NCBI GenBank assembly: GCA_025336685.1
Contig: GCA_025336685.1_4717.1
Length of the DNA stretch: 64,000 nt
Strand: one strand, 5' to 3'
Source: Escherichia coli
GTDB lineage: Bacteria; Pseudomonadota; Gammaproteobacteria; Enterobacterales; Enterobacteriaceae
The notes beneath the pieces are model-generated. The model saw nothing but the letters and a program-made list of their open reading frames with translations, did no database searches and was not told where the DNA came from. The position numbers and the translations under genes are program-made. Below are positions 1-64,000 of the stretch, one piece after another; positions within the stretch are counted from its first letter, which is position 1; every line of letters starts with the position of its first letter.

Positions 1-61
1 TTCCAGTCTTTTACAACAGCAGGAAGTCGGCTATTGTAACCTTCAGGCAATCTCTCAATCA
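1..61 (-). CDS. hypothetical protein, 5' fragment (gene continues beyond window start)
   Basis: ATG at c(59..61) preceded by AGGAG about 9 nt upstream; reads MIERLPEGYNSRLPAVV... to the window edge; ATGA-type overlap with the stop of 55..492. Confidence 0.45.
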
Positions 62-492
62 TCGGTTTCTGCTCCTATATCACGTTTGAGGTCGGCCATC
101 AGTTTTTCATAATGGTCTTTTATCACGTTCGCAATAACGAATTGCACTTTTCTCACTAGCTGCTCATCGGCATCACTGAATGTAAAAAGCTCACACACAT
201 CAATCGGTTGTGATGCACCACCAATACGGTAGGTTTTAGTCGATGCGCGCTCAGCAATGACGGGGAGCGGTTCCACAGCGTTCAGTGCGGTACAGATTTC
301 CGTAACGAGTTCTTGAATGCTGCTTCTGCCTTCGATAATAACAGAACAGCGATAGACATCCACCTCGTTAAGCCGTTCAACGACATCCGCCCTGATTTTG
401 AAATTTCCAATAAGCGAGCTCACCAAAGTGCTATGCCAGTTGTTCACCACCCCGACCAACAGCGGATGATTCTCAAGATCTCTTCTATTCAT
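55..492 (-). CDS. hypothetical protein (145 aa)
   Basis: ORF with ATG start and GGAG RBS 7 nt upstream; no recognisable motif. Confidence 0.6.
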   Translation of the reverse strand: MNRRDLENHPLLVGVVNNWHSTLVSSLIGNFKIRADVVERLNEVDVYRCSVIIEGRSSIQELVTEICTALNAVEPLPVIAERASTKTYRIGGASQPIDVCELFTFSDADEQLVRKVQFVIANVIKDHYEKLMADLKRDIGAETDD

Positions 493-571
493 CAGTTAGC
501 TCCTAAATAGCGCTACAACTAATTTTTAATGGAAGGGAATATGTTTCCCTTCCTTGGGTTAGTTTAATGCG

Positions 572-847
572 TCATGCAGCTTTACAGCTCGCGTAACATA
601 CCAGTGTTCCGTTGTTGATTGCCTCAACAACATCCTGGGTCAGTTTGGTCGCAAGTTTATTATCCGCACTCGGTACGTAATAACCTTCTCCTGTTTCAGT
701 GACTAGGCGATAACGTACTAATCCTACCGCACGCTCGACGCGTAGCACCTTTTCAAGTTTGTGTTTGATGATCTTCGTCAGGCTGACGGCGTCTGATGCG
801 TAGATTGCTTTATAAACCTTGTTCTTTGCTGTCGGTTTCATCAACAT
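572..847 (-). CDS. hypothetical protein (about 91 aa)
   Basis: ORF track gives 572..910; internal ATG (M22) has AAGGAAA RBS and removes the overlap with 870..1703. Confidence 0.5.
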   Translation of the reverse strand: MLMKPTAKNKVYKAIYASDAVSLTKIIKHKLEKVLRVERAVGLVRYRLVTETGEGYYVPSADNKLATKLTQDVVEAINNGTLVCYASCKAA

Positions 848-869
848 GGTTTCTGTTTTCCTTGGTTTA

Positions 870-1703
870 TCACGATGCCAGGTCAGCGATATCCCAATGG
901 GTATAACCAACCTCGCGGATGAGCTCTGCTGTCTCTTCGAACAGTGGGGTAGGGCTAATAACCGGTAACCATTTCCCCTCTCGGGTTATCTTGACTTCGA
1001 CGGTCTGTAAGTTCGTGTTCCAACGAACATCATAAACCAGCGCATAGCCAAGAGGATGAACAAGTCCATCTTGGTTATATGTCTCCAAAAGACCTCGTAC
1101 GTCTTCTTCGTAGGATGTTTTCGACAAGACAGCACGTACTCGTCGCAGCCTCTTCGTGATAACCTTTCCCAGCTCGATGCTCTCCCAGCCTGTCATGACG
1201 CAAGGATTACCATCGCGACGAAGAGACCGAGAAATATAAATAGAATCGTTCGTGGTAAGGTGTACCCACCCAAGATCGCAGTATGCGACAGGTCGTGGTG
1301 ATTCTCCTTCGATAACCGTCGTTTCATCCAACATCGCCACAACACCGCAGTCTGCGAACTCCGGCGATACTTCATCCAGCATCTTAATACGGCTTTCTTG
1401 GCCGGTATGGTCAGGATCGACATGCGCGTAGTAGTAATTAGGCTCTATCGCACGGTATTGCGCAATGCTTCTACGGAAGTCGGTATCCTGCATTCCCAGC
1501 GGGTGGTGATACGCAAGCTGTTGCTTTATACCATCCTTGATTACCAACAGAAGATCTTCGCGATCTGATGCGGGATCCTCCACCACGATGTATTTAACAA
1601 TCGCTTTCAGGTTCTTAACGATGCTATCTGGAAGTTTCTCAATATCCCGCGCATCATAGACACGGTTAACTACAGTGTTTACAAGGTGTTTTGATAAGCT
1701 CAT
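870..1703 (-). CDS. hypothetical protein, paralogue family A (duplicated HPLG motif)
   Basis: 277-aa ORF, ATG start; shares YHHPLGMQD and LVHPLGY...VEVKI...W.P...HWDI.DL blocks with 1781..2638 and 2927..3709. Confidence 0.7.
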   Translation of the reverse strand: MSLSKHLVNTVVNRVYDARDIEKLPDSIVKNLKAIVKYIVVEDPASDREDLLLVIKDGIKQQLAYHHPLGMQDTDFRRSIAQYRAIEPNYYYAHVDPDHTGQESRIKMLDEVSPEFADCGVVAMLDETTVIEGESPRPVAYCDLGWVHLTTNDSIYISRSLRRDGNPCVMTGWESIELGKVITKRLRRVRAVLSKTSYEEDVRGLLETYNQDGLVHPLGYALVYDVRWNTNLQTVEVKITREGKWLPVISPTPLFEETAELIREVGYTHWDIADLAS

Positions 1704-1780
1704 CGATGATCTCTCTTTGTTATTTCTACCGATAACGCGGCATAAGGGGACAATGATGTCCCCGTGTTAGAATCAACTAC

Positions 1781-2638
1781 TTACGGCTTCAAATCCGAAA
1801 TATCCCATCGTACGTAACCTGTACGCTCAATTTCATGAACCAGTTCCTCGGTTTGTTTCTCAACACCGACAACGGGAACCCAATTCAACTGTTGGGTGCG
1901 TTTACCGATGTTAACCTCGACACGCTGCAGATCATCATTCCAACAAACCCCAGCCGGTTTCACAAAACCCAGCGGGTGGATAAAACTAAGATCGTCGCTG
2001 AAATCACGAAGAACGCGCAACGTATCGATGGTTGAAGGGTTATCACAGCGAACAAGGCGTACGCTTTGCAATTTATCGTATACCGCTCGAGCTACACGTT
2101 CATCGCGCCAGTTCGTCATGAATACCGGTTTTATACCACGTTTTAGAAGATGATCGATCTGGATTGCGATGTTATCGTGAACATACATGCAACCCTGTTC
2201 GGTTTCGGTGTTGCAGCCACCGTCCTCTAACCGGTTCGGATACGTCTGATGGTCTACCGTCACAGCAACTCCTTCAGCGAGCGTGGTCAACGGAAGAAGA
2301 CGTTGTAGACTCGTTATTGGATAATCAGGCGACATCCCAGGACGGATATGCGCCATCGTACCCCAACTGTCAGGGAATCCGTGTCGGTATGTGTATTGCC
2401 TGAATACCTCATCCTGCATCCCTAACGGATACCATCGTGCAAGCCGCTGTTGCTCGCCATCCTGAATAACAAAAAGCATTTCTTTGCGATTCGGCCATCG
2501 ATGATGTTCCACGGTCAAGCCATCAACAACCGGTCTTAAGTTGACTTTGATATGCTCGGGAAGTTTATCCACCTCTTCGCGACGGTAAAATCGATCGACG
2601 ACGATGATATCAACCTTCCCGTGATTGAACCAATTCAT
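1781..2638 (-). CDS. hypothetical protein, paralogue family A
   Basis: ORF track 1781..2671; M12 start (MNWFNHGKVDIIVVD) has GAGGGAG RBS, aligns with the paralogue N-terminus and abuts the stop of 2640..2930. Confidence 0.7.
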   Translation of the reverse strand: MNWFNHGKVDIIVVDRFYRREEVDKLPEHIKVNLRPVVDGLTVEHHRWPNRKEMLFVIQDGEQQRLARWYPLGMQDEVFRQYTYRHGFPDSWGTMAHIRPGMSPDYPITSLQRLLPLTTLAEGVAVTVDHQTYPNRLEDGGCNTETEQGCMYVHDNIAIQIDHLLKRGIKPVFMTNWRDERVARAVYDKLQSVRLVRCDNPSTIDTLRVLRDFSDDLSFIHPLGFVKPAGVCWNDDLQRVEVNIGKRTQQLNWVPVVGVEKQTEELVHEIERTGYVRWDISDLKP

Positions 2639-2639
2639 G

Positions 2640-2930
2640 TTAACTCCCTCTGTGGTGCGAAAACAAAACATCTAATTGCTCCCGTTGTTCTTTTAAGTAT
2701 GCGGGAAGCTGGTCTTCCCGTACCGTTCCGATTTCCAACGTGATATACCAGCGTTGTTCGGAAGCCTGCCATTGAAAACTGCTCTGTAACCGCAGGATGC
2801 TAGGATCGTGTACCTTGCTTGCACTGTAACGGTTGAACCAATTCAGGTATCCTGCTTTCCCTTCCTCATCAGCAACGTAACGCTGCACGCTGTTCTTCCC
2901 TTTGTTTTCGTATCCTGTTGCGTGTATCAT
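2640..2930 (-). CDS. hypothetical small protein
   Basis: ORF track 2640..2984; internal ATG (M19) with AGGAGA RBS gives ATGA overlap with the stop of 2927..3709. Confidence 0.5.
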   Translation of the reverse strand: MIHATGYENKGKNSVQRYVADEEGKAGYLNWFNRYSASKVHDPSILRLQSSFQWQASEQRWYITLEIGTVREDQLPAYLKEQREQLDVLFSHHRGS

Positions 2931-3709
2931 GCGAACGTTTCTCCTGTAACGTGTTGTGGGCGTTGTAGCATGGTAGCATCCCATTGTACGATCCGGCTCC
3001 GGCTTACCCGCATCATGACGGATTCATCGTCAAGCCCCGGTTGCGCAACCGGCAACCAACGTTCGTTAAGCACCTTCGCTTCAACCCGTTTCTTGCGTGG
3101 GTTGTAACGCACCTCGCTAACCCAAGCGAATCCAAGCGGATGCACAACCCGTGGATAATACGTGCGAAGCAATTGATGCATCCGATCCAGTACCTCCAAG
3201 CTCGCATCGGCCATGTATGGTTTCACCATGGTAAGCTTTTTGGTGTAATACGTCCCAACGGTATGGTTCGCCCACCCGGGAAGCACGTGATGGAATCCTA
3301 CCTGTAATTGTGTATTGCCGTTCACCTTCAGCCAACCGTATTGTCCAGCCGCACGTCCCTCGTCAGTATCGATCCATGTAAGTATATCGATGAACGCACG
3401 ATCGGTGATCTCGATGCGTTCCACCCGTTCATCCAACGCACCACGTACCACGAATCCGCTCGCGCTCACCCGCGCAGGATGCTGGCTGCGATGCGCGTAC
3501 CAATTCTTGTTGCCGGTAAGCAGGTAAGGGTACGTGTGAGCACCCCGCCAAACAACCGTTCCGTTCGTCCCATCAACACAGTGTACATACATCCCATCTT
3601 GACCGTTGTTGTAGCATGCTACCTTCACGCATTCGTTTTGAACATCGCTCGGTAACGCCAGGTATTCACCTTCGGTAAACATGGTATCAAAAATGATTTC
3701 TTCGTTCAT
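2927..3709 (-). CDS. hypothetical protein, paralogue family A
   Basis: 260-aa ORF, ATG with GAGGA RBS; C-terminal VVHPLGFAWV...VEAKV..RWLPV block shared with family A. Confidence 0.7.
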   Translation of the reverse strand: MNEEIIFDTMFTEGEYLALPSDVQNECVKVACYNNGQDGMYVHCVDGTNGTVVWRGAHTYPYLLTGNKNWYAHRSQHPARVSASGFVVRGALDERVERIEITDRAFIDILTWIDTDEGRAAGQYGWLKVNGNTQLQVGFHHVLPGWANHTVGTYYTKKLTMVKPYMADASLEVLDRMHQLLRTYYPRVVHPLGFAWVSEVRYNPRKKRVEAKVLNERWLPVAQPGLDDESVMMRVSRSRIVQWDATMLQRPQHVTGETFA

Positions 3710-4415
3710 CTAAAAAGATCCTCTGTTTTTCACGTTAATTAAACAACGTATTGATTTCTATTTAACGCAATACGAACATCGTACGTATGCATCATGAAGG
3801 TAATATAGTCGTGAAAGGATTTGCATTAAAGCAAGGGTAATTGTTTTGTTTTAAGAAGGGATGGATGATAGCGGTATCTGAAAGGAGAAGGATTTTAAGG
3901 AAGGTCTTGATTGAAGTAAGTGAAGAGGATGATTATTTCGGTTTAAGTAAGTAGGTAAGTTATCGTGTTATTGTTTTTTGTCTTAATGGTTTTATCGTTT
4001 TATCTGTTGTTTATATAAATCAAATTAAATTATAAAGTCAGTTAAGATGTTGGTTAACAACGTTCAACTCAAAAAACCATTTGTGATACTCTTCTTCACG
4101 TTGTTCATCAGAGTATCTCGTCTATACTCATTGCATTCGTATACGACATAACCGTTATACGCTAACGCTACGCTTATAGCTTGATAACTCTAAGGATAAA
4201 AACATAAACTCGCTTCGCTCGTTTAGTTTTTCTTTTTCTTAGAGTTATCCTGTTGCTCGTCTCTAAAGGACTTCGCTCCTCCCCCGTCCCCCGAAGGGGC
4301 CGAGGTCGTGGAAATTTTACTTTCCAAATACATTTACAACATCTGTAAACTTTTACTCCAGGTACTTAATCTTATCATTAGAAATTATAAAGAGAAGAAT
4401 AAACACAAACATAAA
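3710..4415. promoter_or_regulatory. 700-bp AT-rich non-coding region with short direct repeats
   Basis: No ORF of 60 aa or more; GTAAG/AAGG-type short repeats around 3880..3960; motif GGTAATATAGTCG (about 3798..3812) recurs near 40037; GC-rich inverted repeat around 4273..4312. Confidence 0.4.
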
Positions 4416-4447
4416 CCTTCCTCCAACCCAACAGGGAAGGAGGAAGG
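4416..4447 (-). terminator. conserved hairpin element, copy 1 (variant loop AACA)
   Basis: CCTTCCTCC-AA-CCC-AACA-GGG-AA-GGAGGAAGG immediately 3' of minus gene 4461..5354. Confidence 0.55.
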
Positions 4448-4460
4448 GATACAATGGTTA

Positions 4461-5354
4461 TTATTCGGAAACGTTGTAACCGAACACCGCTTTACCGTAG
4501 GTGTGAGTACCGTCAGCTAATGACAGCACCAGCACGTGGTTGTACGTAGCGTTAACACCCTTGTCGGTAGACTCGGTGGTAGCACCGTTGTAGACGAAAG
4601 TAGCCGTTTGCAGATTGGCTTTCAGCTCGGTGATGATCTCATCACCCACACCCGTCTGCTCTTTGATCAGCGTGGTCAGGTTACCCGCCAGGCTTTCATC
4701 GATCTTGGTTTCATCACTGGTAATAGCTTGTAAACCTGCGGTGTAGGTGCTGAAGTCTAACGGATAGGTTAACAGACGCGCTGAGGTCTTGGTACCATCG
4801 CCTTCATCAACGTAGGTTAACTTACCCAGGTTGGTAACCTTGATGATGTTAGCCAGATCCAGCGTGGTGTTATAAACTTTAACTTCAACGGAACCGTACC
4901 AAGCCAGCGAATCTTCTTTGGCCTGCAGGGTGATCGTCTGGATACCATGATCGTCGAAGGTAACCGGCGTAGCTAACGTATCGGCTTTGATGTCTTTCGT
5001 TTTATCTAAGAACTTCTCACCGGAAGGCGTGATCATACCGTAGCGTTGAGCTACAAGGTCAACCACGTCACCAATAGTGGTGTTAGCATTAACGTTAACG
5101 CGTACGGCGATCTTCTGGAACCACTTAGCCAGATCCAGACGATGATAGGTAACATCGCGGTCATTGAAGTAAGGTGTACCTTCACCAGGGCTAAGCGTTA
5201 AAGTTGCATCTGGAGCAGAATCGCTTTTGGATTTAAGAACGTATTTAAGGTCGGTGGGTTTGAAGTTGGCACCAGTGTCGGCGTTGAGTGTGTTAATCTC
5301 ATCAACGATAAGTTGCCAAGGTGTTTTTAAAGTAAGTGATACTTGAGCTGTCAT
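4461..5354 (-). CDS. hypothetical (probable virion) protein, paralogue family B
   Basis: 297-aa ORF, ATG with GAGGT RBS; shares the (Y/W)YxR(I/V/L)xLxxx aromatic block and overall size with 16415..17320, 18237..19088, 19099..20034. Confidence 0.7.
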   Translation of the reverse strand: MTAQVSLTLKTPWQLIVDEINTLNADTGANFKPTDLKYVLKSKSDSAPDATLTLSPGEGTPYFNDRDVTYHRLDLAKWFQKIAVRVNVNANTTIGDVVDLVAQRYGMITPSGEKFLDKTKDIKADTLATPVTFDDHGIQTITLQAKEDSLAWYGSVEVKVYNTTLDLANIIKVTNLGKLTYVDEGDGTKTSARLLTYPLDFSTYTAGLQAITSDETKIDESLAGNLTTLIKEQTGVGDEIITELKANLQTATFVYNGATTESTDKGVNATYNHVLVLSLADGTHTYGKAVFGYNVSE

Positions 5355-5497
5355 TTTCTACCTCTATGGTTGTTACATCACTCTCAAAAGATGTAAGTGT
5401 TTACAGAAATCAATATATTTTATATTAAATGTGAATATTATGGAGAACGACTCCGACTCTCCTTTTCGACCATCAAAAAATCAGAGGATACATAATC

Positions 5498-6040
5498 ATG
5501 GCCTTAGACTTTAACAAAGCAGCGAAATCCCTTCTGCTTGATCTGATCAACACCAAAGCAACCCGCGCACTGTCCGAAGAAGAACTGCAGTTCGGTACTC
5601 CGGCGGCATCTTCCGAAAATGCTAAGAACACCGTTATCCAGCTGAATGCTGCGGCTGAAGCAGAAAACCTGCAGGGTACTCAGCAGTTCTACTACGATCG
5701 TCTGGCTCTGTCTGACGTTTTCGCTGATGTAACCAGCGATGTTACTTTCGAACTGCCGCACGGTACTGACAGCATTAAGGCTTCTGAGCTGGTAAGCAAG
5801 CTGGTCACCAAGTTCGGTCTGGCTTCCCTGACCGGTGAAATCAATGAAGAAACCTTCCAGCTGTCCGCAGGTACTGTTGGTCAGGTAACCCTGACTGCGA
5901 TCGAGGGTGGTATGGTATATACCGGTACTCTGCAGGTTGCCCTGACCTACGCAGCAGCACCGAAAGACAATCTGGCAACCGTTCTGGCGGATAACGTAGC
6001 TGATGGCTTCGTGAAACCTGAAGTTGCTGTCGTTGGCTAA
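5498..6040 (+). CDS. Ala-rich small protein with strong codon bias (probable abundant structural or decoration protein)
   Basis: 180-aa ORF, ATG with AGAGGA RBS; near-exclusive use of preferred enteric codons (ctg, gaa, ggt, aac, ttc). Confidence 0.75.
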   Translation: MALDFNKAAKSLLLDLINTKATRALSEEELQFGTPAASSENAKNTVIQLNAAAEAENLQGTQQFYYDRLALSDVFADVTSDVTFELPHGTDSIKASELVSKLVTKFGLASLTGEINEETFQLSAGTVGQVTLTAIEGGMVYTGTLQVALTYAAAPKDNLATVLADNVADGFVKPEVAVVG

Positions 6041-6050
6041 TAAACACATA

Positions 6051-6100
6051 GAGCAATAGTATGGGTTTTGTACAGCTCGGCTATTGCTCTTCTACAATTT
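6051..6100 (+). terminator. putative hairpin terminator after 5498..6040
   Basis: 9-bp inverted repeat GAGCAATAG...CTATTGCTC followed by a T-rich stretch, just after the TAATAA stop. Confidence 0.35.
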
Positions 6101-6239
6101 GGTTGTAACAATCTGCGTGGTTGCACGCTTATCTTTCTCATTGAACGCTTCGTATGAAGCGTGGTGTTGAAAGGGTTGTGGATCTCCTCAAGCGGCCAGG
6201 GACCCAGACCAACCTGAATAAACACAAACACATGTTAAG

Positions 6240-6272
6240 CCCCTCCTCAGCCCTTATCGGGTTGGGGAGGGG
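6240..6272. terminator. conserved hairpin element, degenerate copy
   Basis: CCCCTCC-TCAG-CCC-TTATC-GGG-TTGG-GGAGGGG between convergent genes 5498..6040 and 6336..6971. Confidence 0.4.
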
Positions 6273-6335
6273 TCTTATACGTCTTTATACGTTTCGTTCG
6301 TTCTGGTGTGTTTTAGAACGGTTTACAGCAGGGTT

Positions 6336-6971
6336 TTATTCAACACTGAAACCGTTCAAACAGATGGCTTCGTAACGTTTACGTTCACGGCGTTTGCGTG
6401 CCTGCCAACCGTAAATGAACTTCTCGTCTTTCTCACGACGTTCCGCTAATTCGATGTAATAGGTGCTCTGCATGTCCAGCATTGCATCGATGAGATAATC
6501 CTTACCGGTTGCGCCACGCTTAGCGATGTAGGCATCAAGAGCCGCCAGTGTTTTGGGACCCATTGCGCCATCAGCGTCGATATTTTTCCAGTAAGTTTGG
6601 CGGTTGTTCATGACGTTCAGATAACGCTGAAGGTTCTTAACCGGTACGGTTTTGCCTGCGTTGATACCCAGGTCAAAGAGACGATCAGCCAAGAACACGG
6701 AACGTTTCATGACCTCATCAAGCTTCATCTTATCCCAGAAGTGGGTCTTGTAGATGAAGAACGCCATTTCCGTGGTAAGGTTACGCATATTACCGTCCCA
6801 CCCGAATTTCGTTTTCAGCGTGGTTTTGTACTGATCCGCAAGCGCTTTCGTAATGCCGTGGTTCGTGATCCCACCAGAGTCATCGGGATCGTCGACGTAA
6901 CCTGCTTCGATGCTAGTTTTATCACGAATGATAAATTCGCAAGTAAAATCTTTTTCAGTAATCTTGGCCAT
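6336..6971 (-). CDS. endolysin, GH108-type peptidoglycan hydrolase with probable C-terminal PG-binding domain
   Basis: 211-aa ORF, GAGGAG RBS; N-terminal EAGYVDDPDDSGGITNHGIT matches the GH108 EGGYxxDPxDxGGxTxxGIT signature. Confidence 0.75.
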   Translation of the reverse strand: MAKITEKDFTCEFIIRDKTSIEAGYVDDPDDSGGITNHGITKALADQYKTTLKTKFGWDGNMRNLTTEMAFFIYKTHFWDKMKLDEVMKRSVFLADRLFDLGINAGKTVPVKNLQRYLNVMNNRQTYWKNIDADGAMGPKTLAALDAYIAKRGATGKDYLIDAMLDMQSTYYIELAERREKDEKFIYGWQARKRRERKRYEAICLNGFSVE

Positions 6972-7097
6972 TAGAACTCCTCGTTGGAATAACGTTTTAG
7001 AGGAATAGGGAAGCCCTAGAACGCGATAAACGATTTAATCCAGGCAAACACCAGACTAAACTTTTCTAAGCGTTAGAACGCGTTCTAGAGCGCAATA

Positions 7098-9146
7098 TCA
7101 AATACCTTTGGTTCCCTTCACGTGATGTGCAATTTCTTCAACCATTGCACGCAACGCACGAAGCTGCTGGTCGTGTTCGTACCAACCGCCCAACAGAACC
7201 CCGCTATACACCATGGTGTCAAGACTTAACAGTCCTTTATCTGATACGTTGATCATTTCCGGGAACTGTTCTTGAACACGCTGTGCGATGACACCGATCT
7301 TCTCTACATCAGGATCGTAGTTGTGACGGAAACGGGCAAGCCCGCTGCGCGCCATTTCACGTAAACGTTCGCTAAGAGATTCTGGATGGTCTTTCAGGTA
7401 ACGGATGTCATGTTTACTACGCTCATCTGAACGGATGTAAGCGTTAGGAACATCGATGTTACTGTTGAAGTACAGTGCGCTACCACCACCTGCAGAGTTA
7501 CCCCAATAGAAGCGTGTGATCTCCCCACCGCCATTTTCCGTGATGATAACATGTTTACCTAAACGCGTGCCACCATTGCCGTCAACGAAGACCAGTTTGT
7601 TTCCGCTGTAAGAACCCCAGAACAAACGTGTGTCGATGATGTGCGTTGCAGCGAGACGAGCGTTACGCGGTGTAGAATACACGGTGTTAACATCTTGCTG
7701 CGCTTGCGCATCGGAAGCGATACCGTAGTTCTGTACGTTCCCTAAACCTACCTGCGCTTTCGTAACAGCATGTGGGTTATCTCGACGGTTAGCGTGAGCG
7801 TTAACCAGATCGCCCGCCAGTTTTTGAATAGCCCAGTTGGTAGACTGTGGTGTCATGTAACGGTTCGTTGCAGAACCACCTTGCGCCTCAGCTTGGTTAG
7901 CGGTTGGGTAGTTCTCAACGCTTCCTAACCCCACTTGTGCTTTAGACACTTGGTGTGGGTTGTTCTTGTCAGCGATGTGTGCATTAAGCGGAACTAACGC
8001 AAAGGTCTCAATGGACGCTTTGGTTGTGTTCGGTGCCATTAATCGGTTAGCTGCAACACCGGCACGCGCTTCATCCTCAGACGCCATTGGGTAGTCTTGT
8101 ACATTCCCTAACCCAACCTGCGCTTTGGTTACCCTGTGTGGGTTGTTGTAATCGGCTTTATGTGCGTTAAGCGGAATCAATGCGAACTGTTCAATCGCTG
8201 CAACGGTACGCAACGGCGTCATGAAACGGTTGTTCGCGGTTCCGCCCTTCGCCTCGCTATCCGAAGCGGTAGGGAAGTTATCAACGTTCCCAAGGTTAAC
8301 CTGCGCTTTGGTGACGCTATGCGGGTTATCTTTACGGTTAGCGTGAGCATCGACTAGGTCACCAGCCAGTTTAGCGATTGCCCATCCAACCGTTTGTGCG
8401 GTCATGTACCGATCAGGTGCGGTACCGGCTTCTGACTCCGCCTTGTTTGCGGTAGGGTAGTTCTGTACGTTACCTAGTCCAACTTGGGCTTTGGTGGTTT
8501 CGTGTGGGTTATCGGTACGGTTAGCATGCGCGTAATGCAGATCGGTAAGATTTTTATCCGCTGCTTGCATGTCTTTGCGTAACTGATCGATTGCTGCCCA
8601 GAGACGGTTATCGGACGCAGCGTCGCCGATAAGTATCGCGGCTTTCAGTGAATAGATCGCTAAGCAAAGATGTTCGGTACCGTAGATAGCACTAACGTGG
8701 TGGATGTGTGGTTCAGGCGGATAAAGTTCCGGTTTGTTCTTGATGTCGTCCCAGTTGATCGGACGATCGTCAAGTTTGAGTTCTTCGATAGCCTGATATA
8801 ACGCGTCAATAAGACTTACGTAAACACCACCGATGATACGATAGTCGTTAACTAACGTACCCTCGATGTCATCGTTGATGATGGCGATAGCCGCACAGAT
8901 TTCTTTACCGGCGTAAAGCGTAGCGTCCTGATACAAGAAGATGGGTTTGTAGTCCACGCCTCGCACCAGTGTCTTACCGGTAAGCTTTTCAGTGATGACC
9001 AGACTTTCGGTGAAGAACGGTCCGCCGTCGAGGGCGTAACATTTATTCTCGGTTCGTGGAACGGTGTGCTCTTCACCAACGATGTGGTTGCTATCGAGCG
9101 TGCCGGTCCAGTCCTCGGGGTACTTCAGGGTAATTGGTGTTGACAT
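7098..9146 (-). CDS. tail fibre protein with C-terminal intramolecular-chaperone (S74-like) autoprocessing domain
   Basis: 682 aa; at least 4 tandem repeats of about 40 aa (NPHxVTKAQVGLGNVxNY...); C-terminal SDERSKHDIRYL matches the SDxRxK chaperone motif; N-terminus paralogous to 12825..14978. Confidence 0.8.
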   Translation of the reverse strand: MSTPITLKYPEDWTGTLDSNHIVGEEHTVPRTENKCYALDGGPFFTESLVITEKLTGKTLVRGVDYKPIFLYQDATLYAGKEICAAIAIINDDIEGTLVNDYRIIGGVYVSLIDALYQAIEELKLDDRPINWDDIKNKPELYPPEPHIHHVSAIYGTEHLCLAIYSLKAAILIGDAASDNRLWAAIDQLRKDMQAADKNLTDLHYAHANRTDNPHETTKAQVGLGNVQNYPTANKAESEAGTAPDRYMTAQTVGWAIAKLAGDLVDAHANRKDNPHSVTKAQVNLGNVDNFPTASDSEAKGGTANNRFMTPLRTVAAIEQFALIPLNAHKADYNNPHRVTKAQVGLGNVQDYPMASEDEARAGVAANRLMAPNTTKASIETFALVPLNAHIADKNNPHQVSKAQVGLGSVENYPTANQAEAQGGSATNRYMTPQSTNWAIQKLAGDLVNAHANRRDNPHAVTKAQVGLGNVQNYGIASDAQAQQDVNTVYSTPRNARLAATHIIDTRLFWGSYSGNKLVFVDGNGGTRLGKHVIITENGGGEITRFYWGNSAGGGSALYFNSNIDVPNAYIRSDERSKHDIRYLKDHPESLSERLREMARSGLARFRHNYDPDVEKIGVIAQRVQEQFPEMINVSDKGLLSLDTMVYSGVLLGGWYEHDQQLRALRAMVEEIAHHVKGTKGI

Positions 9147-9159
9147 AACCTGGAGGTCC

Positions 9160-11754
9160 TTATAACGTGACTGTACCTAATTTGGTTGTCTTATTGAGAT
9201 TGATGACAGAGATCTGGGTATCGCTGGTCGTAATCGTTCCGATGTTAACGCGCTGCCCTTTATCATCTTCTTGCTTGTGGATGGTTAACTCCAATTCTAA
9301 CTGGTTACCGTTAGGAACAACGGAAACGTACCACGTTTTATTACCTGGCGAACTATTATAGTCTTTTAGGTTATAATGGCCTTTAGGTAAAGTCATGGCC
9401 TTACCAGCAAACAAGCAAGCGATGTCTTCGTTGATGTAGATATCGTAACCGGAAGCAGCAACGACCGTAGAAACCATGTAGACATGTTTGACGGTACCTG
9501 CGAGGTATTCGGCTACGCTTGGCCCATATGCTCTGAATACCTGTCCGCCATTGGATAAACGGTACGCTTCCCCAAGGTCGACGTACCCCAGACCCCATAC
9601 CGGATGGACGTTGTAACGACGTCCGCTGCTGGCCAAATACTCATAAAGGTCATCTACCGATAACCCAACCCACGCACCACTGGCGTTCTTAGCACCACGG
9701 AATTGAAAATCGTTTGCGTTTCCTGGAGTAGCAACGCGCACGGACATCGCCCCGGCGATTAACCAACCATCAGCGCATTTACGATACCCTAATGGTCCCC
9801 ACGCCCCCAGAGTGTTGTCAATGTTATTGATTTGGTCCCGAAGCGTGTAAGTTACCGTTGTGATGACCCCCGTTACGGTAATGTTCCCTTCCCGAGCGCT
9901 GGTCGTCACTTCAGACGTCATGATAGCCGCCTTCCTGGAGACAGGATCGTACACCGATATGAACATCAAGCAGGGGGCCCCTGTGGACGCTGGAGGAACC
10001 ACGATAGAGCCGCGTATAACGGAGTATCTCTCAAGCTTCGGCGACGTGTAGGTATCCCAACAAAGTTTGGCCGCTCTGTCGAGTTCTGCCTGCGTGATGC
10101 TTATCGATGCCCCCTTTAAGGCTAACGTATCAGGGTCGACCTCAACCCTGCTGCTTAATCTCCCTTCCTGTAGCCAGCTGCCAGTCACTATCGTCTGGTC
10201 GTCGCTCATGTGAATTGTCGCGAAACGTTCGCTCACTGAACCGCCTACGTGGACGCGACTGGTTGGCGGGAATCCCATCACATCGACCACGCTGTTCTTA
10301 TAGCGATAACTCAAATCCCAATCAGCGGTTATTAACCGCTTTTCGAAATTGCTCTGACCCCCTGGGATGCGGGATAAGACATAGACCTTGTTCTTCGCCG
10401 TGAAGCCAACGAAGCCGTGTGGACCACAGGACCCAACAACGCGGTCCTTGATGTTAATCCAGTTCCCCGCCTCGTACGCGGATATTGGGGTGAGTTTTGC
10501 AAGTTCGTCGAAGACATTACCAGCGTAGTCACCAATGCGATACGATCGAACCATCGGCGAGGCCAGGTTATCATTCACACAGCTGGTAACCAGACCGTCC
10601 TCGCGAATGACCATGTTCCCGGTAAGGTTGGCCCCACCCCATACCCAGAATCCGTCTTTATAATCACGGTCACGAGTTGACATCGTACAAGGGCCACGAA
10701 AGGACACCGAACCATCGGAGTTCACTTGTAATGACGGTGTTCCAGCATTGGGACTTAATGTCCATTGCTTCGTATCCAGGTTCAAATCGACGTACCAGAT
10801 CGTTGTCCCCTGATCGGCGATATTCACGGTACTGTTAGTGTACCATGCCGTCGTGCAGTAGATTCGCGCAATGTTACCTTTTACAACAGCGTAATTTCTA
10901 ACACCCGCACGAATAGGGACAAGCGTCGTTAATTGACTAGGGTACGCTGTATGGTTTAACACTTCCCAGAAAAGAATATGGTCGAGGTTGGTTTTCGTCG
11001 TTCCCTCAAAAATCTTTCCACTAAACCCGGTTTCTTTGGTGAACTGTACGGCCGCACCATTTTTAATGTCCGATAACATACAGGTATGTACATCGAGCCC
11101 GTTTTTCCCTTCATACGCCCACCAGACTAACAGGTACACTTTGTTTTTGTAGACGAACGTACTACAGCGCGCCATGCTGTCGGTAATACCCTCTACCGAC
11201 CCGGTACACATGGCGGCGACATGCTTCTCTACGTTGAATGTGCCGTTAGTCAGAACGATGTAGGGCTGTGTGTTCTCGTCGTTTGCGTCCATCGCGACAC
11301 CCATCATCACGCCGTGGTTATGACACCAGACTGATTGTGGGATTTTAGGTAGTGCTGTAGGGTTGTACTGGCGACTGGTACCTATGGCGGTATCGAGCAG
11401 CCCTTCACCATTGTTTTTACAGATAGCGTAATACACCCCGTTTTTCATGCTGTTGGATGCAGAGCGAAGGATGGAAACACTCCCGTCTGCTTCCTGACAG
11501 ATTCCGTAGGTACGACGTTCGGTCATGGCTATCGCGCCATCAGCTGACCCTTCGATGGCGAGAGGGAAGTAACTTTGATCGCCAATTTGTTCGATATCGG
11601 TTACGTCAATATCAATGTACTTTTCCATCTCGGTGTTGAACTCTGCGGTGCTGTACGCGCCGAGATCGCCAGCCTTTAACCCTGTTGGATTGCTTCGACT
11701 AGCGATACGTTCGGTAACGCTGGTCACCAGTTCGCTAAATTTTTTCATTGCCAT
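9160..11754 (-). CDS. large tail-associated structural protein (possible tailspike or receptor-binding protein)
   Basis: 864-aa ORF, ATG with GAGGTG RBS, placed between two tail-fibre genes; no catalytic motif recognised. Confidence 0.65.
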   Translation of the reverse strand: MAMKKFSELVTSVTERIASRSNPTGLKAGDLGAYSTAEFNTEMEKYIDIDVTDIEQIGDQSYFPLAIEGSADGAIAMTERRTYGICQEADGSVSILRSASNSMKNGVYYAICKNNGEGLLDTAIGTSRQYNPTALPKIPQSVWCHNHGVMMGVAMDANDENTQPYIVLTNGTFNVEKHVAAMCTGSVEGITDSMARCSTFVYKNKVYLLVWWAYEGKNGLDVHTCMLSDIKNGAAVQFTKETGFSGKIFEGTTKTNLDHILFWEVLNHTAYPSQLTTLVPIRAGVRNYAVVKGNIARIYCTTAWYTNSTVNIADQGTTIWYVDLNLDTKQWTLSPNAGTPSLQVNSDGSVSFRGPCTMSTRDRDYKDGFWVWGGANLTGNMVIREDGLVTSCVNDNLASPMVRSYRIGDYAGNVFDELAKLTPISAYEAGNWINIKDRVVGSCGPHGFVGFTAKNKVYVLSRIPGGQSNFEKRLITADWDLSYRYKNSVVDVMGFPPTSRVHVGGSVSERFATIHMSDDQTIVTGSWLQEGRLSSRVEVDPDTLALKGASISITQAELDRAAKLCWDTYTSPKLERYSVIRGSIVVPPASTGAPCLMFISVYDPVSRKAAIMTSEVTTSAREGNITVTGVITTVTYTLRDQINNIDNTLGAWGPLGYRKCADGWLIAGAMSVRVATPGNANDFQFRGAKNASGAWVGLSVDDLYEYLASSGRRYNVHPVWGLGYVDLGEAYRLSNGGQVFRAYGPSVAEYLAGTVKHVYMVSTVVAASGYDIYINEDIACLFAGKAMTLPKGHYNLKDYNSSPGNKTWYVSVVPNGNQLELELTIHKQEDDKGQRVNIGTITTSDTQISVINLNKTTKLGTVTL

Positions 11755-11766
11755 TATTCACCTCAG

Positions 11767-12252
11767 TTAAATCGGCGAATCAGGTAATTGGCCATCGACA
11801 ATCTCGATAGTGGCCACTTTACATGTCGCAGCGAGATGTGCTGTGCCCTGAACTTTGTTCCAGGTACCGATACGCATCACGTTTTTATAGCTGCTGTTAC
11901 TGTCGCTCAATGTGTAAACAAAACCGTTATCCGTGACAGCAAGATAGATCCAACCGGTTGATGCGCTAACACCAGAAACATCCAACGTGGTCGCGGGAAC
12001 CGTTCCTGTTATCGTGTTGTATTCCGCTTCACCTTGGCCGATGCTGATCCTCCCGTTGTTGTAGCTGGCTGCTGGAATTATTTTATTTCGGCTGAAGAAA
12101 AGGAACGGAAGATAACGTTGTGTAACAAGAGGCGTAAGTTTAGGAGCCACTTCTGTCTTAGCGTACACGTTTGTCTGCGTCGTTGTTACTGAATGAGGAT
12201 TCTTCTTGGCCAGGTAGGCTCCCCATTCAGAAAGCAATGTCGATAACTTCAT
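11767..12252 (-). CDS. hypothetical protein in tail-fibre cluster
   Basis: 161-aa ORF tightly packed between fibre-cluster genes. Confidence 0.6.
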   Translation of the reverse strand: MKLSTLLSEWGAYLAKKNPHSVTTTQTNVYAKTEVAPKLTPLVTQRYLPFLFFSRNKIIPAASYNNGRISIGQGEAEYNTITGTVPATTLDVSGVSASTGWIYLAVTDNGFVYTLSDSNSSYKNVMRIGTWNKVQGTAHLAATCKVATIEIVDGQLPDSPI

Positions 12253-12256
12253 ACGG

Positions 12257-12766
12257 CTACCCCATGTAACGTTTTTGGCCGAGGATAAAGACCTTGTTAA
12301 GGACCACCGAGGTAATGCCTGACGCGTCGCAACTCACCTGCCCAACACGAATCGCTGTTGATGAATCAGCCCCAGCACTACTGTTCCAACTCCACCCGAC
12401 CGACCCACCTTTCTGATGAATAAACAGATAGCCGGTTTTGTTCGCCCAGTCGGAAGTAAGACTTTTGATGTCTAACGTTCCTTTCGCCAGAATATAGTCG
12501 GTACCGGCGATCATGACGGGTATTTCAGGATACGAGATTACCGTACCGCTAGCGGTAACGTTGCTGATGCGATCATTACGGATATCAGTGCAATCACCGA
12601 AATACGCTACGGGGAGTATCCCCTTAGGTAGCTTTTTGTCGATTTTCGTATCGACCGTGCTTTTATCGGGCGCGTCGATTTGCGCTGCAGTGACTTGGTT
12701 AGGGTTATCCTTCCTTGCGTACCATGTCGTCATGCGAGCACCCAATTCACTCATTTTTGTGCCCAT
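12257..12766 (-). CDS. small fibre-related protein
   Basis: ORF track 12257..12772 starts at GTG; ATG two codons in has AGGA RBS; contains NPNQVTAAQI resembling the fibre repeat. Confidence 0.6.
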   Translation of the reverse strand: MGTKMSELGARMTTWYARKDNPNQVTAAQIDAPDKSTVDTKIDKKLPKGILPVAYFGDCTDIRNDRISNVTASGTVISYPEIPVMIAGTDYILAKGTLDIKSLTSDWANKTGYLFIHQKGGSVGWSWNSSAGADSSTAIRVGQVSCDASGITSVVLNKVFILGQKRYMG

Positions 12767-12780
12767 TTTCACGTCCTATC

Positions 12781-12820
12781 GAAAAAATAAAAAGATGGAA
12801 AGGTGGGCAGAACCCACCCA
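12781..12820 (-). terminator. rho-independent-type terminator after tail fibre 12825..14978
   Basis: Minus-strand hairpin GGGTGGG-TTCTG-CCCACC followed by TTTCCATCTTTTTATTTTTT. Confidence 0.5.
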
Positions 12821-12824
12821 TCCG

Positions 12825-14978
12825 TTATAACGTTTCGAAGTCTTTTGCCTTGATGACTGCGTTGAAGTTGGCAAGGAATTCCTTAAGTAATGCTTGGAAA
12901 ACATCGCGGAACGCCGCGTTCGTCTTCAAGCTGGTTAAATAATCGTTCTTAAGGTAATCGCTAAGCTTACCGATCTTCTGCATCGTCACGCCTTCATCGT
13001 TCTCTCCGGGTTCTTGGCTATTGATATTAGCCCACTTGATCCCTTCGAGATCACCATCAGCAAGGAAGTTAGCTGGCGTCTCATCATCGTTCAGGATTTT
13101 GATCGTATCGCTGGATTCAATACCGCCGTAAGCTTCCAGAAGCTGGTTGACGGTCAACTTATTGACGTTGATTGAACCATTAGCACCATCGATACCGAGT
13201 CCGGTACCCGTGATAGACGTTACTGAAAGATCGATTGGTCCGGTTAACTTACCCCCATTGATAGGGAGCGCGCCAACCTGTTCGGCTGTGTGTGTATGAT
13301 CGGCTAACGCGGCGAACGCTGCAATCGACTTGTAAGTCGAGTACGGTGTCATGTACGCTGTCTGGTTAGTCCTGTCGGCAGCTTGCACGTCGGTGGCGAC
13401 AGCAAAGTCCTGTACGTTCCCTAACCCCACTTGTACCTTGGTTACTTCATGCGGGTTACTCTTATCGACAACGTGTGCCGCAAAACCATCACCTGCTAAA
13501 GCGATGATCGCTGCTTTTGTCGCAGCCGGTGTCATATAGCGGTTGGTCGCTACACCGGTTTGTGCTTCCACATCAGAAGCAACAGGGTAGTTCTCAACAC
13601 TCCCCAACCCAACCTGGGTTTTCGTTACCCTGTGTGGGTTCTCGGTATTTGCGATGTGACTACTGAACCCTTGACCAGCCATTTGCTCGATCGCGTAACG
13701 AACAAGTATTGGTGTCATGTACTTGTTGTTAACCTGACCATCGATCGCTTCTTGGGTAGTAGCAACCCCGAAGTTCTGCACGCTTCCCAGCCCAACCTGG
13801 GCTTTGGTAACACCATGTGGGTTATTGGTGTTACCGATATGTTCGGTTACGGTTGGGGTGATTAGCGCTGCGATAGCGGCGGCTGTGGTCGCAGGCGTCA
13901 TGTATTTGTTGTTAGCAACACCCGCACCAGCTTCCCCATTAGACGCTACACCGTAGTTCTGTACGTCCCCCAGCCCTACCTGGGCTTTCGTAACAGCGTG
14001 AGGGTTGTTATTATCCTCGGTATGGGTTGTTAACGTAGCGTTGACATGATCGATGCGTGTACTTAAGCCGTCCGTGATTGCCTTGATTGCTGCTCGTACA
14101 CCCGCTGGAGTCGTGTACAGATTAGTGGCTGTACCGGTAACGGTTGTATTATCATCGGCTACACCATAGTTCTCAACGTCCCCGAGTCCCACCTGGGCTT
14201 TGGTCACCTTGTGTGGGTTGTTGCGGTTACTGATGTGTGCGGCAGCACTATCACCACTAAGGTTAGCGATCATCTTACGTGTCATCGCCAACGTCATGTA
14301 CAGATTTTCACCGACAGTTTCCAGATCGCTCTCGGTCGCTGTTGTGAAGTTCTGTACATTCCCCAACCCAACTTGGGCTTTCGTGACGCCATGGGGATTA
14401 TCACGTCGATTCTCGTGCTGCACTAACGCAGTCATTGCTTTATTGAACCCTTCTTCAAGCGGTCCTTTCAATGACTCGATTGCAGCCACCACATCGTCCC
14501 ACGTCATCGTGTCGGTTTCGACATTATGTTGGTGGTTGATTGGTGGGAATACGGAAGGAACGTCAGCAACCTTTTCCCAGAACGTAACGCGAGGGTCATA
14601 AAGGTTGTTGGCTAAAACGTTAAGAATTTGTTGTTGATCAAGTGTAAACTCACCCCCCAGTGAATAGTAGTTCAGTTGCAACTGTCCACTGAATGCGGTG
14701 TCCAACAGCATGATGGAACCGTATAATTCCAGGCCGGTCAGCGCAGCCATGGCACGGAAGGGGTGAGTGCATAAAAAGTCAACGCCTTCTTCCAGATACG
14801 CGTTTGTTTCAGGGTTGTAGATCTTTAACCCATTACGAAAATAGGGTGCGTATTTAGGAACGAGAAAGTTAAATCCGGTCCCCGTGGAAGGACGGACAGT
14901 GACGAGTTCTTCTGGAACCCATGCGCCATCCAAATTCCCCTGCGGGTTATACGGAAGGCGTTTAATTTCATCTGTCAT
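12825..14978 (-). CDS. tail fibre protein (paralogue of 7098..9146, no chaperone domain)
   Basis: 717 aa; at least 6 tandem NPHxVTKAQVGLG(N/D/S)V(Q/E)N(Y/F) repeats; N-terminal 200 aa alignable with 7098..9146. Confidence 0.8.
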   Translation of the reverse strand: MTDEIKRLPYNPQGNLDGAWVPEELVTVRPSTGTGFNFLVPKYAPYFRNGLKIYNPETNAYLEEGVDFLCTHPFRAMAALTGLELYGSIMLLDTAFSGQLQLNYYSLGGEFTLDQQQILNVLANNLYDPRVTFWEKVADVPSVFPPINHQHNVETDTMTWDDVVAAIESLKGPLEEGFNKAMTALVQHENRRDNPHGVTKAQVGLGNVQNFTTATESDLETVGENLYMTLAMTRKMIANLSGDSAAAHISNRNNPHKVTKAQVGLGDVENYGVADDNTTVTGTATNLYTTPAGVRAAIKAITDGLSTRIDHVNATLTTHTEDNNNPHAVTKAQVGLGDVQNYGVASNGEAGAGVANNKYMTPATTAAAIAALITPTVTEHIGNTNNPHGVTKAQVGLGSVQNFGVATTQEAIDGQVNNKYMTPILVRYAIEQMAGQGFSSHIANTENPHRVTKTQVGLGSVENYPVASDVEAQTGVATNRYMTPAATKAAIIALAGDGFAAHVVDKSNPHEVTKVQVGLGNVQDFAVATDVQAADRTNQTAYMTPYSTYKSIAAFAALADHTHTAEQVGALPINGGKLTGPIDLSVTSITGTGLGIDGANGSINVNKLTVNQLLEAYGGIESSDTIKILNDDETPANFLADGDLEGIKWANINSQEPGENDEGVTMQKIGKLSDYLKNDYLTSLKTNAAFRDVFQALLKEFLANFNAVIKAKDFETL

Positions 14979-15010
14979 GATGCGCCCTTTACAAGTTGTT
15001 AGTAAGTGTG

Positions 15011-15028
15011 GGATACCCTGGGGTATCC
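15011..15028. promoter_or_regulatory. inverted repeat upstream of 15083..16363
   Basis: GGATACC-CTGG-GGTATCC about 55 nt upstream of the start, followed by CTATAAAATAAG (TATAAATA-like). Confidence 0.3.
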
Positions 15029-15082
15029 TGTGTTAACAGCGGTAAAATATTACTGTAACTATAAAATAAGGGGGCCTCTCCC

Positions 15083-16363
15083 ATGTATACATTGGTAAAA
15101 ACTTACGGATTACCCGTAGGTTCTGGCACGGCCTGGACAGCACTTGAGGCGGGTGAAAGTGTCCTGAGTACGTTGTTCTCAGCGTATCAAAAACTCAAGA
15201 TCCAGGTTCATGAAAGCTATGCTGACCAGCAACAAGTTATTGATCTGTACACATTTCAATCCGAGCTTCAAAACAGCAATGACACGCTCAATGCGTGGTT
15301 GAAAGCGAAATCGGATGCACATACCAACCTTCGAGGACAGCCTGGTGAGCTGTCGATTAAAACCCACAAGCTTTATTGCCATGACGTTATTACCGTAGGC
15401 TTTCTCCCTAAAGTCGGTAATAGTGGTTATCATCCGAGCAATGCGATCCCTGAGTCGGAACGTACCGATATCCTGTTGACGAAAGCGAATACGAATTACG
15501 AAAATATCGGCAAACATTGCTTGTTCACCGTAGGCGGTTATATTCATCCTCATGTTTACGGTAAAGACGTTGGCGTCTATATCCAGGGTGGGTTCGAGAC
15601 AGCACAGCGTAGCCAAGAAAACGATATCGGCATGATTGATTTTAGCCGTATCGGGAGTTTGGAAATCCACGCCATCACAGAAGAGATGATTGCTGATTCC
15701 ACGAAGCTCTTGCCGTATAAGGACGAGATGTACTTACGGCTACCACGTAAGGTCGCCGAAGATGAAACCGTTGCGCTGGTGTTCGGGGGATATCTACACC
15801 TTCTTGACGATTGTTACACGATCGTTAGTGACACGACGGCAAAAATAAACTGCAGAAACATGTTTCTGTATGAAAGATACTTCCGCTCCCGCAAATACCT
15901 TGATTTAACGTCTCTTGGTATTCTGTTGAACGAAGAAGACCCGCAGTCCGATATTGTTGCCAATCGTTTACTGTCTGATAAGACTTTAAAAGCATGGGTG
16001 ACGCATCCCTGCAGTTTCTGGGTGTATATCAAAGCAACATCGATTCAGGTTACACAAGAACCTTTACCACGAAGTGGCGTACCAGGACAATATTTCTTAG
16101 GTAAGAAACCGGAAGGACTGATTCGAGCCGATCTCGGTGAGTTACCGGCCTACGTGCAGACCTATGAAAAACCGTTATGGGTACTTCACTCACGCTGGGG
16201 GCTTCGTAAGAACATGTTGTTTGAAAACACATTGTACAAACATACACGCGTTAAGCGGCTTAACGATACGCCTTATCTTCACCAGGTCTGGTTGAAAACG
16301 CATGCGACGTTGCAGACAGTACATAAGCTCGAATTGATCGATTCCAGTCAGAAAAACAAATAA
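15083..16363 (+). CDS. hypothetical protein (426 aa)
   Basis: ORF with ATG and AGGGGG RBS; plus-strand island inside a minus-strand block. Confidence 0.7.
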   Translation: MYTLVKTYGLPVGSGTAWTALEAGESVLSTLFSAYQKLKIQVHESYADQQQVIDLYTFQSELQNSNDTLNAWLKAKSDAHTNLRGQPGELSIKTHKLYCHDVITVGFLPKVGNSGYHPSNAIPESERTDILLTKANTNYENIGKHCLFTVGGYIHPHVYGKDVGVYIQGGFETAQRSQENDIGMIDFSRIGSLEIHAITEEMIADSTKLLPYKDEMYLRLPRKVAEDETVALVFGGYLHLLDDCYTIVSDTTAKINCRNMFLYERYFRSRKYLDLTSLGILLNEEDPQSDIVANRLLSDKTLKAWVTHPCSFWVYIKATSIQVTQEPLPRSGVPGQYFLGKKPEGLIRADLGELPAYVQTYEKPLWVLHSRWGLRKNMLFENTLYKHTRVKRLNDTPYLHQVWLKTHATLQTVHKLELIDSSQKNK

Positions 16364-16373
16364 ACAAACATAA

Positions 16374-16405
16374 CCCTCCTCCTTCCCTTACGGGTTGGAG
16401 GAGGG
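16374..16405. terminator. conserved hairpin element, copy
   Basis: CCCTCCTCC-TT-CCC-TTAC-GGG-TT-GGAGGAGGG between convergent genes 15083..16363 and 16415..17320. Confidence 0.6.
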
Positions 16406-16414
16406 AATATGCTG

Positions 16415-17320
16415 TTATGCCACGTATAACGTTAGATAACCGTCGATGAGCGTATTCATAACACTGAGTTGAAGTACAACAGCTTTACGAGCGTCTGTAC
16501 GTACACCAAATGGTAGTGTTTTGAAATGCTCTGGATCGGCTATTACTCTCGCATTCTGCAAGTTGAGCGGTCCAGGCGTTGCCGACAATACCCAGCGATC
16601 GTTGGCCGTAAGACCATCGATCTCTTCAGAGAGACCCAATTGCAGCATGTTCATTTCTGCAATTAGCGCCTCTGATTGCATATCACCTGAGGTTAACGTA
16701 TACCCATCAGTAAGTGACGCTAGAACATCATCAGACATGAACCAGTTGTACGAAACAATAGCGCCCGGGAGTTTATCACTATCTCGATCGATGAGATAAT
16801 TCAACCCAGCCAACATATTGTTGCGAATGAGGTTGTTGAGGTCGTTATGTCCTGAAGTTAACTCAACAAGTAATTGACCAACCCATACTTGGTTACCAGG
16901 TTTAGGTGTTATCGCAACATGTATCGGTGATTTGGATTTATCCAGATCCGCGTCGACAATCTCGGTTTTATTGAGAAGGATACCGTACGTTGATGCTAAG
17001 ACAGGTAATATCTCAGAGACCTTGGTTAGTGTATCTAAGGTTTCGATCTCGATGGGCCAGCGGTGCTGTCCGCCAGGCCAAATACCCAGTTTACCAAGAT
17101 CGACGCGGTTATAATAGATGTCGACAGAGTTCACCAGCCCTGAACCCGGTTGGGGATGCACGGTTAACTTGCTGTTACGCTTGTACCCTGTGCTTTCAGA
17201 AGCCTCACCGATAACCAGTTTATCCAGCGTTACGCCTCGAGCGTCGAAATCGCTATGCTTTCGAATCAGCCGAAAGAGGATTTCTTTCGATTCTAACCCT
17301 AGGATTTCACTGTACTCCAT
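16415..17320 (-). CDS. hypothetical (probable virion) protein, paralogue family B
   Basis: 301 aa, ATG with AGGGGTG RBS; YYNRVDLGKL block shared with family B. Confidence 0.7.
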   Translation of the reverse strand: MEYSEILGLESKEILFRLIRKHSDFDARGVTLDKLVIGEASESTGYKRNSKLTVHPQPGSGLVNSVDIYYNRVDLGKLGIWPGGQHRWPIEIETLDTLTKVSEILPVLASTYGILLNKTEIVDADLDKSKSPIHVAITPKPGNQVWVGQLLVELTSGHNDLNNLIRNNMLAGLNYLIDRDSDKLPGAIVSYNWFMSDDVLASLTDGYTLTSGDMQSEALIAEMNMLQLGLSEEIDGLTANDRWVLSATPGPLNLQNARVIADPEHFKTLPFGVRTDARKAVVLQLSVMNTLIDGYLTLYVA

Positions 17321-17335
17321 TTAACACCCCTTAGG

Positions 17336-17545
17336 TTACGGTAGGATTTCTGCGCCCGTCGGGCCTGCCTTACGAGCTTCCAACGCACCAAGGTCGTATT
17401 TCAACGTCAGCGTATCGTTGGTGGTAAATAGGTTGTGGTAAGTCGAAATCAGATCGGTAACCTGTGCGCCTACGATCTCGTTCATGTCGAAGGCAGAACC
17501 TTGACCATCATCAGCACGAACGATTTTGTCGCCAGCAGAGACCAT
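17336..17545 (-). CDS. small hypothetical protein
   Basis: 69-aa ORF filling a gap between two genes; weak evidence. Confidence 0.35.
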   Translation of the reverse strand: MVSAGDKIVRADDGQGSAFDMNEIVGAQVTDLISTYHNLFTTNDTLTLKYDLGALEARKAGPTGAEILP

Positions 17546-17614
17546 CCCAATTTCAGAAATAACCGCGCAGTACTCTTCAATTACCCGGAGAGTTTAGCCA
17601 CATTGAGATATTCG

Positions 17615-18220
17615 TTAATATCCTGATGGTGTCCAGACCAAAGAGACTCCAGCTATAATCGTAGTACTTCCGGTCGCTACCAGAATTCCTGTTGTTGGAA
17701 TATCCGGTCGGGGCGGGTTGAGGTTCTTGTCGGTCGGATGCCATTCGATAGTCTGAGCAACACCATCGATGTACTTGGTATATCGCATGGAGCGGACAAC
17801 GTTATCGAAATCGATGCGACGACCGTAATAACAGATGTACTTTTTACCGTTTTCCAGCGTCTCAATACGACGTAACCCAAATCTAGCACGTTCGTCCGTG
17901 GTCAAATCGTTACCAACTTCACGCATCACGAAAGGTTTGATTTTCCATGGTGAAAGATCGCTTGCTTCGTGAGCGATCGGCATCGAGGAAGGGATGCCGT
18001 TAGCGTTGCGGATGAATTCGTGACCTTGGTTGCCGATACAGAAGTAACGTACAGCAGGATTACCCTCGGGGTAAATCTTTGATTGAATCTGAAGCTTTTC
18101 GTTCAAGGTGCTGTGTTCTTCCCACGCATGAGGAAGACCGAGCGTAAGGTTCGTTTGTACTTGACCGCCGATAATCGTACGGACGATACGATCGGTAGCA
18201 CGGATTTGTGTAGAAGCCAT
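17615..18220 (-). CDS. hypothetical protein (201 aa)
   Basis: ORF with ATG and AGGAAAA RBS. Confidence 0.65.
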   Translation of the reverse strand: MASTQIRATDRIVRTIIGGQVQTNLTLGLPHAWEEHSTLNEKLQIQSKIYPEGNPAVRYFCIGNQGHEFIRNANGIPSSMPIAHEASDLSPWKIKPFVMREVGNDLTTDERARFGLRRIETLENGKKYICYYGRRIDFDNVVRSMRYTKYIDGVAQTIEWHPTDKNLNPPRPDIPTTGILVATGSTTIIAGVSLVWTPSGY

Positions 18221-18236
18221 GTCTTTTCCTATTTAA

Positions 18237-19088
18237 TCAGTTATATTGCATCAACAGGATACCGCCGTAGTTCGTGCAGTAATCTTGGCTAAGCGTAACG
18301 ATAACAGCGTTAGCGAACGCAGGGTTAACAGGATAACCCTGTGCGATAAGTTCTGTTGTTTTACCGGTTGCGAGTACGGTAGCCCCGTAAAGGTTGTTTT
18401 CGTCTTCACGACCGTTATAAACCCATGGGGTTGGCGCAACGTTGTTGAATAAGCTAACCATTGCGCTTAGGTTACCACCAACCTTTAACCCGGCAAGATC
18501 GGAACGGATTGCTGTGCAGTCTATAGCGTAACTGTAGACCAACGCTTGGATACGATTTGCGGTGTAGTACGGGAAATTGAGACCGGCCATCACCGTGGTC
18601 TTCATCATCCCCGCAATATCGCGCGCGCTATCGAGGAGGTAGAATGTAACACTTCCCGTCCAAGCCAATCCGGTTGTTTTCAATTCTACGACATGAGGGA
18701 ATGGGTATTCATTCCCTCGAACAATCGGAGAATCGACGCAGCTATCCCGATCGATAACGATTCCGTACGTCGATTGGATCAGAGGGATAAGATCGTGCGT
18801 TGTTTTAACCCCGGCGTCGATAGCAAGCTTCGGTTCCATTCCCAAGAAGAAGTCTTGGATAGGGATACGATCGTACCACACGTAGCTGCTTTCACGGTAT
18901 TGTGCTGGCGTTACTGTTGCCGAAGGCGATACCTTAGCGCGGGTGTTCCGTTTATACGCATGGTTTCCGTTTTCAGCAGCATCCGTGATCTCAAGCGCAT
19001 CGAAGTTAAAGTCGAAGTCAGGATTGGCAGCCTGAATAAGTTCGGCGACCAGTACTTTAGGACTTTTGTTTAACAATTTCTGACTCAT
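18237..19088 (-). CDS. hypothetical (probable virion) protein, paralogue family B
   Basis: 283 aa, ATG with AAGGAA RBS; WYDRIPIQDF block. Confidence 0.7.
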   Translation of the reverse strand: MSQKLLNKSPKVLVAELIQAANPDFDFNFDALEITDAAENGNHAYKRNTRAKVSPSATVTPAQYRESSYVWYDRIPIQDFFLGMEPKLAIDAGVKTTHDLIPLIQSTYGIVIDRDSCVDSPIVRGNEYPFPHVVELKTTGLAWTGSVTFYLLDSARDIAGMMKTTVMAGLNFPYYTANRIQALVYSYAIDCTAIRSDLAGLKVGGNLSAMVSLFNNVAPTPWVYNGREDENNLYGATVLATGKTTELIAQGYPVNPAFANAVIVTLSQDYCTNYGGILLMQYN

Positions 19089-19098
19089 TGTTTATTCC

Positions 19099-20034
19099 TT
19101 AGCCTTGTTCTTCTGGAGAACGACCCTGGAGGCTTGCGGTATGTCCGTCGACGTTGTAATAGAAAATCAATGGACCGCCGACAGCAGTACAGTAGTTTTC
19201 ATCCAGACTGATCTCGATACCGTATTGGTAACCTGCTCGTGCTGGAATACGTCCGCCTAACTCGCCGTTGAAAGCCACTTTAGCGTTATACAGGTTATAC
19301 GGTGCGATGTTGTCGTCTAATACCCAACGATCGGCGGTCATTTCAGCCAGAAGATCGGCGACCACCACATCGCTAATGACCGTACCTGTTACCAGCGAAG
19401 CCAGCAACTCACCGTAATCGGAAGTATCACGACTGTAGCTGTAGATTTCACCGCTAGCGCGTACGCCTTGTCCGAAGAACTTAAGACCATCAAGCTCTTT
19501 GATTGCGATAATATCATCAAGATTCGGTACACGCGATTTCATCAAGATACGAACACTTCCCGTCCAAGCCAGGCAATCAGATACGACACGGAGCAATTGT
19601 CCGTTAACGGTATCCCAGTTAAGTTCGTCGTTGACAATTTCTTCTGCGGTAAGGCCGAGACCGAAACGTTCTTTGATGATAGGCCAGATATCACGCATCT
19701 TGGTGGCATCTGGTGCATCGATAAGAATAGGTGCTACGTTACGTAGATACGCACCGATGTTAATACGATCGTAATACAGCGTCGTCGAACCTTCGTAATC
19801 GTCTAACTCGGTAAGCTTAGCGGTTGCCGTTGCCGTAATCTGGGTATCGCGCTCGTAGGCGCTTTGGTTGGTGGTTGGTGTCCCTAAAACCAATAATTCA
19901 GGGGTTAGAACATGTTCTCCGTTCTGAGGTGGGTTATCGTGGTTGATAAGACCATACACGAGATCGGATGAGGGTAAAGAGACGTCGACCGGGTAAAGTT
20001 CGGTGTCGTCAATAGTTGTTACCGTATCACTCAC
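19099..20034 (-). CDS. hypothetical (probable virion) protein, paralogue family B
   Basis: ORF track 19099..20046 (GTG); second GTG (V5) has GGAGG RBS 5 nt upstream; YYDRINIGAY block. Confidence 0.65.
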   Translation of the reverse strand: MSDTVTTIDDTELYPVDVSLPSSDLVYGLINHDNPPQNGEHVLTPELLVLGTPTTNQSAYERDTQITATATAKLTELDDYEGSTTLYYDRINIGAYLRNVAPILIDAPDATKMRDIWPIIKERFGLGLTAEEIVNDELNWDTVNGQLLRVVSDCLAWTGSVRILMKSRVPNLDDIIAIKELDGLKFFGQGVRASGEIYSYSRDTSDYGELLASLVTGTVISDVVVADLLAEMTADRWVLDDNIAPYNLYNAKVAFNGELGGRIPARAGYQYGIEISLDENYCTAVGGPLIFYYNVDGHTASLQGRSPEEQG

Positions 20035-20093
20035 GGTGACCTCCACGCCAGGAATTAATTAAAAAAGACTTTACGATTTGCTGCGCTATCACG

Positions 20094-22505
20094 TTAAGCG
20101 TCCTCGATAGGCAAAGGTTTAACAATCAAACGATTGAGCGGATTCGATAGACGCATACTGACAGGCTTATACGCAACATGATTCGTCTCACTTAGAACCG
20201 CTGACCTGAAACGACCATTCACCTGTTTGTAGATTGGATCTATCCAAAGACCTTGAAGGTCGCGCTTACGGAAACGTTGTTCGAACGGTTTGATCGGGTT
20301 TATGGTCAGCCCATGCAGCGACTCCGACAGTAAACGCTCACGAAGGTCGCGTGGTGCCCGACCCGGGAACGGTGCAAGCCACAAACCATCGAGTGGGTTT
20401 TTACGGAAACGTAACGAGATGGGATCACTGATGACTTGTGCCCAATATTGCGTACTGAATCGAACCGTTTGGGTATTCTCGTAACCGCTACAGTCACACC
20501 AGGTTGGTTTCGGAGGTGCTTCCAAACTTTCAACCACCGATTCGCGCCAGTTCGTCATCGGGTTGTTATCATGTACGAATTTGATAACTTCCGTAGCCTG
20601 GTTATCCGTATCATGAACGTTTGCCTGTGCCCAGTCTTCCCACAGTTCTTCACTACCACTTACTAAACTCGAACCAAGACGAACGGCGATTTTGTTTAGT
20701 GGTTTGATTGGATCACTGTTGATTGTCTGGATAAAATGGATGGTGTAACTACTCAATGTCTTAAGCAGCTGCAGCATTCCGTATTGAATATCCTTAAGAC
20801 TGGTGACATCTTCCAAATCTTGACCGGTGGCCTTTGTGAAGATATCGAGAGCCAGAATTCCCGCCTCTTCTTGACTGATTGCGTCAAGCTCCCAATCCAT
20901 CGCTAAGAACCATTCCTTGTAAAGCTGCCCAATACCGAAGTCGACACCAACATCCATGTAAAAGTTTTCAACGATGGCTTCAGCCATACCTCGAGCTTGA
21001 TAATGCTCTTGGAGCTGGTACATGAACTGATGACGACGCCAGCCCTGGTAGATCTCGGTAACGACGTTGAGAAACTCTTCAGTACTGACGACCGGACGCA
21101 ATGTTACTTGCTTATCCAAACACCACCAGATCAGTTTATCGGGAATGATAGCGGGATCGGTAATGCTACGGAGATGGTCGAATGTCGGTAGCGTTAACAC
21201 CCTGACATGGTTAGCATGGATCTTAGGTACTTCAATCAGCGTCATGCCCATCGAATAGTTCAGCAAATACAAGAACAGCTTGTATGCATCTTTCATCGAC
21301 ATCGTCATGGTATCACCCGTCACCGGGTTGGTTGTCGTTAACCGTGACTGGTACATGCCTATAGCGCTAAGATGAATCCATTCGTTCAGTAGGAAATCAT
21401 ACTTAGGATACAATTCACTGTCTGTAAGGTCTTCCGCTTCACTTTCCAACACCTTGGTCGTTAAGGTGTTGTTGTCATGCATCGACATTTTCTCTATCGT
21501 GCGGTTAAGCTCGGTATAATACTCCGCTTCGTTATCCCGCGCTAAAGGGAACTGTTGCTGCATCACGGTGGTGACCTTACGCCTTACCGTGCCGTTGCCG
21601 ACGATCTCTTGAAGGTTAAGTGGTTTACGCTCCATGTAAACGGTAGGTTTTAACGTCTGAGGTATCTCGGAAGCGTCTTGTTTGATCGAGAACGCACCGA
21701 TTGGAATTCCACGTTCGGTTAATACCTTTTGAATGAGCTTATCGTAGTTTTCCGTTCTGCCCATGTTTCTTTCAACGTAAGCAATGTTACGATAAAACCA
21801 GAGCATTTGAGATTCGGTCATGTATCGCTCGAATCGATCAAGACCTTGATGGCTTGCCAGATAACTCCAGATATGGAAGCTATGGGCATAATGGGTATGA
21901 CAGTTTTCCCAACGAATACCTTTTATCATCTCAGGTATTTGTGTGAATAGAATGGCGTATAACGCAGGCCAATGAAGCATATCGACGCTTTCATACGCCG
22001 GGTGTTCCCAACGTCTAAAGTAATCATCGATTTCTTGCTGTAAGCGTGGAATAAGATTGGCCTCGCGCGATTCAACCTCTCGTGTATCGTACCAGAGAAT
22101 CTCATGATTGCGTGCCGCAATTGCTTTCTCGATATCGATGGGGTTAAGGATACCCAAGATCAACATACGTTGTTCTGGATACCGCGCAATTAAACGATTG
22201 AAATAATCTCCGCCGTACGCGTATTCCCTTGCTGTCATGCGATGTCGTAACATGTTTTCCTTGGTGAACTCGATCTCTTCGAGCGTATCCAGGGAATTTA
22301 CGGTCATCATTGTCTGACAAGGATGATACTCGCCAGCGAGATTCATGTAGTATAACCACGTGCGTGGGTCGTCCCCGACGGCCATCTGGTAGACTTCGGA
22401 AACCTTGAGGTTTAACCGTTCTGCCGTGATGTCGCTTTTAATAATCAGGGTGTCCGTTAGACGCTGCACGCTTTCCGAATAAAGCTGATAGTCAGTGTTG
22501 GACAC
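20094..22505 (-). CDS. large hypothetical protein (about 803 aa)
   Basis: ORF track 20094..22574 begins at TTG without RBS; in-frame GTG at 22505 has GGAGGA RBS 6 nt upstream and removes the head-on overlap with 22533..25439. Confidence 0.65.
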   Translation of the reverse strand: MSNTDYQLYSESVQRLTDTLIIKSDITAERLNLKVSEVYQMAVGDDPRTWLYYMNLAGEYHPCQTMMTVNSLDTLEEIEFTKENMLRHRMTAREYAYGGDYFNRLIARYPEQRMLILGILNPIDIEKAIAARNHEILWYDTREVESREANLIPRLQQEIDDYFRRWEHPAYESVDMLHWPALYAILFTQIPEMIKGIRWENCHTHYAHSFHIWSYLASHQGLDRFERYMTESQMLWFYRNIAYVERNMGRTENYDKLIQKVLTERGIPIGAFSIKQDASEIPQTLKPTVYMERKPLNLQEIVGNGTVRRKVTTVMQQQFPLARDNEAEYYTELNRTIEKMSMHDNNTLTTKVLESEAEDLTDSELYPKYDFLLNEWIHLSAIGMYQSRLTTTNPVTGDTMTMSMKDAYKLFLYLLNYSMGMTLIEVPKIHANHVRVLTLPTFDHLRSITDPAIIPDKLIWWCLDKQVTLRPVVSTEEFLNVVTEIYQGWRRHQFMYQLQEHYQARGMAEAIVENFYMDVGVDFGIGQLYKEWFLAMDWELDAISQEEAGILALDIFTKATGQDLEDVTSLKDIQYGMLQLLKTLSSYTIHFIQTINSDPIKPLNKIAVRLGSSLVSGSEELWEDWAQANVHDTDNQATEVIKFVHDNNPMTNWRESVVESLEAPPKPTWCDCSGYENTQTVRFSTQYWAQVISDPISLRFRKNPLDGLWLAPFPGRAPRDLRERLLSESLHGLTINPIKPFEQRFRKRDLQGLWIDPIYKQVNGRFRSAVLSETNHVAYKPVSMRLSNPLNRLIVKPLPIEDA

Positions 22506-22532
22506 GATCGGTCCTCCAAGGAGCCAGTGTAA

Positions 22533-25439
22533 ATGAACGATATAAATAAAGGGCGCGTCGCCCTCGAACGTCAAATGAGCAATAATGACGTTGCGAAGGC
22601 ACTCATGAACAAATTTGTCGCTCCTGCTCCGCAGTCACGTCTTTATAATACACGTGATGCGGAAGGAGCGAGCGGTCGTTTCGGGTTAGTTGTTCCCGAC
22701 CAAATGACGATGAACACGGTTACGCGTGCGACCGCGACAAACATCGAGGATAATAAAAACATCCTCGAGTTGTTCCCTGAACTTAAACGCGTGATGCAGA
22801 TCTACGTTGCCGCGTTGACGAACCCTAACGATCTTAAGACGGTCGAGATGTTTATCGATAGCGAAGATTTCCCGGGTAGGGTCGCAGAAATCGTTCAGCC
22901 GATGATCGATACCATCGACACGCATTTTAAGAATATCTATAAAATAAAGACGCTTATCCCTCGTATCATCGAAGACGTCTTCTTTATCAAGGGCAGTTAT
23001 AACTTCGTTGTTCTGCCAGAAAGCACGCTCGACCGCGCTATTAATGGTAACGGTCAACTGAAACTTGAAGAATACGGGTTTAGAGACAACCATTTCGCAA
23101 GTTGGGGGCTTTTAGGTAACGACAGTCGCAAACGTCACGAAAATCAATTACCTTCGACGGTCTCGATGGAAGATTATTTCTCGGGCGTTAATGAAACCAT
23201 ACCGTACGATCCCGTTGTCCGTATAGACAGCATTAAGTTTACCAATACCCTGCTTCGTGATAAGGACGGTAAATTCATTGAAGCGAAGATCGATATTCCG
23301 GATATGGTTACGGTTGTCGATAACCCAGATATTCTCCGCATGCCTATTTTGCATCAACGTCGAGCAGCGACAGCGGTGCAACGCGCGTTACGCACGAACA
23401 CGTTAGGAGGTAGTGGTTTGGTAACACTGTCAGGTGATCCAACCCTAACCGCTAACCGACGTGAGCTGTCGCAAGAACAGGTTAACGAGATTTGGAATAA
23501 ACTCAACATCCAACGTCACACCAAGGTATCTCCCGTTTACGCGCTGGCAACCCCAGATACGCTTGATCGTCAAAGCGTTGGCCATCCTGGTGTGATGCAC
23601 GTACCACCTGAGGCATTAGAACCCGTACATGCACCAGGTGATCCGGAGAACCATATCGGGTATTTAGTTCAGTTGGATGAGTTTGGTTATCCGGTGCGTT
23701 TGGTTGAGGATGCTGCGTATTACAAGCAGTTGGAAGGTCGGTTGTCGAAGATCACCGCGGATATCGCGGGTACGTCAAGCAACGGCATGGCGAGCGAGAT
23801 GATCGGTGCGGCCAAGAACATGATCCAAGGTACGTCGTGTAATCAAGTAGACATGTCGGCCTTCGTGTCATCGTACGAATCATTGATGCAACGCTACATC
23901 GTTGAACGAATCGTCAACGGTTATCTTGGTAGTGCGGTGGAGATCGGTGCGACATCATCGTTTTACCTATCGATGCTTGCTCGCAGTCTCGCCCACAAGC
24001 AGACCCGTGTTTTGTTTATTCCTCGAGAGATGGTGACATACATCGCTTATGAATACAACAAATACGGTATTGGTCGTTCACTGCTTGAAAGTACGAAGAT
24101 GATCTCGTCGCAACGAGCCATGCTCATGGTTCAAGAACTGATGGCGAAAATCAAAAGTTCGTTGAACTATACGACGCTAAGTGTAATGCTTGAAGATACC
24201 GACAGAAACCCGGTCGATACCGTCGAACAGGCACTACATAGTTTCGCTCGCGTCTACCAGTCTGGTTTCCCGTTGGGTGAAACTAACCCAATGGACATCA
24301 TCAACGCATACGAACGAAGCTCGATTCGATTGAAGGTTGAGGGGAATAACCCACGCTTCCCGAAATTGAATACGGACGTCAGCGTTGAGCAGCGTAACTA
24401 TCAGTCTCCTGATAATGAATTGATGGATCGTTACCGTCGTGACCACTTCATGGGTTTGGGAGTTTCTCCAGAGATTATCGATACTTCCTACCAATCTGAA
24501 TTCGCGGCTTCTGTGATTACCGCTAACGCGATGCAAGAGAAGCAGTTCACGGTTTGTCGTGAGGTTATCACGAACGGATTAACTGATCACATCAAGAAGT
24601 ACACGGCTTACAGTCCTGTATTGTTGACGTCGCTACGAAACACGGTTCGTGCGAACATGTCTAAGCTCTCCCAAGCACAATTGAAACAGCTTTTTGGTAG
24701 CGATTTCGAAAACGGCGTTATTCGTAACGTTAATGCTTATCAGGAGATCGACGACCAGTCAGCAACAATGGACCTGGATTATTCTAAACCGGAAGTTCAG
24801 GAAGTTATTGCCGATGCTTATGTATCCATGTTCTTAAACAGTCTGCAGGTGCGTTTACCGAACAGCAATGCTCGCCGCCTTGAAGATCAGGTACGTGAAT
24901 ATAATCAGTACAAGGAAGCGATTACAGCGCAACTTGATGATTATTTAACGCCTGATTACGTCATGGGTCTGGGTGGGGTTGATGAAACAACACTGCAGAT
25001 GATCCGTGCATGCATTATTGGTACCGCGATGCGTACATGGGCAAAAGAGAACAACTTCAATCAGGAGCTGGCTGATCTCTTCAGTCTCGACGATAAGAAG
25101 AATGCCGTGCAAGATTGGAAACGTGCATCCATGGAACATATTGAAATCATGGGTAAATGCATGGGTGATTTTGCATTGTATATTCAGAATCTGACGAAGA
25201 AGATTGAAGAGAAGATGGGAGATCAAGCACAGGACGGCAGCGTTTCATCTGATGGTTCTTGGTCGTCTGATTCAAGTAGTGATACCGGTTCTTCTGATGA
25301 CTTTGGCGGTGATGATTTCGGGGATACCGATTTCGATACCGAAACGATGGAGGAAACCTCAACAGAGGAGACAACCACGTCTGAGGATACGACTACCGAT
25401 ACAACGTCAGAAGACGAGACTTCAGGTGATATTGTCTAA
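22533..25439 (+). CDS. large structural-type protein with S/D/T/E-rich acidic C-terminal tail (portal-like feature, speculative)
   Basis: 968-aa ORF, ATG with AAGGAG RBS 9 nt upstream; last 70 aa are low-complexity acidic (SSDGSWSSDSSSDTGSSDDFGGDDFGDTDFDTE...). Confidence 0.75.
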   Translation: MNDINKGRVALERQMSNNDVAKALMNKFVAPAPQSRLYNTRDAEGASGRFGLVVPDQMTMNTVTRATATNIEDNKNILELFPELKRVMQIYVAALTNPNDLKTVEMFIDSEDFPGRVAEIVQPMIDTIDTHFKNIYKIKTLIPRIIEDVFFIKGSYNFVVLPESTLDRAINGNGQLKLEEYGFRDNHFASWGLLGNDSRKRHENQLPSTVSMEDYFSGVNETIPYDPVVRIDSIKFTNTLLRDKDGKFIEAKIDIPDMVTVVDNPDILRMPILHQRRAATAVQRALRTNTLGGSGLVTLSGDPTLTANRRELSQEQVNEIWNKLNIQRHTKVSPVYALATPDTLDRQSVGHPGVMHVPPEALEPVHAPGDPENHIGYLVQLDEFGYPVRLVEDAAYYKQLEGRLSKITADIAGTSSNGMASEMIGAAKNMIQGTSCNQVDMSAFVSSYESLMQRYIVERIVNGYLGSAVEIGATSSFYLSMLARSLAHKQTRVLFIPREMVTYIAYEYNKYGIGRSLLESTKMISSQRAMLMVQELMAKIKSSLNYTTLSVMLEDTDRNPVDTVEQALHSFARVYQSGFPLGETNPMDIINAYERSSIRLKVEGNNPRFPKLNTDVSVEQRNYQSPDNELMDRYRRDHFMGLGVSPEIIDTSYQSEFAASVITANAMQEKQFTVCREVITNGLTDHIKKYTAYSPVLLTSLRNTVRANMSKLSQAQLKQLFGSDFENGVIRNVNAYQEIDDQSATMDLDYSKPEVQEVIADAYVSMFLNSLQVRLPNSNARRLEDQVREYNQYKEAITAQLDDYLTPDYVMGLGGVDETTLQMIRACIIGTAMRTWAKENNFNQELADLFSLDDKKNAVQDWKRASMEHIEIMGKCMGDFALYIQNLTKKIEEKMGDQAQDGSVSSDGSWSSDSSSDTGSSDDFGGDDFGDTDFDTETMEETSTEETTTSEDTTTDTTSEDETSGDIV

Positions 25440-25468
25440 ACGGACGTAAAAAAATAACACATAGTTAA

Positions 25469-25503
25469 CCTTCTCCCCAACCCGATGAGGGAAGGGGAGA
25501 AGG
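25469..25503. terminator. conserved hairpin element, variant copy (loop GATGA)
   Basis: CCTTCTCCCC-AA-CCC-GATGA-GGG-AA-GGGGAGAAGG between convergent genes 22533..25439 and 25516..25797. Confidence 0.55.
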
Positions 25504-25515
25504 GCTATGCGCTAT

Positions 25516-25797
25516 TTAATTATTTCGAGAGGTTAACCACGATTCAATTGCGGTGAGGTTGCATTTCAGTTCACGCCAACTAGGGTGTGGTGGGATCACA
25601 GCACCTTTGTCAATTACGGTTAGCTGAACCTGGTATTTCTGTTGCATACGTGCTACCGTATCGCTTACCGAGAGGAAAAGCTGGTAACGTTCGTACGCTG
25701 TCAGTTCGCGGTCCTGATAAACCGCGTAGGTGGCTAACGTAACTTCGCGTAAGTCCTTTGCGTCCACAGAGACGGTGATGAGTTTATATTGACTCAT
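25516..25797 (-). CDS. small hypothetical protein (93 aa)
   Basis: ATG with AAGGAA RBS. Confidence 0.55.
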   Translation of the reverse strand: MSQYKLITVSVDAKDLREVTLATYAVYQDRELTAYERYQLFLSVSDTVARMQQKYQVQLTVIDKGAVIPPHPSWRELKCNLTAIESWLTSRNN

Positions 25798-25859
25798 ACG
25801 GTTTCCTTATCGACTAGGGTATTGCAAACTACAATACCCGTCATCGGATGATAACTTAA

Positions 25860-28418
25860 TTACTGCTCTTCACGTTCCAACAGATACTCGGAAGCGGTAA
25901 TACCGTTTACCGTACGTACCGCTTTCAGACGAGTATCGTCACTCAGAATCACGGTAACAGACTGCAGACCTTTTACTTTGGTCTCGAAGGTCTTGAATAC
26001 CTGATCCAGCATACGAGCAATGCTTGGGTTGGTTGCAGCCGATGCGTGAGTGTAACCGTTCTGGTTCAGCTTCAGAATCTTGGCGTTGGTTGGTACACGA
26101 AGAACAACATGCGGACGCATTGCGAACACACTGTGGTTAAACCAGTAAGCATCGTTACTATCTTCGTCAGTGACGATGTCTGGATTAACACGCATGTCTT
26201 CGGTAGCCGCACCCGCCAAACGACGTTCGATTTCGTCAGCATCCAGAGAGCCGTCCTTCTCCAGTTCTGCACGATACTCACTCATGGCAACCAGATGACG
26301 TTCACGATTCGCTGCAGATTTTTCGTGAGCGGCTTTCAGGTAGTCATGCATGTTGTACAGTTCTGCCATGGAAAGACGAATGTTCCACTGACCTTCGCCG
26401 TCACGATTGCAGTAGAGACACTTCAGCATGTTGACCCAGGTGTAGTAGCAATTGGAGAACTCATCTTCAATGAACTTCTGATCCATTTTAAGATCGTGAA
26501 TCAGCCAACCGGACAGTTCTCCGATATCATCAACGAAGCTAGAAATGGTGGTTTCAGAGAAGTTCTTCGGTACGATACGTTTGATCAGCTTGTTAACGTC
26601 TTTGGTCATGCTATCATTCAGGAAATGCCAGATACGCAGAGGAATGACATCACGATACTGTTGCATGATCTGACGATAAGCTTTGATATCGTCGCTACGA
26701 CCTTTATCAATAGACAACGCGTCCAGGAATTCATGGATAGCATCCAGCTCTTTGTCGGTATAGGTTCCCAGATAGGAATTGACCGTGGCAAGGAATGCTA
26801 ATGCGTCGTTTTGGTTGACGTCGGTGTTGGTCTGCTGAATGATCGCTACTGCAGCTTTGGTTTCAGCATCCTCAACGCTTGACGCTGCGATTGCGTCGGT
26901 AACAGTAAACAGTTTCATTTCGCGCTGTTCGCCGACAACGATCGGTTCGCGTTGAACCGGTTTGTTAAGACTAACGCGAACAACTTCTGCTTGCGCGATA
27001 CGATCCAGTTTTACCATTTCCTGCTCCGCCATACGACGAGCGGTCGGATCTGATTCAAGTTCGATGTATTCCACTTCTTCCTCCGTGAGGGATGTAATGT
27101 CAACAATGGTTTCATGAAGAATTCCGTTTTCGTCGATACGTGCTCGACGAGCGAAGTGTCTGAAGTCATACAACGTTGGCCAGCGACAATTAGGCGCATA
27201 GTCTTTGGCCTTCAGACGCATCTGCATAAATTCTTCATGTTGAACAACACGACCGTAACGCTTAGCATCTTCGGTCGCATCAATTGGATTAACGGTCTTT
27301 GTTACCGTAGCAGAACGAGCCGTACGAATGGGTTCCGGTTTAGTCTGCACTGGTTCAGGTTGAACGGATTTCTGTTGTCCAGCCTTAACATGCCATTCGG
27401 GTTCTTCGTACCGTTCAGCAAATTGCTCGGCTGCTGCAAAGATATCATTGATACCACCAATATCTCCTTCTGGATTCGTCGAATATATCCGTGGTTGCGG
27501 TGCCTCGTAACGCGGCGCTGAGGTAGCAGATGCGTCGTTAACGACAGGATCGTCATCGCCAACATCATACAAACGGTTGAACGCACAATCCTTCGAATCG
27601 ATGTACGATGGAGTTTGTGGTTGGATAACCGTCGGTCGAGGCTGTGCGCCGTATCCCGGCATTGTTGGAGCCATACCACGCATAACTGCTGGGTTAGGTT
27701 GGTATTGTGGTTGTGGGTAGGTTCCGCCATACGTGGGATATGCAGGCTGTTGCGGTTGACCGTACCCACCACCAACCATCGCATTTGCTTGCGGTCCACG
27801 GTAAGTCATCCCCAGTTGCATCACCTGTTGCTTCAGACCGCGGGACTTCTGCGCTATTTGTGCTAGACTCCCACTTTTATTTAGCTGCGTGTACTTATTC
27901 GCGGCTTCCGGGTTAATGCGCGATAATTCAATCGCACGATAATACTCCGGGTATTGATTGGCTTCAAAGAGCCACGTTACAAGGTGATACAGCGCAACTG
28001 TGCTCACAGCAGCAGAGACGATCTGGTCGTTGGACGCATTCTGCGGCATCGGGTTGATGTAAGAGAATACGTTCCAGCAACAGTCTTCAACAAGCGATTC
28101 CATCATCATGTCGTTATTGGTGTAACGTGAGACGAACTCGGTTTGTATTTTATCCTGTTGGGCGAAGTCTTTCAGGACATTGAAGACAGCTTGACGGATT
28201 TTGACGATCGTCGCTTCTTGGGTGATGAAGTTATAGTTCTGCTGATATGATGGTTGCTGGTACTGTGGTGGTTGATAGGTGTTATTCGGGTATGCGCTGT
28301 ACTGCGGTTGCTGGTACTGTTGTTGGCGAACCTGTTCAGCCGCATAATTAATCGTACTCGCATAAGGGTTTTCGTTGTAGCCCATTTGCTGATACATGTT
28401 GTTACTGCCATTATACAT
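25860..28418 (-). CDS. hypothetical protein with two Q/Y/P-rich low-complexity (prion-like) regions
   Basis: 852 aa, ATG with AAGGA RBS; residues 1-65 (QQQYQQPQYSAYPNNTYQPPQYQQPSYQQNY) and about 205-270 (GGGYGQPQQPAYPTYGGTYPQPQYQPNP...). Confidence 0.75.
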   Translation of the reverse strand: MYNGSNNMYQQMGYNENPYASTINYAAEQVRQQQYQQPQYSAYPNNTYQPPQYQQPSYQQNYNFITQEATIVKIRQAVFNVLKDFAQQDKIQTEFVSRYTNNDMMMESLVEDCCWNVFSYINPMPQNASNDQIVSAAVSTVALYHLVTWLFEANQYPEYYRAIELSRINPEAANKYTQLNKSGSLAQIAQKSRGLKQQVMQLGMTYRGPQANAMVGGGYGQPQQPAYPTYGGTYPQPQYQPNPAVMRGMAPTMPGYGAQPRPTVIQPQTPSYIDSKDCAFNRLYDVGDDDPVVNDASATSAPRYEAPQPRIYSTNPEGDIGGINDIFAAAEQFAERYEEPEWHVKAGQQKSVQPEPVQTKPEPIRTARSATVTKTVNPIDATEDAKRYGRVVQHEEFMQMRLKAKDYAPNCRWPTLYDFRHFARRARIDENGILHETIVDITSLTEEEVEYIELESDPTARRMAEQEMVKLDRIAQAEVVRVSLNKPVQREPIVVGEQREMKLFTVTDAIAASSVEDAETKAAVAIIQQTNTDVNQNDALAFLATVNSYLGTYTDKELDAIHEFLDALSIDKGRSDDIKAYRQIMQQYRDVIPLRIWHFLNDSMTKDVNKLIKRIVPKNFSETTISSFVDDIGELSGWLIHDLKMDQKFIEDEFSNCYYTWVNMLKCLYCNRDGEGQWNIRLSMAELYNMHDYLKAAHEKSAANRERHLVAMSEYRAELEKDGSLDADEIERRLAGAATEDMRVNPDIVTDEDSNDAYWFNHSVFAMRPHVVLRVPTNAKILKLNQNGYTHASAATNPSIARMLDQVFKTFETKVKGLQSVTVILSDDTRLKAVRTVNGITASEYLLEREEQ

Positions 28419-28453
28419 TTCTTACGATCCTTTTTATTTTATTCGGTTATGTG

Positions 28454-30250
28454 TCAATCGATTATGTCACGATCGTTAATTTCTACAATTTCTTCATCGA
28501 ATCGACCGACGTCTTTCTTCAAGCCTGCATTTGTTGCTGCAACGTCATTTGCGATTTGTGGGGTAACGATTAACCGACCACGCTCATCGATAGGTGCGTA
28601 CATACTGAACTTCTGACGTCCGGTTGGTTCGGAGTGTGGAAGATTCAGATAGCTTGCACAGAACGGGATGGAACCACTAACCAAACGACTCTCGTCAGCC
28701 AATGCAGCACCGCCTGCGTTTTGGCTCTGGAGAACAACATGCGTGCTCACTTTGAACAGCATGCAATCACCAGGTGACTGAATCGATGTTGCCACTTTCT
28801 CACGTTTATCACGATTGCTCTGGATATTGAGAATCGCTTCCGTTGCAACTTGATTTCGCAACGCCTTCTGTACATCGCGATTGGTCATCTCTTTACGGTT
28901 GTTCTGTCGTTTACCACGTTCCGTGGTTTTAAGATGGAACCCCAGTTTAAAGATGCTTTTACGCACATCCTCCATGACATATTCCAACACCATCAATTCC
29001 TTACCGAACATCGTCGTGGTATCAACACGACTCATTTCGATAGTAACATTGTCAATCAGATACGCCATAAATTCGTAGAAGTCGTCGCAAGGAATATTTT
29101 CCTGTTTGAACTTCTTCTGTTGAATTTCGTCAACGTAAAGATCGAGACTGTCGATGTGGTGGTTTACATCACGCAACAAACGCGCATCCGCATTGTTGTT
29201 ATTAAAGATAATCAAACCGAGTAATGTACGCCAATGGTCTGGCGCATTCGCGAACTCTTCAACCGGATAGTCTTCCGGGAAACGATCGTAATAACGGTCG
29301 ATGAGATATAAGAACGCACCGACAAGGCCAAGAACAATACGTTCCGTACCTCCACGTCTTACAGCGATTTGAATATCAGGATGTTTATAACGTACAGCGT
29401 TAGCGCTACGGCTTTTACCGCTTTTGCTGATACTAAAGCCTTTAGGAATAACCCCCATGGTGCGATAGATTACCCATTGGTCGCGCGGAAAATCACGTTC
29501 AGCAAGGTTCCGTCCGGTTACGGCTTCGACACCTGCAAAACGTCGGAAACATTCACCCACCCCATACTTCGCAAAGAGATAATGACCCAGTGTGGTTACG
29601 CTGGTGTGGTTGATGTTGTCACCGTTCACTTTACTTTGTTTGGTAAGATGATAGATTTGCGACCAGGGTAACGACAGATAATGACGATAATCGATACCCG
29701 TTGGTGTATCATTGCTCAGGAACTGATACGGTGTACGTTTAACCGTGATTTTGTCACGCGGAAGCATGATGAACGCCATGTCTTTCGTGTAACTGATTAC
29801 AGGGTCAGCGAGCACCGCACTGAGAATGAAGTTCGCACCACGTAGACGCATTTTACCACCCTGACCTACTGCGGGCAATAGGAGAGGATGTCGGATAATG
29901 CAGTAGTCCTTTCCCGGCTCACGGCGGTCACCTGATTCCATCGCACCGTACCAGCGGAATTCTAGCATCACCATAAACACGTCGGAAGGTGCAAGGTCGA
30001 AGGTCAGCTTACCGCTATCCTTCCCTTTGGTTTTCTTTCCTCCGCTTAAGTAGTGGAACTGTTCGCGGGCCATACAACGACGTAGGCCATGATACACCAG
30101 ATCCTTAGGTAAACTATCTTTGCTGTTCCGCCAAAGACGATCAACATAGGACTCAACATCTTGCATCTTATCGACGACGATGTTGCGTGCTATCTTCTCG
30201 TTCATCTTCGGTGCAAGCTCAGCGACAGCTTTGCAGAATCTAGGATCCAT
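28454..30250 (-). CDS. hypothetical protein (598 aa)
   Basis: ATG with AGGAG RBS; no motif recognised. Confidence 0.75.
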   Translation of the reverse strand: MDPRFCKAVAELAPKMNEKIARNIVVDKMQDVESYVDRLWRNSKDSLPKDLVYHGLRRCMAREQFHYLSGGKKTKGKDSGKLTFDLAPSDVFMVMLEFRWYGAMESGDRREPGKDYCIIRHPLLLPAVGQGGKMRLRGANFILSAVLADPVISYTKDMAFIMLPRDKITVKRTPYQFLSNDTPTGIDYRHYLSLPWSQIYHLTKQSKVNGDNINHTSVTTLGHYLFAKYGVGECFRRFAGVEAVTGRNLAERDFPRDQWVIYRTMGVIPKGFSISKSGKSRSANAVRYKHPDIQIAVRRGGTERIVLGLVGAFLYLIDRYYDRFPEDYPVEEFANAPDHWRTLLGLIIFNNNNADARLLRDVNHHIDSLDLYVDEIQQKKFKQENIPCDDFYEFMAYLIDNVTIEMSRVDTTTMFGKELMVLEYVMEDVRKSIFKLGFHLKTTERGKRQNNRKEMTNRDVQKALRNQVATEAILNIQSNRDKREKVATSIQSPGDCMLFKVSTHVVLQSQNAGGAALADESRLVSGSIPFCASYLNLPHSEPTGRQKFSMYAPIDERGRLIVTPQIANDVAATNAGLKKDVGRFDEEIVEINDRDIID

Positions 30251-30289
30251 TACTCACTCCTTTCAGAAAGTTGCTTAAGCAGATTAAAG

Positions 30290-31723
30290 TTACTTTTTCG
30301 ATGACGCCTTCTCAAGAATCTTGAAAAAGGTCATACCTATACCGACAACAGCCGCGGTTATACTCGCAGCGGCTTTCCAAACATCGACGTTACGTTGACG
30401 TCGTGCTTCTTCCGCTTCACGTTGTCTTTTTGCCTCTTCATCACGTCGACGTATCTCAGCAGCAAACTCGTCATGCTTACGTTTGGCTTCTTCGTCTCGA
30501 CGACGAAGTTCAGCGACGAATTCTTCATGTTTGCGTTTAGCCTCATCATCACGACGTTTTAAATCAGCTTGATAATCTTCGTGTATTTGTCTACGTAGAT
30601 CATCTTGACGTTTCATTTCGGCTTGGTGTTGTTCCATCCTACGTTTTTGTTCGTCTTTAAGCTGATCGAGTTCGGCTTTATGTTGTTCGTCGCGCAGCTT
30701 TGCGTCGGCGCGATGCGCTTCATGCATCTGTGCGATAACTGCCTTGTGTTCATCCGCCATACGTCGCATTTCAGCCATCACCCCTTTAAGGGTTTCTTCT
30801 GACGACTTACGTTCGTAGCTGCGTTGGTCGAAATCATTTTTGTAGGCTTCTTTTTGGATGGGATCGCGCCAATGCAATGCCGATTCACGCGTCGGAAAAA
30901 CATTGTACTTCCACATCTCTTTTTCCAAATCTTCGACCGGTACGAAGATGGAGTCATTATTCCCGAAGGTAACCAACATACCTGGCGCGCCTGCTCCATT
31001 CGTTGGTTTTATTTCGAACGCTTTCCCCAGCACGTTAACCCATAGGCTATACGGATTATGAAAGTCGGGTGGCGTCCAGTGGATAGTGAGTTGCGTTCCG
31101 AGAATCCGGAAACCCTCTGTCTTTCCTGTTAAACTACGCGCACATGTTGCGATGTAGGGGTGATCAATCCCTTTCGTAACATGGTCTGCGCTTTTGTATT
31201 CTCCTTTAACTTTTACGATTGCCACGTTGATTTGCGCGACATAAATAGGTTGATTAAAGTTCAACGTGTTGAGGTCAATTTGACATATCTCGTCCAGCGT
31301 ATCGTACCAGTCTTGCTGGTCTAATAGACGCGGTATTTTCTCTGTGTTAACGATGCGACGGATATGCGGTTTCCTTATCGCGTAACCTGTACCATTTTTA
31401 ACACGGAGTATATCCCGACGTCTACCCGCGTAGACGAAGTTTCTGAATGCACCATTCGCATTAGATACGTCATGGCTGTCAACTATTACAGGACTACGAA
31501 ATTTTGAACGTCGTACGATCCTGAATGTATTACTGTCCTCAACTCTACCAGGAATGTACTGGAACATATTGTCGGAGGTGATAACCAACACGGTATGGCC
31601 GGATTCATTAATACATGCCCACCCTAATTCCAGGTCATACAACGGTTCAGCATAACCGTCAATGCGATATGCGTACCATCCCCACGGTTCGAACGCGGTA
31701 TCACATATTGGCATGGAGGGCAT
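30290..31723 (-). CDS. tail-anchored membrane protein: N-terminal globular domain, ER/K-rich helix, C-terminal TM segment
   Basis: 477 aa, ATG with GGAGGTG RBS; residues about 330-450 are E/R/K/D/Q/H repeats (EEAKRKHEEF..RRRDEEAKRKHDEF..); C-terminal AAASITAAVVGIGMTFFKIL then KASSKK. Confidence 0.75.
   Translation of the reverse strand: MPSMPICDTAFEPWGWYAYRIDGYAEPLYDLELGWACINESGHTVLVITSDNMFQYIPGRVEDSNTFRIVRRSKFRSPVIVDSHDVSNANGAFRNFVYAGRRRDILRVKNGTGYAIRKPHIRRIVNTEKIPRLLDQQDWYDTLDEICQIDLNTLNFNQPIYVAQINVAIVKVKGEYKSADHVTKGIDHPYIATCARSLTGKTEGFRILGTQLTIHWTPPDFHNPYSLWVNVLGKAFEIKPTNGAGAPGMLVTFGNNDSIFVPVEDLEKEMWKYNVFPTRESALHWRDPIQKEAYKNDFDQRSYERKSSEETLKGVMAEMRRMADEHKAVIAQMHEAHRADAKLRDEQHKAELDQLKDEQKRRMEQHQAEMKRQDDLRRQIHEDYQADLKRRDDEAKRKHEEFVAELRRRDEEAKRKHDEFAAEIRRRDEEAKRQREAEEARRQRNVDVWKAAASITAAVVGIGMTFFKILEKASSKK
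30380..30560 (-). repeat. imperfect tandem repeat of about 54 nt inside 30290..31723
   Basis: Repeated cttacgtttggcttcttcgtctcgacgacgaagttcagcgacgaattcttcatg-type units encoding the RRRDEEAKRKH(E/D)EF(V/A)AE(L/I) repeats. Confidence 0.5.
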
Positions 31724-31931
31724 CGCTCACCTCCATCAGATTGAAAATTATCATGCATAACGCATTTCCCTTTTCTTGTTCTTATCAAACTGACAGCCGA
31801 CGGTTTCCAGTATCGCCCCCAGCGCGAGAACGACCTTACGTGTTGTCTATGCCTTATTAATCGCAGGCTTCTGTCACCTAGGTAATGTAAGCGTCAAATT
31901 TTTTCTATTCGCAACGATAAACGGCATAAAT

Positions 31932-31960
31932 CTCCCCCAACCCTTACGGGCTGAGGGAGG
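31932..31960 (-). terminator. conserved hairpin element, degenerate copy, 3' of major structural gene
   Basis: CTCCCCC-AA-CCC-TTAC-GGG-CTGA-GGGAGG about 95 nt downstream of the stop of 32057..34279. Confidence 0.4.
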
Positions 31961-32056
31961 CTGACTTATGTATCACGGTGCCGGATGAATGTCCGCAATG
32001 AAACCATCCGCAACGTTGTCGTCAAGAATATCATCCAACGAAGCAGCTACGGTAGT

Positions 32057-34279
32057 TCAGTTAGTCTGAACAGGCAGCTTGATGTTTTCGGTGTAGACCT
32101 TACGCAGGTTCACAACGTTAATCAGACCCAGCAGCGGGCAGTTGTTAACGAAGCGGCAGCGAGGCTGAACCATGGTTTCTTTAGAAACCTGACCGTTACG
32201 GGTAACCTGAGCAACAGATACCAGTTCCGGTACGTACAGGAACATACCGAAGGTCAGCGGATCCGGAGAACCCTGGATACCACGAGACAGGGTCACGAAG
32301 ATCTTATCACGCAGCAGAACGTTCGGGTTATCTACAACCACGAAGTTGAAGCTTACACCAACGGTACGGAAATCACCATCGGTCTGCAGGAACTGCGGGA
32401 TGTAGTTGTCAGTTGCTACCACGCAACGCGGTTTCTCATCAGCGTTGGAAGACAGCAGCTGCAGAGCTGGCTGATAACCAGACTCGGAGTACATGCGATA
32501 TGCCATCTCACGAATCACGTTCATGATCGCAGCGGACACTTCAGCACGACGTTCTGCAGTGGTGGTGCCCTGAACAGATTTCGCCAGGTCCAGATTGATT
32601 TCTTCGAACCACGGACGGATCAGGTAACGACCGAAACCTTCGATCTGGATGTCACCGAACTGACGGAAGCGAGAGGTCGCAACCGCTTTCAGTGCATCTT
32701 TGTAGCTGAACAGTTTCTCAACCATCAGGTTGTCGAAACGTGCGTTAGCAGCTTGGATCAGAACGTCCAGGTCAGCAGCGTTTTCTTCCCAATCCAGCGG
32801 ACGAGGAATGGAGAACGGAGCCAGCAGGCCGATTGCATAACGCTCTTGCTTCATGTTGAAGTCAAGGTGTTTACCACGTTCACGACGGTTGCTGTTGTTA
32901 CGGCGAATACGCAGTTCGTAACCAACCAGTTTGAAGCTCAGGTCGTCAGCCAGGTCTTTAAATTCTTGGCTCTTACGCGGCTGTTCGATGTTGTCCTGAT
33001 CAACCAGGCGATACAGTTCAGCGTTAGCACCGTTAACACGCAGACCTGCTTTCTCTACGTTGGAAGAACCGTAAACTTCGATAGCCAGCTGAGCAGCAGA
33101 TTTCGCATCGATGATGTCCTGCAGCGCTTCGGCTTTCGCACCTTTAACGTCAACGGTGTTCTCATCAACGAAGATGGAGTGGGTGTCGAACGCCAGGGTC
33201 ATTTTGCGGAAGTCGCCTTCCAGGGATTTCTGGAAACCGTTGGTAATCAGACCGGATACGTCGAACGGAACGTAAGAGGTCTTGCTGTGCTTGGCTGATT
33301 TGATTTCCACCAGGATTTTGGTCAGCGTGATCTGAGCATCCAGCGCATCGGTGTTGTCGCTGTAACCGTTAGCCAGAATGCTATCGTCTTCAGCGATACC
33401 GATCATGTCGATCAGTTTATCAACAGCCAGGTAAGACGTTTTGTAAGTTACGCCTTTAATCTCGATGTCGCGCGGAGCAACGATAGTTTTGTCAACGAAG
33501 TACTGCGCGTTAGCATCGTCGGCACGATAGATCGGATGCAGATCGGTCACGTCGTTGGACAGAACGTCGTTGTACATGAACGCATCCAGCAGCGGACGAC
33601 GTACCCAATCAGCCGGAGTACCGTCAGCGTTACGACGCAGGTGGTTGAACACCAGCGGACGACGGAAAGATACGTCGTAACCGATCTGGTTCGGAGCCAG
33701 AACGATGGTGTTGTACAGTTCGTTACCCATGCGGCTCAGACGAGAAGCCTTCACGTTGAACACAACGGAGTACGGCATCATGTCACGCAGTTCTTTCTGG
33801 TCGTAGGACAGCTGAACCAGTTCTTCAGATTCGCAACCGCAGGAATCAGCAGCCATCATGACGAAGTTAGAGCTGTCAACTTCACGGCCAGACGGAGTGG
33901 TGCTGATGTTCATGGAACGTGCTTGTTTAGCATATTCTACCGGGTTGCCATGAGCCAGCATGATCAGTGCTGCTGCACGAGCCTGCTGTGCGTTCATGGT
34001 GAACAGCTGTTCTTCAATACGCTGCTTCTCTTCCGGAGTGGTGGTTTCGAAGCCCAGCATGGACAGAACCGGTTCTTCTGCTTTACGGATGTCGCTGCTG
34101 AAGCTCTTAACATCCATATCGTTAACCAGTTTGTCCATGGATTTGAAATCAACCTTAGAAGCAGATTCCATAGACAGGAAGGTGTTCTCCAGACCTTTGT
34201 CTGCTGGTTTGCTACCATTAGCGGTCAGGAACTGGCGAGTGGCCGCGACCTGTTGGCTAAGAAGGGTTTTATCATTCAT
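32057..34279 (-). CDS. major virion structural protein (major capsid protein or tail sheath; capsid favoured)
   Basis: 740 aa, ATG with AAAGGA RBS; strongest codon bias in the window; size typical of jumbo-phage capsid or sheath proteins; identity not verifiable without a search. Confidence 0.8.
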   Translation of the reverse strand: MNDKTLLSQQVAATRQFLTANGSKPADKGLENTFLSMESASKVDFKSMDKLVNDMDVKSFSSDIRKAEEPVLSMLGFETTTPEEKQRIEEQLFTMNAQQARAAALIMLAHGNPVEYAKQARSMNISTTPSGREVDSSNFVMMAADSCGCESEELVQLSYDQKELRDMMPYSVVFNVKASRLSRMGNELYNTIVLAPNQIGYDVSFRRPLVFNHLRRNADGTPADWVRRPLLDAFMYNDVLSNDVTDLHPIYRADDANAQYFVDKTIVAPRDIEIKGVTYKTSYLAVDKLIDMIGIAEDDSILANGYSDNTDALDAQITLTKILVEIKSAKHSKTSYVPFDVSGLITNGFQKSLEGDFRKMTLAFDTHSIFVDENTVDVKGAKAEALQDIIDAKSAAQLAIEVYGSSNVEKAGLRVNGANAELYRLVDQDNIEQPRKSQEFKDLADDLSFKLVGYELRIRRNNSNRRERGKHLDFNMKQERYAIGLLAPFSIPRPLDWEENAADLDVLIQAANARFDNLMVEKLFSYKDALKAVATSRFRQFGDIQIEGFGRYLIRPWFEEINLDLAKSVQGTTTAERRAEVSAAIMNVIREMAYRMYSESGYQPALQLLSSNADEKPRCVVATDNYIPQFLQTDGDFRTVGVSFNFVVVDNPNVLLRDKIFVTLSRGIQGSPDPLTFGMFLYVPELVSVAQVTRNGQVSKETMVQPRCRFVNNCPLLGLINVVNLRKVYTENIKLPVQTN

Positions 34280-34428
34280 TGAAAGTATCCTTTACAGAAT
34301 TAACTTATATAAGTCGGTCGATAGACCATAGCGTACACGCGTGCATGCGCCACTATAGTATCAGTAAACACTTACCGTTATTGAGGTCGTGATACAACAC
34401 TAAAAATGCCGCATAACTTTTCCCTACG

Positions 34429-34833
34429 TCACAAACGACGCAGGCGATAATGGATGGAACGATTGGTGCAATATGAACGGAACAGCGGCAATTGCGCAAC
34501 TTCCGCAAGACTCATATTAATTCGCAGGTGTTCAATAACGGCGCTGTAGTTATCAGCAATACGATCGCTCAATAACTCTTCTGCCAATAAAGGAAGACAA
34601 TCGACAACAATCGCGATCACATCCTCATTAACATAACGCACCCGAACACTCAACGGACGTTTGTCTGGGTTGTAAGTTGGATCCGCCAAACGACGTTCAA
34701 TATCACGCGGATAGCTCGTCAGTAAATGGTAATAACCATTGTCATAACGATTGATGTACTCACACAGCACACCAACGTTCTTCTCTGGCGGTAAACCTGT
34801 TTCGTCATAGTGGATACGCAAACATACCACCAA
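34429..34833 (-). CDS. hypothetical protein (start uncertain)
   Basis: 134-aa ORF without ATG near the 5' end (TTG/GTG only); protein-like composition. Confidence 0.4.
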   Translation of the reverse strand: MVVCLRIHYDETGLPPEKNVGVLCEYINRYDNGYYHLLTSYPRDIERRLADPTYNPDKRPLSVRVRYVNEDVIAIVVDCLPLLAEELLSDRIADNYSAVIEHLRINMSLAEVAQLPLFRSYCTNRSIHYRLRRL

Positions 34834-35050
34834 GCAGGTTGTTAAGATGGACCGCAGGGTTCGCTTGTTCGTGTTCTTTCGTGATGAAGAAAGGCACGTT
34901 CTGGGCCGCGAAATAAAAACCTACATCATTGGGCGATAGTATGCCGAAAAGACTTTTAGGATCCAATAACACCTGTAAGTCATCACGCGCATTTCGAATA
35001 ATCGCGTGTTCTACCCAATTCGGAACGACGAGATATCGGAGTTCCTTCAT
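34805..35050 (-). CDS. small hypothetical protein (81 aa)
   Basis: ATG with GAGG RBS 8 nt upstream. Confidence 0.5.
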   Translation of the reverse strand: MKELRYLVVPNWVEHAIIRNARDDLQVLLDPKSLFGILSPNDVGFYFAAQNVPFFITKEHEQANPAVHLNNLLGGMFAYPL

Positions 35051-35089
35051 TATGATTACCTCTTTGCAAGTATCGAAAGGATTGAGTCG

Positions 35090-36700
35090 ATGGACCCAAA
35101 ACAGATAGCCATTAAGATTATTACGTTACTGTTTCGTAACGCACAATTGAACCATCCCGATCCCAGTACGATCGACCATGTTAAATCCGTCTTAGATAAA
35201 GTCGAACCCCCGAAAAACCATCTCGCTACGGACATAGATAGAGAGGTTTTCAACAACCTGATGAATACCATTCATTGGATGTTGGAACAACCGTTATCGG
35301 AACCTTTCGACAAACAACAGTTGTTACAAAGGATACGTTTAGATTGCCTTGAGCAAAGCAATCTTTACGAGATTCTTGCCGACGGACTGTACGATATCGA
35401 AGACGATGCTCATATCAGTAAGGTCTGTTCGCTTTATTACAACGAATTGCGTAACCTGATTACCCGCCGTCGTGTTTTCGAAACCTTTAGAAACACGTAC
35501 ATGGATATCAGTAACGGGCGACTTGGGGATAAAGAATTTTTCGACGCGATGGCGAATTTGAAATTATCGCTTGACAGTATCGAAATGGATACCGAAAATC
35601 CCGAAGAGATGTCGTGTATGGTTGATGGCTTTATTGCTGACAGCGAAGACGATATCGAGAAAGTCGAACGTATGTTCGTTAAAGCGATGGAACGTAACAG
35701 TCCTGAAGGTGGGTTTGTAACCGGCTGGCAAGGTTTTAATAAAATGTTGGGGTCGGTCGGCGTTTTACGTCGCGGTACCTTAGGACTGATTGGTGCGATG
35801 CAGCACCGAAATAAATCGGGTGTGTTGTTAAAACTGTTCACGCATCTGGCATTGTACAACAAACCTCATTTCTTTTTTCCGGAGCGAGCAAAGAAAGCGT
35901 TACTGATTCATTTGTCAACAGAAAACGAAGTAGAAGAAAACACGCTTCAGATATACAAGAACATGCGAGAACAGGAAACAGGCGAATATGTCGATATTCG
36001 TAAGATTGACCCTCGCGAGGCATCACGTTATGTGTTGAAGGTGTTCAACGATGCGGGTTTCTCTGTTTGTATGCGTCGTGTTGACGGGATGAGTTACAAA
36101 CAACTCGCTAATCTCATCGACCATTTCGAACGCATGGGTTATGAGGTCATGGCGTTGTTCATTGACTATCTGAAAATGTTCTCATCGGAAGGGCTGGATA
36201 GAAATGGACCGACCGGCGCATGGCTCCAAGAACTCTTCAACAAAGTTCGTAACCTCTGCAGTGTTAAACGTATTTTAGGTATGACCGTACACCAGCTGTC
36301 ATCCGACGCGAAGATGCGTGCACGTGACGGTAACGATGAAGAGTTTGTTGACCAAGTCGCAGGCTTAAGTTACTGGGATGGTTGTAAAGGGATTGACCGT
36401 GAGATCGATCTTGAAGTGATTGTTGATATCGTTAAGGAGCCAGGTAAACGTCAAAGCTGGCAGGTCTTTGCGTTAGGGAAAGACCGTCAACCGGATAACG
36501 GTTCAACGAAACCTGAGGATAAACATTTCACAATGCCATTCCAAACCATCGGGATGCTTCCTGATGATTACGGTAAGAAAGCAGTATACTGTCGTAAGGT
36601 TGGTGGACAACCAGTCTCCGAGGGAGGTAAAGGTCCGTGGAACAAGTTCGATGAAAACGCAGCACCAAGTAATGAATTACAATTTGATTTAGAATTTTAA
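35090..36700 (+). CDS. hypothetical protein (about 536 aa)
   Basis: ORF track 35006..36700 starts at GTG; ATG at M29 has AAAGGA RBS and avoids overlap with divergent 34805..35050. Confidence 0.7.
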   Translation: MDPKQIAIKIITLLFRNAQLNHPDPSTIDHVKSVLDKVEPPKNHLATDIDREVFNNLMNTIHWMLEQPLSEPFDKQQLLQRIRLDCLEQSNLYEILADGLYDIEDDAHISKVCSLYYNELRNLITRRRVFETFRNTYMDISNGRLGDKEFFDAMANLKLSLDSIEMDTENPEEMSCMVDGFIADSEDDIEKVERMFVKAMERNSPEGGFVTGWQGFNKMLGSVGVLRRGTLGLIGAMQHRNKSGVLLKLFTHLALYNKPHFFFPERAKKALLIHLSTENEVEENTLQIYKNMREQETGEYVDIRKIDPREASRYVLKVFNDAGFSVCMRRVDGMSYKQLANLIDHFERMGYEVMALFIDYLKMFSSEGLDRNGPTGAWLQELFNKVRNLCSVKRILGMTVHQLSSDAKMRARDGNDEEFVDQVAGLSYWDGCKGIDREIDLEVIVDIVKEPGKRQSWQVFALGKDRQPDNGSTKPEDKHFTMPFQTIGMLPDDYGKKAVYCRKVGGQPVSEGGKGPWNKFDENAAPSNELQFDLEF

Positions 36701-36725
36701 ACGCAAAAAAAAAGATTGTACGGTT

Positions 36726-36757
36726 CCCTCCTCCAACCCGTAAGGGAAGGAGGAGGG
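36726..36757. terminator. conserved hairpin element, canonical copy
   Basis: CCCTCCTCC-AA-CCC-GTAA-GGG-AA-GGAGGAGGG between convergent genes 35090..36700 and 36773..37099; A9 tract just upstream. Confidence 0.6.
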
Positions 36758-36772
36758 TTATGACCGCGGTGG

Positions 36773-37099
36773 TTAACTTATTGTCATAAATTCGCTTGGT
36801 GAGAATTTCCAACCATTCTCATTGAGAAGTGTGTTGAGTTTCGCTGCGACAATAAGCCATGCATGCATAGCCGTTATGTCGTATTGGCGATTCACTCGAC
36901 GTTGGTTTTCGATATTGATTTGCTCCTGTTCAGTGATGTTTGGATAGAGTGAGATAGCGCTGGGCTTACCCAGCGCGCTAGCCATCACCGCAGTACATTC
37001 ACTGATAATGTTGTTTAAGTGGTAGTTGTATACCGTTCCGCGCATGACGCGATGACGGCATTCGATAATAGCGTCGTAAATGATTTCTCGAGTAATCAT
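36773..37099 (-). CDS. hypothetical protein (108 aa)
   Basis: ORF with ATG; weak RBS. Confidence 0.5.
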   Translation of the reverse strand: MITREIIYDAIIECRHRVMRGTVYNYHLNNIISECTAVMASALGKPSAISLYPNITEQEQINIENQRRVNRQYDITAMHAWLIVAAKLNTLLNENGWKFSPSEFMTIS

Positions 37100-37105
37100 G
37101 ATAAC

Positions 37106-37507
37106 TTAAAACATGCGTTCGTTTTTAGCACGGGCAGCCATTACCAGATCGTAGATACCTGCGGTTCGTAAACATTCGTCGTAGTAACGATGTGCGCCTT
37201 CCTCAGCCATCCATGATAACCCACGGCTATCCGCAACGATAACCAATTTGTTATTGTTGAATGCACACACCACACGGTAAGTCGCGTTGTTATTCGGATC
37301 GCGAGTGATCAGCTCATAGACACCGTTAACAGGTTTACTGAATTCGCCATTTAACGGGACGAGTTCGGTAGTACCTTCAGCAAACGTTACGTTGATCGGA
37401 GACGGATCTTTAGCGATAACAGTATATTCCACATTGTGTTCTTTACTGGTCATAATGCCGAAGTAAGAACTGATAGGGGAACGTGGTACACTAAGAATAT
37501 TAAACAT
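37106..37507 (-). CDS. hypothetical protein (133 aa)
   Basis: ATG with AGAGGA RBS. Confidence 0.6.
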   Translation of the reverse strand: MFNILSVPRSPISSYFGIMTSKEHNVEYTVIAKDPSPINVTFAEGTTELVPLNGEFSKPVNGVYELITRDPNNNATYRVVCAFNNNKLVIVADSRGLSWMAEEGAHRYYDECLRTAGIYDLVMAARAKNERMF

Positions 37508-37577
37508 GAGAGTTGTCCTCTTAATTGGATTTAGATTGTTGGATATGTAATCGGGAAATGAAAACGCTGTTTCGGTT

Positions 37578-38147
37578 TTAGACGATATGTGACCAGGTGG
37601 TAAGCACGCCGCTTGCGAATTCGAGCTTAAGACGTTTACCGATAAGTTGTTGTTGAATCATCTTTTCAGTGATACGTCGATCATGCTGAACAGCTTTATC
37701 AAACGCTTCTTTCGCTTCGGCTTGGTAGAAGTTCGTTTCTTCGTTGTCGTCGATATCTTCGAGAGCGTCATCGTCAACATCAGCAAGCTTTACTCGACCG
37801 TTTTCATCAGGTTGTTCTGCAGGTTCGTTGTCATAAGGCGTGTCTTTTGTTGGTGCGACACGATGATGCAACTCGACCTGTGTTAACATGATCTCCATCT
37901 CACCATCGATAGGGATGATTTCATCGGCGCAGCCGTTTTCGGTCAGCTCTCGACTTTCTAGCAATGTCGTGGTAACAGAGAACACCTCTTCAACAGGAAC
38001 CTCATCATCGTCGATAGTGTTAACCGTATTGCTGGTAACTTCGGCAACGACCATCAAATCAAATGCGTGAGGATCGCCTGGCATTTTGATTCCTGGGAGT
38101 TTGTTGAGATACCAAGGATCGAGAATCATGATTTCTGGATTAAACAT
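37578..38147 (-). CDS. acidic hypothetical protein (189 aa)
   Basis: ATG with AAAGGT RBS; D/E-rich central region. Confidence 0.6.
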   Translation of the reverse strand: MFNPEIMILDPWYLNKLPGIKMPGDPHAFDLMVVAEVTSNTVNTIDDDEVPVEEVFSVTTTLLESRELTENGCADEIIPIDGEMEIMLTQVELHHRVAPTKDTPYDNEPAEQPDENGRVKLADVDDDALEDIDDNEETNFYQAEAKEAFDKAVQHDRRITEKMIQQQLIGKRLKLEFASGVLTTWSHIV

Positions 38148-38214
38148 CGTTTTACCTTTCTATGTTAGGTGGATTGCGGATAGAAGAATCAATGCATAGA
38201 TTGATCGTTCTTTG

Positions 38215-39117
38215 TTAGAAATTATTGCCGAACCGGTTATGGTTGTATGGTTGGTAGTGTCCGTAATTGCCTGGGAAGCCACCATACGTCGTAGGCTCCG
38301 GTTTAGGGACTTCCATAATCGGATTTTTAGAATTGATCGCCATCACGTAAAGGGTTACGGGTGATGCTGCGTGGCCCATTTCGACGACCACACGGCGGAT
38401 ATAATCAATGTATGCTGTTATTGCAGGCGTCAGTTTGTCTCCTTCGGTAGTTATAACGGTGCCGTCGGAAAGAATCTCACGAACCGCGCACCATTTACCA
38501 AGATGAACTCCTTGCTGCGGCTTTACTCCAGCAGAGATAGAGAGATAGGTATCGTACGTCGTTTGATGATACGGATGACTATAAATAGATTCCGCTTTGT
38601 TTTCGTCTTTCCCTAAGTACTCGCCTTGCTTAGGAGTATGAGTTGATATCATATCGGTATTTTCCACGAATGTCTTTCCTTCGAGTTGTTTGATTAATCG
38701 TTTAACCGATTCAGTTATGTTGTTGTGTCTAGGGATCAGCTTTAAGTAAACAGTCGGTAACTGGATTGTTGACCCATCACTACTGCGCGGATAAGATAAT
38801 TTGTAAAACTGTTCAAAAATCCGCCGTAACGCTTCGTTGTCTGAAGTTGCCAATTTAACATAGGAGCATCGTCCTTTAGCATTGGGATTGTAGAGAAGGA
38901 GAATAACGTCTTCGTCAGTACGTGTATCCTGAGGATGACAAGCGATGTAGTGAATGGGAATAGCCGTATCTTTTTCGTCTCCCGGTTTGATAGACAATGA
39001 AAAATCATGAGTTTCTTTTAACGTTCGTAACGTGCAGGATGCGTCGTCACTATTAAGTAAGAACACACCGAAACGCACGCTTTCGTATGCTGACGGGTCG
39101 CGTATTAATAAGGTCAT
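38215..39117 (-). CDS. hypothetical protein, paralogue family C
   Basis: ORF track 38215..39195 (TTG); ATG at M27 has AAGGAG RBS; shares HxTTYDxYL(S/T)I(S/T)(A/G)GV...G(K/E)W..(V/I)REI..DG block with 39203..39976. Confidence 0.65.
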   Translation of the reverse strand: MTLLIRDPSAYESVRFGVFLLNSDDASCTLRTLKETHDFSLSIKPGDEKDTAIPIHYIACHPQDTRTDEDVILLLYNPNAKGRCSYVKLATSDNEALRRIFEQFYKLSYPRSSDGSTIQLPTVYLKLIPRHNNITESVKRLIKQLEGKTFVENTDMISTHTPKQGEYLGKDENKAESIYSHPYHQTTYDTYLSISAGVKPQQGVHLGKWCAVREILSDGTVITTEGDKLTPAITAYIDYIRRVVVEMGHAASPVTLYVMAINSKNPIMEVPKPEPTTYGGFPGNYGHYQPYNHNRFGNNF

Positions 39118-39202
39118 GTTCGGCTCCTTGATTACGATAAGGATGATTGCGGTTTTGTGGTGCTGGTAGGGCCCTAAACAAAGGAACCCTACCAATATTA
39201 GG

Positions 39203-39976
39203 TTATTCAGGATCGGCGTAGAAATGGTGAGGATAGCCGGAGTACGATCCTGCGTTACCGGCTATGGATTCTTTCTGGGAATCGACGACGAGCGCATAGA
39301 ACTGTCGGGAATTTGTTAGCGTTGAGAAATAAGCGGAAAGGACTTTTTCATTCAACGCATCGCAAGGTAGACAGGTGCGACCGCAAAACGTAACGATACG
39401 GCCGTCAGGATAGATCTCACGAATCATTCTCCACTCACCGATATCCACTGGTGATGGTGCTGCTACACCACCTGTTATCGTTAAGTAACGATCGTACGTG
39501 GTATGGCATTCAGGATGAATATAGATCGGCTTGTTCGTTTCGACAGGTTCCGAAGTGTCTCGACGACTAAGGAGTTCAACGACTTCAAGATAAATCGTTG
39601 GTAGATCGCGGAGAATACCGGTGTTACGACGTTTCTTTGTGATTCGCGGACGAATCTCGTTAAGAGCGTATTCGAGCTTACGTTCAGCTTCGTACGCATC
39701 GAGTTTTATTAGGTGGCCCGGTTCATCGGAATGATCCTGAGTTATGTAAACGAAATACGTGTTGTCTTTTGCAGCGCGAAAGATTCGAGCGACCTTAAAT
39801 GTTTCTACAGTGCGATAACCAAGGCGCGATTGATTTTCCACAGGAGAAAATATCCAATGTCGTCCTTCGTCCGCCCCAACAATTTCGTTGAAACTATCCG
39901 TTTGTTCTGGGACCTGGTAGTCAGCCATTAATGTATCAAGAGCGTCATCGGCCAGTTTGGTGTAAATATCTGTCAT
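39203..39976 (-). CDS. hypothetical protein, paralogue family C
   Basis: 257 aa, ATG with GAGGA RBS. Confidence 0.65.
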   Translation of the reverse strand: MTDIYTKLADDALDTLMADYQVPEQTDSFNEIVGADEGRHWIFSPVENQSRLGYRTVETFKVARIFRAAKDNTYFVYITQDHSDEPGHLIKLDAYEAERKLEYALNEIRPRITKKRRNTGILRDLPTIYLEVVELLSRRDTSEPVETNKPIYIHPECHTTYDRYLTITGGVAAPSPVDIGEWRMIREIYPDGRIVTFCGRTCLPCDALNEKVLSAYFSTLTNSRQFYALVVDSQKESIAGNAGSYSGYPHHFYADPE

Positions 39977-40090
39977 GTTTGTATCCTCGGTTGTTAAGAG
40001 AAATTTACAATGATAACAGTAACCGTTGCTATCACCTAGGTAATATAGTCGCGAAATAAACTGGAGTAATACGCTTAAGACAGTATAGAA

Positions 40091-40122
40091 CCCTCTCCCT
40101 TCCCTTACGGGTTGGGAGAGGG
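40091..40122 (-). terminator. conserved hairpin element, copy
   Basis: CCCTCTCCC-TT-CCC-TTAC-GGG-TT-GGGAGAGGG immediately 3' of minus gene 40127..41494 (GUAA loop in the minus-strand RNA). Confidence 0.6.
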
Positions 40123-40126
40123 AATA

Positions 40127-41494
40127 TTAAACGGTTGGGCGAACGGTATTGTCTTTTTCTGGTGCGATCCATAACGTGACCGTACCATGACATGTCCATT
40201 GTGGTTCACGTACAGAAGAACCTGCCATCGTCACAGCGCAATCGGTACGCATAATGACCCCGTATGCTTCGCAGAGATTGTTATCCTGCATCCACACAAC
40301 TTTAGCAGGCATGCCGGGATACAACAAGTCCATGTTTGCGTATTCCCACACCAACTGCATCGTTCTACCACGTAATCCGGCAGTATTGCTTAATTCACGC
40401 CATCGGTTATCGGTTACGCGTCCCATCCCTTTCGCCACCTTCACGTTATCGCTACGCTCTTCAGTTACGTACTCGCTAACGTTTACAGTACGGCTGATTA
40501 TTGTATCGCCCCCTTTTGATAATGTCATCCCCTGACTCATCTGACTTGCCGAAACAAAACGCCCACCCGCATTACCTAACAACGAAGCCGCGTTATTGAC
40601 GTCGCTTACCGACGCCCCTCTCGTACATGCAATTTCCACGTATTTGTCACGATTGATCCAGGTCTTGTCCATGCCTGGAAACATATCGGCAGGATAGTTG
40701 TAAAAGATCGCCGTGCGTCGACCGTCAGAGAAACGGGTTTCGTCGTAGAGAGGATAAATATACAGATACGGGGATTGATAATAACAACCGACATCTGCTG
40801 AATAAATACCGACCTGGTTCTGGATTTTATCTACAAGATCCATTGCGTTGGTACCGTGCGGAAGAATAAGCAACTTGAATGGGTTGTCGTTATTCGGTGC
40901 AACAATATCCACACCCTGCATTTTGAATCCGGTGTCAGCTTCAACCGCAGAAAGTATCTTGCTGAATTCAAGGCGCAACACATCCAGCACTTTCGATCCG
41001 GTATAGTTCTCACCGGTTTCCGATTGCATGAAGCTTTCAAGAACAGGATCGAACAGTTGAAATTGAAGGTCGACCATTTGTTCGTAGTCTTTCTTCGAAG
41101 AATCGGTTGCGGTACGTTCGTCGGTAGCAGACATACGACTGTCTACGGTTGTTAAACAGACCGCCCGGTAGACATAAGCCTGTGCGGCATCGTCTACGGT
41201 TTGGCGTTGTCCGCGCATCAGGCTGTACGCCTGCACGATGATGCGCATTTTAAGTTGTTGTTGGTACGGTAGAATGTATTTTCCGTAACTGCCTGGTGGG
41301 AACTTTACAGAGATATAAAGTTCATCCCCTGCGTTACGTTCATAGTCTCGATACGTGTGGACTTGAGTCACTAAAGGAACAGACACCGTCATTGACGGCG
41401 TGATTAGTTCCGCGGTGACTTTATACGCAACAGCAACAGCTTCCTGCGCAAACGTACCGATATACCGTCCTAACGGCGTCTGTTTGTAATCCAT
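40127..41494 (-). CDS. hypothetical protein (455 aa)
   Basis: ATG with GGGGT RBS. Confidence 0.7.
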   Translation of the reverse strand: MDYKQTPLGRYIGTFAQEAVAVAYKVTAELITPSMTVSVPLVTQVHTYRDYERNAGDELYISVKFPPGSYGKYILPYQQQLKMRIIVQAYSLMRGQRQTVDDAAQAYVYRAVCLTTVDSRMSATDERTATDSSKKDYEQMVDLQFQLFDPVLESFMQSETGENYTGSKVLDVLRLEFSKILSAVEADTGFKMQGVDIVAPNNDNPFKLLILPHGTNAMDLVDKIQNQVGIYSADVGCYYQSPYLYIYPLYDETRFSDGRRTAIFYNYPADMFPGMDKTWINRDKYVEIACTRGASVSDVNNAASLLGNAGGRFVSASQMSQGMTLSKGGDTIISRTVNVSEYVTEERSDNVKVAKGMGRVTDNRWRELSNTAGLRGRTMQLVWEYANMDLLYPGMPAKVVWMQDNNLCEAYGVIMRTDCAVTMAGSSVREPQWTCHGTVTLWIAPEKDNTVRPTV

Positions 41495-41496
41495 GT

Positions 41497-42102
41497 TTAA
41501 CGACCCCGTTGCTGTTGTTGAATGATGAATTCTTCGATCTTCGTGCCACGGAATTCGCTGTGACGAACTGCTTGCAGCTGTTCTTCAACGGTTGGACCAG
41601 CGTGGAGACCACCACGACGTGCGCGATTGATGCCAATACGACGACGTTGACCGATTTCACGCAAACGTGAAGATAATCCGCTCATTTCGGTTGGGTCTTT
41701 AATACGACCGCGTGCAACGTTCCACAGACCACCCATGAACTCTTCGAGAATACGGCTGGCTTCGAGAGACGGTACGCGTGCGTTAGGGTCGTTTTCGAGA
41801 TTGTATTTAACGTATTCCGTGTGTTCCAGAAGTAACATGAACATCTTCATGGCGTTCACGTCGGGATTTGCAATACGCATAGGGACACCACGAGAATGTT
41901 TTTCAGCAGCCTGCGGTACCGTGAGTTGTGCGGGCACCTCTTCGTTCATGGTCATATCGTCGATTTCTGCAACCCCTGAAGAGTAGACACCGCTGACCTC
42001 ATTGGTGTAGTTATCCACCATGAATTTACGGGGAATCCAGAATTCGAATTTACGTTCAAATAGACGTTTGGTTGGAGTATCTTTAACGTGTTGTAGACTC
42101 AT
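41497..42102 (-). CDS. hypothetical protein (201 aa)
   Basis: ATG with AGGAG RBS; start overlaps the stop of 42099..43415. Confidence 0.65.
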   Translation of the reverse strand: MSLQHVKDTPTKRLFERKFEFWIPRKFMVDNYTNEVSGVYSSGVAEIDDMTMNEEVPAQLTVPQAAEKHSRGVPMRIANPDVNAMKMFMLLLEHTEYVKYNLENDPNARVPSLEASRILEEFMGGLWNVARGRIKDPTEMSGLSSRLREIGQRRRIGINRARRGGLHAGPTVEEQLQAVRHSEFRGTKIEEFIIQQQQRGR

Positions 42103-43415
42103 GGTTCAATAGCTCCTGCTCGTAACAGCATAATAACGAACGGTGTGAAATAATAACGATCTAGCGGAGAAAGCAACGGTAACGCGTCAACCATCTGTTT
42201 CAATGCTGGATGACTGATCGCTTTCTCGTCGACCATATCACGCACCATACTCTCAATGATTGTCATTGGGGCTTGGTTGCGATAGAAAGCCTCTGTGAAA
42301 ACGTAGTACGGATCGTCTGCTACCGATGGAAATAGCGGAACGTCATCGTATTCCATCGATGTATGATTGGTCACCAACGGGTTCGTCGGTGGTGTGTTTT
42401 CAGGCACAGCCAACTCTTTACCTACGTCTTCACCGAGCGATGTGGCCGCAGGCCACATACAGAATCGCGCCCCGCTAAAACGAATCCCACCTGCAGCCGG
42501 GTACTGATAGAAACGCTTTGTTGACAACAGTGTGAATTTCACCGTCAGTCGCGCCTCGTCTTCCCGACGTCCGTCCATGACCCATTCAAAGACAGAAATC
42601 GCATTCGCTTCCTGGCTATCATCTACATTAAGACGTCCGAAGTTCCATGAGGGCTTTCCTTCAAGCGACGACCATAATTTCGTAAACGCGTTAACACACC
42701 AGGGATCGTAGGTTGCAGCATCCTGACCAGGAACAAGCAGTGTGTTTAATTCACGGCTGTAAAATTCGTGGTAATACGCATGACAAAGTCCCAGCGCACG
42801 ACGGAGATAATCATACTTGCGATTGTATTTCTCCGTTGCCATTACGGGGTGTTTTCCGTGCTTTAACTGGTCTTGGTCGTATAGTGTATCCTCAACGATT
42901 TTCGCTTCCAGTTCGATAAGCTGTTTTTCGTCAAGAATACGCTGGAAGGAAATGTCGCATTCGTAAGCCGGTGCTAAGCTGATGTTCTTCGGCGTGATTC
43001 TGGTGATAGTGTACACTGCGATACGATGATCGAGACCGGAGATTAACAGCATGTTACCTAAAAGCGGAACGGATACTGCCGGAAGTATACACGTACCCTC
43101 GGATTGAAAACGTGCGGTGCCGCTGTCGTACGAGGGTGTCAATGACGACATTAACTTGATAGGGTAATGTCTGATACGACGATACTGTTGTTCGGCAATA
43201 TCACGGTTAGCTTGAAAACTACTTTGTTCATCATCACGACCGAGAATCTGTTCGTAATAATCACATTCTACGGAATAACCGGATGCGTAATTCACCAGTC
43301 CGATTTGACTATTATATTGCTCATCCACCACCGCAGAACGATAAACATCGTCGCGAGCCTTCGCGGGCTGTTGGGGGTTGATGATGGGTTTCGCGGGCTT
43401 CTTAGCGAGCGCCAT
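42099..43415 (-). CDS. hypothetical protein (438 aa)
   Basis: ATG with AGGAGTG RBS. Confidence 0.7.
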   Translation of the reverse strand: MALAKKPAKPIINPQQPAKARDDVYRSAVVDEQYNSQIGLVNYASGYSVECDYYEQILGRDDEQSSFQANRDIAEQQYRRIRHYPIKLMSSLTPSYDSGTARFQSEGTCILPAVSVPLLGNMLLISGLDHRIAVYTITRITPKNISLAPAYECDISFQRILDEKQLIELEAKIVEDTLYDQDQLKHGKHPVMATEKYNRKYDYLRRALGLCHAYYHEFYSRELNTLLVPGQDAATYDPWCVNAFTKLWSSLEGKPSWNFGRLNVDDSQEANAISVFEWVMDGRREDEARLTVKFTLLSTKRFYQYPAAGGIRFSGARFCMWPAATSLGEDVGKELAVPENTPPTNPLVTNHTSMEYDDVPLFPSVADDPYYVFTEAFYRNQAPMTIIESMVRDMVDEKAISHPALKQMVDALPLLSPLDRYYFTPFVIMLLRAGAIEP

Positions 43416-44967
43416 AGCGTTTCACTCCTACGATGGTACCGACAAGAATTCTCGGTACGAATAAACTACGATGTTTGAACCATGAAGCGGTTGTTGGGAT
43501 ACGTTTGATGGCTTCGATAAGCCCGATTAGCGTATAACATCCCCGGCTGTTCTTCTTAGGCCAGTACTTTTTATCTAAACCTAATACTGCAAACAGTTCA
43601 TCCACCAGATTGGGATAACAACACAACGCTTCAAGCGTCTCAACCTGTAACTGACTTAAATCTAACAGTATCGCCAGACGAACGTGGTAATCACTCCGTA
43701 AGTCTAACGGATCTTTCGCTTCAAGATCACCAACATCGGTTAATGTCCATGCGTCTCTTGCGTAGCGGTATTTACCCTTCCAAACCTCAAGGAAAAAAGG
43801 AGATTGGTAATGACATTTTGACCATTCTGGGTACTCGCGGAACCACCGAACAAGATCGGGATGGAATTCACCTTCTTCAGCTAACGCGTCCAACGTCACC
43901 AACAGGTTAGGTTGTTCAGGATCGATAGCGAGCAGCGCGGTGAAAAGCGTGCTTGATGGAAGCTCGGTCTCCACGCTCGATGGAGGCAGCCATTCATCCA
44001 AATCGGGATACCGATACGCTTGAATCGATGCACCCTGTTCCGGCAAGAACGAATCACGAAGAATGTCCTGATACTGCACCACCATACCACCACGACGTGC
44101 ACGGGATTTATCGCGCACCGAGAGGCTCGGTTTGTAAAGGTACTCTTCGGGGAGTATCTGCTGGTGTACTTGAACCGGATACCGCGCTACGATGTGTGTT
44201 GGTGTGTCGTACGTGTAACGGTAAGAGAATGTAGCGTTGTACGAAGAACTGTTCTCATTCTTCTCTGGCTTCGGAGCGTCAGTGAAATCAAATTGACCAG
44301 AGATCTCTTCTTGCATTTCCCTGATAACCAATTTAACGCTCTTACCGTCACCTGCGACTGTCGTCATGGTGGTTGCACGGTTGTCGAACCCGTCTCTAAG
44401 GTATTCGCTGAACTTATCCTTGTAACCCGCTATTGCTTCTCGGTGTGTGTGAATAACTTTTAACAACATGAGAAACTGTGTTGGGATCGCATAGCTGTAT
44501 TCGGCGCTAAGAAAGGCGGCAACATGCTGACTTGTGAGCAACCGTTTCATGTCGTACCACCAACGTTCGGCGGTGACCTGATCCTCGAACCGTTTGGTGA
44601 TCTGCATGGTCGCAACCATCGTACTGTAGACAGGTACTAACGATACGCCAAGGTTACGGTCTTCAAATACTGGAAGACTGTTTCGTTTGTAAACGGTATC
44701 GTACATGGACGCCTGTTCTTCAGGAACAACGTTAAGCTCAATTTGGATAAACCCGTCAGCAGGCCCCTTTACATCCTGATCAACAACTTGCGGTGGTTGC
44801 TCGTTCGCAGCACTCATTTTAGCGTGAAGAGCTTCCCCTCGAAAAAGAATGTTCTCCCGATTATAATCCCACCCGCAAAGCTCGCTGATCTGCCGTAACA
44901 CCGCGATTGCAACTGGACGTGTTACCGTCGCGTATACGTCATTGATTTTTCGATCAAGTTTAGGCAT
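43402..44967 (-). CDS. hypothetical protein (about 521 aa)
   Basis: ORF track 43402..44994; ATG at M10 has GAGGA RBS 8 nt upstream. Confidence 0.7.
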   Translation of the reverse strand: MPKLDRKINDVYATVTRPVAIAVLRQISELCGWDYNRENILFRGEALHAKMSAANEQPPQVVDQDVKGPADGFIQIELNVVPEEQASMYDTVYKRNSLPVFEDRNLGVSLVPVYSTMVATMQITKRFEDQVTAERWWYDMKRLLTSQHVAAFLSAEYSYAIPTQFLMLLKVIHTHREAIAGYKDKFSEYLRDGFDNRATTMTTVAGDGKSVKLVIREMQEEISGQFDFTDAPKPEKNENSSSYNATFSYRYTYDTPTHIVARYPVQVHQQILPEEYLYKPSLSVRDKSRARRGGMVVQYQDILRDSFLPEQGASIQAYRYPDLDEWLPPSSVETELPSSTLFTALLAIDPEQPNLLVTLDALAEEGEFHPDLVRWFREYPEWSKCHYQSPFFLEVWKGKYRYARDAWTLTDVGDLEAKDPLDLRSDYHVRLAILLDLSQLQVETLEALCCYPNLVDELFAVLGLDKKYWPKKNSRGCYTLIGLIEAIKRIPTTASWFKHRSLFVPRILVGTIVGVKRYGAR

Positions 44968-45343
44968 CGGTGTCGTCCTCGCTAATTTCACCATATCCTT
45001 GTTGTCGATATCCGGTATAATGAATCAGACTGCTCTGTAGAAGCTCTTTAACGAGCCCTAGACGCGTTTTATCTGCTTCATTGGACGTTTCCATTAATGT
45101 TTCTATTTCGTTGTTTAAAACAGCGTATAGCGCTTCTAACGGCAATCCTTGGATGATTGGTTTGCTGGTGCCTTCTGGCAATGCCGCAACAGGAATCTGC
45201 ACGACGGTTTCACGCGCGGTATGCGGGTTAATACGACAAATGTACATACCTGGTACTGAATGTCGCGGACATACCGCTACCAAGCATGTCTGTTGTTGCG
45301 CACCGTTAAGTGCGAGGGGTAGAAATTTTGCTTCACGTGTCAT
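44960..45343 (-). CDS. hypothetical protein (127 aa)
   Basis: ATG with AGGAA RBS. Confidence 0.55.
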   Translation of the reverse strand: MTREAKFLPLALNGAQQQTCLVAVCPRHSVPGMYICRINPHTARETVVQIPVAALPEGTSKPIIQGLPLEALYAVLNNEIETLMETSNEADKTRLGLVKELLQSSLIHYTGYRQQGYGEISEDDTDA

Positions 45344-45431
45344 CGCAGATTCCTGTTTGAAAGATAAGATATCACATGATGGTCGACAGCATAAAGCCCA
45401 CCCCGAAGGGCGGGCTGTTTATGCGTACGGG

Positions 45432-48400
45432 TTACTTGTAGGCACCACAATGTGCTTTGATGAGGAAAAGCACCGCTTGCATCGGTTTATTGAACTGTTG
45501 CCATAACGTCAATGCCGGATGGAACAACCAATCTTCCAGGCCAAGAACAATACCGTAGTTAACGACATTATTAACATCGTTCTCAACGTTGAGTTCGCTA
45601 TCCAGGAATTTATCGATTGAACGCAGGGCCTGCATGGCGTTGTCGGCAATAAGCCACGCTTCATGCGCTTCACGAGCCGCACGCAGCAATGCTTCCAGTT
45701 CGCCGGTGCTGGCTACCGGTAACTCCTCACTGGTGAGGTCGTCAGAAACCGTAAACTGACGGTTGATACCAGTGTAGATCCACTGCATCAGTTTCGCTGC
45801 TTCCTCGTTCGGGTTGTTACGCGTTGTCGCATAGGTCGCGCTCATTTTCACGATATGCGTTTCACCAAGATACGCTTTGGACCCAACGCCTTTACGATCG
45901 CTGTCTTTCCACGGTTGTACGGTAGCGACCATGAGCTTATCCCATTTCTGAATAGGAATACGCTTCAGACCAACAACCGATCCGGCGGATGTTTCGGACT
46001 GGTTGCTCTTCCGCACTTCGCTGAGCTCACGATCGATAGCAACGATTAATTCACGCGTCATGTTACCAAGCATTTTGATTTCACCCAACGCAGCGATGAG
46101 CTTCTTCACATCGGTAATAGGTTCACCACCGATGGTAAGATGACGGATGAAACGTTTCAGAATAATCCGTTCTGCTGCTGGGTTACCACGACGCGCTTTA
46201 GCCAACGCTTGCTGTGTTTCGGCGAACAGCTTATCCCATGGAGCCGTAGCGGCGGTATAGTAACGGTGGTTGGTTTCAATCCAGTTACCGATACGGTTGA
46301 CCGCACTCTTAACGGTATCCATGAACCCTTCCATCGCAATTTCGGTGGCTTCGACGTTACCCTGGAAGTTATCAGGACCGATCTCGCGTGCCGCTACCAG
46401 AATACCTTCCACTGCACTCACCGCGTGACGACCGATAGCCAGATTTCGCTGCGCTTCTTCAGCACGCTCAACGAATTCCACTACCGCAGGATCGTCAACG
46501 ATTTCCGCCTCGGCAACAACACGTGTACCTGCATCGCCTTCCAGTGTCTCGATAGTGACAACCGGATCGTTTTCACCAGCAACATCCTGGTACTCTTCCT
46601 GTTTGAGTTCGCCGTTATCGGCCGCTGCGACAGCGGTGAGTATACGGACGGTAACATCACCGAGTTCTTTCGCAGCGAATCCGTAGACGGTACATGCTGT
46701 TGTCGCAAAGTTCATCAGTGTGCGTGTGCGTTTAACGATGTAGCCAACGCCGTAGTCACTACCGTTCTTATCGATGTCGCGGATTAACCGTTCAGCTGTC
46801 TCCTGAAGTTGTGTAGCTGCTTTCAGAAGGTCTTCGTCAAACAGTTTCGTTGACGCATCGATCAGCATATCGACGCTAACGTTAGACGGTACGGCATCAT
46901 CCTGCTGTTTCATGGCGCTAAGTTCATCACGGAACTTACGAATACCGTCTAAAGCGGCGTCGGCGCTATGTCCGAACGCGGCCACGCCAGACATTGTTGT
47001 TGCTGTCAGCATGTCCGTATCAGCGTTTGGACTTTCGCCTTCTTTAAGATCCTTCAGCTGGTCGAAGAACTTACGGGATGCTTCAGCGATACGTTTGCTG
47101 TCTTTTACCGCGTTTACGATTTTATCAACCGATTTAGCGTCGTTCGCAAGCAGCGTGTCGAGTTTGTTCCATTCGATGTCGACTTTCTTTTCATCCGAAG
47201 TATTACTCGGTGGAGGAAGCAGTTTCATCACTGGTGCTGTGCGTTGTTCTTTGGTGAGCTTACCAGCCTTCTCTTCGATTTTCTTTTTATTAACACCGAA
47301 AAGTTTTCTTAGGCGTGCCACGATTGCTTTTAAGAACTTCACAACCGCTTCGTAAACCGATTTCAGAATCTGTTTAAAGCGACCTGGCTGCTTTTCCCCG
47401 TCTTCCAGATTGAGATCGCTATTTAGTGCGATATCAAGCTGTTTGTACGATTCCATGATGTATTCGTCTTTGATTTCAGGACGAATCTCGAAGCTTTCCA
47501 TCGGACCCTCAGCCGGACGGAATTCCATTTTCAGTTCGCCTTGCAGAGTAGGGTCGACAATGGCGATAGCTTCACCCTGACCATCAGCGTTAAAGCGCTC
47601 AGCGTAACGAGTACGACGAACAATAACACTCTTATCCCCATCAAGACGACGTACCACCATGGTGCCAGGAATGTACGGTTGTTCTGTTTCAATGACGGTT
47701 ACATCTGTTTCACCTTCACCGAGAATAACAGAAGTGCGCTGTTCAACAACAGGAACATCTAATACACCGCGGGCTTCCAGCTCTTGATGAATTTCGAACG
47801 ACTCTTGTTTCAGATCTTCATCTTCTTCGTTTTCGTCGTCTTCATCGTCACCTTTGGTGGTTTTGGTGTCGGTAGCATCAGCATCCGTGTCTGCGTTGGT
47901 AGCTTCTTCGGACGCAGGTTCGGTGGTGCCGTCCTCGGTAGGCGTTTCATCAGCGTTATCGACGTCAACATCACCTTGCAGTTCTGTTTCCTGAGCAACT
48001 GCTTCGGCTTTCTGCTCACCGGTGTTACCGTCATTAGCGTCGACAGCAGGTTGTTCGTCAGCGACGGTATCTTCAACCTTTTCTACTTTCTCCACGACAC
48101 GTTTAATCACGGTGACTTTGATGGGTTCTTCCGTTGTTTTGGTTTCTGGTGTTGCGTCGGCTACCGCAGGTGCTGTTTCAACAACAGGTTCTGCTTTTTC
48201 CGGTTCGACGACACTACCTTTAACACCTTCGGTGGTTTCTGCAGGTTGCGCTGCCTGTTCGATTTGTGCCGGATTGGTCGGATCGATGGCATTAGCCGCA
48301 TCCTGAATCTTGTTCTTCAGGTTGTCACGGTCAGCGCTAACGGTCGGGTCATTGGTCACTTTCGGTGCCGGTGTTTCGGTCGGCGCGTTTGCCGGATACG

Positions 48401-48797
48401 GGTTCTTCGGCTCTTCACCAGGTGCGGTTGGTACCGCGATCAGAACGAACGGTTGAACATCGTTACCGTCTTCCATGGTCACGCCACCGTTGCTCGGCGT
48501 GAAACGGATTCGCAAGCTACCATCAATAGGACGGGTAACAATAACAGCACGTACGACATCCTCACCGTTTTCATCCGTGCTACGAATCACACGAACGGCG
48601 TCATCAACAGTAGCCCCTTCCTCGAGCGTATCTGATTCGATCGTCGCTTCGATGCTGTCTGGTCGTGCCGCTGTAGGTAATGCGATCACTTGCTCTTCTT
48701 TATCGGTAGAAAGCGTTGCTTTGACTTCGATAGGTGTATCGCCGCTTTCCAGGTTAAGATGCGACTTACGCATCAGATCAGCTAACGATTTTTTCAT
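45432..48797 (-). CDS. very large virion-type protein with acidic T/P/E/A-rich low-complexity N-terminal third
   Basis: 1121 aa, ATG with AGAGGA RBS; residues about 120-330 low complexity (PTETPAPKVTNDPTV..., ...GDDEDDENEEDEDL...). Confidence 0.8.
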   Translation of the reverse strand: MKKSLADLMRKSHLNLESGDTPIEVKATLSTDKEEQVIALPTAARPDSIEATIESDTLEEGATVDDAVRVIRSTDENGEDVVRAVIVTRPIDGSLRIRFTPSNGGVTMEDGNDVQPFVLIAVPTAPGEEPKNPYPANAPTETPAPKVTNDPTVSADRDNLKNKIQDAANAIDPTNPAQIEQAAQPAETTEGVKGSVVEPEKAEPVVETAPAVADATPETKTTEEPIKVTVIKRVVEKVEKVEDTVADEQPAVDANDGNTGEQKAEAVAQETELQGDVDVDNADETPTEDGTTEPASEEATNADTDADATDTKTTKGDDEDDENEEDEDLKQESFEIHQELEARGVLDVPVVEQRTSVILGEGETDVTVIETEQPYIPGTMVVRRLDGDKSVIVRRTRYAERFNADGQGEAIAIVDPTLQGELKMEFRPAEGPMESFEIRPEIKDEYIMESYKQLDIALNSDLNLEDGEKQPGRFKQILKSVYEAVVKFLKAIVARLRKLFGVNKKKIEEKAGKLTKEQRTAPVMKLLPPPSNTSDEKKVDIEWNKLDTLLANDAKSVDKIVNAVKDSKRIAEASRKFFDQLKDLKEGESPNADTDMLTATTMSGVAAFGHSADAALDGIRKFRDELSAMKQQDDAVPSNVSVDMLIDASTKLFDEDLLKAATQLQETAERLIRDIDKNGSDYGVGYIVKRTRTLMNFATTACTVYGFAAKELGDVTVRILTAVAAADNGELKQEEYQDVAGENDPVVTIETLEGDAGTRVVAEAEIVDDPAVVEFVERAEEAQRNLAIGRHAVSAVEGILVAAREIGPDNFQGNVEATEIAMEGFMDTVKSAVNRIGNWIETNHRYYTAATAPWDKLFAETQQALAKARRGNPAAERIILKRFIRHLTIGGEPITDVKKLIAALGEIKMLGNMTRELIVAIDRELSEVRKSNQSETSAGSVVGLKRIPIQKWDKLMVATVQPWKDSDRKGVGSKAYLGETHIVKMSATYATTRNNPNEEAAKLMQWIYTGINRQFTVSDDLTSEELPVASTGELEALLRAAREAHEAWLIADNAMQALRSIDKFLDSELNVENDVNNVVNYGIVLGLEDWLFHPALTLWQQFNKPMQAVLFLIKAHCGAYK

Positions 48798-48812
48798 AAA
48801 GCGTTATTCCTC

Positions 48813-49919
48813 TTAAAAGTAATATTTCAGCGCCTCGCGAGAGACATCAAGCATAGCCGCCGTTGAATTCGTAAAGAACTCGGCATAGCCCACAAGCGGC
48901 ACCTTGATCCACGCGGTATACGCTGTAAGGTATCGAGAAAGGGCTACCATAGCATCATCAGAAGCAGTAGTAACTGACAACTGACCTTGTTGACGATAAA
49001 CGTCGTTAAGTTTCGCTTGTAGATTCCCTGCAATTTCGAGTAACTCGTTGGCGTACTTTTTACGATGGTAACTAACCAGCAAATCAACGCCCGTATTCAC
49101 AGACTCGAGCAACACACCAACTTGTTCTAATGTTGGCATTGTAACCACCATATCCCGTTCAATGGACGGCACATCCTGGACTTCAAACCGTGCGGATTGA
49201 ATAGCGAGGGATTGTTGAATTGAACCAGAACCTGAGGTGGTAACCTGATCGAGTCGTAGCGTACGGTTGCCCAGTAACGTTACGTTGACAAGTCTCGATT
49301 CGTTCAGCGTACTGTAGACTTTATGCAATAACGTATACGCATCACGATTAATCACATCGATTAATGCGGTATCCGTCTGTTTTAAGATAATGTCGAGTGC
49401 TCTATCTAACGTATTAGCGAACTGCTTGAAATCATCACGGAATGACGAAGACAAGAGATATTCGGCGATTGCCAAATTCTGTTTGTATAGCGTATTCCCG
49501 GTTGTGAAATCGAACCCAAAACTGTTCCCATACCGTAGGTGCGGAGCCAACGTCGACGTAGCTTCGAAGCTTTGCGCGATAGGTTTACGACCAACGGCTT
49601 TTGTGTAGTGACGGCGGATGTTACTGAGTTCGAGTTGTAGTGCGCGACTACGATCGATAAACCGTGCGATAAACGCAGTAATGTTCCGCAACGTTGTCCA
49701 GATTGCATCGATGATAGCTTTGATGATTTTCATCGCAAGCTGATTGTACGATTCCATCGTGAGGAGATCAGCACTTTCTGTGGTATAACCGGTCGTCGGA
49801 ATACCGCCCGCTTGCTGATAAATAAGCTGATGAATTTGTCGTTGCGTTGCTGTCTCTGGCACAGGTAATGTCTTTAACAAGCTTAACGCTTGAATCTGTC
49901 CGTCATAGGTCTGCGGCAT
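48813..49919 (-). CDS. head internal (inner-body-like) protein candidate, paralogue family D
   Basis: ORF track 48813..49970; ATG at M18 has GAGGAA RBS; shares central helix-rich block with 49903..55396 paralogues. Confidence 0.65.
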   Translation of the reverse strand: MPQTYDGQIQALSLLKTLPVPETATQRQIHQLIYQQAGGIPTTGYTTESADLLTMESYNQLAMKIIKAIIDAIWTTLRNITAFIARFIDRSRALQLELSNIRRHYTKAVGRKPIAQSFEATSTLAPHLRYGNSFGFDFTTGNTLYKQNLAIAEYLLSSSFRDDFKQFANTLDRALDIILKQTDTALIDVINRDAYTLLHKVYSTLNESRLVNVTLLGNRTLRLDQVTTSGSGSIQQSLAIQSARFEVQDVPSIERDMVVTMPTLEQVGVLLESVNTGVDLLVSYHRKKYANELLEIAGNLQAKLNDVYRQQGQLSVTTASDDAMVALSRYLTAYTAWIKVPLVGYAEFFTNSTAAMLDVSREALKYYF

Positions 49920-51204
49920 TGCTGGTTTCCTCAAGTTCGAGATGCGCATCAAGATAATCATTAAGACCATCGATGACGTCGCAGACAGTTAACAGGAATC
50001 GGGCAAAAGCGACCGCCTGGAAGCCGACGACGTTACGCGCGATACCTACACGTTGAACGATAGCGGATGATGCGGTATCGTTGTTATCCATCTGTTGTAG
50101 TAAACGCTCGTAAGGTTGAATCCATTCGTCCTGGTCGGCAAGGCTTGCTTCAAGACAACGTTTAAATTCCAACTGTCGTAGCGTAGACCATAATGTACTT
50201 AATGCGTTGATGATCGCGTTGGTTCCGTCGATAACATCGTTTAACGGTAAGAAACGGAATCCGTCTTTTGCTGATTGGAAAGGTACAGCTTCCCACACAA
50301 CGCTGAACTGCGTTCCTGATGTGTCTTCGATGTTGTGTAATTTAAGGTAGGAAGCACCAACAGGAACGTCAACGACCAGATCGTCTGTTCCGGTAGGTGT
50401 TAACGGCTTCTCGCATAACGCATCGTTGATGACCTCGAGAATATTCTCCCAACAGGCTTCGTTTTCTGCAGCGATACCTTCTTTGTTATCCACTGATGGT
50501 GCTTTTAGTAGCTGCATTAATAACGGATCGAGTTGACGATGCCATGTTGCGAGTATCCCTGTGTTCGTTACGATGTTTTCTGCGGTTTGTTGTAAATCAG
50601 CAATACTGCTTACCGCACCGCCTTTCGGATGAAGATATCGCCAATTGTAAGGAAAGTTCTCCCAGAATGCGTTATCTTCATTAACATCGTATTCAGAAAT
50701 AGTTTTCAACGCAGCCGCTTTCTTTAATAACGGCTTCACCTGACGAACGAATCGACGATAACAGCGATTGCAGATATCGATCGCGTAGCGGTATAACTCG
50801 TTCATGTAAAGCCATAATGCACGGGTTGCTTCTTTTGCGGTCTTGTCAAAACTTTCCATGTTCAAGCTCATCCCGCTGGAAGTTTCCTCTTCCATACCTT
50901 CGATGATGTGGTTTGGATCCATCCCCATCCCGGCTGCTGCGGTCGATGCGATATGTTTGATCGTGCTGATATCGCGTTCTTCAGCCTCAGTCATATCTGG
51001 GATAATATCCAACCTGAGTTTATTTAATGTTTGAAGGTGTTGTTCACCTTCTTTCATCACCATGTTTGTTTCGTCGATTGAGTGAAACTGGTTCTCAATA
51101 TTACTGGCATCGAGAATATTGCCAGCGATACCGAACGATTCTACAGGTTCATCATCAATCCCTTGAAACAACGATGTCATGGGTTGTTGCAACACGTTTT
51201 CCAT
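49903..51204 (-). CDS. head internal (inner-body-like) protein candidate, paralogue family D
   Basis: 433 aa, ATG with AGGAG RBS; DISTIKHIASTAAAGMGMDP block. Confidence 0.7.
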   Translation of the reverse strand: MENVLQQPMTSLFQGIDDEPVESFGIAGNILDASNIENQFHSIDETNMVMKEGEQHLQTLNKLRLDIIPDMTEAEERDISTIKHIASTAAAGMGMDPNHIIEGMEEETSSGMSLNMESFDKTAKEATRALWLYMNELYRYAIDICNRCYRRFVRQVKPLLKKAAALKTISEYDVNEDNAFWENFPYNWRYLHPKGGAVSSIADLQQTAENIVTNTGILATWHRQLDPLLMQLLKAPSVDNKEGIAAENEACWENILEVINDALCEKPLTPTGTDDLVVDVPVGASYLKLHNIEDTSGTQFSVVWEAVPFQSAKDGFRFLPLNDVIDGTNAIINALSTLWSTLRQLEFKRCLEASLADQDEWIQPYERLLQQMDNNDTASSAIVQRVGIARNVVGFQAVAFARFLLTVCDVIDGLNDYLDAHLELEETSNAADL

Positions 51205-51310
51205 TTGGGACTCCTACGTAGGGAAATCTTGGCGGGTGATCATGTCCGCCATTTACCTTCTGAACCGTTGATTCAGAAGTCAAAAGATAACCGGATACCG
51301 GCGTCATAAA

Positions 51311-51342
51311 CCTTCCTCCTTCCCTTACGGGTTGGAGGAAGG
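51311..51342 (-). terminator. conserved hairpin element, copy
   Basis: CCTTCCTCC-TT-CCC-TTAC-GGG-TT-GGAGGAAGG 3' of minus gene 51353..52642. Confidence 0.6.
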
Positions 51343-51352
51343 GATAGGGTGA

Positions 51353-52642
51353 TTATGCTTTTTCGGTCGCTGCGTTGAAGTATTTCGCAGCAGCAAATAC
51401 AGCATCCGCATACTGACGTACAGAGGCACGGAGGATCTTAGTTCCTAATACAGAGCTTAAACGAGCCATTTCTGTTACAGCTGTGATATAAGGACGTACG
51501 GTTTCACGATCAGCCTCAGGTAACTTGTCGAGCATTTCGCCCCACTTCGTTTTGATCTGCATTCCGTTGAGTTTAGCGTCTCGTCCTACAGAGCGCGCCA
51601 AACTTTCAACTTTATGCAAATACGTCGGTTCCACCATACGGAATGCCTTCAGATATGCAGTCAATGCGCTTTTCAGCTCATTCCCATCGTGGAAAATATT
51701 CGCATTTTCGATTTTATCTGTTACGGTGTCAACAACTTCAATATGAACATCCTTCACCAAAGCACATGCTTTAACGACATCCTTCTCTTTTTCTAGCGCA
51801 TCCAACCCTTTAACGACATATTGTTTTCCACCACTTTCTGGAAGTCTGAACGCCCTCAGTGCGGCTTTAGTGGCCTGAAGATACTCGTCTAGGACACGAT
51901 CAAGCGTTGTTAAATCAGTTAGGACATTAATGTCGTAGTTGATATCGCCGATCTTAGTAAATAAGAAATCTGATATCGTCGCACTTGCAGCCAGTTGTTC
52001 GATATGTTTGCTAACGGATGCCGCATCAACAGATTTTGCGTTCGGGAACATATTAACCATATTCCCGGTAGGCTTCTCTAGTTGTTTGATCTGACGTTCC
52101 CCTTTATTGACTTCGGATGCAATTTTGGTGATCTCAGCATAAGCCAGAACGAGATTCTTGAACAACATCTGGAACAGTTTGAACAGTTGCTCAGCAATAT
52201 TTGCAATGATTACCCAAACTGCGTATAACGCTTGTGCTGCGCGTTCTTTAAAGCCTTCCAGTACGATAGCCTGTCCTTCCACTAATTTATCATTAGCCTG
52301 GAACATGTCTTCATCAGACATCCCCAGGTTTGCTGCTGATGTCGAAGCGATCTGACGGATAAGTGCGACGTCGCTCACACGTGCTTCCGAGATCGTTGGT
52401 GCGATCATGTACGCTGTATCTTCCAGCGTTGCTGAGGTACGCACTGCAATTTCAGCCAGTTCGCTGGATTCATCGATTGTCTCGTCGGTATGTCGAATCA
52501 CCAACTCAACTTCACCCTCTTCAATTTCTGCGTTAGGATCGTGTTGCTCCGTCGGAATCGTCGCGAGAAGATCTTCGGCGCTGAGCAATGCGAGTTCGAA
52601 TGCGTTTTTATTGACGTTGTCAAAAAGAGAAATACGTGCCAT
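51353..52642 (-). CDS. head internal (inner-body-like) protein candidate, paralogue family D
   Basis: 429 aa, ATG with AAGGAA RBS; SDVALIRQIASTSAANLGMSDEDMF block; acidic N-terminus with repeated (A/L)xE. Confidence 0.75.
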   Translation of the reverse strand: MARISLFDNVNKNAFELALLSAEDLLATIPTEQHDPNAEIEEGEVELVIRHTDETIDESSELAEIAVRTSATLEDTAYMIAPTISEARVSDVALIRQIASTSAANLGMSDEDMFQANDKLVEGQAIVLEGFKERAAQALYAVWVIIANIAEQLFKLFQMLFKNLVLAYAEITKIASEVNKGERQIKQLEKPTGNMVNMFPNAKSVDAASVSKHIEQLAASATISDFLFTKIGDINYDINVLTDLTTLDRVLDEYLQATKAALRAFRLPESGGKQYVVKGLDALEKEKDVVKACALVKDVHIEVVDTVTDKIENANIFHDGNELKSALTAYLKAFRMVEPTYLHKVESLARSVGRDAKLNGMQIKTKWGEMLDKLPEADRETVRPYITAVTEMARLSSVLGTKILRASVRQYADAVFAAAKYFNAATEKA

Positions 52643-52651
52643 GTTAGTTCC

Positions 52652-53968
52652 TTAACCTTTGGTATAGGCTTTAACGAGAGTGTTGATAAATGAAGTCAGT
52701 GCGCGAAGATACTGGTACGCGAACTGGTTTTCAATACGGTTCTCTTTACCGCAAAGCAGAATCGCGCGCTTAACGAGCTTAGGATAGATCTCGATGTACG
52801 GTTGGTAGCTTGCATCAAAATTCTGCTCGTTGAAGCGTTTCATGGTGATTTCCTGGATACGCTCCATGGTGCGAATTTTATTGCGAGAGAATATCTCAGA
52901 GAAAGCACGTCCGCGTTTTGTTACCATCAACAGATCTTTCGCGAACGTCAGTTGTCGAACGCTACGCAAATCGTCAGGTGTTGGTAGGACGTACGTTTCT
53001 GGATCGTTATCCCATTCAACATCTTCAACGACAATATCCAAGTCGAGGTAACGTTTAACAGCATCGATGATATTGTCTTTTGACGCATCGAATTCTTTCA
53101 AGAAGACTGCGCCGTTGATGTAGCGGATACGTTTTCCGGAAACCGTTGGGGTGATAACGTCAGCACCTTCCACAGAACCACGATTTTCCAGCGTCGATTT
53201 GACAGCGTTCAAGAAAGTCAGATAATCAACGGGAAGTTTTTCAACCTTATCTAAATGGAAGTCGATGATGTTTAATCCTAACCCATCAATAACTGAATAA
53301 CCGTCCGATTTAAGGAACATCTGATTGAAGGTATCGATGTTGCTTTTCAGCGTGTCTACACCACCAACGTTGTTACGGTTAGGGAAAAGTGTTCGCCACT
53401 CTGCTTTAAACGCGACCTCTTTATTTTCCGTGTATTTGCCTTTGGGCATTTGTTCGAGGGCTGCAATAGCTTTCTGAAAATTGCGTGTCTCGTCATAAAC
53501 AAGATGGGTAAGCTTCTCGAAGGCTGCTGCCAGAGTCAGGGCAATATCAACGATGATATCCCAGATCTTTTTCATGGCTTTTACAACGGTGTCTTTAAAC
53601 CCTTCAACAACCAAAGCTTCTCCAATCTCAACACGGTCGGTTGGAGTCAGCAATGCTTCGGAGGGCAAGCCCAAAGCAATCGATGCGGATTCTTGAATGT
53701 TACGAACCAACGCAACATCACTGTAGTTAGCCGATTCGATAGTCGGGGCAACATCAAAACTGATTTCCCGCAGTGCTTCAACAGCAGGGAAAGCACGATC
53801 AAGTGCATCTTCATGTTCGTCGATTGTCGCCAAACGTAACTCAACACCATCAGCATCGATGACTTCAGCGGTAGGCTCCACAGCAAGCGCTTCAGCAACA
53901 ATAGGATCTTTTTCAAACGCTTCGAGGCTGATATCGCCTTGGGTCGCAAATAGCGGTATGTGTACCAT
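52652..53968 (-). CDS. head internal (inner-body-like) protein candidate, paralogue family D
   Basis: ORF track 52652..53992 (TTG); ATG at M9 has GGAGA RBS; SDVALVRNIQESASIALGLPSEALL block. Confidence 0.7.
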   Translation of the reverse strand: MVHIPLFATQGDISLEAFEKDPIVAEALAVEPTAEVIDADGVELRLATIDEHEDALDRAFPAVEALREISFDVAPTIESANYSDVALVRNIQESASIALGLPSEALLTPTDRVEIGEALVVEGFKDTVVKAMKKIWDIIVDIALTLAAAFEKLTHLVYDETRNFQKAIAALEQMPKGKYTENKEVAFKAEWRTLFPNRNNVGGVDTLKSNIDTFNQMFLKSDGYSVIDGLGLNIIDFHLDKVEKLPVDYLTFLNAVKSTLENRGSVEGADVITPTVSGKRIRYINGAVFLKEFDASKDNIIDAVKRYLDLDIVVEDVEWDNDPETYVLPTPDDLRSVRQLTFAKDLLMVTKRGRAFSEIFSRNKIRTMERIQEITMKRFNEQNFDASYQPYIEIYPKLVKRAILLCGKENRIENQFAYQYLRALTSFINTLVKAYTKG

Positions 53969-54016
53969 GTGTTGTCTCCAGTAATGATTCAAAAGATAAA
54001 CCTGAGCGGCATAGAA

Positions 54017-54048
54017 CCCTCTCCCAACCCGTAAGGGAAGGGAGAGGG
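54017..54048 (-). terminator. conserved hairpin element, copy
   Basis: CCCTCTCCC-AA-CCC-GTAA-GGG-AA-GGGAGAGGG 3' of minus gene 54071..55396. Confidence 0.6.
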
Positions 54049-54070
54049 AATATGTCAGTTTATTAACTGA

Positions 54071-55396
54071 TTACTGCTGTGCTGCGTCAGCCGGTTTCTC
54101 GGCCGCCTGGCCGCCGTACTCTTTCAGCATTTTAGCAGCGCCATCCAGGACAGCGTTACCTGCCTGAACACCGTATTTCATCAGACCAGTCTGTGGGTTC
54201 ACGTAGCAGGAACGTGCGTCTTTCAGTGCAGACAGTACAGCTTGAACACGCTGTTTTTCCTGAGCGGAAACTTCGCCTTTCTTAGACAGATCAGCTTCCA
54301 TTGCGTCGCCGAATTTAACAGCGTCTTTGAAGCCCTGGGATTTCTTACCGATGTTGCCTTTCAGCGCCAGCAGTTTGTCAGCCAGTACTTCAACACCGCT
54401 AACCGCAGCGGCCAGCTGATTCAGGGACAGGACGGTAGCTTCAACTTCTTTTGCTTCACCGGAGCGTTCCCAGGTTACTTTACCATCGTTGGCTTTGAAA
54501 CCCCAGCCCGCAGGACCAGCAACGTCAGCAATCGCCGGAGCGTTCAGTTTATCGGCGTACTCGGTGTGAGATTTAGCAACAACAGTGTTGACGAATTTAT
54601 CAGCACGATCGTCAGCAGCCTTCATTGCTTTCTCGAAGGTGTCGGCGATTTTGGTCGCACCGGTAACCAGATCGTCGCCACCGATGTAACCTGAAATGCC
54701 ACTACCCAGGGTAACTTTGGCATTTTTAGCAGCGCCTTTACGCTTGGCGATCATTTCTTTCAGTTTAGCAGCGCGTGCTTTCAGTTTGGTCGCGCCGTCG
54801 AAGATGCGATCCATGAACTTCACGAAGGTTTCCCAGGAAGTTTTCAGGAAGTTCTTGATGGTTGCCCACAGTTTCTGCCACCATTTTTGTTCTTCCAGGA
54901 AGATCATGTTGGTTGCATCGTAACGGGAAGCAGAACCACCGAAGCTTTCGAAGGACGGCATGGTTTCCGGCAGTTTGAAACCGATAGTACCACACAGGCG
55001 TTTCAGGTTACGCATGTGTTCCTGAGCGGTTTGTGCAGACATACCACCGTCTTTCAGGTAGCTTTCGGTTGCAACAACGGTTTCCGTCAGTTCATCCATG
55101 GCTTCATCCATGGCTTCTGCGGTTTCGTCGTCTTTTGCAATTTCGATAACAACAGCGTCAACCTGCTCGATATCGCCACGAACTTCGATAGCCAGTTCGG
55201 TTTCAGCTGCAGTATCTTCAGCGATTTCAGCGCGTTCGGTCAGTTCAGCTACAACGGTTTCATCTGCTGCTGCTGCGGCATCAGCTGCCGGTTCTGCTTC
55301 AACGGTTGCCGCTGCATCCGGATCGATCTCAGCAGCCAGTTGAACCAGCTGTGCGTTAGATGGATTTGCGACAAGACGATCAAAAATAGAAGGCAT
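54071..55396 (-). CDS. abundant Ala/Glu-rich head protein candidate (family D-like; scaffold or internal protein)
   Basis: 441 aa, ATG with AAAGGAA RBS; strong codon bias; N-terminal 100 aa acidic with many AxE motifs. Confidence 0.75.
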   Translation of the reverse strand: MPSIFDRLVANPSNAQLVQLAAEIDPDAAATVEAEPAADAAAAADETVVAELTERAEIAEDTAAETELAIEVRGDIEQVDAVVIEIAKDDETAEAMDEAMDELTETVVATESYLKDGGMSAQTAQEHMRNLKRLCGTIGFKLPETMPSFESFGGSASRYDATNMIFLEEQKWWQKLWATIKNFLKTSWETFVKFMDRIFDGATKLKARAAKLKEMIAKRKGAAKNAKVTLGSGISGYIGGDDLVTGATKIADTFEKAMKAADDRADKFVNTVVAKSHTEYADKLNAPAIADVAGPAGWGFKANDGKVTWERSGEAKEVEATVLSLNQLAAAVSGVEVLADKLLALKGNIGKKSQGFKDAVKFGDAMEADLSKKGEVSAQEKQRVQAVLSALKDARSCYVNPQTGLMKYGVQAGNAVLDGAAKMLKEYGGQAAEKPADAAQQ

Positions 55397-55420
55397 AATT
55401 TGTTTCCTTTACAATAAATT

Positions 55421-55436
55421 GCACATTAGCTAATGT
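55421..55436. promoter_or_regulatory. perfect 16-bp palindrome upstream of 54071..55396
   Basis: CACATTAGCTAATGTG about 25 nt upstream of the start codon, adjacent to a second imperfect hairpin (GCTTAAGTG...CACTTAAAAGC). Confidence 0.35.
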
Positions 55437-55460
55437 GGCTTAAGTGAGCCATTAGCCCAC

Positions 55461-55991
55461 TTAAAAGCCCTTAAAACCCGGTGCCATAGGTTGCCCAAAC
55501 ACCGCATTCAAAGTACATATGATGTCCTGGATGCCATTGTCCCAATGGAGCCAAGTACGCACCATCTCTTCGTCTGACAACGTGATATAACTCATAAGTT
55601 TACCGCTGCTTTCCAGACGTTGGTGCGAACTTAGCGACTGACGATCTGACCAGTTATCAATCAGTTGACCAGCGATCTGAACGTTCGTGTCTCGTCTACC
55701 TGTGTGAATGAACCGCAGTGTATCACGGATAAACTCCAGACTGGTGAAGTTCAGATTTGGGTTATGGCTGTTCATTTCCACCCAGTCGGTAATGGGGTAC
55801 ATCAAACGATAAAGGGTAGAAAGAACCTGACGCTCGTATTTCCAGTCATCGAGAGGAGTACCGTCGACCAGACGCTGATACAAACTAACAACGTCGCGAT
55901 CGTAGTTCTCCTGACGTTTTACGCCGTTAACCGGAAATCCGAAGAATCCGGTACCGTATAACGTTAAAGGGACGTCACGAAGTGCACTCAT
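55461..55991 (-). CDS. hypothetical protein (about 176 aa)
   Basis: ORF track 55461..56123; ATG at M45 forms ATGA overlap with the stop of the upstream ORF; sequence before it overlaps 55988..56464 out of frame. Confidence 0.6.
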   Translation of the reverse strand: MSALRDVPLTLYGTGFFGFPVNGVKRQENYDRDVVSLYQRLVDGTPLDDWKYERQVLSTLYRLMYPITDWVEMNSHNPNLNFTSLEFIRDTLRFIHTGRRDTNVQIAGQLIDNWSDRQSLSSHQRLESSGKLMSYITLSDEEMVRTWLHWDNGIQDIICTLNAVFGQPMAPGFKGF

Positions 55992-56464
55992 ACAGCCGCC
56001 TCTTCTTTTCGTTTGATGTCGTAACGAAGTTTCTTCAGTCGCTCTTCGTGATATTCGATCTGCTGCTGGATTTTTGGATCGTTGCCCGCATTCTGTTGCT
56101 TTTGCTTCAGTGACAAAATCCAATACTCCAACGCTTGGGCTTCTTCTTTGGCTGCTTGTAACGACGCTTCTTCACGTTCGCTGCGCCAGATGCGATAACG
56201 GTAAATAAGCGTGTTGGTCATTTGAGTGTCGGACCATGAACCCATGCGCATCGGGTCAGTATTACCCGCGTTGTACAACCCATTACCAACACCGTCTTCA
56301 TCAGAAACCACAACATCCGGGATTTTATCCAACCCAGCAAGGATCTGTTGTTTCTGTCCACACAGCACCTCGGTGGCAATGGCGAAACCGTACATGTTGG
56401 CGGTCAGGTAAGCAATCTCGTTTTTGGTGAAGAACTCACCAAGTGCTTTATCACCACCTGGCAT
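55988..56464 (-). CDS. hypothetical protein, 3' segment of a possibly interrupted gene
   Basis: 158 aa from the first ATG; the same frame stays open and strongly codon-optimised for 66 more codons upstream (to in-frame TAG at about 56663) with no canonical start. Confidence 0.5.
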   Translation of the reverse strand: MPGGDKALGEFFTKNEIAYLTANMYGFAIATEVLCGQKQQILAGLDKIPDVVVSDEDGVGNGLYNAGNTDPMRMGSWSDTQMTNTLIYRYRIWRSEREEASLQAAKEEAQALEYWILSLKQKQQNAGNDPKIQQQIEYHEERLKKLRYDIKRKEEAAV

Positions 56465-56662
56465 GCTTTCGCAGATGACTGTCGCACGAAGCAGCGTACG
56501 AGCGTAGCTAACGTAGAAGCCCAGGGACTCAACAAGACGTACCAGAGCGGCTTCTTTGAAACTCAGACCGTCGGCAGCAACATCGATTTCCAGGTTTTTG
56601 TTAACACGTTTAACAATTTCTGGAATCAGATCAACAGCATTACGTAGCGCTATGAACGTTTT

Positions 56663-57132
56663 CTACCCAGCTTCCAGAGCGAACGCGGGTTAAACGCTGA
56701 TGCAGATCCTTGTCAGCGAGTTTCCATAAGGCGCTTTCCCTTTTGGAGAAGCGGAGCGGATGTCTCGTAGGCGGAATCGCGGTGTTGTTGATTTCGTCAC
56801 GGATCGATTCAAGTGCGTCAGCAACACCGGCAGGTTTAAAAGCGGCTTCAAACTGCGAATGAATTCTTTAAAATCAATTGCCATGAGTGAGCAATTCCGC
56901 GCTATTTCGAACAGGTTACGTGTGTTAACGAATCTGTGGGACGTTTCCGGTACGGAGGCCTGGAGGATCGTCAGAAGATCAACCCGAGGTTGACGAACTG
57001 TTGATTTTTCCAGCTGTTTGAAGCTTACTGTGGTCCCTTGATCCAAGCTGTGGAAATAGAAGGTCACCATCTCTTCAGCTTGTCGATGATGATCAACTGC
57101 ATTGCAAGGGCTTCAGCCATGACTTTCACGTG
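56663..57132 (-). other. 470-bp interval interrupting coding sequence (frame-disrupted gene, intervening sequence, or recoding region)
   Basis: Lies between the TAA stop of 57133..58020 and the in-frame TAG preceding the optimised 55988..56662 frame; contains a 126-aa ORF (56690..57070) with poor codons and a second open frame entered by -1 shift at T_TTA_AAC (about 56834..56840). Confidence 0.4.
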
Positions 57133-58020
57133 TTATAGCCGACAAACGACGTCCGATTCATGCCTGATGGCTTCCTGGTTAGCCTTAGAGATGATATAGG
57201 TGGAGGCGATTGCTCCAGAAGAAGGGATCTTTGTGCTCGCTGCAGCTTTTGCGGCATTGATGCGCGCAGCATTAACAGCCTTGCGGATACCCTCTTTATC
57301 CATACGTGAGATTCGTTTGTGTTCACGAACCAGGTCACTAAGCAGGATCATGTCGCTCCAGAAAGACAGCTCACCCGCCATCATGCGATGCCAACGTGCT
57401 CGCCAGGTGTTCTGTGGGCCGCCGATCGCTAAAATCGACGCAAGCACTTCCGCTGGTGAACTTGCAATACGCATGCTGATGTTCAATGGCATTTTCATCG
57501 TTGCCTGACCATCGGTCAGCGTCACGGTTAAGAACTTGCCGGTGACCGCGTTTGCATCTTTGTTCAGCAATTCGATCGCTGCGTCGCTGGCCCCAACATC
57601 GAGGCTATTTTTTTGTTTCCCCAGCAGGTTGAATCCTTTGTCATCAAGGAAAACAAGGCTTTTGCTATCCGCACTTTCCAGTGCTAATTTAACAGCCTTA
57701 TCCATCATGTTAGCGTTACGGTTTGGATTCACACGACCCAGCGTTTTATCGACACTGATATTACCCACCTGCATGATGGTGTTCAACGCCAGTAAATAGA
57801 ACCCGGTATACATATTTTCAGCGGTGCGCATGCAGTTGCCTAACGCATTGCGTGCGTCGCTATAATACAACTCACGTTCAAAGATCAACGGCGCGATAAC
57901 GCGTGAAGGTTGTGAGAGTTCAACCAGCGAACCTGGCTGGATAAGTTTATTAACTTCGTAGACTTTAGCGATACCGGACGCAACAACGTTAACAGCGTCG
58001 GCAATTTCTGATGCTACCAT
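57133..58020 (-). CDS. hypothetical protein (295 aa), possible 5' part of an interrupted gene
   Basis: ATG with AAGGA RBS; good codon usage. Confidence 0.7.
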   Translation of the reverse strand: MVASEIADAVNVVASGIAKVYEVNKLIQPGSLVELSQPSRVIAPLIFERELYYSDARNALGNCMRTAENMYTGFYLLALNTIMQVGNISVDKTLGRVNPNRNANMMDKAVKLALESADSKSLVFLDDKGFNLLGKQKNSLDVGASDAAIELLNKDANAVTGKFLTVTLTDGQATMKMPLNISMRIASSPAEVLASILAIGGPQNTWRARWHRMMAGELSFWSDMILLSDLVREHKRISRMDKEGIRKAVNAARINAAKAAASTKIPSSGAIASTYIISKANQEAIRHESDVVCRL

Positions 58021-58054
58021 ATTGAAATCCTTATTTACAAATAAAGGAAAGAAA

Positions 58055-58264
58055 ATGTCTAATTACTACGACCAAGCTATTCAAACCATTCAGGAAGATA
58101 ATGCGTCGTTAACACCCGAAGCTGTGGAGGCAGCGGGCAATGCGGTGTTATTCACTGATTCAGATTGGGCAATGGCGCGGAAGAATATTCGTACCAGTGT
58201 CGGTCAAGGGACATACGGACAGTATCGCCAGACGGTATCGGAATGTGTCACCTATTCCGGGTAA
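58055..58264 (+). CDS. small ORF (about 69 aa), possible N-terminal part of a frameshift fusion with 58140..59258
   Basis: ORF track 58022..58264; ATG at M12 has AAAGGAAAG RBS; good codon usage; ends GGG TAA. Confidence 0.5.
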   Translation: MSNYYDQAIQTIQEDNASLTPEAVEAAGNAVLFTDSDWAMARKNIRTSVGQGTYGQYRQTVSECVTYSG

Positions 58265-59258
58265 CAGTCCGATTCCGATTAACCGCGATCATGCCGGTAT
58301 TACCTTCTTCACACGACCTAATTTACATCTTACCGACGCGAACTTAAAACGAGATCGACGTTTGTGGTCGTTACGTACGGATAACCCTAACAGTATTCAG
58401 GCTGTTGTCCGTGACTACTTGGACCCTGTGGGTGCCAGAAAGCGGAACCATCGAGGACGTGCCATCGTCGATGAGCGCAATCCATTCATAAGTATACTGA
58501 CGGACAACCTGACGGATATCAGCGGTTTCAATGACATGGAAATGCAGGTCTATCAGGGTAAACCGGGATTACGCCAAGAAACCGTTGTGATGGCTGACGG
58601 TTCAGTGGATATGTTTCAACCCTATAACCTGAACGCGACGTTCAAGAACATCATGGGTAACCCCATCATGTTCCTTCATTATATTTGGTTGATTTACATC
58701 GCTGGTGTGCATAATGGTGAACTGACGCCAAGCCCTCAGGCCATCATCGACAATGAAATGGATTACTGGACAAGATGTTATCGTATCATCCTGGATCCGA
58801 CTGGGATGTATGTTCGTTATATCTTCGCACCGACCGCGATGTTTCCTGTCGGGTTACCGACTGGTAATATGGCTAACTACAGCATCGATAAACCCTTCAC
58901 GCAAGATAACGAACGTATCACTATTCCATACCAAGCGGTTGGTAACAACGCATTCGATGAAATTCTGAAGGATGAATTCAATCGACTTGTCCTGATGTTC
59001 TATTACGGTGAGAACGATACCCGTACGTTCCTTGAAGATGAGGAGTTGGTACCTATTTCACCCTACGAGCGTCGAATCATGTCGTATCGTGTCGATATGT
59101 ATCCATTTATTCATCCGTTGACCTCAGAGCTTCTTTGGTTCGTACCCGCTGATGCTTACAACGAATTCTATCTGGATCTTGAGCCATCGGCGTTACCACC
59201 GGATACGTTCAGTCGCGATCTTGTCCGTACCACCATTCCGCAAAATTACGAGGGATAA
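58140..59258 (+). CDS. hypothetical protein (start ambiguous)
   Basis: 372-aa ORF; ATG at 58140 has GGAGG RBS, but codons 1-35 are rare-codon-rich and overlap 58055..58264; clearly coding only from about 58265 onward. Confidence 0.65.
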   Translation: MRCYSLIQIGQWRGRIFVPVSVKGHTDSIARRYRNVSPIPGNSPIPINRDHAGITFFTRPNLHLTDANLKRDRRLWSLRTDNPNSIQAVVRDYLDPVGARKRNHRGRAIVDERNPFISILTDNLTDISGFNDMEMQVYQGKPGLRQETVVMADGSVDMFQPYNLNATFKNIMGNPIMFLHYIWLIYIAGVHNGELTPSPQAIIDNEMDYWTRCYRIILDPTGMYVRYIFAPTAMFPVGLPTGNMANYSIDKPFTQDNERITIPYQAVGNNAFDEILKDEFNRLVLMFYYGENDTRTFLEDEELVPISPYERRIMSYRVDMYPFIHPLTSELLWFVPADAYNEFYLDLEPSALPPDTFSRDLVRTTIPQNYEG

Positions 59259-59261
59259 TAA

Positions 59262-60377
59262 ATGAGCGTAACCAACAAAGATCTTGCTGAACAGCTCAAT
59301 CGCTATATGCTTTCACCCATTGAAATGCAGGCTGTTGCAAGCGATATGATCCGTTTGGCTTCCGATGGTGAGTTAACCCTGGTTGACCCCAGCTGTCCGT
59401 TTGTTTATCTGCTGGAGGTTGCAACGGCGACGGCTGCGAACCAGAACGCGCGGGATGAATCCCGTGTTCGCGAACTGTATCCGAAACTTGCAACCAACTG
59501 GAGCCAGCTCTATCGTTGGATGTATGACGAGTCGTACGTCGGACGTTTCGCAATGCCGGGTAAAACGGAAATCATTTATTCGTTAGGGTATCAGGAAATC
59601 CTCGATCGTGCTGTAGAGATTCCAAACACCGCCGCATCCGATGATTTAAGCCGTTCTTACAGCCGTAAGTTAGTGATACCACGTACGACGGTGTTTACGG
59701 TAGCCGGAATGGATTTCGGGCTGCATTATCCCATCGAAATCCAAGTGCAGGCGCACGACCAGATACGCGTTGTTTATAACACTGATAACATCAGCCCGCT
59801 GCAAACCTTGGAGAGTAACCAAGTTGAGTATGGTGTTGTTCGTGTAAAAGCGGGTAAAGTGTTGGTGATGCGTATCCCACTGTTCCAGTTTAAAACGCTG
59901 GTAAAAGATGTGCCGTTTAACAGCGTTCACGGGATGAACAGCAGCATTACCTTCGAAGATCAGTTTTACCATTGTCGTGCGTACATGTCGTCGGATAACG
60001 ATACCTGGACGGAGATAGCGACAACCCACAGCCAGCAGATCTACGATCCGTTAACACCGACCATCGCGTTACAAGTAGAAGGGAACAAACTTAACTGGCG
60101 TGTTCCTGAAATTTATTTGTCTCAAGGTACGATGGATAAAAGCACCATTCGACTCGAGGTGTTGACGACGAAAGGGAAAATCAGCGTCGACCCGTCTGAT
60201 TACGACGTGACTGATTGGAAAGATAATTACATCGATCTGTCACCAAAAGCCGAACAGAAATACAGTGCGCCGCTAAGTGCGTTCAACATTAAAGGGATTT
60301 ATAGTGAAGGGGCGTTGTCGGGTGGACGATCTGCGTTAACATTCGAGGAACAACGTGAACGCGTTATGGCGAAGTGA
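59262..60377 (+). CDS. hypothetical protein (371 aa)
   Basis: ATG with GAGGGA RBS. Confidence 0.75.
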   Translation: MSVTNKDLAEQLNRYMLSPIEMQAVASDMIRLASDGELTLVDPSCPFVYLLEVATATAANQNARDESRVRELYPKLATNWSQLYRWMYDESYVGRFAMPGKTEIIYSLGYQEILDRAVEIPNTAASDDLSRSYSRKLVIPRTTVFTVAGMDFGLHYPIEIQVQAHDQIRVVYNTDNISPLQTLESNQVEYGVVRVKAGKVLVMRIPLFQFKTLVKDVPFNSVHGMNSSITFEDQFYHCRAYMSSDNDTWTEIATTHSQQIYDPLTPTIALQVEGNKLNWRVPEIYLSQGTMDKSTIRLEVLTTKGKISVDPSDYDVTDWKDNYIDLSPKAEQKYSAPLSAFNIKGIYSEGALSGGRSALTFEEQRERVMAK

Positions 60378-61711
60378 ACAAAACCGGAGTACCGATCACG
60401 GGAACACAGGTAGAGCTGGTGCTTCAAGATGCGGGTTATGGGATGGTAACCACTATCGACAACGTAACCAATCGTTCGTTCCTGGCAACCCGAGATTTAC
60501 CGCAATTGAGCGACAGCGTGCCGCAAGCCGGTTCGTTGATGGGGTCTTTCTATACTTCAGCCGCAGCGTTGGTGAAAAGTAAGTTTGTCGCCGATAACGG
60601 CGATCGTATCACGATTAAACCGGACTGTCTGTATCGCGACAGTAACGGAAGTATCGCACTGTTGTCGGACGATGAAATTGACCGTATTAATGCAGGTAAC
60701 TCTGATGCGAAGTTGAACGCGGTAAACAACGCCATGTTGTTTTACAGCCCGTTTCATTACGTGTTGGATGCGACAAGCGATTTCGACATTCATGCTTATT
60801 ACCTGGATGCTCCTAAGATCGGCACACAAGCATTCCTCGACGCGAACGAGACAATCCCGTTAACCGCTATGGTGACCGGATACCGTCTGGATCGTATCGC
60901 TGAAGGATATCGTCTAAGCCTCATTGTAGAAGGTAACGACGCATGGAAGGCGCTCGACGATAAAAACGTGCACGTGCAGCTGGGGTTCAATCCGCGGGGT
61001 GAGGGTGATTATGCGACGATGTTAGCATCACCGACAACCGATGAACAAGGTCGTCGTTTGTTCACCTTCGATATCACCACGAATTATGATTTCACGCGAA
61101 TCCTGGCCGATGATTCCACGGCGTATGAACCATATATCGCATTGACCTCTTTCTCGATGTATGAATCGACACCGCGGGATTACTGGGCATCACTGCAGCA
61201 GTATTTGGAAATCTTCCATGTGGTGACGGATTATGCGCCGGAAGATGTCGACGGTATTTTACACAGTGCTTCCGATAATTACCTGGTTAAGAAACTTACG
61301 CTTCAAAATGGGTATTGTTTCTACCGTGAACGTCTCACCGCAACCTTTGGTTATGATCTGGATGGTCTTTGGATGCGCTCTCGTACGGTAGCCTCGGAGA
61401 TTACGTATAAACGTTACACCGAGAACATTCCGTGGGTGTATGAAGAAGATATTCCAGCGACGGATGAGACCGGTTCGGTTATCATTGAACAAGGTGATGA
61501 CGGTACGCTGTCAGTTAAATACCTGCATCGTAAAGGTGACCCGAAATTAAACAGTGATGGAAGCCAAGCCTATCGTTATCTGAAAGGCGACATCATGAAA
61601 GATAATTACGGTAATCCGATCCTGTCGATGAACGTGAAGTTCTGCGTAGCCTGGACATGTTCTTTATTGATGCGTCGTATCTGCTTTAGCGAACGATACG
61701 GACGTGATTGA
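60374..61711 (+). CDS. hypothetical protein (445 aa)
   Basis: GTG start overlapping the upstream TGA stop (GTGA). Confidence 0.65.
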   Translation: MNKTGVPITGTQVELVLQDAGYGMVTTIDNVTNRSFLATRDLPQLSDSVPQAGSLMGSFYTSAAALVKSKFVADNGDRITIKPDCLYRDSNGSIALLSDDEIDRINAGNSDAKLNAVNNAMLFYSPFHYVLDATSDFDIHAYYLDAPKIGTQAFLDANETIPLTAMVTGYRLDRIAEGYRLSLIVEGNDAWKALDDKNVHVQLGFNPRGEGDYATMLASPTTDEQGRRLFTFDITTNYDFTRILADDSTAYEPYIALTSFSMYESTPRDYWASLQQYLEIFHVVTDYAPEDVDGILHSASDNYLVKKLTLQNGYCFYRERLTATFGYDLDGLWMRSRTVASEITYKRYTENIPWVYEEDIPATDETGSVIIEQGDDGTLSVKYLHRKGDPKLNSDGSQAYRYLKGDIMKDNYGNPILSMNVKFCVAWTCSLLMRRICFSERYGRD

Positions 61712-62256
61712 GTATCGTAACACGATTCCTACGCAGCTTATCGGAGTGGATCAAGAACGATATCATCACATTCAGGAATTTCTGTTATGAGGAAACAGAG
61801 ATTTCACTGTATCCTAAACAATCGTTGGGGTATGTGGATGTTATTGTCGAAAACGGATTGGAAACAACGCTTCCTGCCGCTCTATCGTTCAACGTGACGC
61901 TTTACTTACCAGCTAAGCAATACGCGGATTTGGATCTCCGTCAAGTCCTTCAAGCGATGGTATCGAAAGTCATCAACGAATGCTTAACGTCCCGTACGGT
62001 GGCTAAAGCAGAAATGATCGCGATGATTCGTGAGGAGGGTGGTGACGACATCCTTAACGTTGAAATCGATGATTTTGGACCAGGTAAGAACCTCAGTGTT
62101 TATACTGCGAAGAACGATGGTGTTCGCTGCGCGGTGAAGAAAGAGCTTTATGTGAAAGCGGATGGTATCTTGTCCGTACGTGAAGCGATCGATGTAAGTT
62201 TTGTGAAACATGCACAAAGCAACAGTTCGGCATTAGCGCAAGGCCTTCGTGTCTAA
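61708..62256 (+). CDS. hypothetical protein (start uncertain)
   Basis: 182-aa ORF starting at TTG overlapping the upstream stop; first 40 codons rare-codon-rich; an RBS-preceded ATG exists in the +1 frame near 61787. Confidence 0.5.
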   Translation: MSIVTRFLRSLSEWIKNDIITFRNFCYEETEISLYPKQSLGYVDVIVENGLETTLPAALSFNVTLYLPAKQYADLDLRQVLQAMVSKVINECLTSRTVAKAEMIAMIREEGGDDILNVEIDDFGPGKNLSVYTAKNDGVRCAVKKELYVKADGILSVREAIDVSFVKHAQSNSSALAQGLRV

Positions 62257-62277
62257 AACAAAATAGCATGAGCATAA

Positions 62278-62309
62278 CCCTCCTCCAACCCGTAAGGGAA
62301 GGAGGAGGG
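62278..62309. terminator. conserved hairpin element, canonical copy
   Basis: CCCTCCTCC-AA-CCC-GTAA-GGG-AA-GGAGGAGGG between convergent genes 61708..62256 and 62319..63980. Confidence 0.6.
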
Positions 62310-62318
62310 AATATGTTG

Positions 62319-63980
62319 TTATCTTACGTTGCTGCTATTCTGCTGTTCGCTGAACCAACAGTACACCTTGAGATCGGTACCGTATTTCAATGCGATATAC
62401 GCATTCAGTGCGGCACAGAACAAAGACGCGAATGCCCATATCAGTGAAGGATCAACATCTTCCGTTACCACCCGGGGAGTATTATCCGGTTCCCATGATG
62501 GAGAACTGTCCATGAACGTCGTGTACCATTCCCGCCGTTGTTCTTCAGTGGTAAAGTCACTATGAGGCTCCAGCGCTTCTTTTGCCAGACGTCGATATTC
62601 GAACACATACGTTGCGAAAGCCGATGAGTTACCAGATTCGCCTTCATAGTTCGGATCCACCGCACAACAGAGTTCTGTGGAATTTAACAAAGCAATCGCT
62701 TGTATGATGCTGTCGGCAGTGCCTGCACTATAGAGCTCGATAGACCGCGAAAGCTTTTCACAGAACGTATTTAACGCGGTAGGATTGGACACCTGAAGGT
62801 CGAGGCCTAATGTCCACGGATAGTTACTGAACACACCCGTAAACCGCGGCATAACACCCAACAGATGTTGTCCGATTACGGCACGGTTATAAACAGCCCG
62901 GTTATAGACTTGAAACGCAGCCTCCAAGGCTTGGTTATAATGACGACGAAGTTCATCACGCGAGTTGCGGAATCTGTTTGCCGCAAGACTTGTGGCTGCG
63001 ACGCTACAAACATCGTAATCGGTGGACGAGAGCACGGTTTCGTTAAGATCGAACGCTTCCTGTTTCAATGTTCCGCTAACCGCTGTCGCTTCGCTGTTTG
63101 CTTTATCGACAACAGTACTCAAAGCGTTGATGTAACGTTTAGCTCGGACCTCCAACCATTGTGCGATGCCGAGAATATCCACCGCAGCTTTAGCAAGATC
63201 GCGGGCGTTCACGATTTCGTTCTTCAACGCACCTAAACCTTTATTCTCAGGCGAAGAGGCTTGTTGACGAATCATGCTGTTCAACATGGTAAGCAGATTA
63301 TCCAACTCATGCCCACTGACCTTGTTACGCGCATCGGTAACTGGTCCTTGCAGGAATTTACGGCAACCGTCGTTGTATCGAATCAGTTTATCCACATCGA
63401 TAGATTCGTTCGTGGATTCCTTGAACTGATCCTTCAATTCTTCACGGTAGTCATGGATTTCACTTGCGAGATTATCGATAGTGATGCCGTTATGTCCAAG
63501 AAGAACTTTATTGAAGTTACCTTTCTCGAATGCAAGAGCAAGACCTTCACGAATCTTAGCGAGTTTATCCTGATCGAGTTCGCGACCGTTCGATAGCTCT
63601 TTCACTTCCGAGCTGATTAGTGCCGCAACGTTACCCAGATTGTCGGTAACCCCTTTGAACGCTCCCGACCAGATCGTTCCTGCTCCAGCGTATTTCGCAA
63701 TGGTCTGAATACCGACGGTGTGCAACGACGCTAAACGTTTCTTTGTGCCTTCGGTAAGCAGAGCGTCTTTAGCTCGCGTAAGTTGACTGTTATTCGCTTC
63801 CGCCTGCTGAATCGCTGCTTTCGCACTTCCATTACGCCAGCTCTTAACCAGCCAATCAACCAAACGTTTTAGGATATTGACGGTGTATTCCATTGTCCGC
63901 CGTAACGTTTCCCACGCGCTTTCTGCGGTATAGATGCCGTACCCTTCCATCTTCGTTGGGTCAAAGAAACCTTCCTGCAC
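62319..63980 (-). CDS. hypothetical protein (at least 553 aa; may extend past window end)
   Basis: ORF begins at GTG without RBS; the frame stays open to the window edge, so the true start may lie beyond 64000. Confidence 0.6.
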   Translation of the reverse strand: MQEGFFDPTKMEGYGIYTAESAWETLRRTMEYTVNILKRLVDWLVKSWRNGSAKAAIQQAEANNSQLTRAKDALLTEGTKKRLASLHTVGIQTIAKYAGAGTIWSGAFKGVTDNLGNVAALISSEVKELSNGRELDQDKLAKIREGLALAFEKGNFNKVLLGHNGITIDNLASEIHDYREELKDQFKESTNESIDVDKLIRYNDGCRKFLQGPVTDARNKVSGHELDNLLTMLNSMIRQQASSPENKGLGALKNEIVNARDLAKAAVDILGIAQWLEVRAKRYINALSTVVDKANSEATAVSGTLKQEAFDLNETVLSSTDYDVCSVAATSLAANRFRNSRDELRRHYNQALEAAFQVYNRAVYNRAVIGQHLLGVMPRFTGVFSNYPWTLGLDLQVSNPTALNTFCEKLSRSIELYSAGTADSIIQAIALLNSTELCCAVDPNYEGESGNSSAFATYVFEYRRLAKEALEPHSDFTTEEQRREWYTTFMDSSPSWEPDNTPRVVTEDVDPSLIWAFASLFCAALNAYIALKYGTDLKVYCWFSEQQNSSNVR

Positions 63981-64000
63981 GAGATCAGTACGTGTGTAGC

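Follow-up and report, generated by a model that had tools for sequence, protein, structure and literature searches.

The 64,000-nucleotide stretch of DNA analysed here (the window) contains a row of open reading frames that an earlier note took for a tandem array of phage internal or inner-body proteins with protease-processed N-termini, raising the question of whether these genes form a single family, what their products do in the virion, and whether their N-terminal regions are removed during head maturation.

Gene content and synteny of the array

The phage from which the window derives is closely related to Escherichia phage Goslar, the two sharing 91.9% nucleotide identity across the array region. 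The five reading frames described at the outset are all present where they had been placed, all on the minus strand, and correspond one to one to the annotated Goslar coding sequences gp54–gp58 (genes A–E). The array has six members rather than five, since a further reading frame encoding a C-terminal PF12699-like domain (gene F) had been overlooked. The features, in order of transcription, are as follows.

55461..55991, minus strand: neighbouring gene upstream of E that anchors the synteny, orthologous to Goslar gp59 and phiKZ gp91 (vertex-binding protein)
54071..55396, minus strand: gene E, 441 aa, orthologue of Goslar gp58 (97.5% amino acid identity), dominant PF12699 internal head/ejection protein
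52652..53968, minus strand: gene D, 438 aa, orthologue of Goslar gp57, low-copy PF12699 paralogue
51353..52642, minus strand: gene C, 429 aa, orthologue of Goslar gp56 (75.5% amino acid identity), PF12699-fold paralogue
49903..51204, minus strand: gene B, 433 aa, orthologue of Goslar gp55, PF12699-family paralogue
48813..49919, minus strand: gene A, 368 aa, orthologue of Goslar gp54, divergent PF12699 paralogue
45432..48797, minus strand: gene F, 1121 aa, orthologue of Goslar gp53, sixth array member

The stop of gene B overlaps the start of gene A by 17 nt, and the ATG of gene D at 53968 is preceded, at a distance of 8 nt, by a GGAG ribosome-binding site. The Goslar orthologues are direct counterparts in identical order and orientation, with 95–97.5% amino acid identity for five of the six. 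The exception is gene C, in which the C-terminal two-thirds represents a different allele from that of Goslar gp56 (58–77% nucleotide identity, dS 1.58). The internal head (inner-body/ejection) gene cluster is already known, having been described in phage Goslar, where AlphaFold 3 models give all six proteins (gp53–gp58) a common PF12699 fold (bioRxiv 10.64898/2026.04.21.720040). Our reading, which we hold with considerable confidence, is that the six tandem PF12699 paralogues are internal head proteins of a chimallivirus (a phiKZ-like, nucleus-forming jumbo phage) that are putatively cleaved after a conserved glutamate.

The array lies downstream of homologues of gp89-gp90-gp91 and is divergent from homologues of gp87/gp88, as judged from Pfam, the Goslar annotation and the phiKZ and SPN3US gene maps. 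The product of 55461–55991 matches PF25618 (PhiKZ_gp91) at 1.9e-46 and is 100% identical in amino acid sequence to Goslar gp59, and the Goslar annotation of the next genes records similarity to phiKZ ORF087, ORF088 and ORF089. Synteny, which is directly supported here, extends to phiKZ gp89–gp97 (gp87/88 divergent, then gp89, gp90, gp91 and a set of paralogues ending in the long gp97) and to gp50–gp54 of Salmonella phage SPN3US, in which the layout of gp48–54 matches.

The phiKZ inner-body/internal head proteins gp92–gp97 (plus gp162 and gp163) share with the array their Pfam family, acidic N-terminal regions and an aligned conserved glutamate column; identity at the sequence level is very low, with no BLAST match of the window proteins in phiKZ. 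In phiKZ several members reach 100–200 copies, in the Goslar type a single member predominates, and cryo-EM of Goslar revealed no inner body such as that of phiKZ (bioRxiv 10.64898/2026.04.21.720040), which tells against our reading. SPN3US gp53 and gp54 (paralog family A, ejection proteins) are PF12699 members in the corresponding syntenic position; SPN3US differs in lying outside the Goslar genus and in having only two paralogues, each at high copy (>600), where the window has six.

Family membership

Membership of one family is directly supported by several searches. Against Pfam PF12699 (phiKZ_IP, phiKZ-like internal head proteins; gathering cut-off 27 bits), protein E scored above the cut-off (71.1 bits, 1.3e-19) and protein D just above it (27.8 bits), while a fragment of protein F (residues 790–1121) fell just below (25.7 bits, E 8.4e-6), protein A gave a nearly full-length match below it (17.1 bits, E 0.0034), and this direct search returned no match for proteins B or C. 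P0084, which is 96% identical to protein A, has a precomputed PF12699.14 assignment. Among PHROG families, protein E matched 5750 and 2497 (‘internal head protein’), protein A matched 12254 (‘internal head protein’) at 0.0099, and protein F also matched 12254.

A family HMM built from phiKZ gp92–97, SPN3US gp53/54 and 14 remote metagenomic representatives, with no window protein included, matched exactly proteins A–E among 123 window ORFs (C 6.3e-31, D 1.2e-24, B 1.6e-17, E 8e-10, A 4e-8), a test whose independence is limited to A, E and F, since a profile of B, C and D had been used to find the 14 representatives. When the HMM was iterated, residues 795–1121 of protein F scored 26.8 bits and the next window ORF 5.7 bits; an HMM restricted to the eight sequences from phiKZ and SPN3US detected none of the window ORFs. 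An exhaustive search of 1.84 billion proteins with the B/C/D profile recovered protein B along with remote proteins, 10 of the 16 remote hits belonging to PF12699 (best 7.4e-42).

Within the array, the N-terminal 110–200 residues of B, C and D are related by pairwise BLASTP (C-D 1.5e-17, B-D 5e-9, B-C 2.5e-8). Proteins A and E gave no significant BLASTP or shallow profile–profile (hhalign) similarity to these three and, as far as such comparisons indicate, join them only through the wider family profile. The AlphaFold model of protein C (pTM 0.61) has residues 1–82 disordered and a long helix beginning at residue 129, and each of the top 50 Foldseek matches to this model in BFVD was an internal head or virion structural protein of a jumbo phage (best E 6.7e-8, TM 0.35–0.48), among them internal head proteins of PhiEaH1, 201phi2-1, PhiPA3 and RP12. 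The model of protein A was too poor for use (pLDDT 44), and the helix-rich PF12699 fold was thus checked on protein C alone. Taken with synteny and the presence of the Goslar orthologues in virions, these results bear out the original assignment to phiKZ-type internal or inner-body proteins.

We rejected, as extremely improbable, the notion that there is no true family and that chance, or the composition of acidic, low-complexity ORFs, has produced the similarity and the motifs: the missing direct link of A and E to B, C and D, the empty eight-sequence search and x-E motif counts equal to those of composition-preserving shuffles could be read in its favor, but Pfam, PHROG, the family HMM, remote profile matches, Foldseek and synteny concur against it, no other window ORF scores, and the B-C-D E-values (1e-8 to 1e-17) span non-repetitive sequence.

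N-terminal regions and the conserved glutamate

The N-terminal regions measure 56–168 residues in A–E and 823 in F. A sequence block (‘SDVALIR...G’) that had been described as central and common to five genes is present in B, C and D (DISTIKHIASTAAAGMGMDP, SDVALIRQIASTSAANLG and SDVALVRNIQESASIALG, respectively) but only in these three, and lies at residues 78–110 of ~430, ahead of the putative cleavage site. The description of the N-termini as acidic holds for B–E, which carry a net charge of −18 to −27 over their first 120 residues (the acidic region of protein E extending over ~150–168 aa), but not for protein A, in which a short N-terminus of 56 residues to the conserved glutamate is non-acidic (net charge 0, −1 and +5 per successive 40 residues). 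Protein F has a long acidic N-terminal extension followed by its C-terminal PF12699-like domain (residues ~795–1121).

The supposed enrichment of these regions in (A/L/V)-x-E motifs disappeared on comparison with composition-preserving shuffles: counts of (A/L/V)-x-E and (S/A/G)-x-E did not exceed the shuffled range (P = 0.06 to 1.0), a density no higher than an acidic, Ala-rich composition predicts, and proteins B and A are poor in x-E motifs. The earlier note is partly supported: its conclusion is right and its reasoning weak, given that motif density follows from composition and that both the acidic N-terminus and the motifs are missing in one member. Its comparison with T4-like phages survives as analogy only. 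T4 IPI-III and Alt, with their capsid-targeting sequences, are likewise packaged in the head, lose an N-terminal targeting peptide after Glu to the prohead protease and are ejected with the DNA; their targeting sequences are 10–20 residues long and end in L/I-x-E, far shorter than the N-terminal regions of the window proteins, and the array proteins gave no Pfam or PHROG match to the T4 internal protein families (IPI/IPII/IPIII, Alt).

A conserved glutamate at the start of the helical domain, in the context x-x-E↓(G/S)(F/Y), would be a better cleavage signal than motif density. The putative sites (encoded on the minus strand; arrow, predicted cut) are as follows.

Protein E: candidate sites SFE150↓SF and FLE168↓EQ, from alignment with SPN3US and phiKZ proteins
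Protein D: conserved site VVE122↓GF
Protein C: conserved site VLE129↓GF
Protein B: conserved site NME117↓SF
Protein A: conserved site TME56↓SY
Protein F: conserved site AME823↓GF, ahead of the PF12699-like domain

This column aligns with the experimentally mapped sites of SPN3US gp53 (AQE125↓GWKETL) and gp54 (ARE137↓SLWDDIK), two proteins with long N-terminal propeptides (125 and 137 residues, respectively); the corresponding window sequences are VLE↓GFKER, VVE↓GFKDT, AME↓GFMDT, NME↓SFDK and TME↓SYNQ. It also aligns with the S-x-E column of phiKZ gp92–97, and in the model of protein C it coincides with residue 129, where the long helix starts. Sites in phiKZ and SPN3US follow an A/S/G-x-E rule, to which the P3 residues of A–D (T, N, V and V) and of E (F) do not conform; only AME in F and the other candidate site of E, SFE150, do. 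At the aligned position phiKZ carries S at P3, where the window proteins carry T/N/V/V/F/A, and SPN3US shows strict A-x-E specificity.

The phiKZ prohead protease gp175 cuts gp93 and gp162, parting in each an N-terminal segment that binds the capsid from the helical domain. A prohead protease gene was searched for within the window and not found. The first 157 residues of the Goslar major capsid protein are without density, from which we infer that a prohead protease cutting after Glu is probably active; the capsid protein of the window has GCE150 and SEE153 just upstream of the corresponding position. N-terminal processing of the array proteins themselves is suggested by homology alone.

Virion data from Goslar and the fate of the N-terminal regions

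All six of Goslar gp53–58 were detected in purified virions by LC-MS/MS, at ~2150 copies per virion for gp58, ~330 for gp53 and ~50–70 for gp54–57, and injection into the host was reported for gp58 only; N-terminal processing and cleavage sites are not addressed in that study (bioRxiv 10.64898/2026.04.21.720040). Virion presence and gp58 injection are thus established elsewhere, for proteins 95–97% identical to those of the window, and absence from virions, which would have told against the original assignment, is not what was found for these near-identical orthologues.

The part of the Goslar peptide table considered here runs alphabetically from peptides A to ELK. Within it, N-terminal peptides were present for gp58 (residues 55–72 and 115–128), gp55 (52–62) and gp53 (84–96, 202–220 and others), while none of three testable N-terminal peptides of gp57 and no N-terminal peptides of gp56 appear among those entries. 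The peptides that were found are weak: the two from gp58, both fully tryptic, reach areas of 4.9e3 and 9.2e3, whereas the 87 gp58 peptides total 1.08e7, or ~1.2e5 each on average, peptide area being a rough measure of amount only. For putative prohead-protease processing, the alignment of the conserved glutamate with mapped SPN3US sites speaks in favor, and the off-rule P3 residues of A–D and these N-terminal peptides speak against.

One possible reading, to which we give appreciable though clearly lesser weight, is that the N-terminal segments are functional products that stay bound to the inner capsid surface after cleavage as cement or scaffold-like elements, the helical domains alone being mobile cargo. 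N-terminal fragments bridge hexamers in the phiKZ capsid structure (gp93 residues 14–84, gp162 residues 19–134), and the persistence of N-terminal peptides among the Goslar entries covered points the same way, as do the conservation of the N-terminal 170 residues between gp56 alleles, far better than that of the remainder (dS 0.35 vs 1.58), and a dN/dS of 0.03 for the gp58 N-terminal region, the lowest in the array. However, the Goslar cryo-EM study assigned no such density to gp58 or its paralogues and mentions, close to the vertex complex, only helical density left without an assignment, and the N-terminal peptides in the covered entries are weak relative to those of the helical domains. This reading refines, and does not exclude, cleavage after the conserved glutamate.

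It is unlikely, in our estimation, that the same proteins are packaged at full length with permanent acidic N-terminal regions that the prohead protease leaves in place. The N-terminal peptides of gp58, gp55 and gp53 in the covered entries argue for this, together with a gp58 sequence coverage of 69.3%, above the 65.9% attainable from residues 151–440 alone, the off-rule P3 residues and the compositional origin of x-E motif density. Yet the detected gp58 N-terminal peptides in those entries are 13–25x weaker than the mean gp58 peptide, and SPN3US virions likewise keep residual propeptide peptides despite proven cleavage; moreover, all characterised relatives are cleaved (phiKZ gp93 and gp162, SPN3US gp53 and gp54), and the capsid protein of Goslar points to a Glu-cutting protease at work.

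A more speculative and similarly doubtful proposal is that the acidic N-terminal ~150 residues of E/gp58 (about 2000 copies, as against about 1600 of the major capsid protein) constitute the missing chimallivirus prohead scaffold or core, cut up at x-x-E sites like T4 gp22, and that the low-copy proteins A–D are injected effectors able to stand in for one another, with cargo domains exchanged by recombination between phage lineages, as the divergent C-terminal domain of gene C would illustrate.

Hairpins and late-promoter motifs

The observation that two members are directly followed by a hairpin was confirmed, with the elements lying immediately after the stop codons of C and E; a simpler hairpin closes the array.

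54017..54048, minus strand: hairpin directly after E, CCCTCTCCC-TT-CCC-TTAC-GGG-TT-GGGAGAGGG (RNAfold −25.9 kcal/mol)
54010-54013 and 53989-53999, minus strand: TATG and TTATCTTTTGA, respectively, downstream of the E hairpin
51311..51342, minus strand: hairpin directly after C, CCTTCCTCC-AA-CCC-GTAA-GGG-AA-GGAGGAAGG (RNAfold −22.8 kcal/mol)
51305-51308 and 51280-51290, minus strand: TATG and TTATCTTTTGA, respectively, downstream of the C hairpin
45395..45416, minus strand: simpler GC-rich hairpin after F, AGCCCGCCC-TTCG-GGGTGGGCT (RNAfold −18.7 kcal/mol)
45390-45393, minus strand: TATG downstream of the F hairpin

These hairpins, which are directly supported by the present analysis, also follow gp58, gp56 and gp53 in Goslar. 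There the E hairpin is conserved except for one tetraloop base, the C hairpin retains its stems and differs in internal loop and tetraloop, and a terminator is annotated at the position of the F hairpin. The TATG directly after the C and E hairpins is the phiKZ-type late-promoter motif. Such hairpin-plus-TATG cassettes may split the array into late transcription units ending in E, comprising D and C, and comprising B, A and F.

A model for the array

Returning to our preferred reading, cleavage after the conserved glutamate, the N-terminal region (mostly disordered, and acidic in five of the six proteins) would direct each protein into the prohead, perhaps also attaching to the inner face of the capsid. 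It would be followed by a short conserved helix (the ‘SDVALIR...G’ block) and then by the conserved glutamate, at the very point where the PF12699 domain begins its long first helix. A prohead protease homologous to phiKZ gp175 and SPN3US gp245, encoded outside the window, would cut after this residue, freeing a helical domain that would stay in the DNA-filled head and be ejected into the host with the genome.

The internal head protein array and its closest relative

The segment 48813-55396 shares 91.9% nucleotide identity with positions 58510-65091 of Escherichia phage vB_EcoM_Goslar (MK327938), and no match to it beyond Goslar was found among 50,697 phage genome records. All five ORFs of the proposed array (A-E) are present on the minus strand and correspond one-to-one to the Goslar coding sequences gp54-gp58. 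Goslar belongs to the family Chimalliviridae and is a nucleus-forming jumbo phage. A sixth member, F, extends the array by one gene beyond the five of the earlier note:

A: 48813-49919, minus strand, orthologue of Goslar gp54
B: 49903-51204, minus strand, orthologue of Goslar gp55
C: 51353-52642, minus strand, orthologue of Goslar gp56
D: 52652-53968, minus strand, orthologue of Goslar gp57
E: 54071-55396, minus strand, orthologue of Goslar gp58
F: 45432-48797, 1121 aa, directly downstream of A-E in the direction of transcription, orthologue of Goslar gp53

Amino acid identity to the Goslar orthologues is 95-97.5%, except for C (75.5%). The gene upstream of E encodes a phiKZ gp91-type vertex-binding protein (PF25618, 1.9e-46), and for the genes further upstream the Goslar annotation gives similarity to phiKZ ORF089, ORF088 and ORF087. 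In phiKZ, gp87/88 lie on one strand and gp89, gp90, gp91 and gp92-97 on the other; gp92-97 are annotated as internal head proteins, with gp97 long and last in the order. The arrangement in SPN3US is the same, its array members being gp53 and gp54.

A 2026 preprint on the Goslar virion reports that gp53 and gp58 carry PF12699 (phiKZ_IP, the Pfam family of phiKZ-like internal head proteins), that gp54-57 have this fold in AlphaFold 3 models, and that all six proteins are detected in purified virions, at ~2150 copies of gp58, ~330 of gp53 and ~50-70 of gp54-57 (bioRxiv 10.64898/2026.04.21.720040). The inner body is not visible in Goslar cryo-EM, and the same authors call the role of PF12699 proteins an important question in the life cycle of chimalliviruses that has yet to be answered (bioRxiv 10.64898/2026.04.21.720040). 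That this family has a variable number of paralogues (two to seven) has been known since the work on phiKZ and SPN3US. The gene cluster is of a known kind, already described in its closest relative; the earlier note identified it correctly, and absence from virions, which it had named as an outcome that would speak against it, is not what is seen for the near-identical Goslar orthologues.

Membership in the PF12699 family

The evidence first offered for that identification was weaker than the conclusion, because the sequence block said to be common to five genes (of the type SDVALIR...G) is found in B, C and D and not in A or E, because one gene lacks the acidic N-terminus ascribed to all, and because the density of protease motifs reflects composition. 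The acidic character is strong in B, C, D and E; in A, the net charge of successive 40-residue windows is 0, -1 and +5.

The N-terminal 110-200 residues of B, C and D are mutually similar by BLASTP (1.5e-17, 5e-9 and 2.5e-8), and BLASTP among all candidate proteins gave no significant similarity of A and E to these three. Comparison of shallow profiles with hhalign against B/C/D gave E-values of 0.16 for A and 0.058 for E, with the expected segment aligned nonetheless. Against PF12699 (gathering cut-off 27 bits), E scored 71 bits and D 27.8 bits; A matched over nearly its full length at 17 bits, under the cut-off, and B and C gave no match. A 96%-identical orthologue of A bears a precomputed PF12699.14 assignment, and PHROGs 'internal head protein' families were assigned to E, A and F.

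Profile searches joined these members to one another. When a B/C/D profile was searched exhaustively with HMMER against 1.84 billion representative proteins, 21 were found, and 10 of the 16 outside the Goslar-type orthologues are PF12699 members (best E-value 7.4e-42). A custom family HMM, built from phiKZ gp92-97, SPN3US gp53/54 and 14 remote proteins from that search, and containing no window sequences, was run on all 123 window ORFs of at least 80 aa; it matched C, D, B, E and A (6e-31 to 4e-8) and no other. With A-E added, it recovered F residues 795-1121 at 26.8 bits (next ORF, 5.7 bits), a fragment that by itself scores 25.7 bits on PF12699. An HMM from the eight phiKZ and SPN3US proteins alone found nothing in the window. 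Searching 50,697 phage records by tblastn with E and C returned Goslar alone, plus one weak Pseudomonas phage match, and in word-based searches C, B and A recovered nothing but Goslar-like orthologues (66-96% identity). The AlphaFold model of C (pTM 0.61) has residues 1-82 disordered, followed by a helical body, and the top 50 matches to it by Foldseek in BFVD are, without exception, internal head or virion structural proteins of jumbo phages. The model of A, built from three sequences, was too poor (pLDDT 44) and was left out of the fold search.

Residues 474-731 of F (window 46605-47376) may form a second, degenerate PF12699-like module, at 12.9 bits with the custom HMM; Pfam and PHROG gave this segment no support.

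Candidate cleavage sites in the N-terminal regions

The earlier note had read the density of x-E motifs as a sign of prohead-protease cleavage. When (A/L/V)-x-E and (S/A/G)-x-E were counted in the N-terminal regions, no protein exceeded 2000 composition-preserving shuffles (P 0.06 to 1.0), and A and B have few such motifs. Motif density follows from the Ala- and Glu-rich composition and is therefore not evidence in itself.

The positional conservation of a glutamate is the better argument for the putative processing. The SPN3US prohead protease, gp245, cleaves after A-x-E: gp53 loses a propeptide of 125 residues and gp54 one of 137, leaving (E)GWKETLKDLFER and (E)SLWDDIK, and gp54 is also cut at AQE-124. 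When the six window proteins were aligned by MAFFT with SPN3US gp53/54 and phiKZ gp92-97, the mapped SPN3US sites shared one column, which holds Glu in all aligned sequences:

Predicted sites at the conserved Glu column (slash, candidate cleavage point)
A: TME56/SY
B: NME117/SF
C: VLE129/GF
D: VVE122/GF
E: FLE168/EQ (alternative, in the column upstream, SFE150/SF)
F: AME823/GF
phiKZ gp92-97: S-x-E

Another column of conserved Glu is found 13-18 residues upstream (SFE150/SF in E) and aligns with AQE124/SY of SPN3US gp54. The folded domain of the C model opens with a long helix that begins at residue 129. Two points weigh against processing: the P3 residue at the candidate site is T, N, V and V in A-D, and not A, S or G, and a search with SPN3US gp245 found no prohead protease in the window. 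N-terminal processing is a reasonable, if unproven, reading; tryptic peptides spanning candidate cleavage sites include LPETMPSFESFGGSASR, VEVGEALVVEGFK and LVEGQAIVLEGFK. In F, IME450/SY precedes the possible second module and resembles the TME/SY of A.

Virion peptides and the capsid protein

The part of the Goslar virion peptide table considered here spans peptides A to ELK in alphabetical order; semi-tryptic peptides that would mark mature N-termini start with G, S or EQ and fall outside. Within this range, N-terminal peptides are present for gp58 (residues 55-72, area 4.9e3; 115-128, area 9.2e3), gp55 (52-62) and gp53 (84-96, 202-220, 664-674 and 764-782), and absent for gp57 (three testable) and gp56 (one). 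The peptides detected for gp58, gp55 and gp53 count against processing; those of gp58 fall 13-25 times below the mean for a gp58 peptide (1.08e7 over 87 peptides). The pattern is not decisive, and resembles that of SPN3US, in which residual propeptide peptides occur alongside proven cleavage. The Goslar tryptic peptide DEYIMESYK, which spans IME450, is absent from the same range.

The first 157 residues of the Goslar major capsid protein lack density. Its orthologue in the window (32057-34279, minus strand, 740 aa) contains GCE150/S and SEE153/L, candidate maturation sites that fit (S/A/G)-x-E and lie just upstream of residue 158, the first modelled in the Goslar capsid. A Glu-cutting protease is therefore probably active in the Goslar lineage.

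Conservation of the N-terminal regions and divergence of gene C

In the phiKZ capsid structure, hexamers are bridged on the inner surface by fibre-like elements, residues 14-84 of gp93 and 19-134 of gp162. The phiKZ prohead protease, gp175, releases these N-terminal parts; the helical domains are not resolved. All six array genes are under purifying selection (dN/dS 0.09-0.16), the gp58 N-terminal region has the lowest value in the array (0.03), and among gp56 alleles the first 170 residues are far better conserved than the remainder, all of which fits functional N-terminal regions.

The C-terminal two-thirds of gene C (51353-52180) has 58-77% nucleotide identity to Goslar, with no indels, between flanks at 93-99%. 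Here dS reaches 1.58 (elsewhere about 0.15) at a dN/dS of 0.13, values that rule out positive selection and point to allele replacement: recombination looks to have exchanged the cargo domain and left the N-terminal region in place. In public assemblies the gene occurs in at least three allele groups (93%, about 77% and 66% identity).

Hairpin-TATG cassettes

The hairpins noted directly after two members are real and lie 3' of C and E; a third follows F. All three are GC-rich, lie within 16-25 nt of the stop codons, are directly followed by T(T/C)TATG and are kept in Goslar, where differences after gp56 are limited to the loops. Two share an unusual design (9-bp stem, 2x2 internal loop, 3-bp stem, tetraloop). 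An Rfam scan of 45000-56500 at gathering thresholds returned no family. In phiKZ, late promoters of the non-virion RNA polymerase have the consensus TATG, with G as the transcription start. From sequence, we infer that each cassette would combine a terminator with a late promoter, dividing the array into a unit ending in E, a unit of D and C, and a unit of B, A and F; such a division fits the roughly 40-fold copy-number drop from gp58 to its downstream paralogues.

The same architecture, a hairpin just upstream of T(T/C)TATG with different stem sequences, follows the major capsid gene (TATG at ~31930) and ORF 4461-5354 (~4415), both on the minus strand, and the cassette may be a genome-wide late terminator/promoter element. 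A box, TTATCTTTTGA, lies 14-17 nt downstream of TATG after C (51280-51290) and E (53989-53999) on the minus strand, with a similar box, TTATCTTTCAA, after F (~45365); at up to one mismatch TTATCTTTTGA has 4 matches in the window against 1.6 expected, which alone is not significant. The gap between C and B holds another hairpin (51230-51251, minus strand, TGGCGGACATGATCACCCGCCA), some 25 nt ahead of where B starts; this, and not the conserved cassette hairpin, is the one that Goslar annotates as a terminator.

Beyond the array (56650-57160, and also 58055-58216, 60371-60374 and 61621), indels of 1-4 nt with respect to Goslar cluster in the gp60/gp61 orthologues, and tblastn matches break up and change frame in the orthologues of gp62 (tail-tube initiator) and gp63 (baseplate wedge). 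Either the sequencing or assembly is in error here, or the frameshifts in these structural genes are real.

Implications

The window adds no new kind of element. Nucleus-forming jumbo phages carry PF12699 proteins among their most abundant cargo, and the predicted maturation sites give a concrete, testable set for the Goslar lineage, in which, for one low-copy paralogue, a deeply divergent allele appears to have taken over the cargo domain while the N-terminal region was retained.

What the first reader, a model, noticed from the sequence alone, without database searches (positions are those of the whole stretch)
55397..55460. Perfect 16-bp palindrome and nested hairpin directly upstream of a highly expressed head-protein gene
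CACATTAGCTAATGTG (about 55421..55436) lies about 25 nt upstream of the start codon of 54071..55396, next to a second inverted repeat (GCTTAAGTG...CACTTAAAAGC). A 12-bp palindrome ACTTATATAAGT lies about 20 nt upstream of the major structural gene (about 34291..34304). These are candidate operator or late-promoter elements, or translational-repressor binding sites.
Basis: seen in the sequence. Interest (0 to 1): 0.4.

Follow-up and report, generated by a model that had tools for sequence, protein, structure and literature searches.

The report
Conserved palindrome in jumbo-phage gene leaders
A 14-base palindrome next to an RNA hairpin sits just before the gene for the most abundant protein of a Goslar-like giant phage, and its conservation in distant relatives, and before the nuclear-shell gene of Erwinia phages, marks it as a real but undescribed expression-control element.

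Summary
Both palindromes and the hairpin are real; the coordinates are off by 1 and about 10 nt. The window is a Goslar-like nucleus-forming jumbo phage. The 441-aa gene is the gp58 homologue, an internal or injected head protein at about 2150 copies per virion.

Counts alone are near chance, and the 16-mer is single-copy in the genome. Conservation says otherwise:
- The 14-nt core ACATTAGCTAATGT is intact in relatives whose flanking protein is only 70% and 52% identical, while the rest of the 64-65-nt spacer has diverged.
- The identical 14-mer lies in the chimallin (nuclear shell) gene leader of Erwinia RAY-like phages, downstream of an early-type promoter motif.
- The capsid-gene palindrome ACTTATATAAGT is equally conserved.

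The neighbouring hairpin (-16.8 kcal/mol) overlaps the gp59 stop codon. Its apex varies, with pair-preserving and G·U changes, which points to an RNA structure.

One layout recurs before gp58, the capsid gene and both chimallin genes: variable hairpin, 0-1 nt, invariant AT-rich palindrome, 13-30 nt, ribosome-binding site.

Best reading (about 0.45): a leader-RNA module for mRNA stability or translation control, with the dyad as a factor-binding site. Main rival (about 0.3): a DNA operator for a dimeric protein. It is not a canonical terminator, not an early promoter and not a repeated operator.

The parts
55422..55437 (-). Perfect 16-bp palindrome CACATTAGCTAATGTG. The deeply conserved core is the 14-mer ACATTAGCTAATGT at 55423-55436.
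   Evidence: Searches give the sequence and position. The 14-mer is identical in L037 and L038, whose flanking protein is 70% and 52% identical, and in RAY-like chimallin leaders. In 21 Goslar-like genomes the second base (55436) is A in 14 and G in 7.
55437..55469 (-). Hairpin 2 (hairpin A of the module): a 14-bp RNA stem with a UU bulge and a 3-nt loop. It shares C55437 with the palindrome.
   Evidence: The fold is -16.8 kcal/mol with z = -5. On 9 distinct haplotypes, 98.8% of cells are paired, 2 pairs change on both sides, and several changes are one-sided A-U/G-C to G·U.
55445..55459 (-). Hypervariable apex of hairpin 2.
   Evidence: This stretch holds 12 of the 14 variable spacer positions seen across 21 genomes.
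55461..55463 (-). Stop codon (TAA) of the gp59 homologue, lying inside the 5' arm of hairpin 2.
55405..55409 (-). Shine-Dalgarno AAGGA of the gp58 homologue, 12 nt after the 16-bp palindrome. The start codon is at 55394-55396.
   Evidence: AAGGAA(C) is the only other spacer element kept in L037 and L038.
54071..55396 (-). gp58 homologue: PF12699 internal or injected head protein, the dominant virion protein.
55461..55991 (-). gp59 homologue: PF25618 (PhiKZ_gp91), a low-copy capsid vertex-binding-complex protein.
55464..55619 (-). Last ~156 nt of the gp59 homologue, where synonymous sites are almost frozen.
   Evidence: Third-codon positions vary at 4 of 52 sites here, against 60 of 124 further upstream in the same gene, across 21 genomes. 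The first 60 nt of gp58 show 0 of 20.
54005..54048 (-). Canonical chimallivirus intrinsic terminator (GC hairpin plus TTCTATGCCGCT) just after the gp58 stop codon.
   Evidence: The motif matches the phiKZ terminator consensus quoted.
34303..34314 (-). 12-bp palindrome ACTTATATAAGT in the major capsid gene leader, 23 nt before the ATG.
   Evidence: It is invariant, with its flanking TAA, in lineages whose MCP is 72% and 68% identical and in 12 Goslar-like genomes.
34316..34327 (-). Small hairpin GGUCUAUCGACC that abuts the capsid-gene palindrome.
   Evidence: The structure is kept while the loop and inner pair differ: U-A in the window, U·G in L163 and L164.
34331..34362 (-). Two further conserved blocks upstream of the capsid gene: GATACTATAGTG (34351-34362) and GCACGCGTGTAC (34333-34344). 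Each contains an 8-bp palindrome.
32057..34279 (-). Major capsid protein gene (PF25620).

Best explanation
The 64-nt gp59/gp58 spacer is a clade-specific expression cassette that acts mainly in the mRNA leader of the dominant internal head protein.

**Layout on the sense strand**
1. A stable clamp hairpin begins in the last codons of gp59. Only its base and overall shape are constrained.
2. Directly abutting it is an invariant A/U-rich dyad, ACAUUAGCUAAUGU. It can form a marginal hairpin of 5-6 bp with a 4-nt loop, stacked on the clamp.
3. A 13-19-nt A/U-rich linker follows.
4. Then come the SD (AAGGA) and the AUG.

**Proposed working (inferred)**
- The clamp hairpin insulates the leader and protects it from decay.
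- The dyad is the docking site of a sequence-specific trans-acting factor, from the phage or the host.
- Together they set the stability and/or translation of the mRNA, so that gp58 is made in thousands of copies while gp59, in the same gene string, is made in tens.

**Shown**
- The elements and their order.
- RNA-type evolution of the hairpin.
- Deep sequence conservation of the dyad.
- Recurrence of the same layout in other top-expressed genes.
- A location downstream of an early-type promoter motif in RAY-like phages.

**Not shown**
- That the dyad is read as RNA.
- That a factor binds it.
- The direction of the effect.
For: **The dyad is under selection**
- The 14-mer is intact in L037 and L038, while the rest of the spacer is unalignable. 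It is the only collinear exact match of 12 nt or more in the whole L038 locus.

**The same 14-mer sits in a leader elsewhere**
- It lies in the chimallin leader of four Agricanvirus-type lineages.
- There it starts 25 nt after the motif CTATATTAC, which matches the Goslar intergenic motif I read as the early promoter, and about 20 nt before AAAGGAA-ATG.
- If that motif is the promoter, the dyad lies inside the transcribed leader.
- Chimallin would be an early gene and gp58 and MCP late genes, so the element does not follow promoter class.

**An upstream hairpin abuts the dyad (0-1 nt) in independent contexts**
- gp58 in the window and in L037. In L038 only the centroid fold shows this layout; the minimum-energy fold does not.
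- The MCP leader in three lineages, with U-A to U·G change and different loops.
- RAY chimallin, with the hairpin GUAUAGA-GUAA-UCUAUGC.
- Goslar chimallin, with GAAUGAGC...GCUGAUUC followed by AAUGACGUCAUU.
- Shuffling the upstream 30 nt gives such an abutting hairpin in only 5-16% of trials per leader.

**Hairpin 2 evolves like an RNA helix on the sense strand**
- 98.8% of cells are paired.
- GUG/CAC changes to GCA/UGC.
- G·U intermediates occur, which would be A·C on the other strand.

**Variation at the edge of the dyads is R opposite a fixed U**
- gp58: A/G at 55436.
- MCP: G in the window and L163, A in L164.

**Context**
- The 64-65-nt spacer exists only in the Goslar clade. More distant chimalliviruses have 11-27 nt between the gp91 homologue and the internal-protein gene.
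- Goslar is the phage with one dominant PF12699 protein, about 2150 copies, where PhiKZ has several at about 100-200 each.
- No canonical terminator separates gp59 from gp58. One follows gp58 directly.
Against: - No transcription start site or RNA end is mapped for Goslar, and I found no such data.
- The RAY 'early promoter' is a motif match, not a mapped promoter. Calling the Goslar motif the early promoter is also my inference.
- As an RNA hairpin the dyad is weak: -3.1 kcal/mol. The analogous AAUGACGUCAUU does not fold in the minimum-energy structure.
- In L038 the minimum-energy fold does not form the dyad hairpin.
- The stems of the dyad show no covariation. They are invariant in sequence, and the centre is itself palindromic. 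That is what a dimeric DNA-binding protein needs and what an RNA hairpin does not. This point is weakened because the elements were found by looking for palindromes.
- Two more conserved blocks upstream of MCP contain 8-bp palindromes too short to be RNA hairpins. DNA-level dyad sites therefore exist nearby.
- gp67's palindrome has no convincing abutting hairpin.
- The dyads of different genes share only TTA..TAA, so one common factor is not obvious.
Confidence: 0.45

Rival explanations
1. DNA-level operator. The palindrome is bound as duplex DNA by a dimeric, sequence-specific phage protein. That protein gates transcription through the leader, either as a roadblock or repressor or as a recruiter. 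Hairpin 2 is a separate RNA feature at the end of the gp59 cistron.
For: - The dyad symmetry is perfect, centre included, with the full sequence invariant and no covariation.
- Other conserved blocks upstream of MCP contain 8-bp palindromes that cannot be RNA hairpins.
- AATGACGTCATT occurs twice in Goslar intergenic DNA: in the chimallin leader and between gp159 and gp160. Repeated operators look like this.
- The RNA hairpin form is thermodynamically marginal.
Against: - It does not explain why an RNA-type hairpin, with G·U pairs, abuts the dyad by 0-1 nt in several independent leaders.
- Each dyad is single-copy and differs from gene to gene, so several dedicated regulators would be needed.
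- In RAY the site lies about 25-38 nt downstream of the promoter-like motif of what would be an immediate-early gene, transcribed before any new phage protein exists.
- I found no report of a chimallivirus late or early DNA-binding regulator.
- The perfect symmetry is partly an artefact of how the elements were found.
Confidence: 0.3
2. Terminator plus promoter. Hairpin 2 ends or stabilises the gp61-gp59 transcript, and the palindrome is the core of a dedicated strong promoter for gp58.
For: - gp58 is far more abundant than gp59 in the virion, and a terminator follows gp58 directly. A separate gp58 transcription unit is therefore attractive.
- Synonymous sites around the spacer are frozen, as expected for regulatory DNA.
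- In 201phi2-1 many mapped 3' ends lack a canonical terminator.
Against: - Hairpin 2 lacks both the GC-rich stem and the TTATKYYGT tail of the clade's terminators. The terminator scan does not call it.
- The spacer has no TATG, the only known phiKZ-type late-promoter motif.
- Spacing from the palindrome to the SD/ATG and to the TnTG motif varies by up to 10 nt between lineages.
- The same 14-mer lies downstream of a different, early-type promoter motif in RAY-like phages.
Confidence: 0.12
3. Chance palindromes in AT-rich intergenic DNA, with no function of their own.
For: Counts of perfect palindromes are close to the shuffle expectation, and the 12-mer class is common. At least one other leader palindrome, TGCTTAAGCA before gp39, is not conserved.
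Against: - The 14-mer is identical in lineages where the rest of the spacer is randomised.
- It recurs in another chimallivirus genus, in the same leader layout.
- The MCP 12-mer is the longest invariant block of its region.
Confidence: 0.02
4. A genome-level cis site, such as a replication origin, packaging site or partition site, that merely happens to lie in this spacer.
For: It is single-copy and conserved.
Against: - There is no GC- or AT-skew turning point near it.
- In RAY-like phages the same sequence is at a non-syntenic place, the chimallin leader.
- Other genes carry analogous but different dyads in the same position relative to their SD.
Confidence: 0.03

Closest known systems
Leader of phage T7 gene 10 (major capsid protein): 5' stem-loop plus A/U-rich translational enhancer plus SD (from my own knowledge)
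   Same: It is the short leader of the most highly expressed structural gene. A clamp hairpin is followed by an A/U-rich stretch and a good SD, and the leader serves mRNA stability and high translation.
   Different: The T7 leader has no invariant palindrome. Its enhancer is thought to act through rRNA or S1 contacts. No 5' end is mapped here, so whether hairpin 2 is 5'-terminal is unknown.
Small protein-binding RNA hairpins of phages, such as lambda/P22 nut boxB and the MS2/PP7 coat-protein operators (from my own knowledge)
   Same: These are marginally stable hairpins of 5-7 bp whose sequence, not just pairing, is conserved because a protein reads it. They lie in leaders or intercistronic RNA.
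   Different: Their loops are not self-complementary. The MS2-type operators overlap the SD or AUG, whereas this dyad ends 13-19 nt before the SD. No binding protein is known here.
Dyad-symmetric DNA operators of dimeric repressors, such as lac and the 434/P22 operators (from my own knowledge)
   Same: They are perfect 12-18-bp dyads with conserved sequence, close to the start of the regulated gene.
   Different: Such operators are usually repeated or lie next to the regulator gene. Here each dyad is single-copy, differs between genes, and is always abutted by an RNA-type hairpin. In RAY-like phages it lies downstream of the promoter-like motif.
Conserved intrinsic terminator of phiKZ-like phages (BCCYCCCC...GGGRRGG plus TTATKYYGT; Putzeys et al. 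2024, PMC10914365)
   Same: It is an intercistronic hairpin in the same genomes, and a canonical copy sits directly after gp58.
   Different: Hairpin 2 is A/U-richer, lacks the TTATKYYGT tail, overlaps a stop codon, and has a free-varying apex.
5'-UTR stabiliser hairpins of E. coli mRNAs, such as ompA (from my own knowledge)
   Same: A stem-loop upstream of an A/U-rich ribosome-binding region protects a very abundant mRNA.
   Different: That function needs the hairpin within a few nt of the 5' end, which is untested here. It also does not need a conserved dyad.

Membership tests
phiKZ-type conserved intrinsic terminator | GC-rich stem of the form CCYCCCC...GGGRRGG | tested here: not met
   The hairpin 2 stem is GGCUU/AAGUGGGCU, and its apex sequence varies freely. 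Compare the canonical copy at 54017-54048 and the motif quoted.
phiKZ-type conserved intrinsic terminator | Tail TTATKYYGT directly after the stem | tested here: not met
   The stem is followed by ACATTAGCTAATGTG. TTATGCYGT occurs in the window only at 31921, 42125 and 45386.
Generic intrinsic terminator | G+C-rich hairpin followed by a run of T | tested here: not met
   The terminator scan of 50000-60000 reports nothing at 55437-55469 on the minus strand.
Goslar early-type promoter motif (inferred vRNAP early promoter) | TTTCACGRCTAYATTACYT, with an invariant C in ATTAC | tested here: not met
   All 12 intergenic copies have ATTAC. The palindrome has ATTAG in every lineage, lacks the upstream TTTCACG at the right spacing, and its flanks are not conserved in L037 or L038. 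The temporal class of the motif is inferred from jumbo-phage literature, not shown for Goslar.
phiKZ-type late (nvRNAP) promoter | TATG overlapping the start site (T-3 A T G+1) | tested here: inconclusive
   The spacer contains no TATG. Candidates lie inside gp59 at 55519-55516, kept in all three lineages but within the conserved peptide DIICTL, and at 55488-55485, which is not kept. No start sites are mapped.
Sigma-70 promoter | -35 and -10 hexamers with 16-18 nt spacing | tested here: not met
   The scan of 50000-60000 finds no site in 55397-55470. From the literature, these phages do not use host RNAP.
Dyad-symmetric DNA operator of a dimeric regulator | Perfect or near-perfect dyad with conserved sequence | tested here: met
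Dyad-symmetric DNA operator of a dimeric regulator | Several related sites in the genome, or an adjacent regulator gene | tested here: not met
   The site is single-copy, and near-matches are at shuffle level. The neighbouring genes encode virion proteins.
Dyad-symmetric DNA operator of a dimeric regulator | A cognate DNA-binding protein | not testable with these tools
   This needs EMSA or pull-down. No such chimallivirus factor turned up in the literature search.
Translational operator hairpin (MS2, T4 RegA or gp43 type) | The hairpin or site overlaps or directly abuts the SD or AUG | tested here: not met
   The dyad ends 12-19 nt before the SD in the three gp58 lineages.
Curated RNA families (Rfam 15) | A match to any covariance model | tested here: not met
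   The whole window gives no hit at gathering score. At E<=10 only one chance-level hit, on the opposite strand, falls in 55100-55800, and none falls in 34200-34500.
Structured leader RNA with a conserved helix | Pairing kept through compensatory and wobble changes | tested here: met
   This holds for hairpin 2: 98.8% of cells paired, 2 pairs with double changes, and slid controls paired at only 19-44%. The dyad itself is invariant, so it gives no evidence either way.

The most novel reading that the evidence does not exclude
Nucleus-forming jumbo phages may mark the leaders of their highest-output mRNAs with a two-part 'licence plate'. These mRNAs include chimallin, the major capsid protein and the dominant injected internal protein.
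- The first part is a free-sequence clamp hairpin.
- The second is a gene-specific, perfectly self-complementary A/U-rich dyad.

The dyad would be read either by a conserved phage factor or through RNA-RNA homodimerisation of the dyads. Because they are fully self-complementary, two copies of an abundant mRNA can form a 12-16-bp duplex.

This would control export from the phage nucleus, stability or translation. It would be a post-transcriptional control layer independent of the two phage RNA polymerases.
Probability: 0.2. Interest if true: 0.8.

Novelty: new variant of a known kind. Interest (0 to 1): 0.6.

Why it matters
How chimalliviruses set expression levels is largely unknown. The only late-promoter motif described is TATG, which reviews call insufficient for specificity. 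No regulator is known, and mRNAs must leave a protein-walled nucleus before translation.

This finding supplies a discrete, deeply conserved 14-nt element that can be mutated. It sits in front of the gene for the most abundant virion protein, and the same sequence sits in front of the nuclear-shell gene in another genus. That gives a direct experimental handle, through reporters, Cas13-selected phage mutants and pull-downs, on post-transcriptional or operator-type control in these phages. It could also serve as a compact high-expression leader for phage engineering.

Tried and rejected
1. **Genome-wide motif.** k-mer enrichment in 123 Goslar upstream regions returns only the SD, the early-type motif CTATATTAC and the terminator tail TTTATGCYG. 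No palindrome family appears.
2. **Second copies.** The 16-mer at up to 3 mismatches in the window, and the 14-mer at up to 4 mismatches in Goslar, give none above shuffle level.
3. **Exact 14-mer scan of IMG/VR.** It returned 120 or more hits, essentially all chance matches in AT-rich coding DNA (peptide TLANV), with no homology to gp58 or gp59. The structured pattern scan of GTDB genomes also gave only chance hits.
4. **'TATG with a hairpin starting at +1' as a late-promoter rule.** The idea came from MCP, gp23, gp30, gp88 and gp214. Genome-wide it is not enriched: 21.5% of intergenic TATG against 23% of coding TATG. Rejected.
5. **GC hairpin plus TTTATGCYG as terminator-promoter cassettes.** This is simply the known phiKZ terminator motif.
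6. **Resemblance of the palindrome to the early-type motif (ACATTA.CT).** It fails on the invariant C and on the flanks.
7. **A shared extended SD, TGTAAAGG, in gp29, MCP and gp58.** It occurs 3 times in the SD position out of 8 genomic copies. This is post hoc and is not kept in L037 or L038.
8. **An upstream mini-ORF starting at the ATG inside the right arm.** It has 5-6 codons in all three lineages but no SD, and that length is expected in AT-rich sequence. Not pursued.
9. **Origin of replication.** There is no skew change.
10. **Overlapping ORF to explain the frozen synonymous sites.** None is found.
11. **Expression data.** The supplementary tables of the Goslar RNA-seq paper and the phiKZ start-site tables are not held.
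12. **Is leader-palindrome conservation general?** It is not. TGCTTAAGCA before gp39 is lost in the 72% lineage.

Full report
**What the window is**

The region around the finding is 96.8% identical to Escherichia phage vB_EcoM_Goslar. The window aligns to Goslar 13.5-73.7 kb at about 94%. Goslar is a 237-kb nucleus-forming jumbo phage (Chimalliviridae). All genes near the finding are on the minus strand.
- The 441-aa ORF 54071..55396 is the homologue of Goslar gp58. It belongs to PF12699, the phiKZ-like internal head proteins.
- The ORF ending at 55461 is the gp59 homologue (PF25618, PhiKZ_gp91).
- The 740-aa ORF 32057..34279 is the major capsid protein, gp41.

A 2026 cryo-EM and mass-spectrometry preprint on Goslar gives the copy numbers. 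It puts gp58 at about 2150 copies per virion, more than the 1615 capsid subunits. It places gp59 in the complex on the inner face of the non-portal capsid vertices, which I take to mean low copy.

**Checking the observation**

- CACATTAGCTAATGTG is a perfect palindrome at 55422-55437.
- On the coding strand it is directly preceded by GGCUUUUAAGUGGGCUAAUGGCUCACUUAAGCC (55469->55437). This folds into a 14-bp hairpin of -16.8 kcal/mol, and 0 of 200 shuffles fold as well.
- The gp59 stop codon (55463-55461) lies in the 5' arm of this hairpin.
- As RNA the palindrome alone is a weak hairpin, -3.1 kcal/mol.
- The second palindrome, ACTTATATAAGT, is at 34303-34314, 23 nt before the capsid-gene ATG.

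Numerically these palindromes are unremarkable. The window has 3 of 16 bp or more against 1.1 expected, and 24 of 12 bp or more against 16.7. The 16-mer has no second copy in the window, and its 14-mer core has none in the whole Goslar genome. No palindromic motif emerges from 123 Goslar upstream regions. On those grounds alone the finding would be ordinary.

**Population-level comparison**

I collected 21 Goslar-like genomes from IMG/VR, metagenomes, and Salmonella and E. coli isolate assemblies. They are 87-97% identical over 6.5 kb. In the spacer, variation is confined to three places:
- the apex of the hairpin (55445-55459);
- one base of the palindrome (55436, A in 14 genomes and G in 7);
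- the base just after it (55421, one genome).

The hairpin apex has eight haplotypes, yet 98.8% of pair cells stay paired. GUG/CAC is replaced by GCA/UGC in two genomes. Several changes are A-U or G-C to G·U. G·U pairs read as A·C on the other strand, so this is an RNA helix on the sense strand. Its base is fixed and its top is free. The A/G change in the palindrome likewise keeps RNA pairing (A-U to G·U) but breaks the DNA symmetry. That is a single event and therefore weak evidence.

An unexpected by-product concerns synonymous sites. Third-codon positions vary at 60 of 124 sites in most of gp59, but at only 4 of 52 in its last 156 nt and 0 of 20 in the first 60 nt of gp58. No overlapping ORF explains this. 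Either nucleotide-level function extends well beyond the spacer, or the segment has swept through the population. I could not decide between these.

**Deep comparison, the decisive step**

A protein search with gp59 found two distant lineages, L037 at 70% identity and L038 at 52%. Both keep the synteny gp91-like gene, 65-nt spacer, PF12699 gene.
- In both, the 14-mer ACATTAGCTAATGT is intact, while the rest of the spacer is unalignable apart from the SD AAGGAA(C).
- In L038 it is the only collinear exact match of 12 nt or more in the whole 3.3-kb locus, coding sequence included.
- The outermost pair of the 16-mer is C..G in Goslar, A..T in L038 and A..A in L037.
- The distance to the ATG is 26, 33 and 31 nt.

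More distant chimalliviruses (PhiEaH1, Moabite, KpLz-2_45, LucasX) have only 11-27 nt between the two genes. The long spacer with its dyad is therefore specific to the Goslar clade, in which a single PF12699 protein dominates the virion.

The capsid-gene palindrome behaves the same way. In lineages whose MCP is 72% and 68% identical, ACTTATATAAGTTAA is invariant and is the longest conserved block. By contrast, a palindrome before gp39 is not conserved, so the effect is not general.

**The same 14-mer in another genus**

A structured pattern scan of IMG/VR used the dyad core, 11-24 nt, AAGGAA, 4-12 nt, ATG. It recovered the Goslar-likes and three other jumbo contigs. One of these is Erwinia phage RAY (Agricanvirus, 271 kb).
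- There the identical 14-mer lies in the leader of the chimallin (nuclear shell) gene (PF25677).
- It starts 25 nt after CTATATTAC and about 20 nt before AAAGGAA-ATG.
- CTATATTAC matches the conserved Goslar intergenic motif TTTCACGRCTAYATTACYT. I read that motif as the early (virion RNA polymerase) promoter, following the literature on jumbo phages. It also stands before Goslar's own chimallin gene.
- The 14-mer is conserved in four Agricanvirus-type lineages.
- It is followed by a second palindrome, ACTTGCAAGT, whose arms equal those of the Goslar capsid-gene palindrome.

By my rough estimate, a 14-mer recurring by chance in the intergenic DNA of a related phage group has a probability of order 10^-3. 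That it does so in the same leader position makes chance unlikely.

Two consequences follow, both resting on the motif-based promoter assignment:
- In RAY the dyad would lie inside the transcribed leader.
- The element is not tied to a promoter class, because chimallin would be an early gene and gp58 and MCP are late ones.

**A recurring layout**

In every one of these leaders a hairpin ends 0-1 nt before the dyad:
- hairpin 2 for gp58, with weaker hairpins of unrelated sequence in L037 and, in the centroid fold only, in L038;
- GGUC-loop-GRCC before the capsid-gene dyad, kept through U-A to U·G change and different loops;
- GUAUAGA-GUAA-UCUAUGC in RAY;
- GAAUGAGC...GCUGAUUC before the palindrome AATGACGTCATT in Goslar's own chimallin leader.

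Shuffling the 30 nt upstream produces such an abutting hairpin in 5-16% of trials per leader. Several independent occurrences are therefore unlikely to be accidental. The layout is: variable hairpin, 0-1 nt, invariant A/T-rich perfect palindrome, 13-30 nt of A/U-rich linker, SD.

**What it is not**

- Hairpin 2 is not the clade's canonical terminator. That element is a GC-rich stem plus TTATKYYGT, known from phiKZ. A textbook copy sits right after the gp58 stop at 54005-54048.
- Neither the terminator scan nor the sigma-70 scan calls anything in the spacer.
- The spacer has no TATG, the phiKZ late-promoter motif.
- No Rfam family matches.
- There is no skew change that would suggest an origin.

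**Most likely mechanism**

I favour, at about 0.45, a leader-RNA module. The clamp hairpin insulates and protects the leader. The dyad, marginally folded and stacked on the clamp, is read by a sequence-specific factor that sets the stability or translation of the mRNA. This would explain:
- the RNA-type evolution of the hairpins and their exact abutment to the dyad;
- the independence from promoter class;
- the position inside the RAY leader;
- the link with very high protein output.

The main rival, at about 0.3, is a duplex-DNA operator for a dimeric protein. It explains the perfect symmetry and sequence invariance better. It also fits the two extra conserved 8-bp palindromes upstream of the capsid gene (ACTATAGT and CACGCGTG), which are too short to be RNA hairpins. 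It does not explain the abutting RNA hairpins. It would also need several gene-specific regulators, none of which is known. A terminator-plus-promoter reading (about 0.12), a genome-level site (about 0.03) and pure chance (about 0.02) fit less well.

No Goslar start-site data could be found. The step 'the dyad acts as RNA' is therefore inference, not demonstration.

**Novelty**

I found no description of these dyads, or of the hairpin-plus-dyad leader layout, in the literature searched. In kind it resembles known leader hairpins and operators, with the T7 gene 10 leader, boxB or MS2-type hairpins and lac-type operators as the nearest. I therefore class it as a new variant of a known kind. It would gain interest if the self-complementary dyads prove to be a dedicated post-transcriptional mark of top-expressed chimallivirus mRNAs.

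Noticed in passing
window 55464-55619 and 55337-55396: Synonymous sites are almost frozen in the last ~156 nt of the gp59 homologue (4 of 52 third positions variable, against 60 of 124 upstream) and in the first 60 nt of gp58 (0 of 20), across 21 genomes. The boundary near 55620 is sharp. No overlapping ORF explains it. Selection on nucleic acid or a recombinational sweep are both possible.
   Followed up: partly
L003 29480-29497 (Goslar 79480-79497, outside the window): An 18-bp perfect palindrome, TAAATTTACGTAAATTTA, lies 11 nt before the gp67 start codon. In all of Goslar only three perfect 12-mers have the form NN-TTA-NN-TAA-NN (MCP, gp58, gp67). All three are intergenic and 14-27 nt before the ATG of a gene annotated as, or similar to, a virion protein gene. 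The gp67 one is conserved in a lineage with 78% protein identity (L167).
   Followed up: partly
L005 22929-22940 and L004 42859-42870 (Goslar 172929 and 142859): The 12-bp palindrome AATGACGTCATT occurs twice in Goslar, both times intergenic. One copy is in the chimallin leader, 30 nt before the ATG and abutted by an upstream hairpin. The other lies between the divergent genes gp159 and gp160.
   Followed up: partly
window 34331-34362: Upstream of the capsid gene, two more blocks conserved in distant lineages each hold an 8-bp palindrome (ACTATAGT, CACGCGTG). In the window the second lies in a 20-nt run of strictly alternating purine and pyrimidine, GCGCATGCACGCGTGTACGC.
   Followed up: no
window 3798-3807, 31880-31889, 40038-40047 (minus strand): There are three copies of the early-type promoter core TAYATTACYT, against 0.45 expected. 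The full motif, TTTCACGRCTAYATTACYTnnGTGA, has about 12 intergenic copies in Goslar, including one before chimallin. It contains its own inverted repeat, TTCAC...GTGAA.
   Followed up: partly
window 54005-54048; also 31921-31929, 42125-42133, 45386-45394: GC-rich hairpins followed by TT(C)TATGCYGT match the conserved phiKZ terminator motif. The stem sequence CCTCCTCCTTCCCTT..CGGGTTGGAGGAGG is itself repeated in the window and conserved in the 72% lineage L165.
   Followed up: partly
window 38244-39972: This ~1.7-kb segment is absent from Goslar. It carries two ORFs, 38215..39195 and 39203..39976, and an early-type promoter motif stands just upstream at 40038-40047. It looks like an inserted, self-contained gene module. 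Window 1-2676 and 9480-11531 also do not align to Goslar.
   Followed up: no
window 34814-34845 and 57079-57157: Relative to Goslar, the homologues of gp42 and gp61 change reading frame, and the gp60 homologue is only 79% identical with many gaps. These are either real pseudogenes or variants, or indel errors in the assembly.
   Followed up: partly
loci L028, L031, L034, L019, L025, L026: Near-complete Goslar-like genomes (235-244 kb contigs) occur in NCBI isolate assemblies. Source names on homologous proteins point to Salmonella enterica and Shigella flexneri. The exact gp59 protein is indexed in 499 blocks of the collection. The phage group is common and may persist in cultures.
   Followed up: no
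L168 (SRR1970178 contig) against L003: The L168 contig (102 kb) carries a gp67 allele only 49% identical in protein, behind an upstream region almost identical to Goslar's. The homology search lists many such 48-49% alleles, some on contigs of 236-248 kb. This suggests sharp mosaicism that starts at the start codon.
   Followed up: no
window 55411-55404, 34295-34288; Goslar 26358: The string TGTAAAGG forms the SD context of three structural genes: gp29, MCP and gp58. That is 3 of its 8 copies in the genome. It is not kept in the distant gp58 lineages.
   Followed up: partly
L225 (RAY) about 865-874; L106, L081, L226: In Agricanvirus chimallin leaders the 14-mer is followed after 2-3 nt by a second perfect palindrome, ACTTGCAAGT. 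Its arms (ACTT/AAGT) equal those of the Goslar capsid-gene palindrome.
   Followed up: no

Follow-up and report, generated by a model that had tools for sequence, protein, structure and literature searches.

Private indels over two adjacent virion genes in a Goslar-like phage sequence and their probable origin as a sequence-quality artefact

Genes at the locus and their relatives

The window, i.e., the whole 64,000-nt stretch of DNA that was analysed, is colinear with Escherichia phage Goslar at 94–96% identity. The locus studied here carries, on the minus strand, the orthologues of Goslar gp061 (56925..58020; 368 aa in Goslar, phiKZ gp89-like) and gp060 (55988..56884; 300 aa in Goslar). A spacer (56885..56924) that measures 39 bp in relatives lies between them. 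Comparison with Goslar placed the genuine gp061 stop at 56927..56925 and the genuine gp060 ATG at 56884..56882. Nucleotide identity to Goslar in this stretch is about 96% with order and strands alike, and the synteny gp063-gp062-gp061-gp060-gp059-gp058 is retained. The gp059 orthologue (55461..55991, minus strand), a PhiKZ_gp91 vertex-binding protein gene, is intact, with a 4-nt overlap at the gp060 stop; relatives were retrieved with this gene as the anchor.

The locus was examined in 13 relatives: Goslar, two IMG/VR contigs and ten metagenome or isolate-assembly contigs (231–247 kb). The alignment comprised 11 sequences, namely the window and ten relatives. Goslar-like contigs were common in isolate assemblies and metagenomes. 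The 368-aa and 300-aa genes were intact at 13 of 13 related loci; in Goslar and the 12 other Goslar-like contigs, gp061 and gp060 are separate conventional ORFs, each with its own start and stop, parted by the 39-bp spacer. Goslar gp061 matched phrog_3239 end to end (profile positions 14–372 of 372), and residues 7–298 of Goslar gp060 matched phrog_3187 (positions 5–298 of 301), in both cases including the parts missing in the window. By proteomics and GFP work, Goslar gp60 and gp61 are separate virion proteins. Both are packaged into virions and pass into the host by injection, and gp61 is the predicted binding partner of gp60 (bioRxiv 10.64898/2026.04.21.720040).

As written, the window contains no full-length ORFs of about 368 and 300 codons, and instead shows a 295-aa ORF and a start-less 224-codon frame. 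The 295-aa ORF (57133..58020, minus strand) is gp061 cut off by the first private deletion and extended by an out-of-frame tail to a premature TAA; an exact look-up of this protein in a gene-position index returned no record. The frame of 55988..56464 is open up to 56662, directly after a TAG at 56665..56663, and has its first ATG at 56464, i.e., 66 codons in. Between these frames lie a 126-aa ORF (56690..57070, minus strand) ending at a TAA and a third, protein-like frame that reads ...PAGVADALESIRDEINNTAIP... The 126-aa ORF is a chimeric by-product of frames, in which the gp061 tail and the spacer, read out of frame, are followed by the 14 genuine opening codons of gp060 (MAIDFKEFIRSLKP) and then by gp060 out of frame; it had no match among PHROG families. 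An earlier, sequence-only reading had described these frames and stops correctly, but it took them for one coding sequence interrupted by a 470-bp interval. There are actually two adjacent genes, and the interval is wholly colinear with intact sequence in the relatives. As judged by sequence comparison, the interval within 58020..55988 is the 3' end of gp061, the 39-bp spacer and the 5' end of gp060.

A patch of private indels with preserved coding

From 57158 to 56653, 14 small indel events (19 columns), 13 of them deletions, and 20 substitutions were found in 515 bp. All were private to the window and fell in columns that are essentially invariant in the ten aligned relatives. The indel density was about 90-fold that of the rest of the window, which has about 0.3 private indel events per kb (Poisson P of about 7e-23).

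Codons 1–288 of gp061 (58020..57158) are undamaged, and eight private deletions follow (about 57158, 57141, 57128 (-4), 57082, 57004, 56981 (-2) and 56958). The fragments between them (IGRRL / GYNT / KVMAEALAMQLIIID / AEEMVTFYFHSLDQGTTVSFKQLEK / NSSSTSG / DLLTILQ / LRTGNVPQIR*) equal Goslar residues 289–368 except for two residues (GYNT vs. DYTT); KVMAEALAMQLIIIDEAEEMVTFYFHSLDQGTTVSFK is an example of a gp061 C-terminal peptide. The spacer carries a private 1-nt deletion at 56910 and a private +2 insertion with four substitutions (56894–56900), which replaces the AGGTG Shine-Dalgarno-like motif of Goslar. In gp060, four private deletions were found at 56842 (-1), 56771 (-1), 56741/56739 (-2) and 56653 (-2). 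Since they sum to -6, the original frame is back at 56652 and intact to the stop at 55988. The fragments MAIDFKEFIRSLKP / FKPAGVADALESIRDEINNTAIP / YETSAPLLQ / ESALWKLADKDLHQRLTRVRSGSWVENV / ALRNAV... correspond to Goslar residues 1–300.

The frame-corrected translation between indels is nearly identical to that of Goslar, with the gp061 stop and the gp060 start both retained. The intact flanking parts differ from Goslar by 33 synonymous and 4 nonsynonymous codon changes, a ratio that indicates selection acting until essentially now. An old pseudogene was ruled out by this synonymous bias together with the near-identical peptides between indels. A diversity-generating or hypervariable region was also dropped, since the region has indels where adenine-specific substitutions would be expected, and hardly varies among the relatives.

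Several of the deletions are homopolymer contractions (T5 to T4, A5 to A4, G4 to G3, T3 to T2 and CC to C), but homopolymer changes make up only about one third of the patch indels, the others including one 4-nt deletion and one 2-nt insertion. They therefore cannot all be assigned to the signature of one platform. Most of the 20 private substitutions (about 15) sit close to an indel, at a distance of a few nucleotides, and this clustering gives the impression of miscalled stretches. A 34-mer across the lesion at 56842 was absent from viral, genome and metagenome collections, and a megablast search of complete E. coli genomes for contigs sharing the lesions gave no hit.

Private frame-breaking indels were also found in four more virion genes of the window, i.e., the orthologues of gp032 (17583–17669), gp042 (34813), gp062 and gp063. 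The gp062 orthologue (58055..59258, plus strand; tail-tube initiator of 401 aa, Pfam Phage_TTP_15) has lost 2 nt at 58217/58218, a private deletion that splits the gene. The gp063 orthologue (59262..62256, plus strand; 997 aa, inner-baseplate wedge) is divided into three ORFs, the private indels responsible lying at 60371 (-1), 61623 (-1), 61686 (+2) and 61744 (+1). In Goslar, gp032, gp042, gp062 and gp063 are the baseplate spoke, vertex-binding complex, tail-tube initiator and baseplate wedge, all resolved by cryo-EM. A plaque-forming phage carrying all these lesions appears unlikely.

Candidate explanations of the patch

The heptamer on the minus strand at 56840..56834 had been singled out as a slippery site. 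TTTAAAC is present there, reads T_TTA_AAC in the frame that starts at the gp060 ATG (56884) and is used by the 126-aa ORF, and has the canonical X_XXY_YYZ form in frame from a genuine start; a -1 slip enters the frame encoding GVADALESIRDEINNTAIP. Programmed recoding, in which a -1 frameshift at this site and maybe further shifts would join the frames into a functional product, is nevertheless extremely improbable. The heptamer is the conserved run CTTTTTAAAC (gp060 codons 14–17, L F K R) minus one T. The extra T of the conserved T5 run (column at 56842) is present in 10 of 10 aligned relatives and in Goslar, all of which have a single 300-codon ORF in place of the heptamer and its two-frame architecture. 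The slip restores the gp060 frame for only about 23 codons, the next private deletion lying 71 nt downstream at 56771. Reading gp060 would take four shifts (-1, -1, -2 and -2) and reading gp061 another eight, hence twelve for both genes. No stimulatory structure was detected by pseudoknot-free folding of the 94 nt 3' of the heptamer (-19.1 kcal/mol, z = -0.40 vs. shuffles, non-significant). Nor is the heptamer itself remarkable: TTTAAAC occurs nine times in the window, three XXXYYYN heptamers lie in the 470-nt interval, and XXXYYYN sites (Y = A or T) are common at about 1.4 per kb per strand. Recoding is effectively refuted by the comparison with relatives.

An intervening sequence, i.e., a group I or II intron, an intein or an inserted mobile element parting two exons of one gene, would account for the seemingly non-coding 470 bp that separate two well-coded frames, and the slightly raised number of palindromic hexamers appeared to fit. 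The probability of this explanation is vanishingly small. There is no extra DNA: the region 55400–58300 follows Goslar colinearly and measures 2901 bp against 2919 bp, 18 nt less, and each part of the "gap" has its homologous counterpart in the coding sequence of gp061 or gp060 or in their spacer. The 126-aa ORF is a chimera of frames without a family match, and the flanks are two different genes whose products were detected separately in Goslar. Rfam intron models gave no hit at E <= 1, the sole Rfam hit being a chance snoRNA match (0.36). On the evidence of the alignment, an intervening sequence can be considered refuted by colinearity. As for the palindromic hexamers, 13 rather than the 15 first reported were counted in the interval, against a window-wide mean of 7.0 (sd 2.5), and about 2.2% of equal-length windows reach 13; the excess is mild and not remarkable. 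Since the orthologous Goslar interval has only about 8.4 per 470 nt, near background, the private changes themselves account for some of the excess. A foreign origin on the basis of palindromes was rejected because the excess is mild and the Goslar stretch near background. Of the four options that the sequence-only reading had offered, frameshift damage or assembly error in general was supported by the comparison with Goslar and the 12 other relatives, and an intervening sequence and programmed recoding were ruled out by it.

The indels might instead be real and very recent, so that the window would represent a defective Goslar-like genome, e.g., a variant from a mixed population that is non-viable or depends on a helper, or template DNA that had been mutagenised or damaged. 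There, gp061 would be truncated at codon 288 and gp060 would lack its N-terminal ~80 codons. The lesions are, after all, present in the sequence as given, and defective variants could exist in the isolate assemblies and metagenomes in which Goslar-like contigs are common. The private substitutions are transition-rich (16 of 20), as is also expected of real mutation, and the net -6 in gp060 restores the frame, which may be a coincidence (about 1 in 3) or may be a hint of selection on real lesions. This explanation is rather unlikely. No common mutational process would place 14 independent indels within 515 bp and leave the sequence between them almost perfectly preserved, six virion genes are broken in 64 kb, the tail-tube initiator and baseplate wedge among them, and the flanking codons are under strong purifying selection. 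The heptamer lesion, the one that was searched for, was found in no other public contig. Nucleus-forming jumbo phages are not known to integrate, so that a dead copy would have no obvious means of persisting. A further reading holds that the indels are real and that full-length gp061 and gp060 are made by message correction at about 12 sites. Possible routes would be co-transcriptional nucleotide insertion by phage RNA polymerases, in the style of insertional editing in the Physarum mitochondrion, or serial ribosomal frameshifts. Near-perfect preservation of coding between indels would be the expected look of such a "cryptogene", but its probability is minimal.

The patch is best explained as a base-calling or assembly artefact over two ordinary genes, a reading to which a probability of about 0.8 is given and whose artefact origin we infer rather than observe. 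The interval would then be a patch of poor consensus in the record, covering the 3' end of gp061, the 39-bp spacer and the 5' end of gp060. Base-calling or assembly indels, e.g., in an unpolished or low-coverage stretch or at a contig-end join, would be likely causes. In the real phage, the genes would be ordinary ones of 368 and 300 codons, each initiated from its own start; their products would be packaged in the virion and injected with the DNA, and neither splicing nor bypass nor recoding would take place at the locus. The "slippery heptamer" would be a T5 homopolymer called one base short. The observations on which this reading draws are the colinearity with relatives, the privacy and clustering of the indels, the coding preserved between them and the intact genes in all relatives examined. 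The changes occur in this record alone, at positions where close relatives do not vary, and lesions of the same type lie in several unrelated essential genes of the record.

Should the patch be an artefact, these results would be of practical use in curation: at least six virion genes are wrongly encoded in the record, from which automatic annotation would derive proteins that are truncated or spurious, e.g., the ORFs of 295, 126 and 158 aa. They also point to a trap: where a T-run precedes an A-run, a homopolymer miscall in the former produces what looks like a textbook slippery heptamer followed by a protein-like -1 frame. Only if the lesions are real would there be biology to explain, i.e., a helper-maintained defective jumbo-phage genome or, very improbably, message correction.

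Comparison with known systems

The closest comparison is Goslar itself (NC_048170: HOV27_gp061 and HOV27_gp060), where the two genes have the same position, order and strand in the conserved gp063-gp058 block and encode amino acids near-identical to those of the window wherever the frame can be traced. Goslar gp061 is annotated with weak similarity to phiKZ ORF089, and gp060 is flanked by phiKZ gp89-like and gp91-like genes. The window differs by its 14 private indels, which disrupt the final 80 codons of gp061, the spacer with the ribosome-binding site and the initial 79 codons of gp060. Unlike Goslar, the record as written yields a gp061 cut short to 295 aa and a gp060 without its N-terminus.

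Canonical -1 frameshift sites, such as those of the lambda-like phage tail-assembly chaperone G/GT and of dnaX, share with the window the form of the heptamer, its register and a protein-like -1 frame. In contrast to these sites, the heptamer of the window is not conserved, lacks a stimulator and is followed by an in-frame stretch of only 23 codons. The relatives of the window encode the same peptide in one frame.

Patches of consensus error in long-read or hybrid assemblies are marked by deletion-biased errors, homopolymer contractions and unpolished low-coverage segments. The window differs from them in also having non-homopolymer events, i.e., the 4-nt deletion and the 2-nt insertion with neighbouring substitutions. 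It resembles them in its deletion bias (13 of 14), its homopolymer contractions, its indel-adjacent substitutions, the privacy of the changes to one record and their spread over several unrelated genes.

Two Goslar-like genes in the flagged stretch

The window was colinear with the nucleus-forming jumbo phage Escherichia phage vB_EcoM_Goslar (Goslar), with an identity of 93-94% over most of its length and of 96.1% over 55400-58300. The sequence-only reading had described one coding sequence with an interruption. In Goslar, however, the counterpart consists of two separate annotated genes on the same strand, gp061 (368 aa, with weak similarity to phiKZ ORF089) and gp060 (300 aa), which starts 39 bp past the end of gp061. 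The next gene, gp059, encodes a PhiKZ_gp91 vertex-binding protein and overlaps gp060 by 4 nt. Therefore, the flagged stretch is not a single interrupted coding sequence, but spans a boundary between two genes, from the 3' part of gp061 across a short spacer into the 5' part of gp060.

The reading frames described earlier were all found in the record as written: the 295-aa ORF ending with TAA (57133..58020, - strand), a second well-coded frame open from 56662 to a stop at 55988 (preceded by TAG at 56665..56663, first ATG at 56464), the 126-aa ORF at 56690..57070, a third frame reading PAGVADALESIRDEINNTAIP, and the putative slippery heptamer TTTAAAC at 56840..56834 in the register T_TTA_AAC. 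The 126-aa ORF is chimeric in frame and includes the genuine codons 1-14 of gp060; a family match was looked for and none was found. A look-up of the 295-aa product found no record of it. TTTAAAC occurs nine times in the window, and the XXXYYYN class of heptamers has a density of 1.4 per kb per strand. The reported excess of palindromic hexamers exists as a raised count (13 versus 7.0 ± 2.5), but carries less weight than claimed, as about 2.2% of equal-length windows reach 13.

Private indels in the patch and elsewhere in the window

Base-by-base alignment with Goslar revealed 14 small indel events at 57158..56653 (- strand; termed the patch), 13 of them deletions. Eight events (net -11) fell into the last 80 codons of gp061, two into the gp061-gp060 spacer and four (-1, -1, -2, -2) into the first 79 codons of gp060. 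Because the latter sum to net -6, the gp060 frame re-opens at 56652. In the spacer, a +2 insertion with adjoining substitutions overwrites an AGGTG motif that precedes the gp060 start codon. The heptamer itself is one of the patch events: Goslar reads CCG CTT TTT AAA CGC (P L F K R) at this site, and one T of its T5 run was lost in the window. Only about a third of the patch indels were of the homopolymer type. Frame-adjusted translation between the indels gave sequences nearly identical to the Goslar proteins; the stop of gp061 (LRTGNVPQIR*, 56927..56925) and the start of gp060 (MAIDFKEFIR..., ATG at 56884) were preserved.

For comparison, the intact gp059 protein served as anchor to retrieve ten contigs (231-247 kb) of metagenomic or isolate-assembly origin; scanning separately with gp060 of Goslar added two contigs from IMG/VR. 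The block genes of 997, 401, 368, 300 and 176 aa were present in all of these contigs. In the 11-sequence alignment, all 19 indel columns of the window in the patch were private, i.e., seen in no aligned relative, and the ten relatives were unanimous at nearly all of them. The same 515 bp held 20 private substitutions, about 15 of which lay no more than a few nucleotides from an indel. Given a background of about 0.3 private indel events per kb, the Poisson probability of the patch was about 7e-23. The heptamer was absent from all relatives, and a 34-mer spanning its lesion was absent from the viral, genome and metagenome collections.

Private frame-breaking indels of the same kind were present in the orthologues of gp032, gp042, gp062 and gp063. 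Four events (-1, -2, +1, +2) at 17583-17669 (- strand) reduced the 294-aa gp032 gene, intact in eight relatives, to a 201-aa ORF (17615..18220). A +1 at 34813, found in 0 of 14 relatives compared, frameshifts the 206-aa vertex-binding-complex gene gp042 (34429..~35050, - strand). On the + strand, a -2 at 58217-58218 split the tail-tube initiator gene gp062 into two ORFs, and indels at 60371, 61623, 61686 and 61744 left the 997-aa baseplate wedge gene gp063 as three (59262..60377, 60374..61711 and 61708..62256). A further private cluster at 31677-31996, covering the start of gp040 and the spacer between it and the major capsid gene, was mostly non-coding and was not scored as gene-breaking (-3 with adjoining substitutions at 31675-31680, +1 at 31808, -2 at 31929, -3 at 31996). 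The remaining coding indels relative to Goslar were multiples of three or lay in truly divergent segments. The gp053 orthologue (PF12699 family) carries a private 18-bp deletion at 47847, which, unlike the other private indels, keeps the frame and looks like ordinary variation.

Origin of the indels

The most economical explanation, to which we assign a probability of about 0.8, is that the patch is low-quality consensus sequence in the record, the densest of several such patches. This origin is supported by the bias towards deletions, the contraction of homopolymers and the clustering of substitutions at indels. Frameshift decay and assembly error had both been proposed earlier; frame-breaking indels are indeed present, with an error patch favoured, whereas an old pseudogene was rejected. 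The intact flanks differ from Goslar by 33 synonymous but only 4 nonsynonymous codons and the inter-indel peptides are preserved; thus, gp061 and gp060 were under selection until essentially the present. The main rival, in which a defective or damaged genome carries real lesions of very recent date, is considered improbable. In 2026, a study of Goslar by cryo-EM and mass spectrometry assigned gp32 to the baseplate spokes, gp42 to the vertex-binding complex, gp62 as tail-tube initiator and gp63 to the inner-baseplate wedge, and described gp60 (about 140 copies per virion) and gp61 (>200 copies) as virion-packaged and host-injected (bioRxiv 10.64898/2026.04.21.720040). Frameshifts in all six of these genes in one viable phage are unlikely.

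An intervening sequence is effectively excluded, as the interval holds no additional DNA compared with any relative and no Rfam intron match. The same applies to programmed frameshifting: a -1 slip at the heptamer restores the gp060 frame for 71 nt only, no stable structure was found 3' of it (z = -0.40), and reading both gp061 and gp060 by recoding would take 12 frame changes of differing sizes. A scenario of real lesions with correction of about 12 sites, either in the RNA or by the ribosome, is extremely improbable. As a biological feature, the flagged interval is not real.

The Goslar-like lineage

About 1.7 kb at 38248-39971 did not align to Goslar; this is a variable accessory module in place of the gp047 region, with ORFs of 257 aa (39203..39976) and about 300 aa (within 38215..39195) that have counterparts in other Goslar-like contigs (L032-L039). 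Alignment was also poor or absent at 1-2676 and 9480-11415. The latter includes part of the gp026 orthologue, adjoins tail-fibre-like genes with Peptidase_S74, and may reflect host-range module divergence.

Goslar-like genomes that are nearly complete, on contigs of 235-244 kb, were found in many ENA metagenomes and in NCBI-deposited assemblies (loci L015, L018, L021, L026, L027 and L029-L031; GCA_008106945.1, GCA_009290805.1, GCA_019944695.1, GCA_014829495.1 and others), and identical copies of the window's gp059 protein occurred in 499 blocks of the collection. The lineage is widespread, and such phages may accompany cultured isolates. The genes underlying the flagged stretch are known and ordinary for the Goslar-like phage group.

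What the first reader, a model, noticed from the sequence alone, without database searches (positions are those of the whole stretch)
58055..58540. Overlapping ORF pair that may be joined by a +1 frameshift at GGG_TAA
A small ORF (58055..58264, good RBS and codon usage) ends GGG TAA. The downstream gene's frame is unambiguously coding only from about 58265 and has no in-frame ATG until about 58536. Its annotated ATG at 58140 has a GGAGG RBS but the intervening codons are rare (cgg, aga, ata, cga) and overlap the small ORF. A +1 shift at GGG_UAA (to GGU AAC) would fuse the two into one protein of about 400 aa. The alternative is a GTG start at about 58245 with a poor RBS.
Basis: inference. Interest (0 to 1): 0.55.

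Follow-up and report, generated by a model that had tools for sequence, protein, structure and literature searches.

The report
Tail-tube-initiator gene split by 2-bp deletion
The two overlapping reading frames are the two halves of one well-known jumbo-phage baseplate gene (the tail tube initiator, Goslar gp62 / phiKZ gp88), separated by a 2-base deletion found only in this sequence and most likely a sequencing or assembly error, not a programmed frameshift.

Summary
The ORF pair exists as described: 58055..58264 ends GGG TAA, and 58140..59258 lies in the +1 frame. The window is a Goslar-like E. coli jumbo phage, 97.8% identical here. In Goslar, in seven metagenomic contigs and in more distant homologues, the same DNA is one uninterrupted gene of about 400 aa. 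That gene is gp62, the tail tube initiator, which has a solved structure (PDB 11lx) and is the phiKZ gp88 homologue.

The window differs by a 2-bp deletion at 58216/58217 (TACGAGGAC to TACGGAC). This removes most of the Glu55 codon. The true frame junction is therefore about 45 nt upstream of the proposed GGG_TAA site. Residues encoded by the +1 frame between 58218 and 58262 (DSIARRYRNVSPIPG) are conserved, and the nucleotide differences there are synonymous only in that frame.

The deleted version was found in none of the three sequence collections scanned. Neighbouring virion genes (gp60, gp61, gp63, gp42) carry their own window-unique 1-2-bp indels. These are deletion-biased and clustered, while substitutions remain synonymous in the ancestral frames.

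The most likely cause is an error in the sequence record. A very recent inactivating mutation is the alternative. Programmed +1 frameshifting at GGG_TAA is not supported. Interest is low.

The parts
58055..58216 (+). Genuine 5' part of the tail tube initiator gene (codons 1-54, frame A), with its RBS AAAGGAAAG just upstream
   Evidence: 96% identical at protein level to Goslar gp62 residues 1-54 (tblastn). Aligned to Goslar, P0001 and P0002.
58216..58217 (+). Site of the 2-bp deletion. Goslar and seven other relatives read TAC GAG GAC; the window reads TAC G GAC. G58217 is the single base left of the Glu55 codon.
   Evidence: Pairwise and 9-way alignments. The 22- and 30-mers spanning the deletion are absent from viral contigs, metagenome contigs and genome contigs. 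The intact 32-mer is present in 3 IMG/VR contigs.
58218..59258 (+). Genuine 3' part of the same gene (codons 56-401 plus stop, frame B). Carries the PF23971 Phage_TTP_15 domain.
   Evidence: tblastn of Goslar gp62 residues 42-401: 96% identity in frame 3. Pfam PF23971 at 3.3e-76. phrog_3196. PDB 11lx_AJ and 36za_hB.
58217..58264 (+). Out-of-frame tail of the small ORF (GQYRQTVSECVTYSG, then TAA), including the proposed GGG_TAA site at 58259..58264. Not a conserved coding frame.
   Evidence: No orthologue has this peptide. The nucleotide differences among relatives at 58246 and 58259 are synonymous in frame B but change Cys/Arg and Gly/Arg in frame A.
58140..58217 (+). Spurious 5' extension of the downstream ORF (MRCYSLIQIGQWRGRIFVPVSVKGHT). 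It is frame B read over frame-A coding sequence.
   Evidence: Codon-usage score is negative in frame B and positive in frame A for 58140..58216. No homologue aligns to this peptide.

Best explanation
58055..59258 is a single gene. It is the orthologue of Goslar gp62 / phiKZ gp88, the tail tube initiator. Six copies of this protein form the ring on the baseplate hub from which the tail tube polymerises. In this sequence the reading frame is broken by a 2-bp deletion at 58216/58217, which creates an apparent 69-aa ORF and an overlapping 372-aa ORF in the +1 frame. The deletion is most probably an error of sequence determination or assembly (a poorly polished, indel-rich patch), so the real phage makes a normal 401-aa protein by ordinary translation.

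Shown here: the identity of the gene, the position of the deletion, and its uniqueness among the relatives examined. Inferred: that the deletion is an artefact rather than a real mutation.
For: Identity of the gene:
- The window is 97.8% identical to Escherichia phage Goslar across this stretch.
- Goslar_00062 is one 401-aa CDS covering both ORFs.
- It matches PDB chains named 'Tail Tube Initiator Protein gp62' (401 aa) and PHIKZ088.
- Its role is described in bioRxiv 10.64898/2026.04.21.720040 and PMC13250141.

The deletion:
- The only length difference from Goslar inside this gene is 2 bp at 58216/58217.
- Goslar and seven metagenome contigs (L004-L010) all keep the two bases.
- Homologues at 99%, 68% and 36-38% identity are single proteins that span the junction.
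- The deleted k-mer is absent from three collections.

Signs of an error-prone patch:
- gp61 has a frame break (~57080-57157), gp63 has two (60371, 61621), gp42 has one (~34813), and gp60 has four frame-shifting indels that net -6 bp. These indels are absent from every relative aligned at the site: Goslar plus 3-5 metagenome contigs for gp60, gp61 and gp63; Goslar, L013 and L015 for gp42.
- They are 1-2 bp long, clustered, and deletion-biased (19 deleted against 5 inserted bases).
- Most other genes in the window have no frame-shifting indel.

Signs that the genes were functional until very recently:
- Window-versus-Goslar substitutions are overwhelmingly synonymous in the ancestral frames on both sides of the breaks. 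The synonymous:non-synonymous counts are gp62 23:5, gp63 136:19, gp61 32:8 and gp60 16:5.
- Window-unique substitutions within 5 nt of indels show no codon-position bias, though the numbers are small.

Tail tube initiator and baseplate wedge proteins are indispensable virion parts by established knowledge. Simultaneous real frameshifts in them would give a non-viable phage.
Against: - No reads or quality values are available, so an artefact cannot be proven.
- The 2-bp deletion is not in a homopolymer.
- Most of the window is free of such indels, so the errors would have to be local.
- The source record could not be identified. There is no exact protein match in the assemblies index and no DNA match in E. 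coli genomes or plasmids.
Confidence: 0.72

Rival explanations
1. The deletion is real and recent. This genome copy is defective, or is carried in a mixed population and complemented by intact genomes. The tail tube initiator gene is a fresh pseudogene, or is expressed as two fragments (1-54 plus junk, and a C-terminal piece from ATG 58140 or GTG 58245).
For: The sequence as given has the deletion. Frame B offers a start with a GGAGG RBS at 58140. Defective genomes do occur in metagenomes. The synonymous substitution pattern fits a very recent event as well as it fits an artefact.
Against: At least four other virion genes have independent unique frame breaks, which is hard to reconcile with a replicating phage. 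PDB chain 36za_hB has the gp62 sequence from residue 37 to 397 as one continuous chain across the junction. A split at residue 54/55 would cut that chain.
Confidence: 0.18
2. The deletion is real and is rescued by low-level +1 ribosomal frameshifting somewhere in the 58113..58261 overlap, for example at GGG_UAA. Only six copies per virion are needed.
For: The overlap geometry allows a +1 shift to give a full-length product. GGG followed by a stop codon is a conceivable P-site slip onto GGU with a slow A site; this is by analogy with prfB CUU_UGA and is my own knowledge. The low copy number per virion is reported.
Against: No orthologue has a frameshift configuration, so nothing has been selected for recoding. 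There is no SD-like element in the 15 nt upstream (TGTGTCACCTATTCC). A shift at GGG_UAA would replace the conserved EDSIARRYRNVSPIPG with unrelated residues. Near 58217 there is no slippery codon: TAC re-paired on ACG. The neighbouring broken genes would each need their own rescue.
Confidence: 0.04
3. Programmed, evolutionarily maintained +1 frameshifting at GGG_TAA is the normal way this gene is expressed.
For: Only the ORF geometry supports it.
Against: The same GGGTAAC (or AGGTAAC in Goslar) sequence is read in one frame as Pro-Gly-Asn inside an uninterrupted ORF in every relative. The solved virion protein has the frame-B residues upstream of the site. Variation at 58246 and 58259 is synonymous only in frame B.
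Confidence: 0.01

Closest known systems
Goslar gp62 (QBO63855.1; PDB 11lx chain AJ, 'Tail Tube Initiator Protein gp62')
   Same: About 96% amino-acid identity over both parts. Same length if the 2 bp are restored. Same neighbours, gp61 upstream on the opposite strand and gp63 downstream. Same Pfam family PF23971.
   Different: The window lacks 2 bp of the Glu55 codon, so the ORF is split. There are a few substitutions (for example N15D, I40M, S80A, I270T, D367A).
phiKZ gp88 (PDB 9xqs chain I), tail tube initiator
   Same: Homologous over query residues 68-382 (E = 3.7e-48). Forms a six-copy ring between the baseplate hub and the tail tube. Functionally analogous to T4 gp48/gp54.
   Different: Shorter (349 aa) and distant in sequence. 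It lacks most of the Goslar-type N-terminal extension, which is the part that forms the 'small ORF' here.
prfB-type programmed +1 frameshift (CUU_UGA_C with upstream SD-like stimulator)
   Same: Here too a sense codon followed by a stop sits at the end of a short ORF, with the continuation in the +1 frame.
   Different: There is no conservation of the arrangement, no SD-like stimulator and no autoregulatory logic. The trans-frame product would lose a conserved segment. The frame break is explained by a deletion 45 nt upstream.

Membership tests
Tail tube initiator, PF23971 Phage_TTP_15 (Goslar gp62 / phiKZ gp88) | Pfam model match above the curated cut-off | tested here: met
   ORF 58140..59258 scores 256.9 bits against a cut-off of 27. 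Goslar gp62 scores 268 bits.
Tail tube initiator, PF23971 Phage_TTP_15 (Goslar gp62 / phiKZ gp88) | Colinear full-length similarity to a protein whose position in the virion has been solved | tested here: met
The only unmatched segment is the out-of-frame 15 residues.
Tail tube initiator, PF23971 Phage_TTP_15 (Goslar gp62 / phiKZ gp88) | Conserved gene neighbourhood (gp61-like upstream on the opposite strand, baseplate wedge gp63 / phiKZ gp87-like immediately downstream) | tested here: met
Tail tube initiator, PF23971 Phage_TTP_15 (Goslar gp62 / phiKZ gp88) | Uninterrupted reading frame | tested here: not met
   A 2-bp deletion at 58216/58217. This is judged to be a defect of this sequence, not of the family.
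Programmed +1 ribosomal frameshift site | The two-frame arrangement and shift site are conserved among orthologues | tested here: not met
   All orthologues examined are single ORFs.
Programmed +1 ribosomal frameshift site | Shift-prone P-site codon followed by a slow A-site codon or stop | tested here: inconclusive
   GGG_UAA is present. GGG to GGU re-pairing keeps two of three pairs. No experimental precedent was checked.
Programmed +1 ribosomal frameshift site | Stimulatory element such as an SD-like sequence a few nt upstream (prfB type) | tested here: not met
   The upstream 15 nt, TGTGTCACCTATTCC, contain no GGAGG/AGGAG-like motif.
Programmed +1 ribosomal frameshift site | The zero-frame sequence up to the shift site is under protein-coding constraint | tested here: not met
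   For 58217..58261 the conserved peptide and the synonymous variation are in the +1 frame, not the zero frame.
Programmed +1 ribosomal frameshift site | A trans-frame protein product is detected | not testable with these tools
   This needs mass spectrometry or a reporter assay on this phage.

The most novel reading that the evidence does not exclude
The 2-bp deletion is genuine in a viable phage. The six copies of tail tube initiator needed per virion would then be supplied by inefficient +1 frameshifting in the 58113..58261 overlap, possibly at GGG_UAA. That would be a leaky frameshift mutant tolerated because the protein is needed in very low copy number.
Probability: 0.03. Interest if true: 0.45.

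Novelty: not a real feature. Interest (0 to 1): 0.07.

Why it matters
It matters mainly for annotation. The pair 58055..58264 and 58140..59258 should be annotated as one gene, the tail tube initiator, with a frameshift or low-quality note. It should not be annotated as two proteins or as a recoding site. The same applies to the gp61, gp63 and gp42 orthologues in this window.

It also shows that an overlapping +1 ORF pair ending in a plausible shift codon can arise from a deletion tens of bases upstream. Comparison with orthologues locates the true junction. No new biology is indicated.

Tried and rejected
- **Identifying the source record.** Exact-protein look-ups of the 372-aa ORF, the 371-aa gp63 fragment and the 441-aa gp58 orthologue found nothing. 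The major capsid protein is identical in many gut-metagenome contigs, but those loci cover only about 8 kb. Megablast against E. coli complete genomes and PLSDB plasmids gave no match.
- **Looking for the deletion elsewhere.** k-mers spanning it were absent from IMG/VR, JGI metagenomes and GTDB genomes.
- **Locating the junction by codon usage.** The 45-nt segment is too short, and the scores for frames A and B are both near zero.
- **PHROG and Pfam on the 69-aa ORF alone.** No hit. The N-terminal extension is specific to Goslar-like phages.
- **Transcriptional slippage or phase variation.** Rejected, because there is no homopolymer or short tandem repeat at 58200..58265.
- **A compensating indel.** Rejected, because gp62 has only one indel against Goslar.
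- **Technical note.** Two scripts failed because loci files are bundled in /data.

Full report
**Observation.**
- An ORF starts at ATG 58055, preceded by AAAGGAAAG, and ends GGG TAA at 58259..58264 (69 aa).
- A second ORF in the +1 frame is open from 58113. It has ATG 58140 behind GGAGG (58126..58130), GTG codons at 58197 and 58245, no further ATG until 58536, and a stop at 59256..59258.
- A +1 shift anywhere in 58113..58261 would give a protein of about 400 aa.

**What the region is.** Megablast places the window in a close relative of Escherichia phage vB_EcoM_Goslar, a nucleus-forming jumbo phage, at 97.8% identity over 57900..59400. In Goslar the same DNA is a single CDS, Goslar_00062, of 401 aa.
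- The protein belongs to Pfam PF23971 (Phage_TTP_15) and phrog_3196.
- It matches PDB chain 11lx_AJ, 'Tail Tube Initiator Protein gp62' (401 aa), and more distantly PHIKZ088, PDB 9xqs.
- The Goslar virion structure paper places six copies of gp62 in the baseplate hub, directly under the first tail tube ring, together with gp203. This is analogous to T4 gp48/gp54 (bioRxiv 10.64898/2026.04.21.720040).
- The phiKZ atlas gives the same role to gp88, and makes the downstream neighbour gp87 (Goslar gp63) the baseplate wedge protein (PMC13250141).

**Where the frames really part.** Alignment to Goslar shows one length difference in this gene. Goslar reads ACA TAC GAG GAC AGT and the window reads ACA TAC G GAC AGT. 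Two bases of the Glu55 codon are missing at 58216/58217.
- tblastn with Goslar gp62 gives residues 1-54 in one frame (58055..58216) and residues 42-401 in the +1 frame (58176..59255).
- The segment 58218..58262 therefore encodes DSIARRYRNVSPIPG in the downstream frame. The small ORF's last 15 residues are out-of-frame read-through.
- Homologues support this. P0001 (401 aa, 99%), P0002 (420 aa, 68%..GTYEDSIARHYRSLTSFPGN..) and P0003-P0005 (36-38%) are all single proteins that run through the junction.
- Among nine aligned sequences, the variable positions in 58217..58262 (58246 T/C, 58259 G/A) are synonymous in the downstream frame. In the small ORF's frame they would be Cys/Arg and Gly/Arg changes.
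- PDB chain 36za_hB carries the gp62 sequence from residue 37 to 397 as one chain across the junction.
- The proposed GGG_TAA site is thus ordinary Pro-Gly-Asn coding sequence in every relative.

**Is the deletion a property of the phage or of the record?**
- Goslar and seven metagenome contigs (L004-L010, from pig-gut and other gut samples) all keep the two bases.
- k-mers spanning the deletion occur in none of IMG/VR, the JGI metagenomes or the GTDB genomes. The intact k-mer occurs in three IMG/VR contigs.
- The deletion is not alone. Relative to Goslar and the other contigs, the window has unique 1-2-bp indels that break or scramble gp60 and gp61 (about 15 indels in 56650..57170). It also breaks gp63 twice (60371, 61621, plus a locally compensated pair at 61684/61746) and gp42 once (34813). 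A further cluster lies at 31675..31996.
- In 55900..62400, the window-unique indel columns identified amount to 19 deleted against 5 inserted bases.
- Most other genes in the window have no frame-shifting indel.
- Substitutions between the window and Goslar are strongly synonymous in the ancestral frames on both sides of each break, as in the intact neighbours. The counts are gp62 23:5, gp63 136:19, gp61 32:8 and gp60 16:5.
- Window-unique substitutions lying within 5 nt of the indels show no codon-position bias, though the numbers are small.

Taken together, these genes were under normal purifying selection until essentially the present. The frame breaks look like local, deletion-biased consensus errors. 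gp62 and gp63 are indispensable structural components and gp60 and gp61 are virion-packaged proteins, so several simultaneous real frameshifts would give a dead phage. I therefore consider a sequencing or assembly artefact the best explanation (about 0.7) and a real, very recent inactivating mutation the main rival (about 0.2). This step is inference, because no reads are available.

**Programmed frameshifting.** The defining features fail.
- No orthologue has the two-frame arrangement.
- There is no SD-like stimulator upstream of GGG_UAA (TGTGTCACCTATTCC).
- The zero frame is not the constrained frame for the 45 nt before the site.
- The trans-frame product would replace 16 conserved residues with 15 unrelated ones.
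- The only feature in its favour is the codon pair itself.

A residual possibility cannot be excluded without experiments but is unlikely (about 0.03-0.05). If the deletion is real, leaky +1 shifting might supply the six copies needed per virion.

**Comparison with the known, and novelty.** The gene is a member of the tail tube initiator family (Goslar gp62 / phiKZ gp88). This rests on the Pfam score, full-length colinearity with a solved protein, and synteny. Only the intact frame is missing. Nothing here is new, and the 'frameshift site' is not a real feature. The practical consequence is for annotation: one gene with a frameshift or low-quality flag, and the same for the gp61, gp63 and gp42 orthologues.

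**Dead ends.** The source record could not be identified. Codon usage could not place the junction. The 69-aa ORF alone hits no family.

Noticed in passing
window 59262..62256 (+): The orthologue of Goslar gp63 (997 aa; baseplate wedge, phiKZ gp87 homologue) is split over three frames: residues 1-370 at 59262..60371, 372-787 at 60374..61621, and 788-997 at 61621..62253. The causes are window-unique changes: GGT/GGC to AA at about 60371, a 1-bp deletion at 61621, and a +2/+1 pair at 61684/61746. At the first break the TGA stop overlaps a GTG (AAGTGAAC), which mimics a coupled gene pair.
   Followed up: partly
window 56650..57170 (- strand genes): A dense cluster of about 15 window-unique 1-2-bp indels, mostly deletions. 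It scrambles the 5' part of the gp60 orthologue and the 3' part of the gp61 orthologue (both virion-packaged, host-injected proteins in Goslar). gp61 appears as a 295-aa ORF at 57133..58020 instead of 368 aa.
   Followed up: partly
window 34813 and 31675..31996: One extra G at 34813 splits the gp42 orthologue (206 aa in all relatives). A further cluster of small window-unique indels lies at the start of the gp40 orthologue and in the gp40-gp41 spacer. Both are absent from contigs that are 98% identical (L013, L015).
   Followed up: partly
window 51353..52642 (-): The gp56 orthologue is about 19% diverged from Goslar at nucleotide level, against 2-5% for its neighbours, with locally compensated indels. 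This is probably a mosaic or fast-evolving gene.
   Followed up: no
window 1..2676, 9480..11415, 38247..39972: These stretches do not align, or barely align, to Goslar, so they look like module replacements relative to Goslar. ORFs 870..1703, 1781..2671, 38215..39195 and 39203..39976 have no Pfam hit.
   Followed up: partly
PDB 36za chain hB (not in the window): The chain named 'Tail Tube gp217' in this entry has the sequence of Goslar gp62 residues 37-397, not that of a separate paralogue. This may be a label mix-up in the deposited entry or in the tool's table.
   Followed up: no
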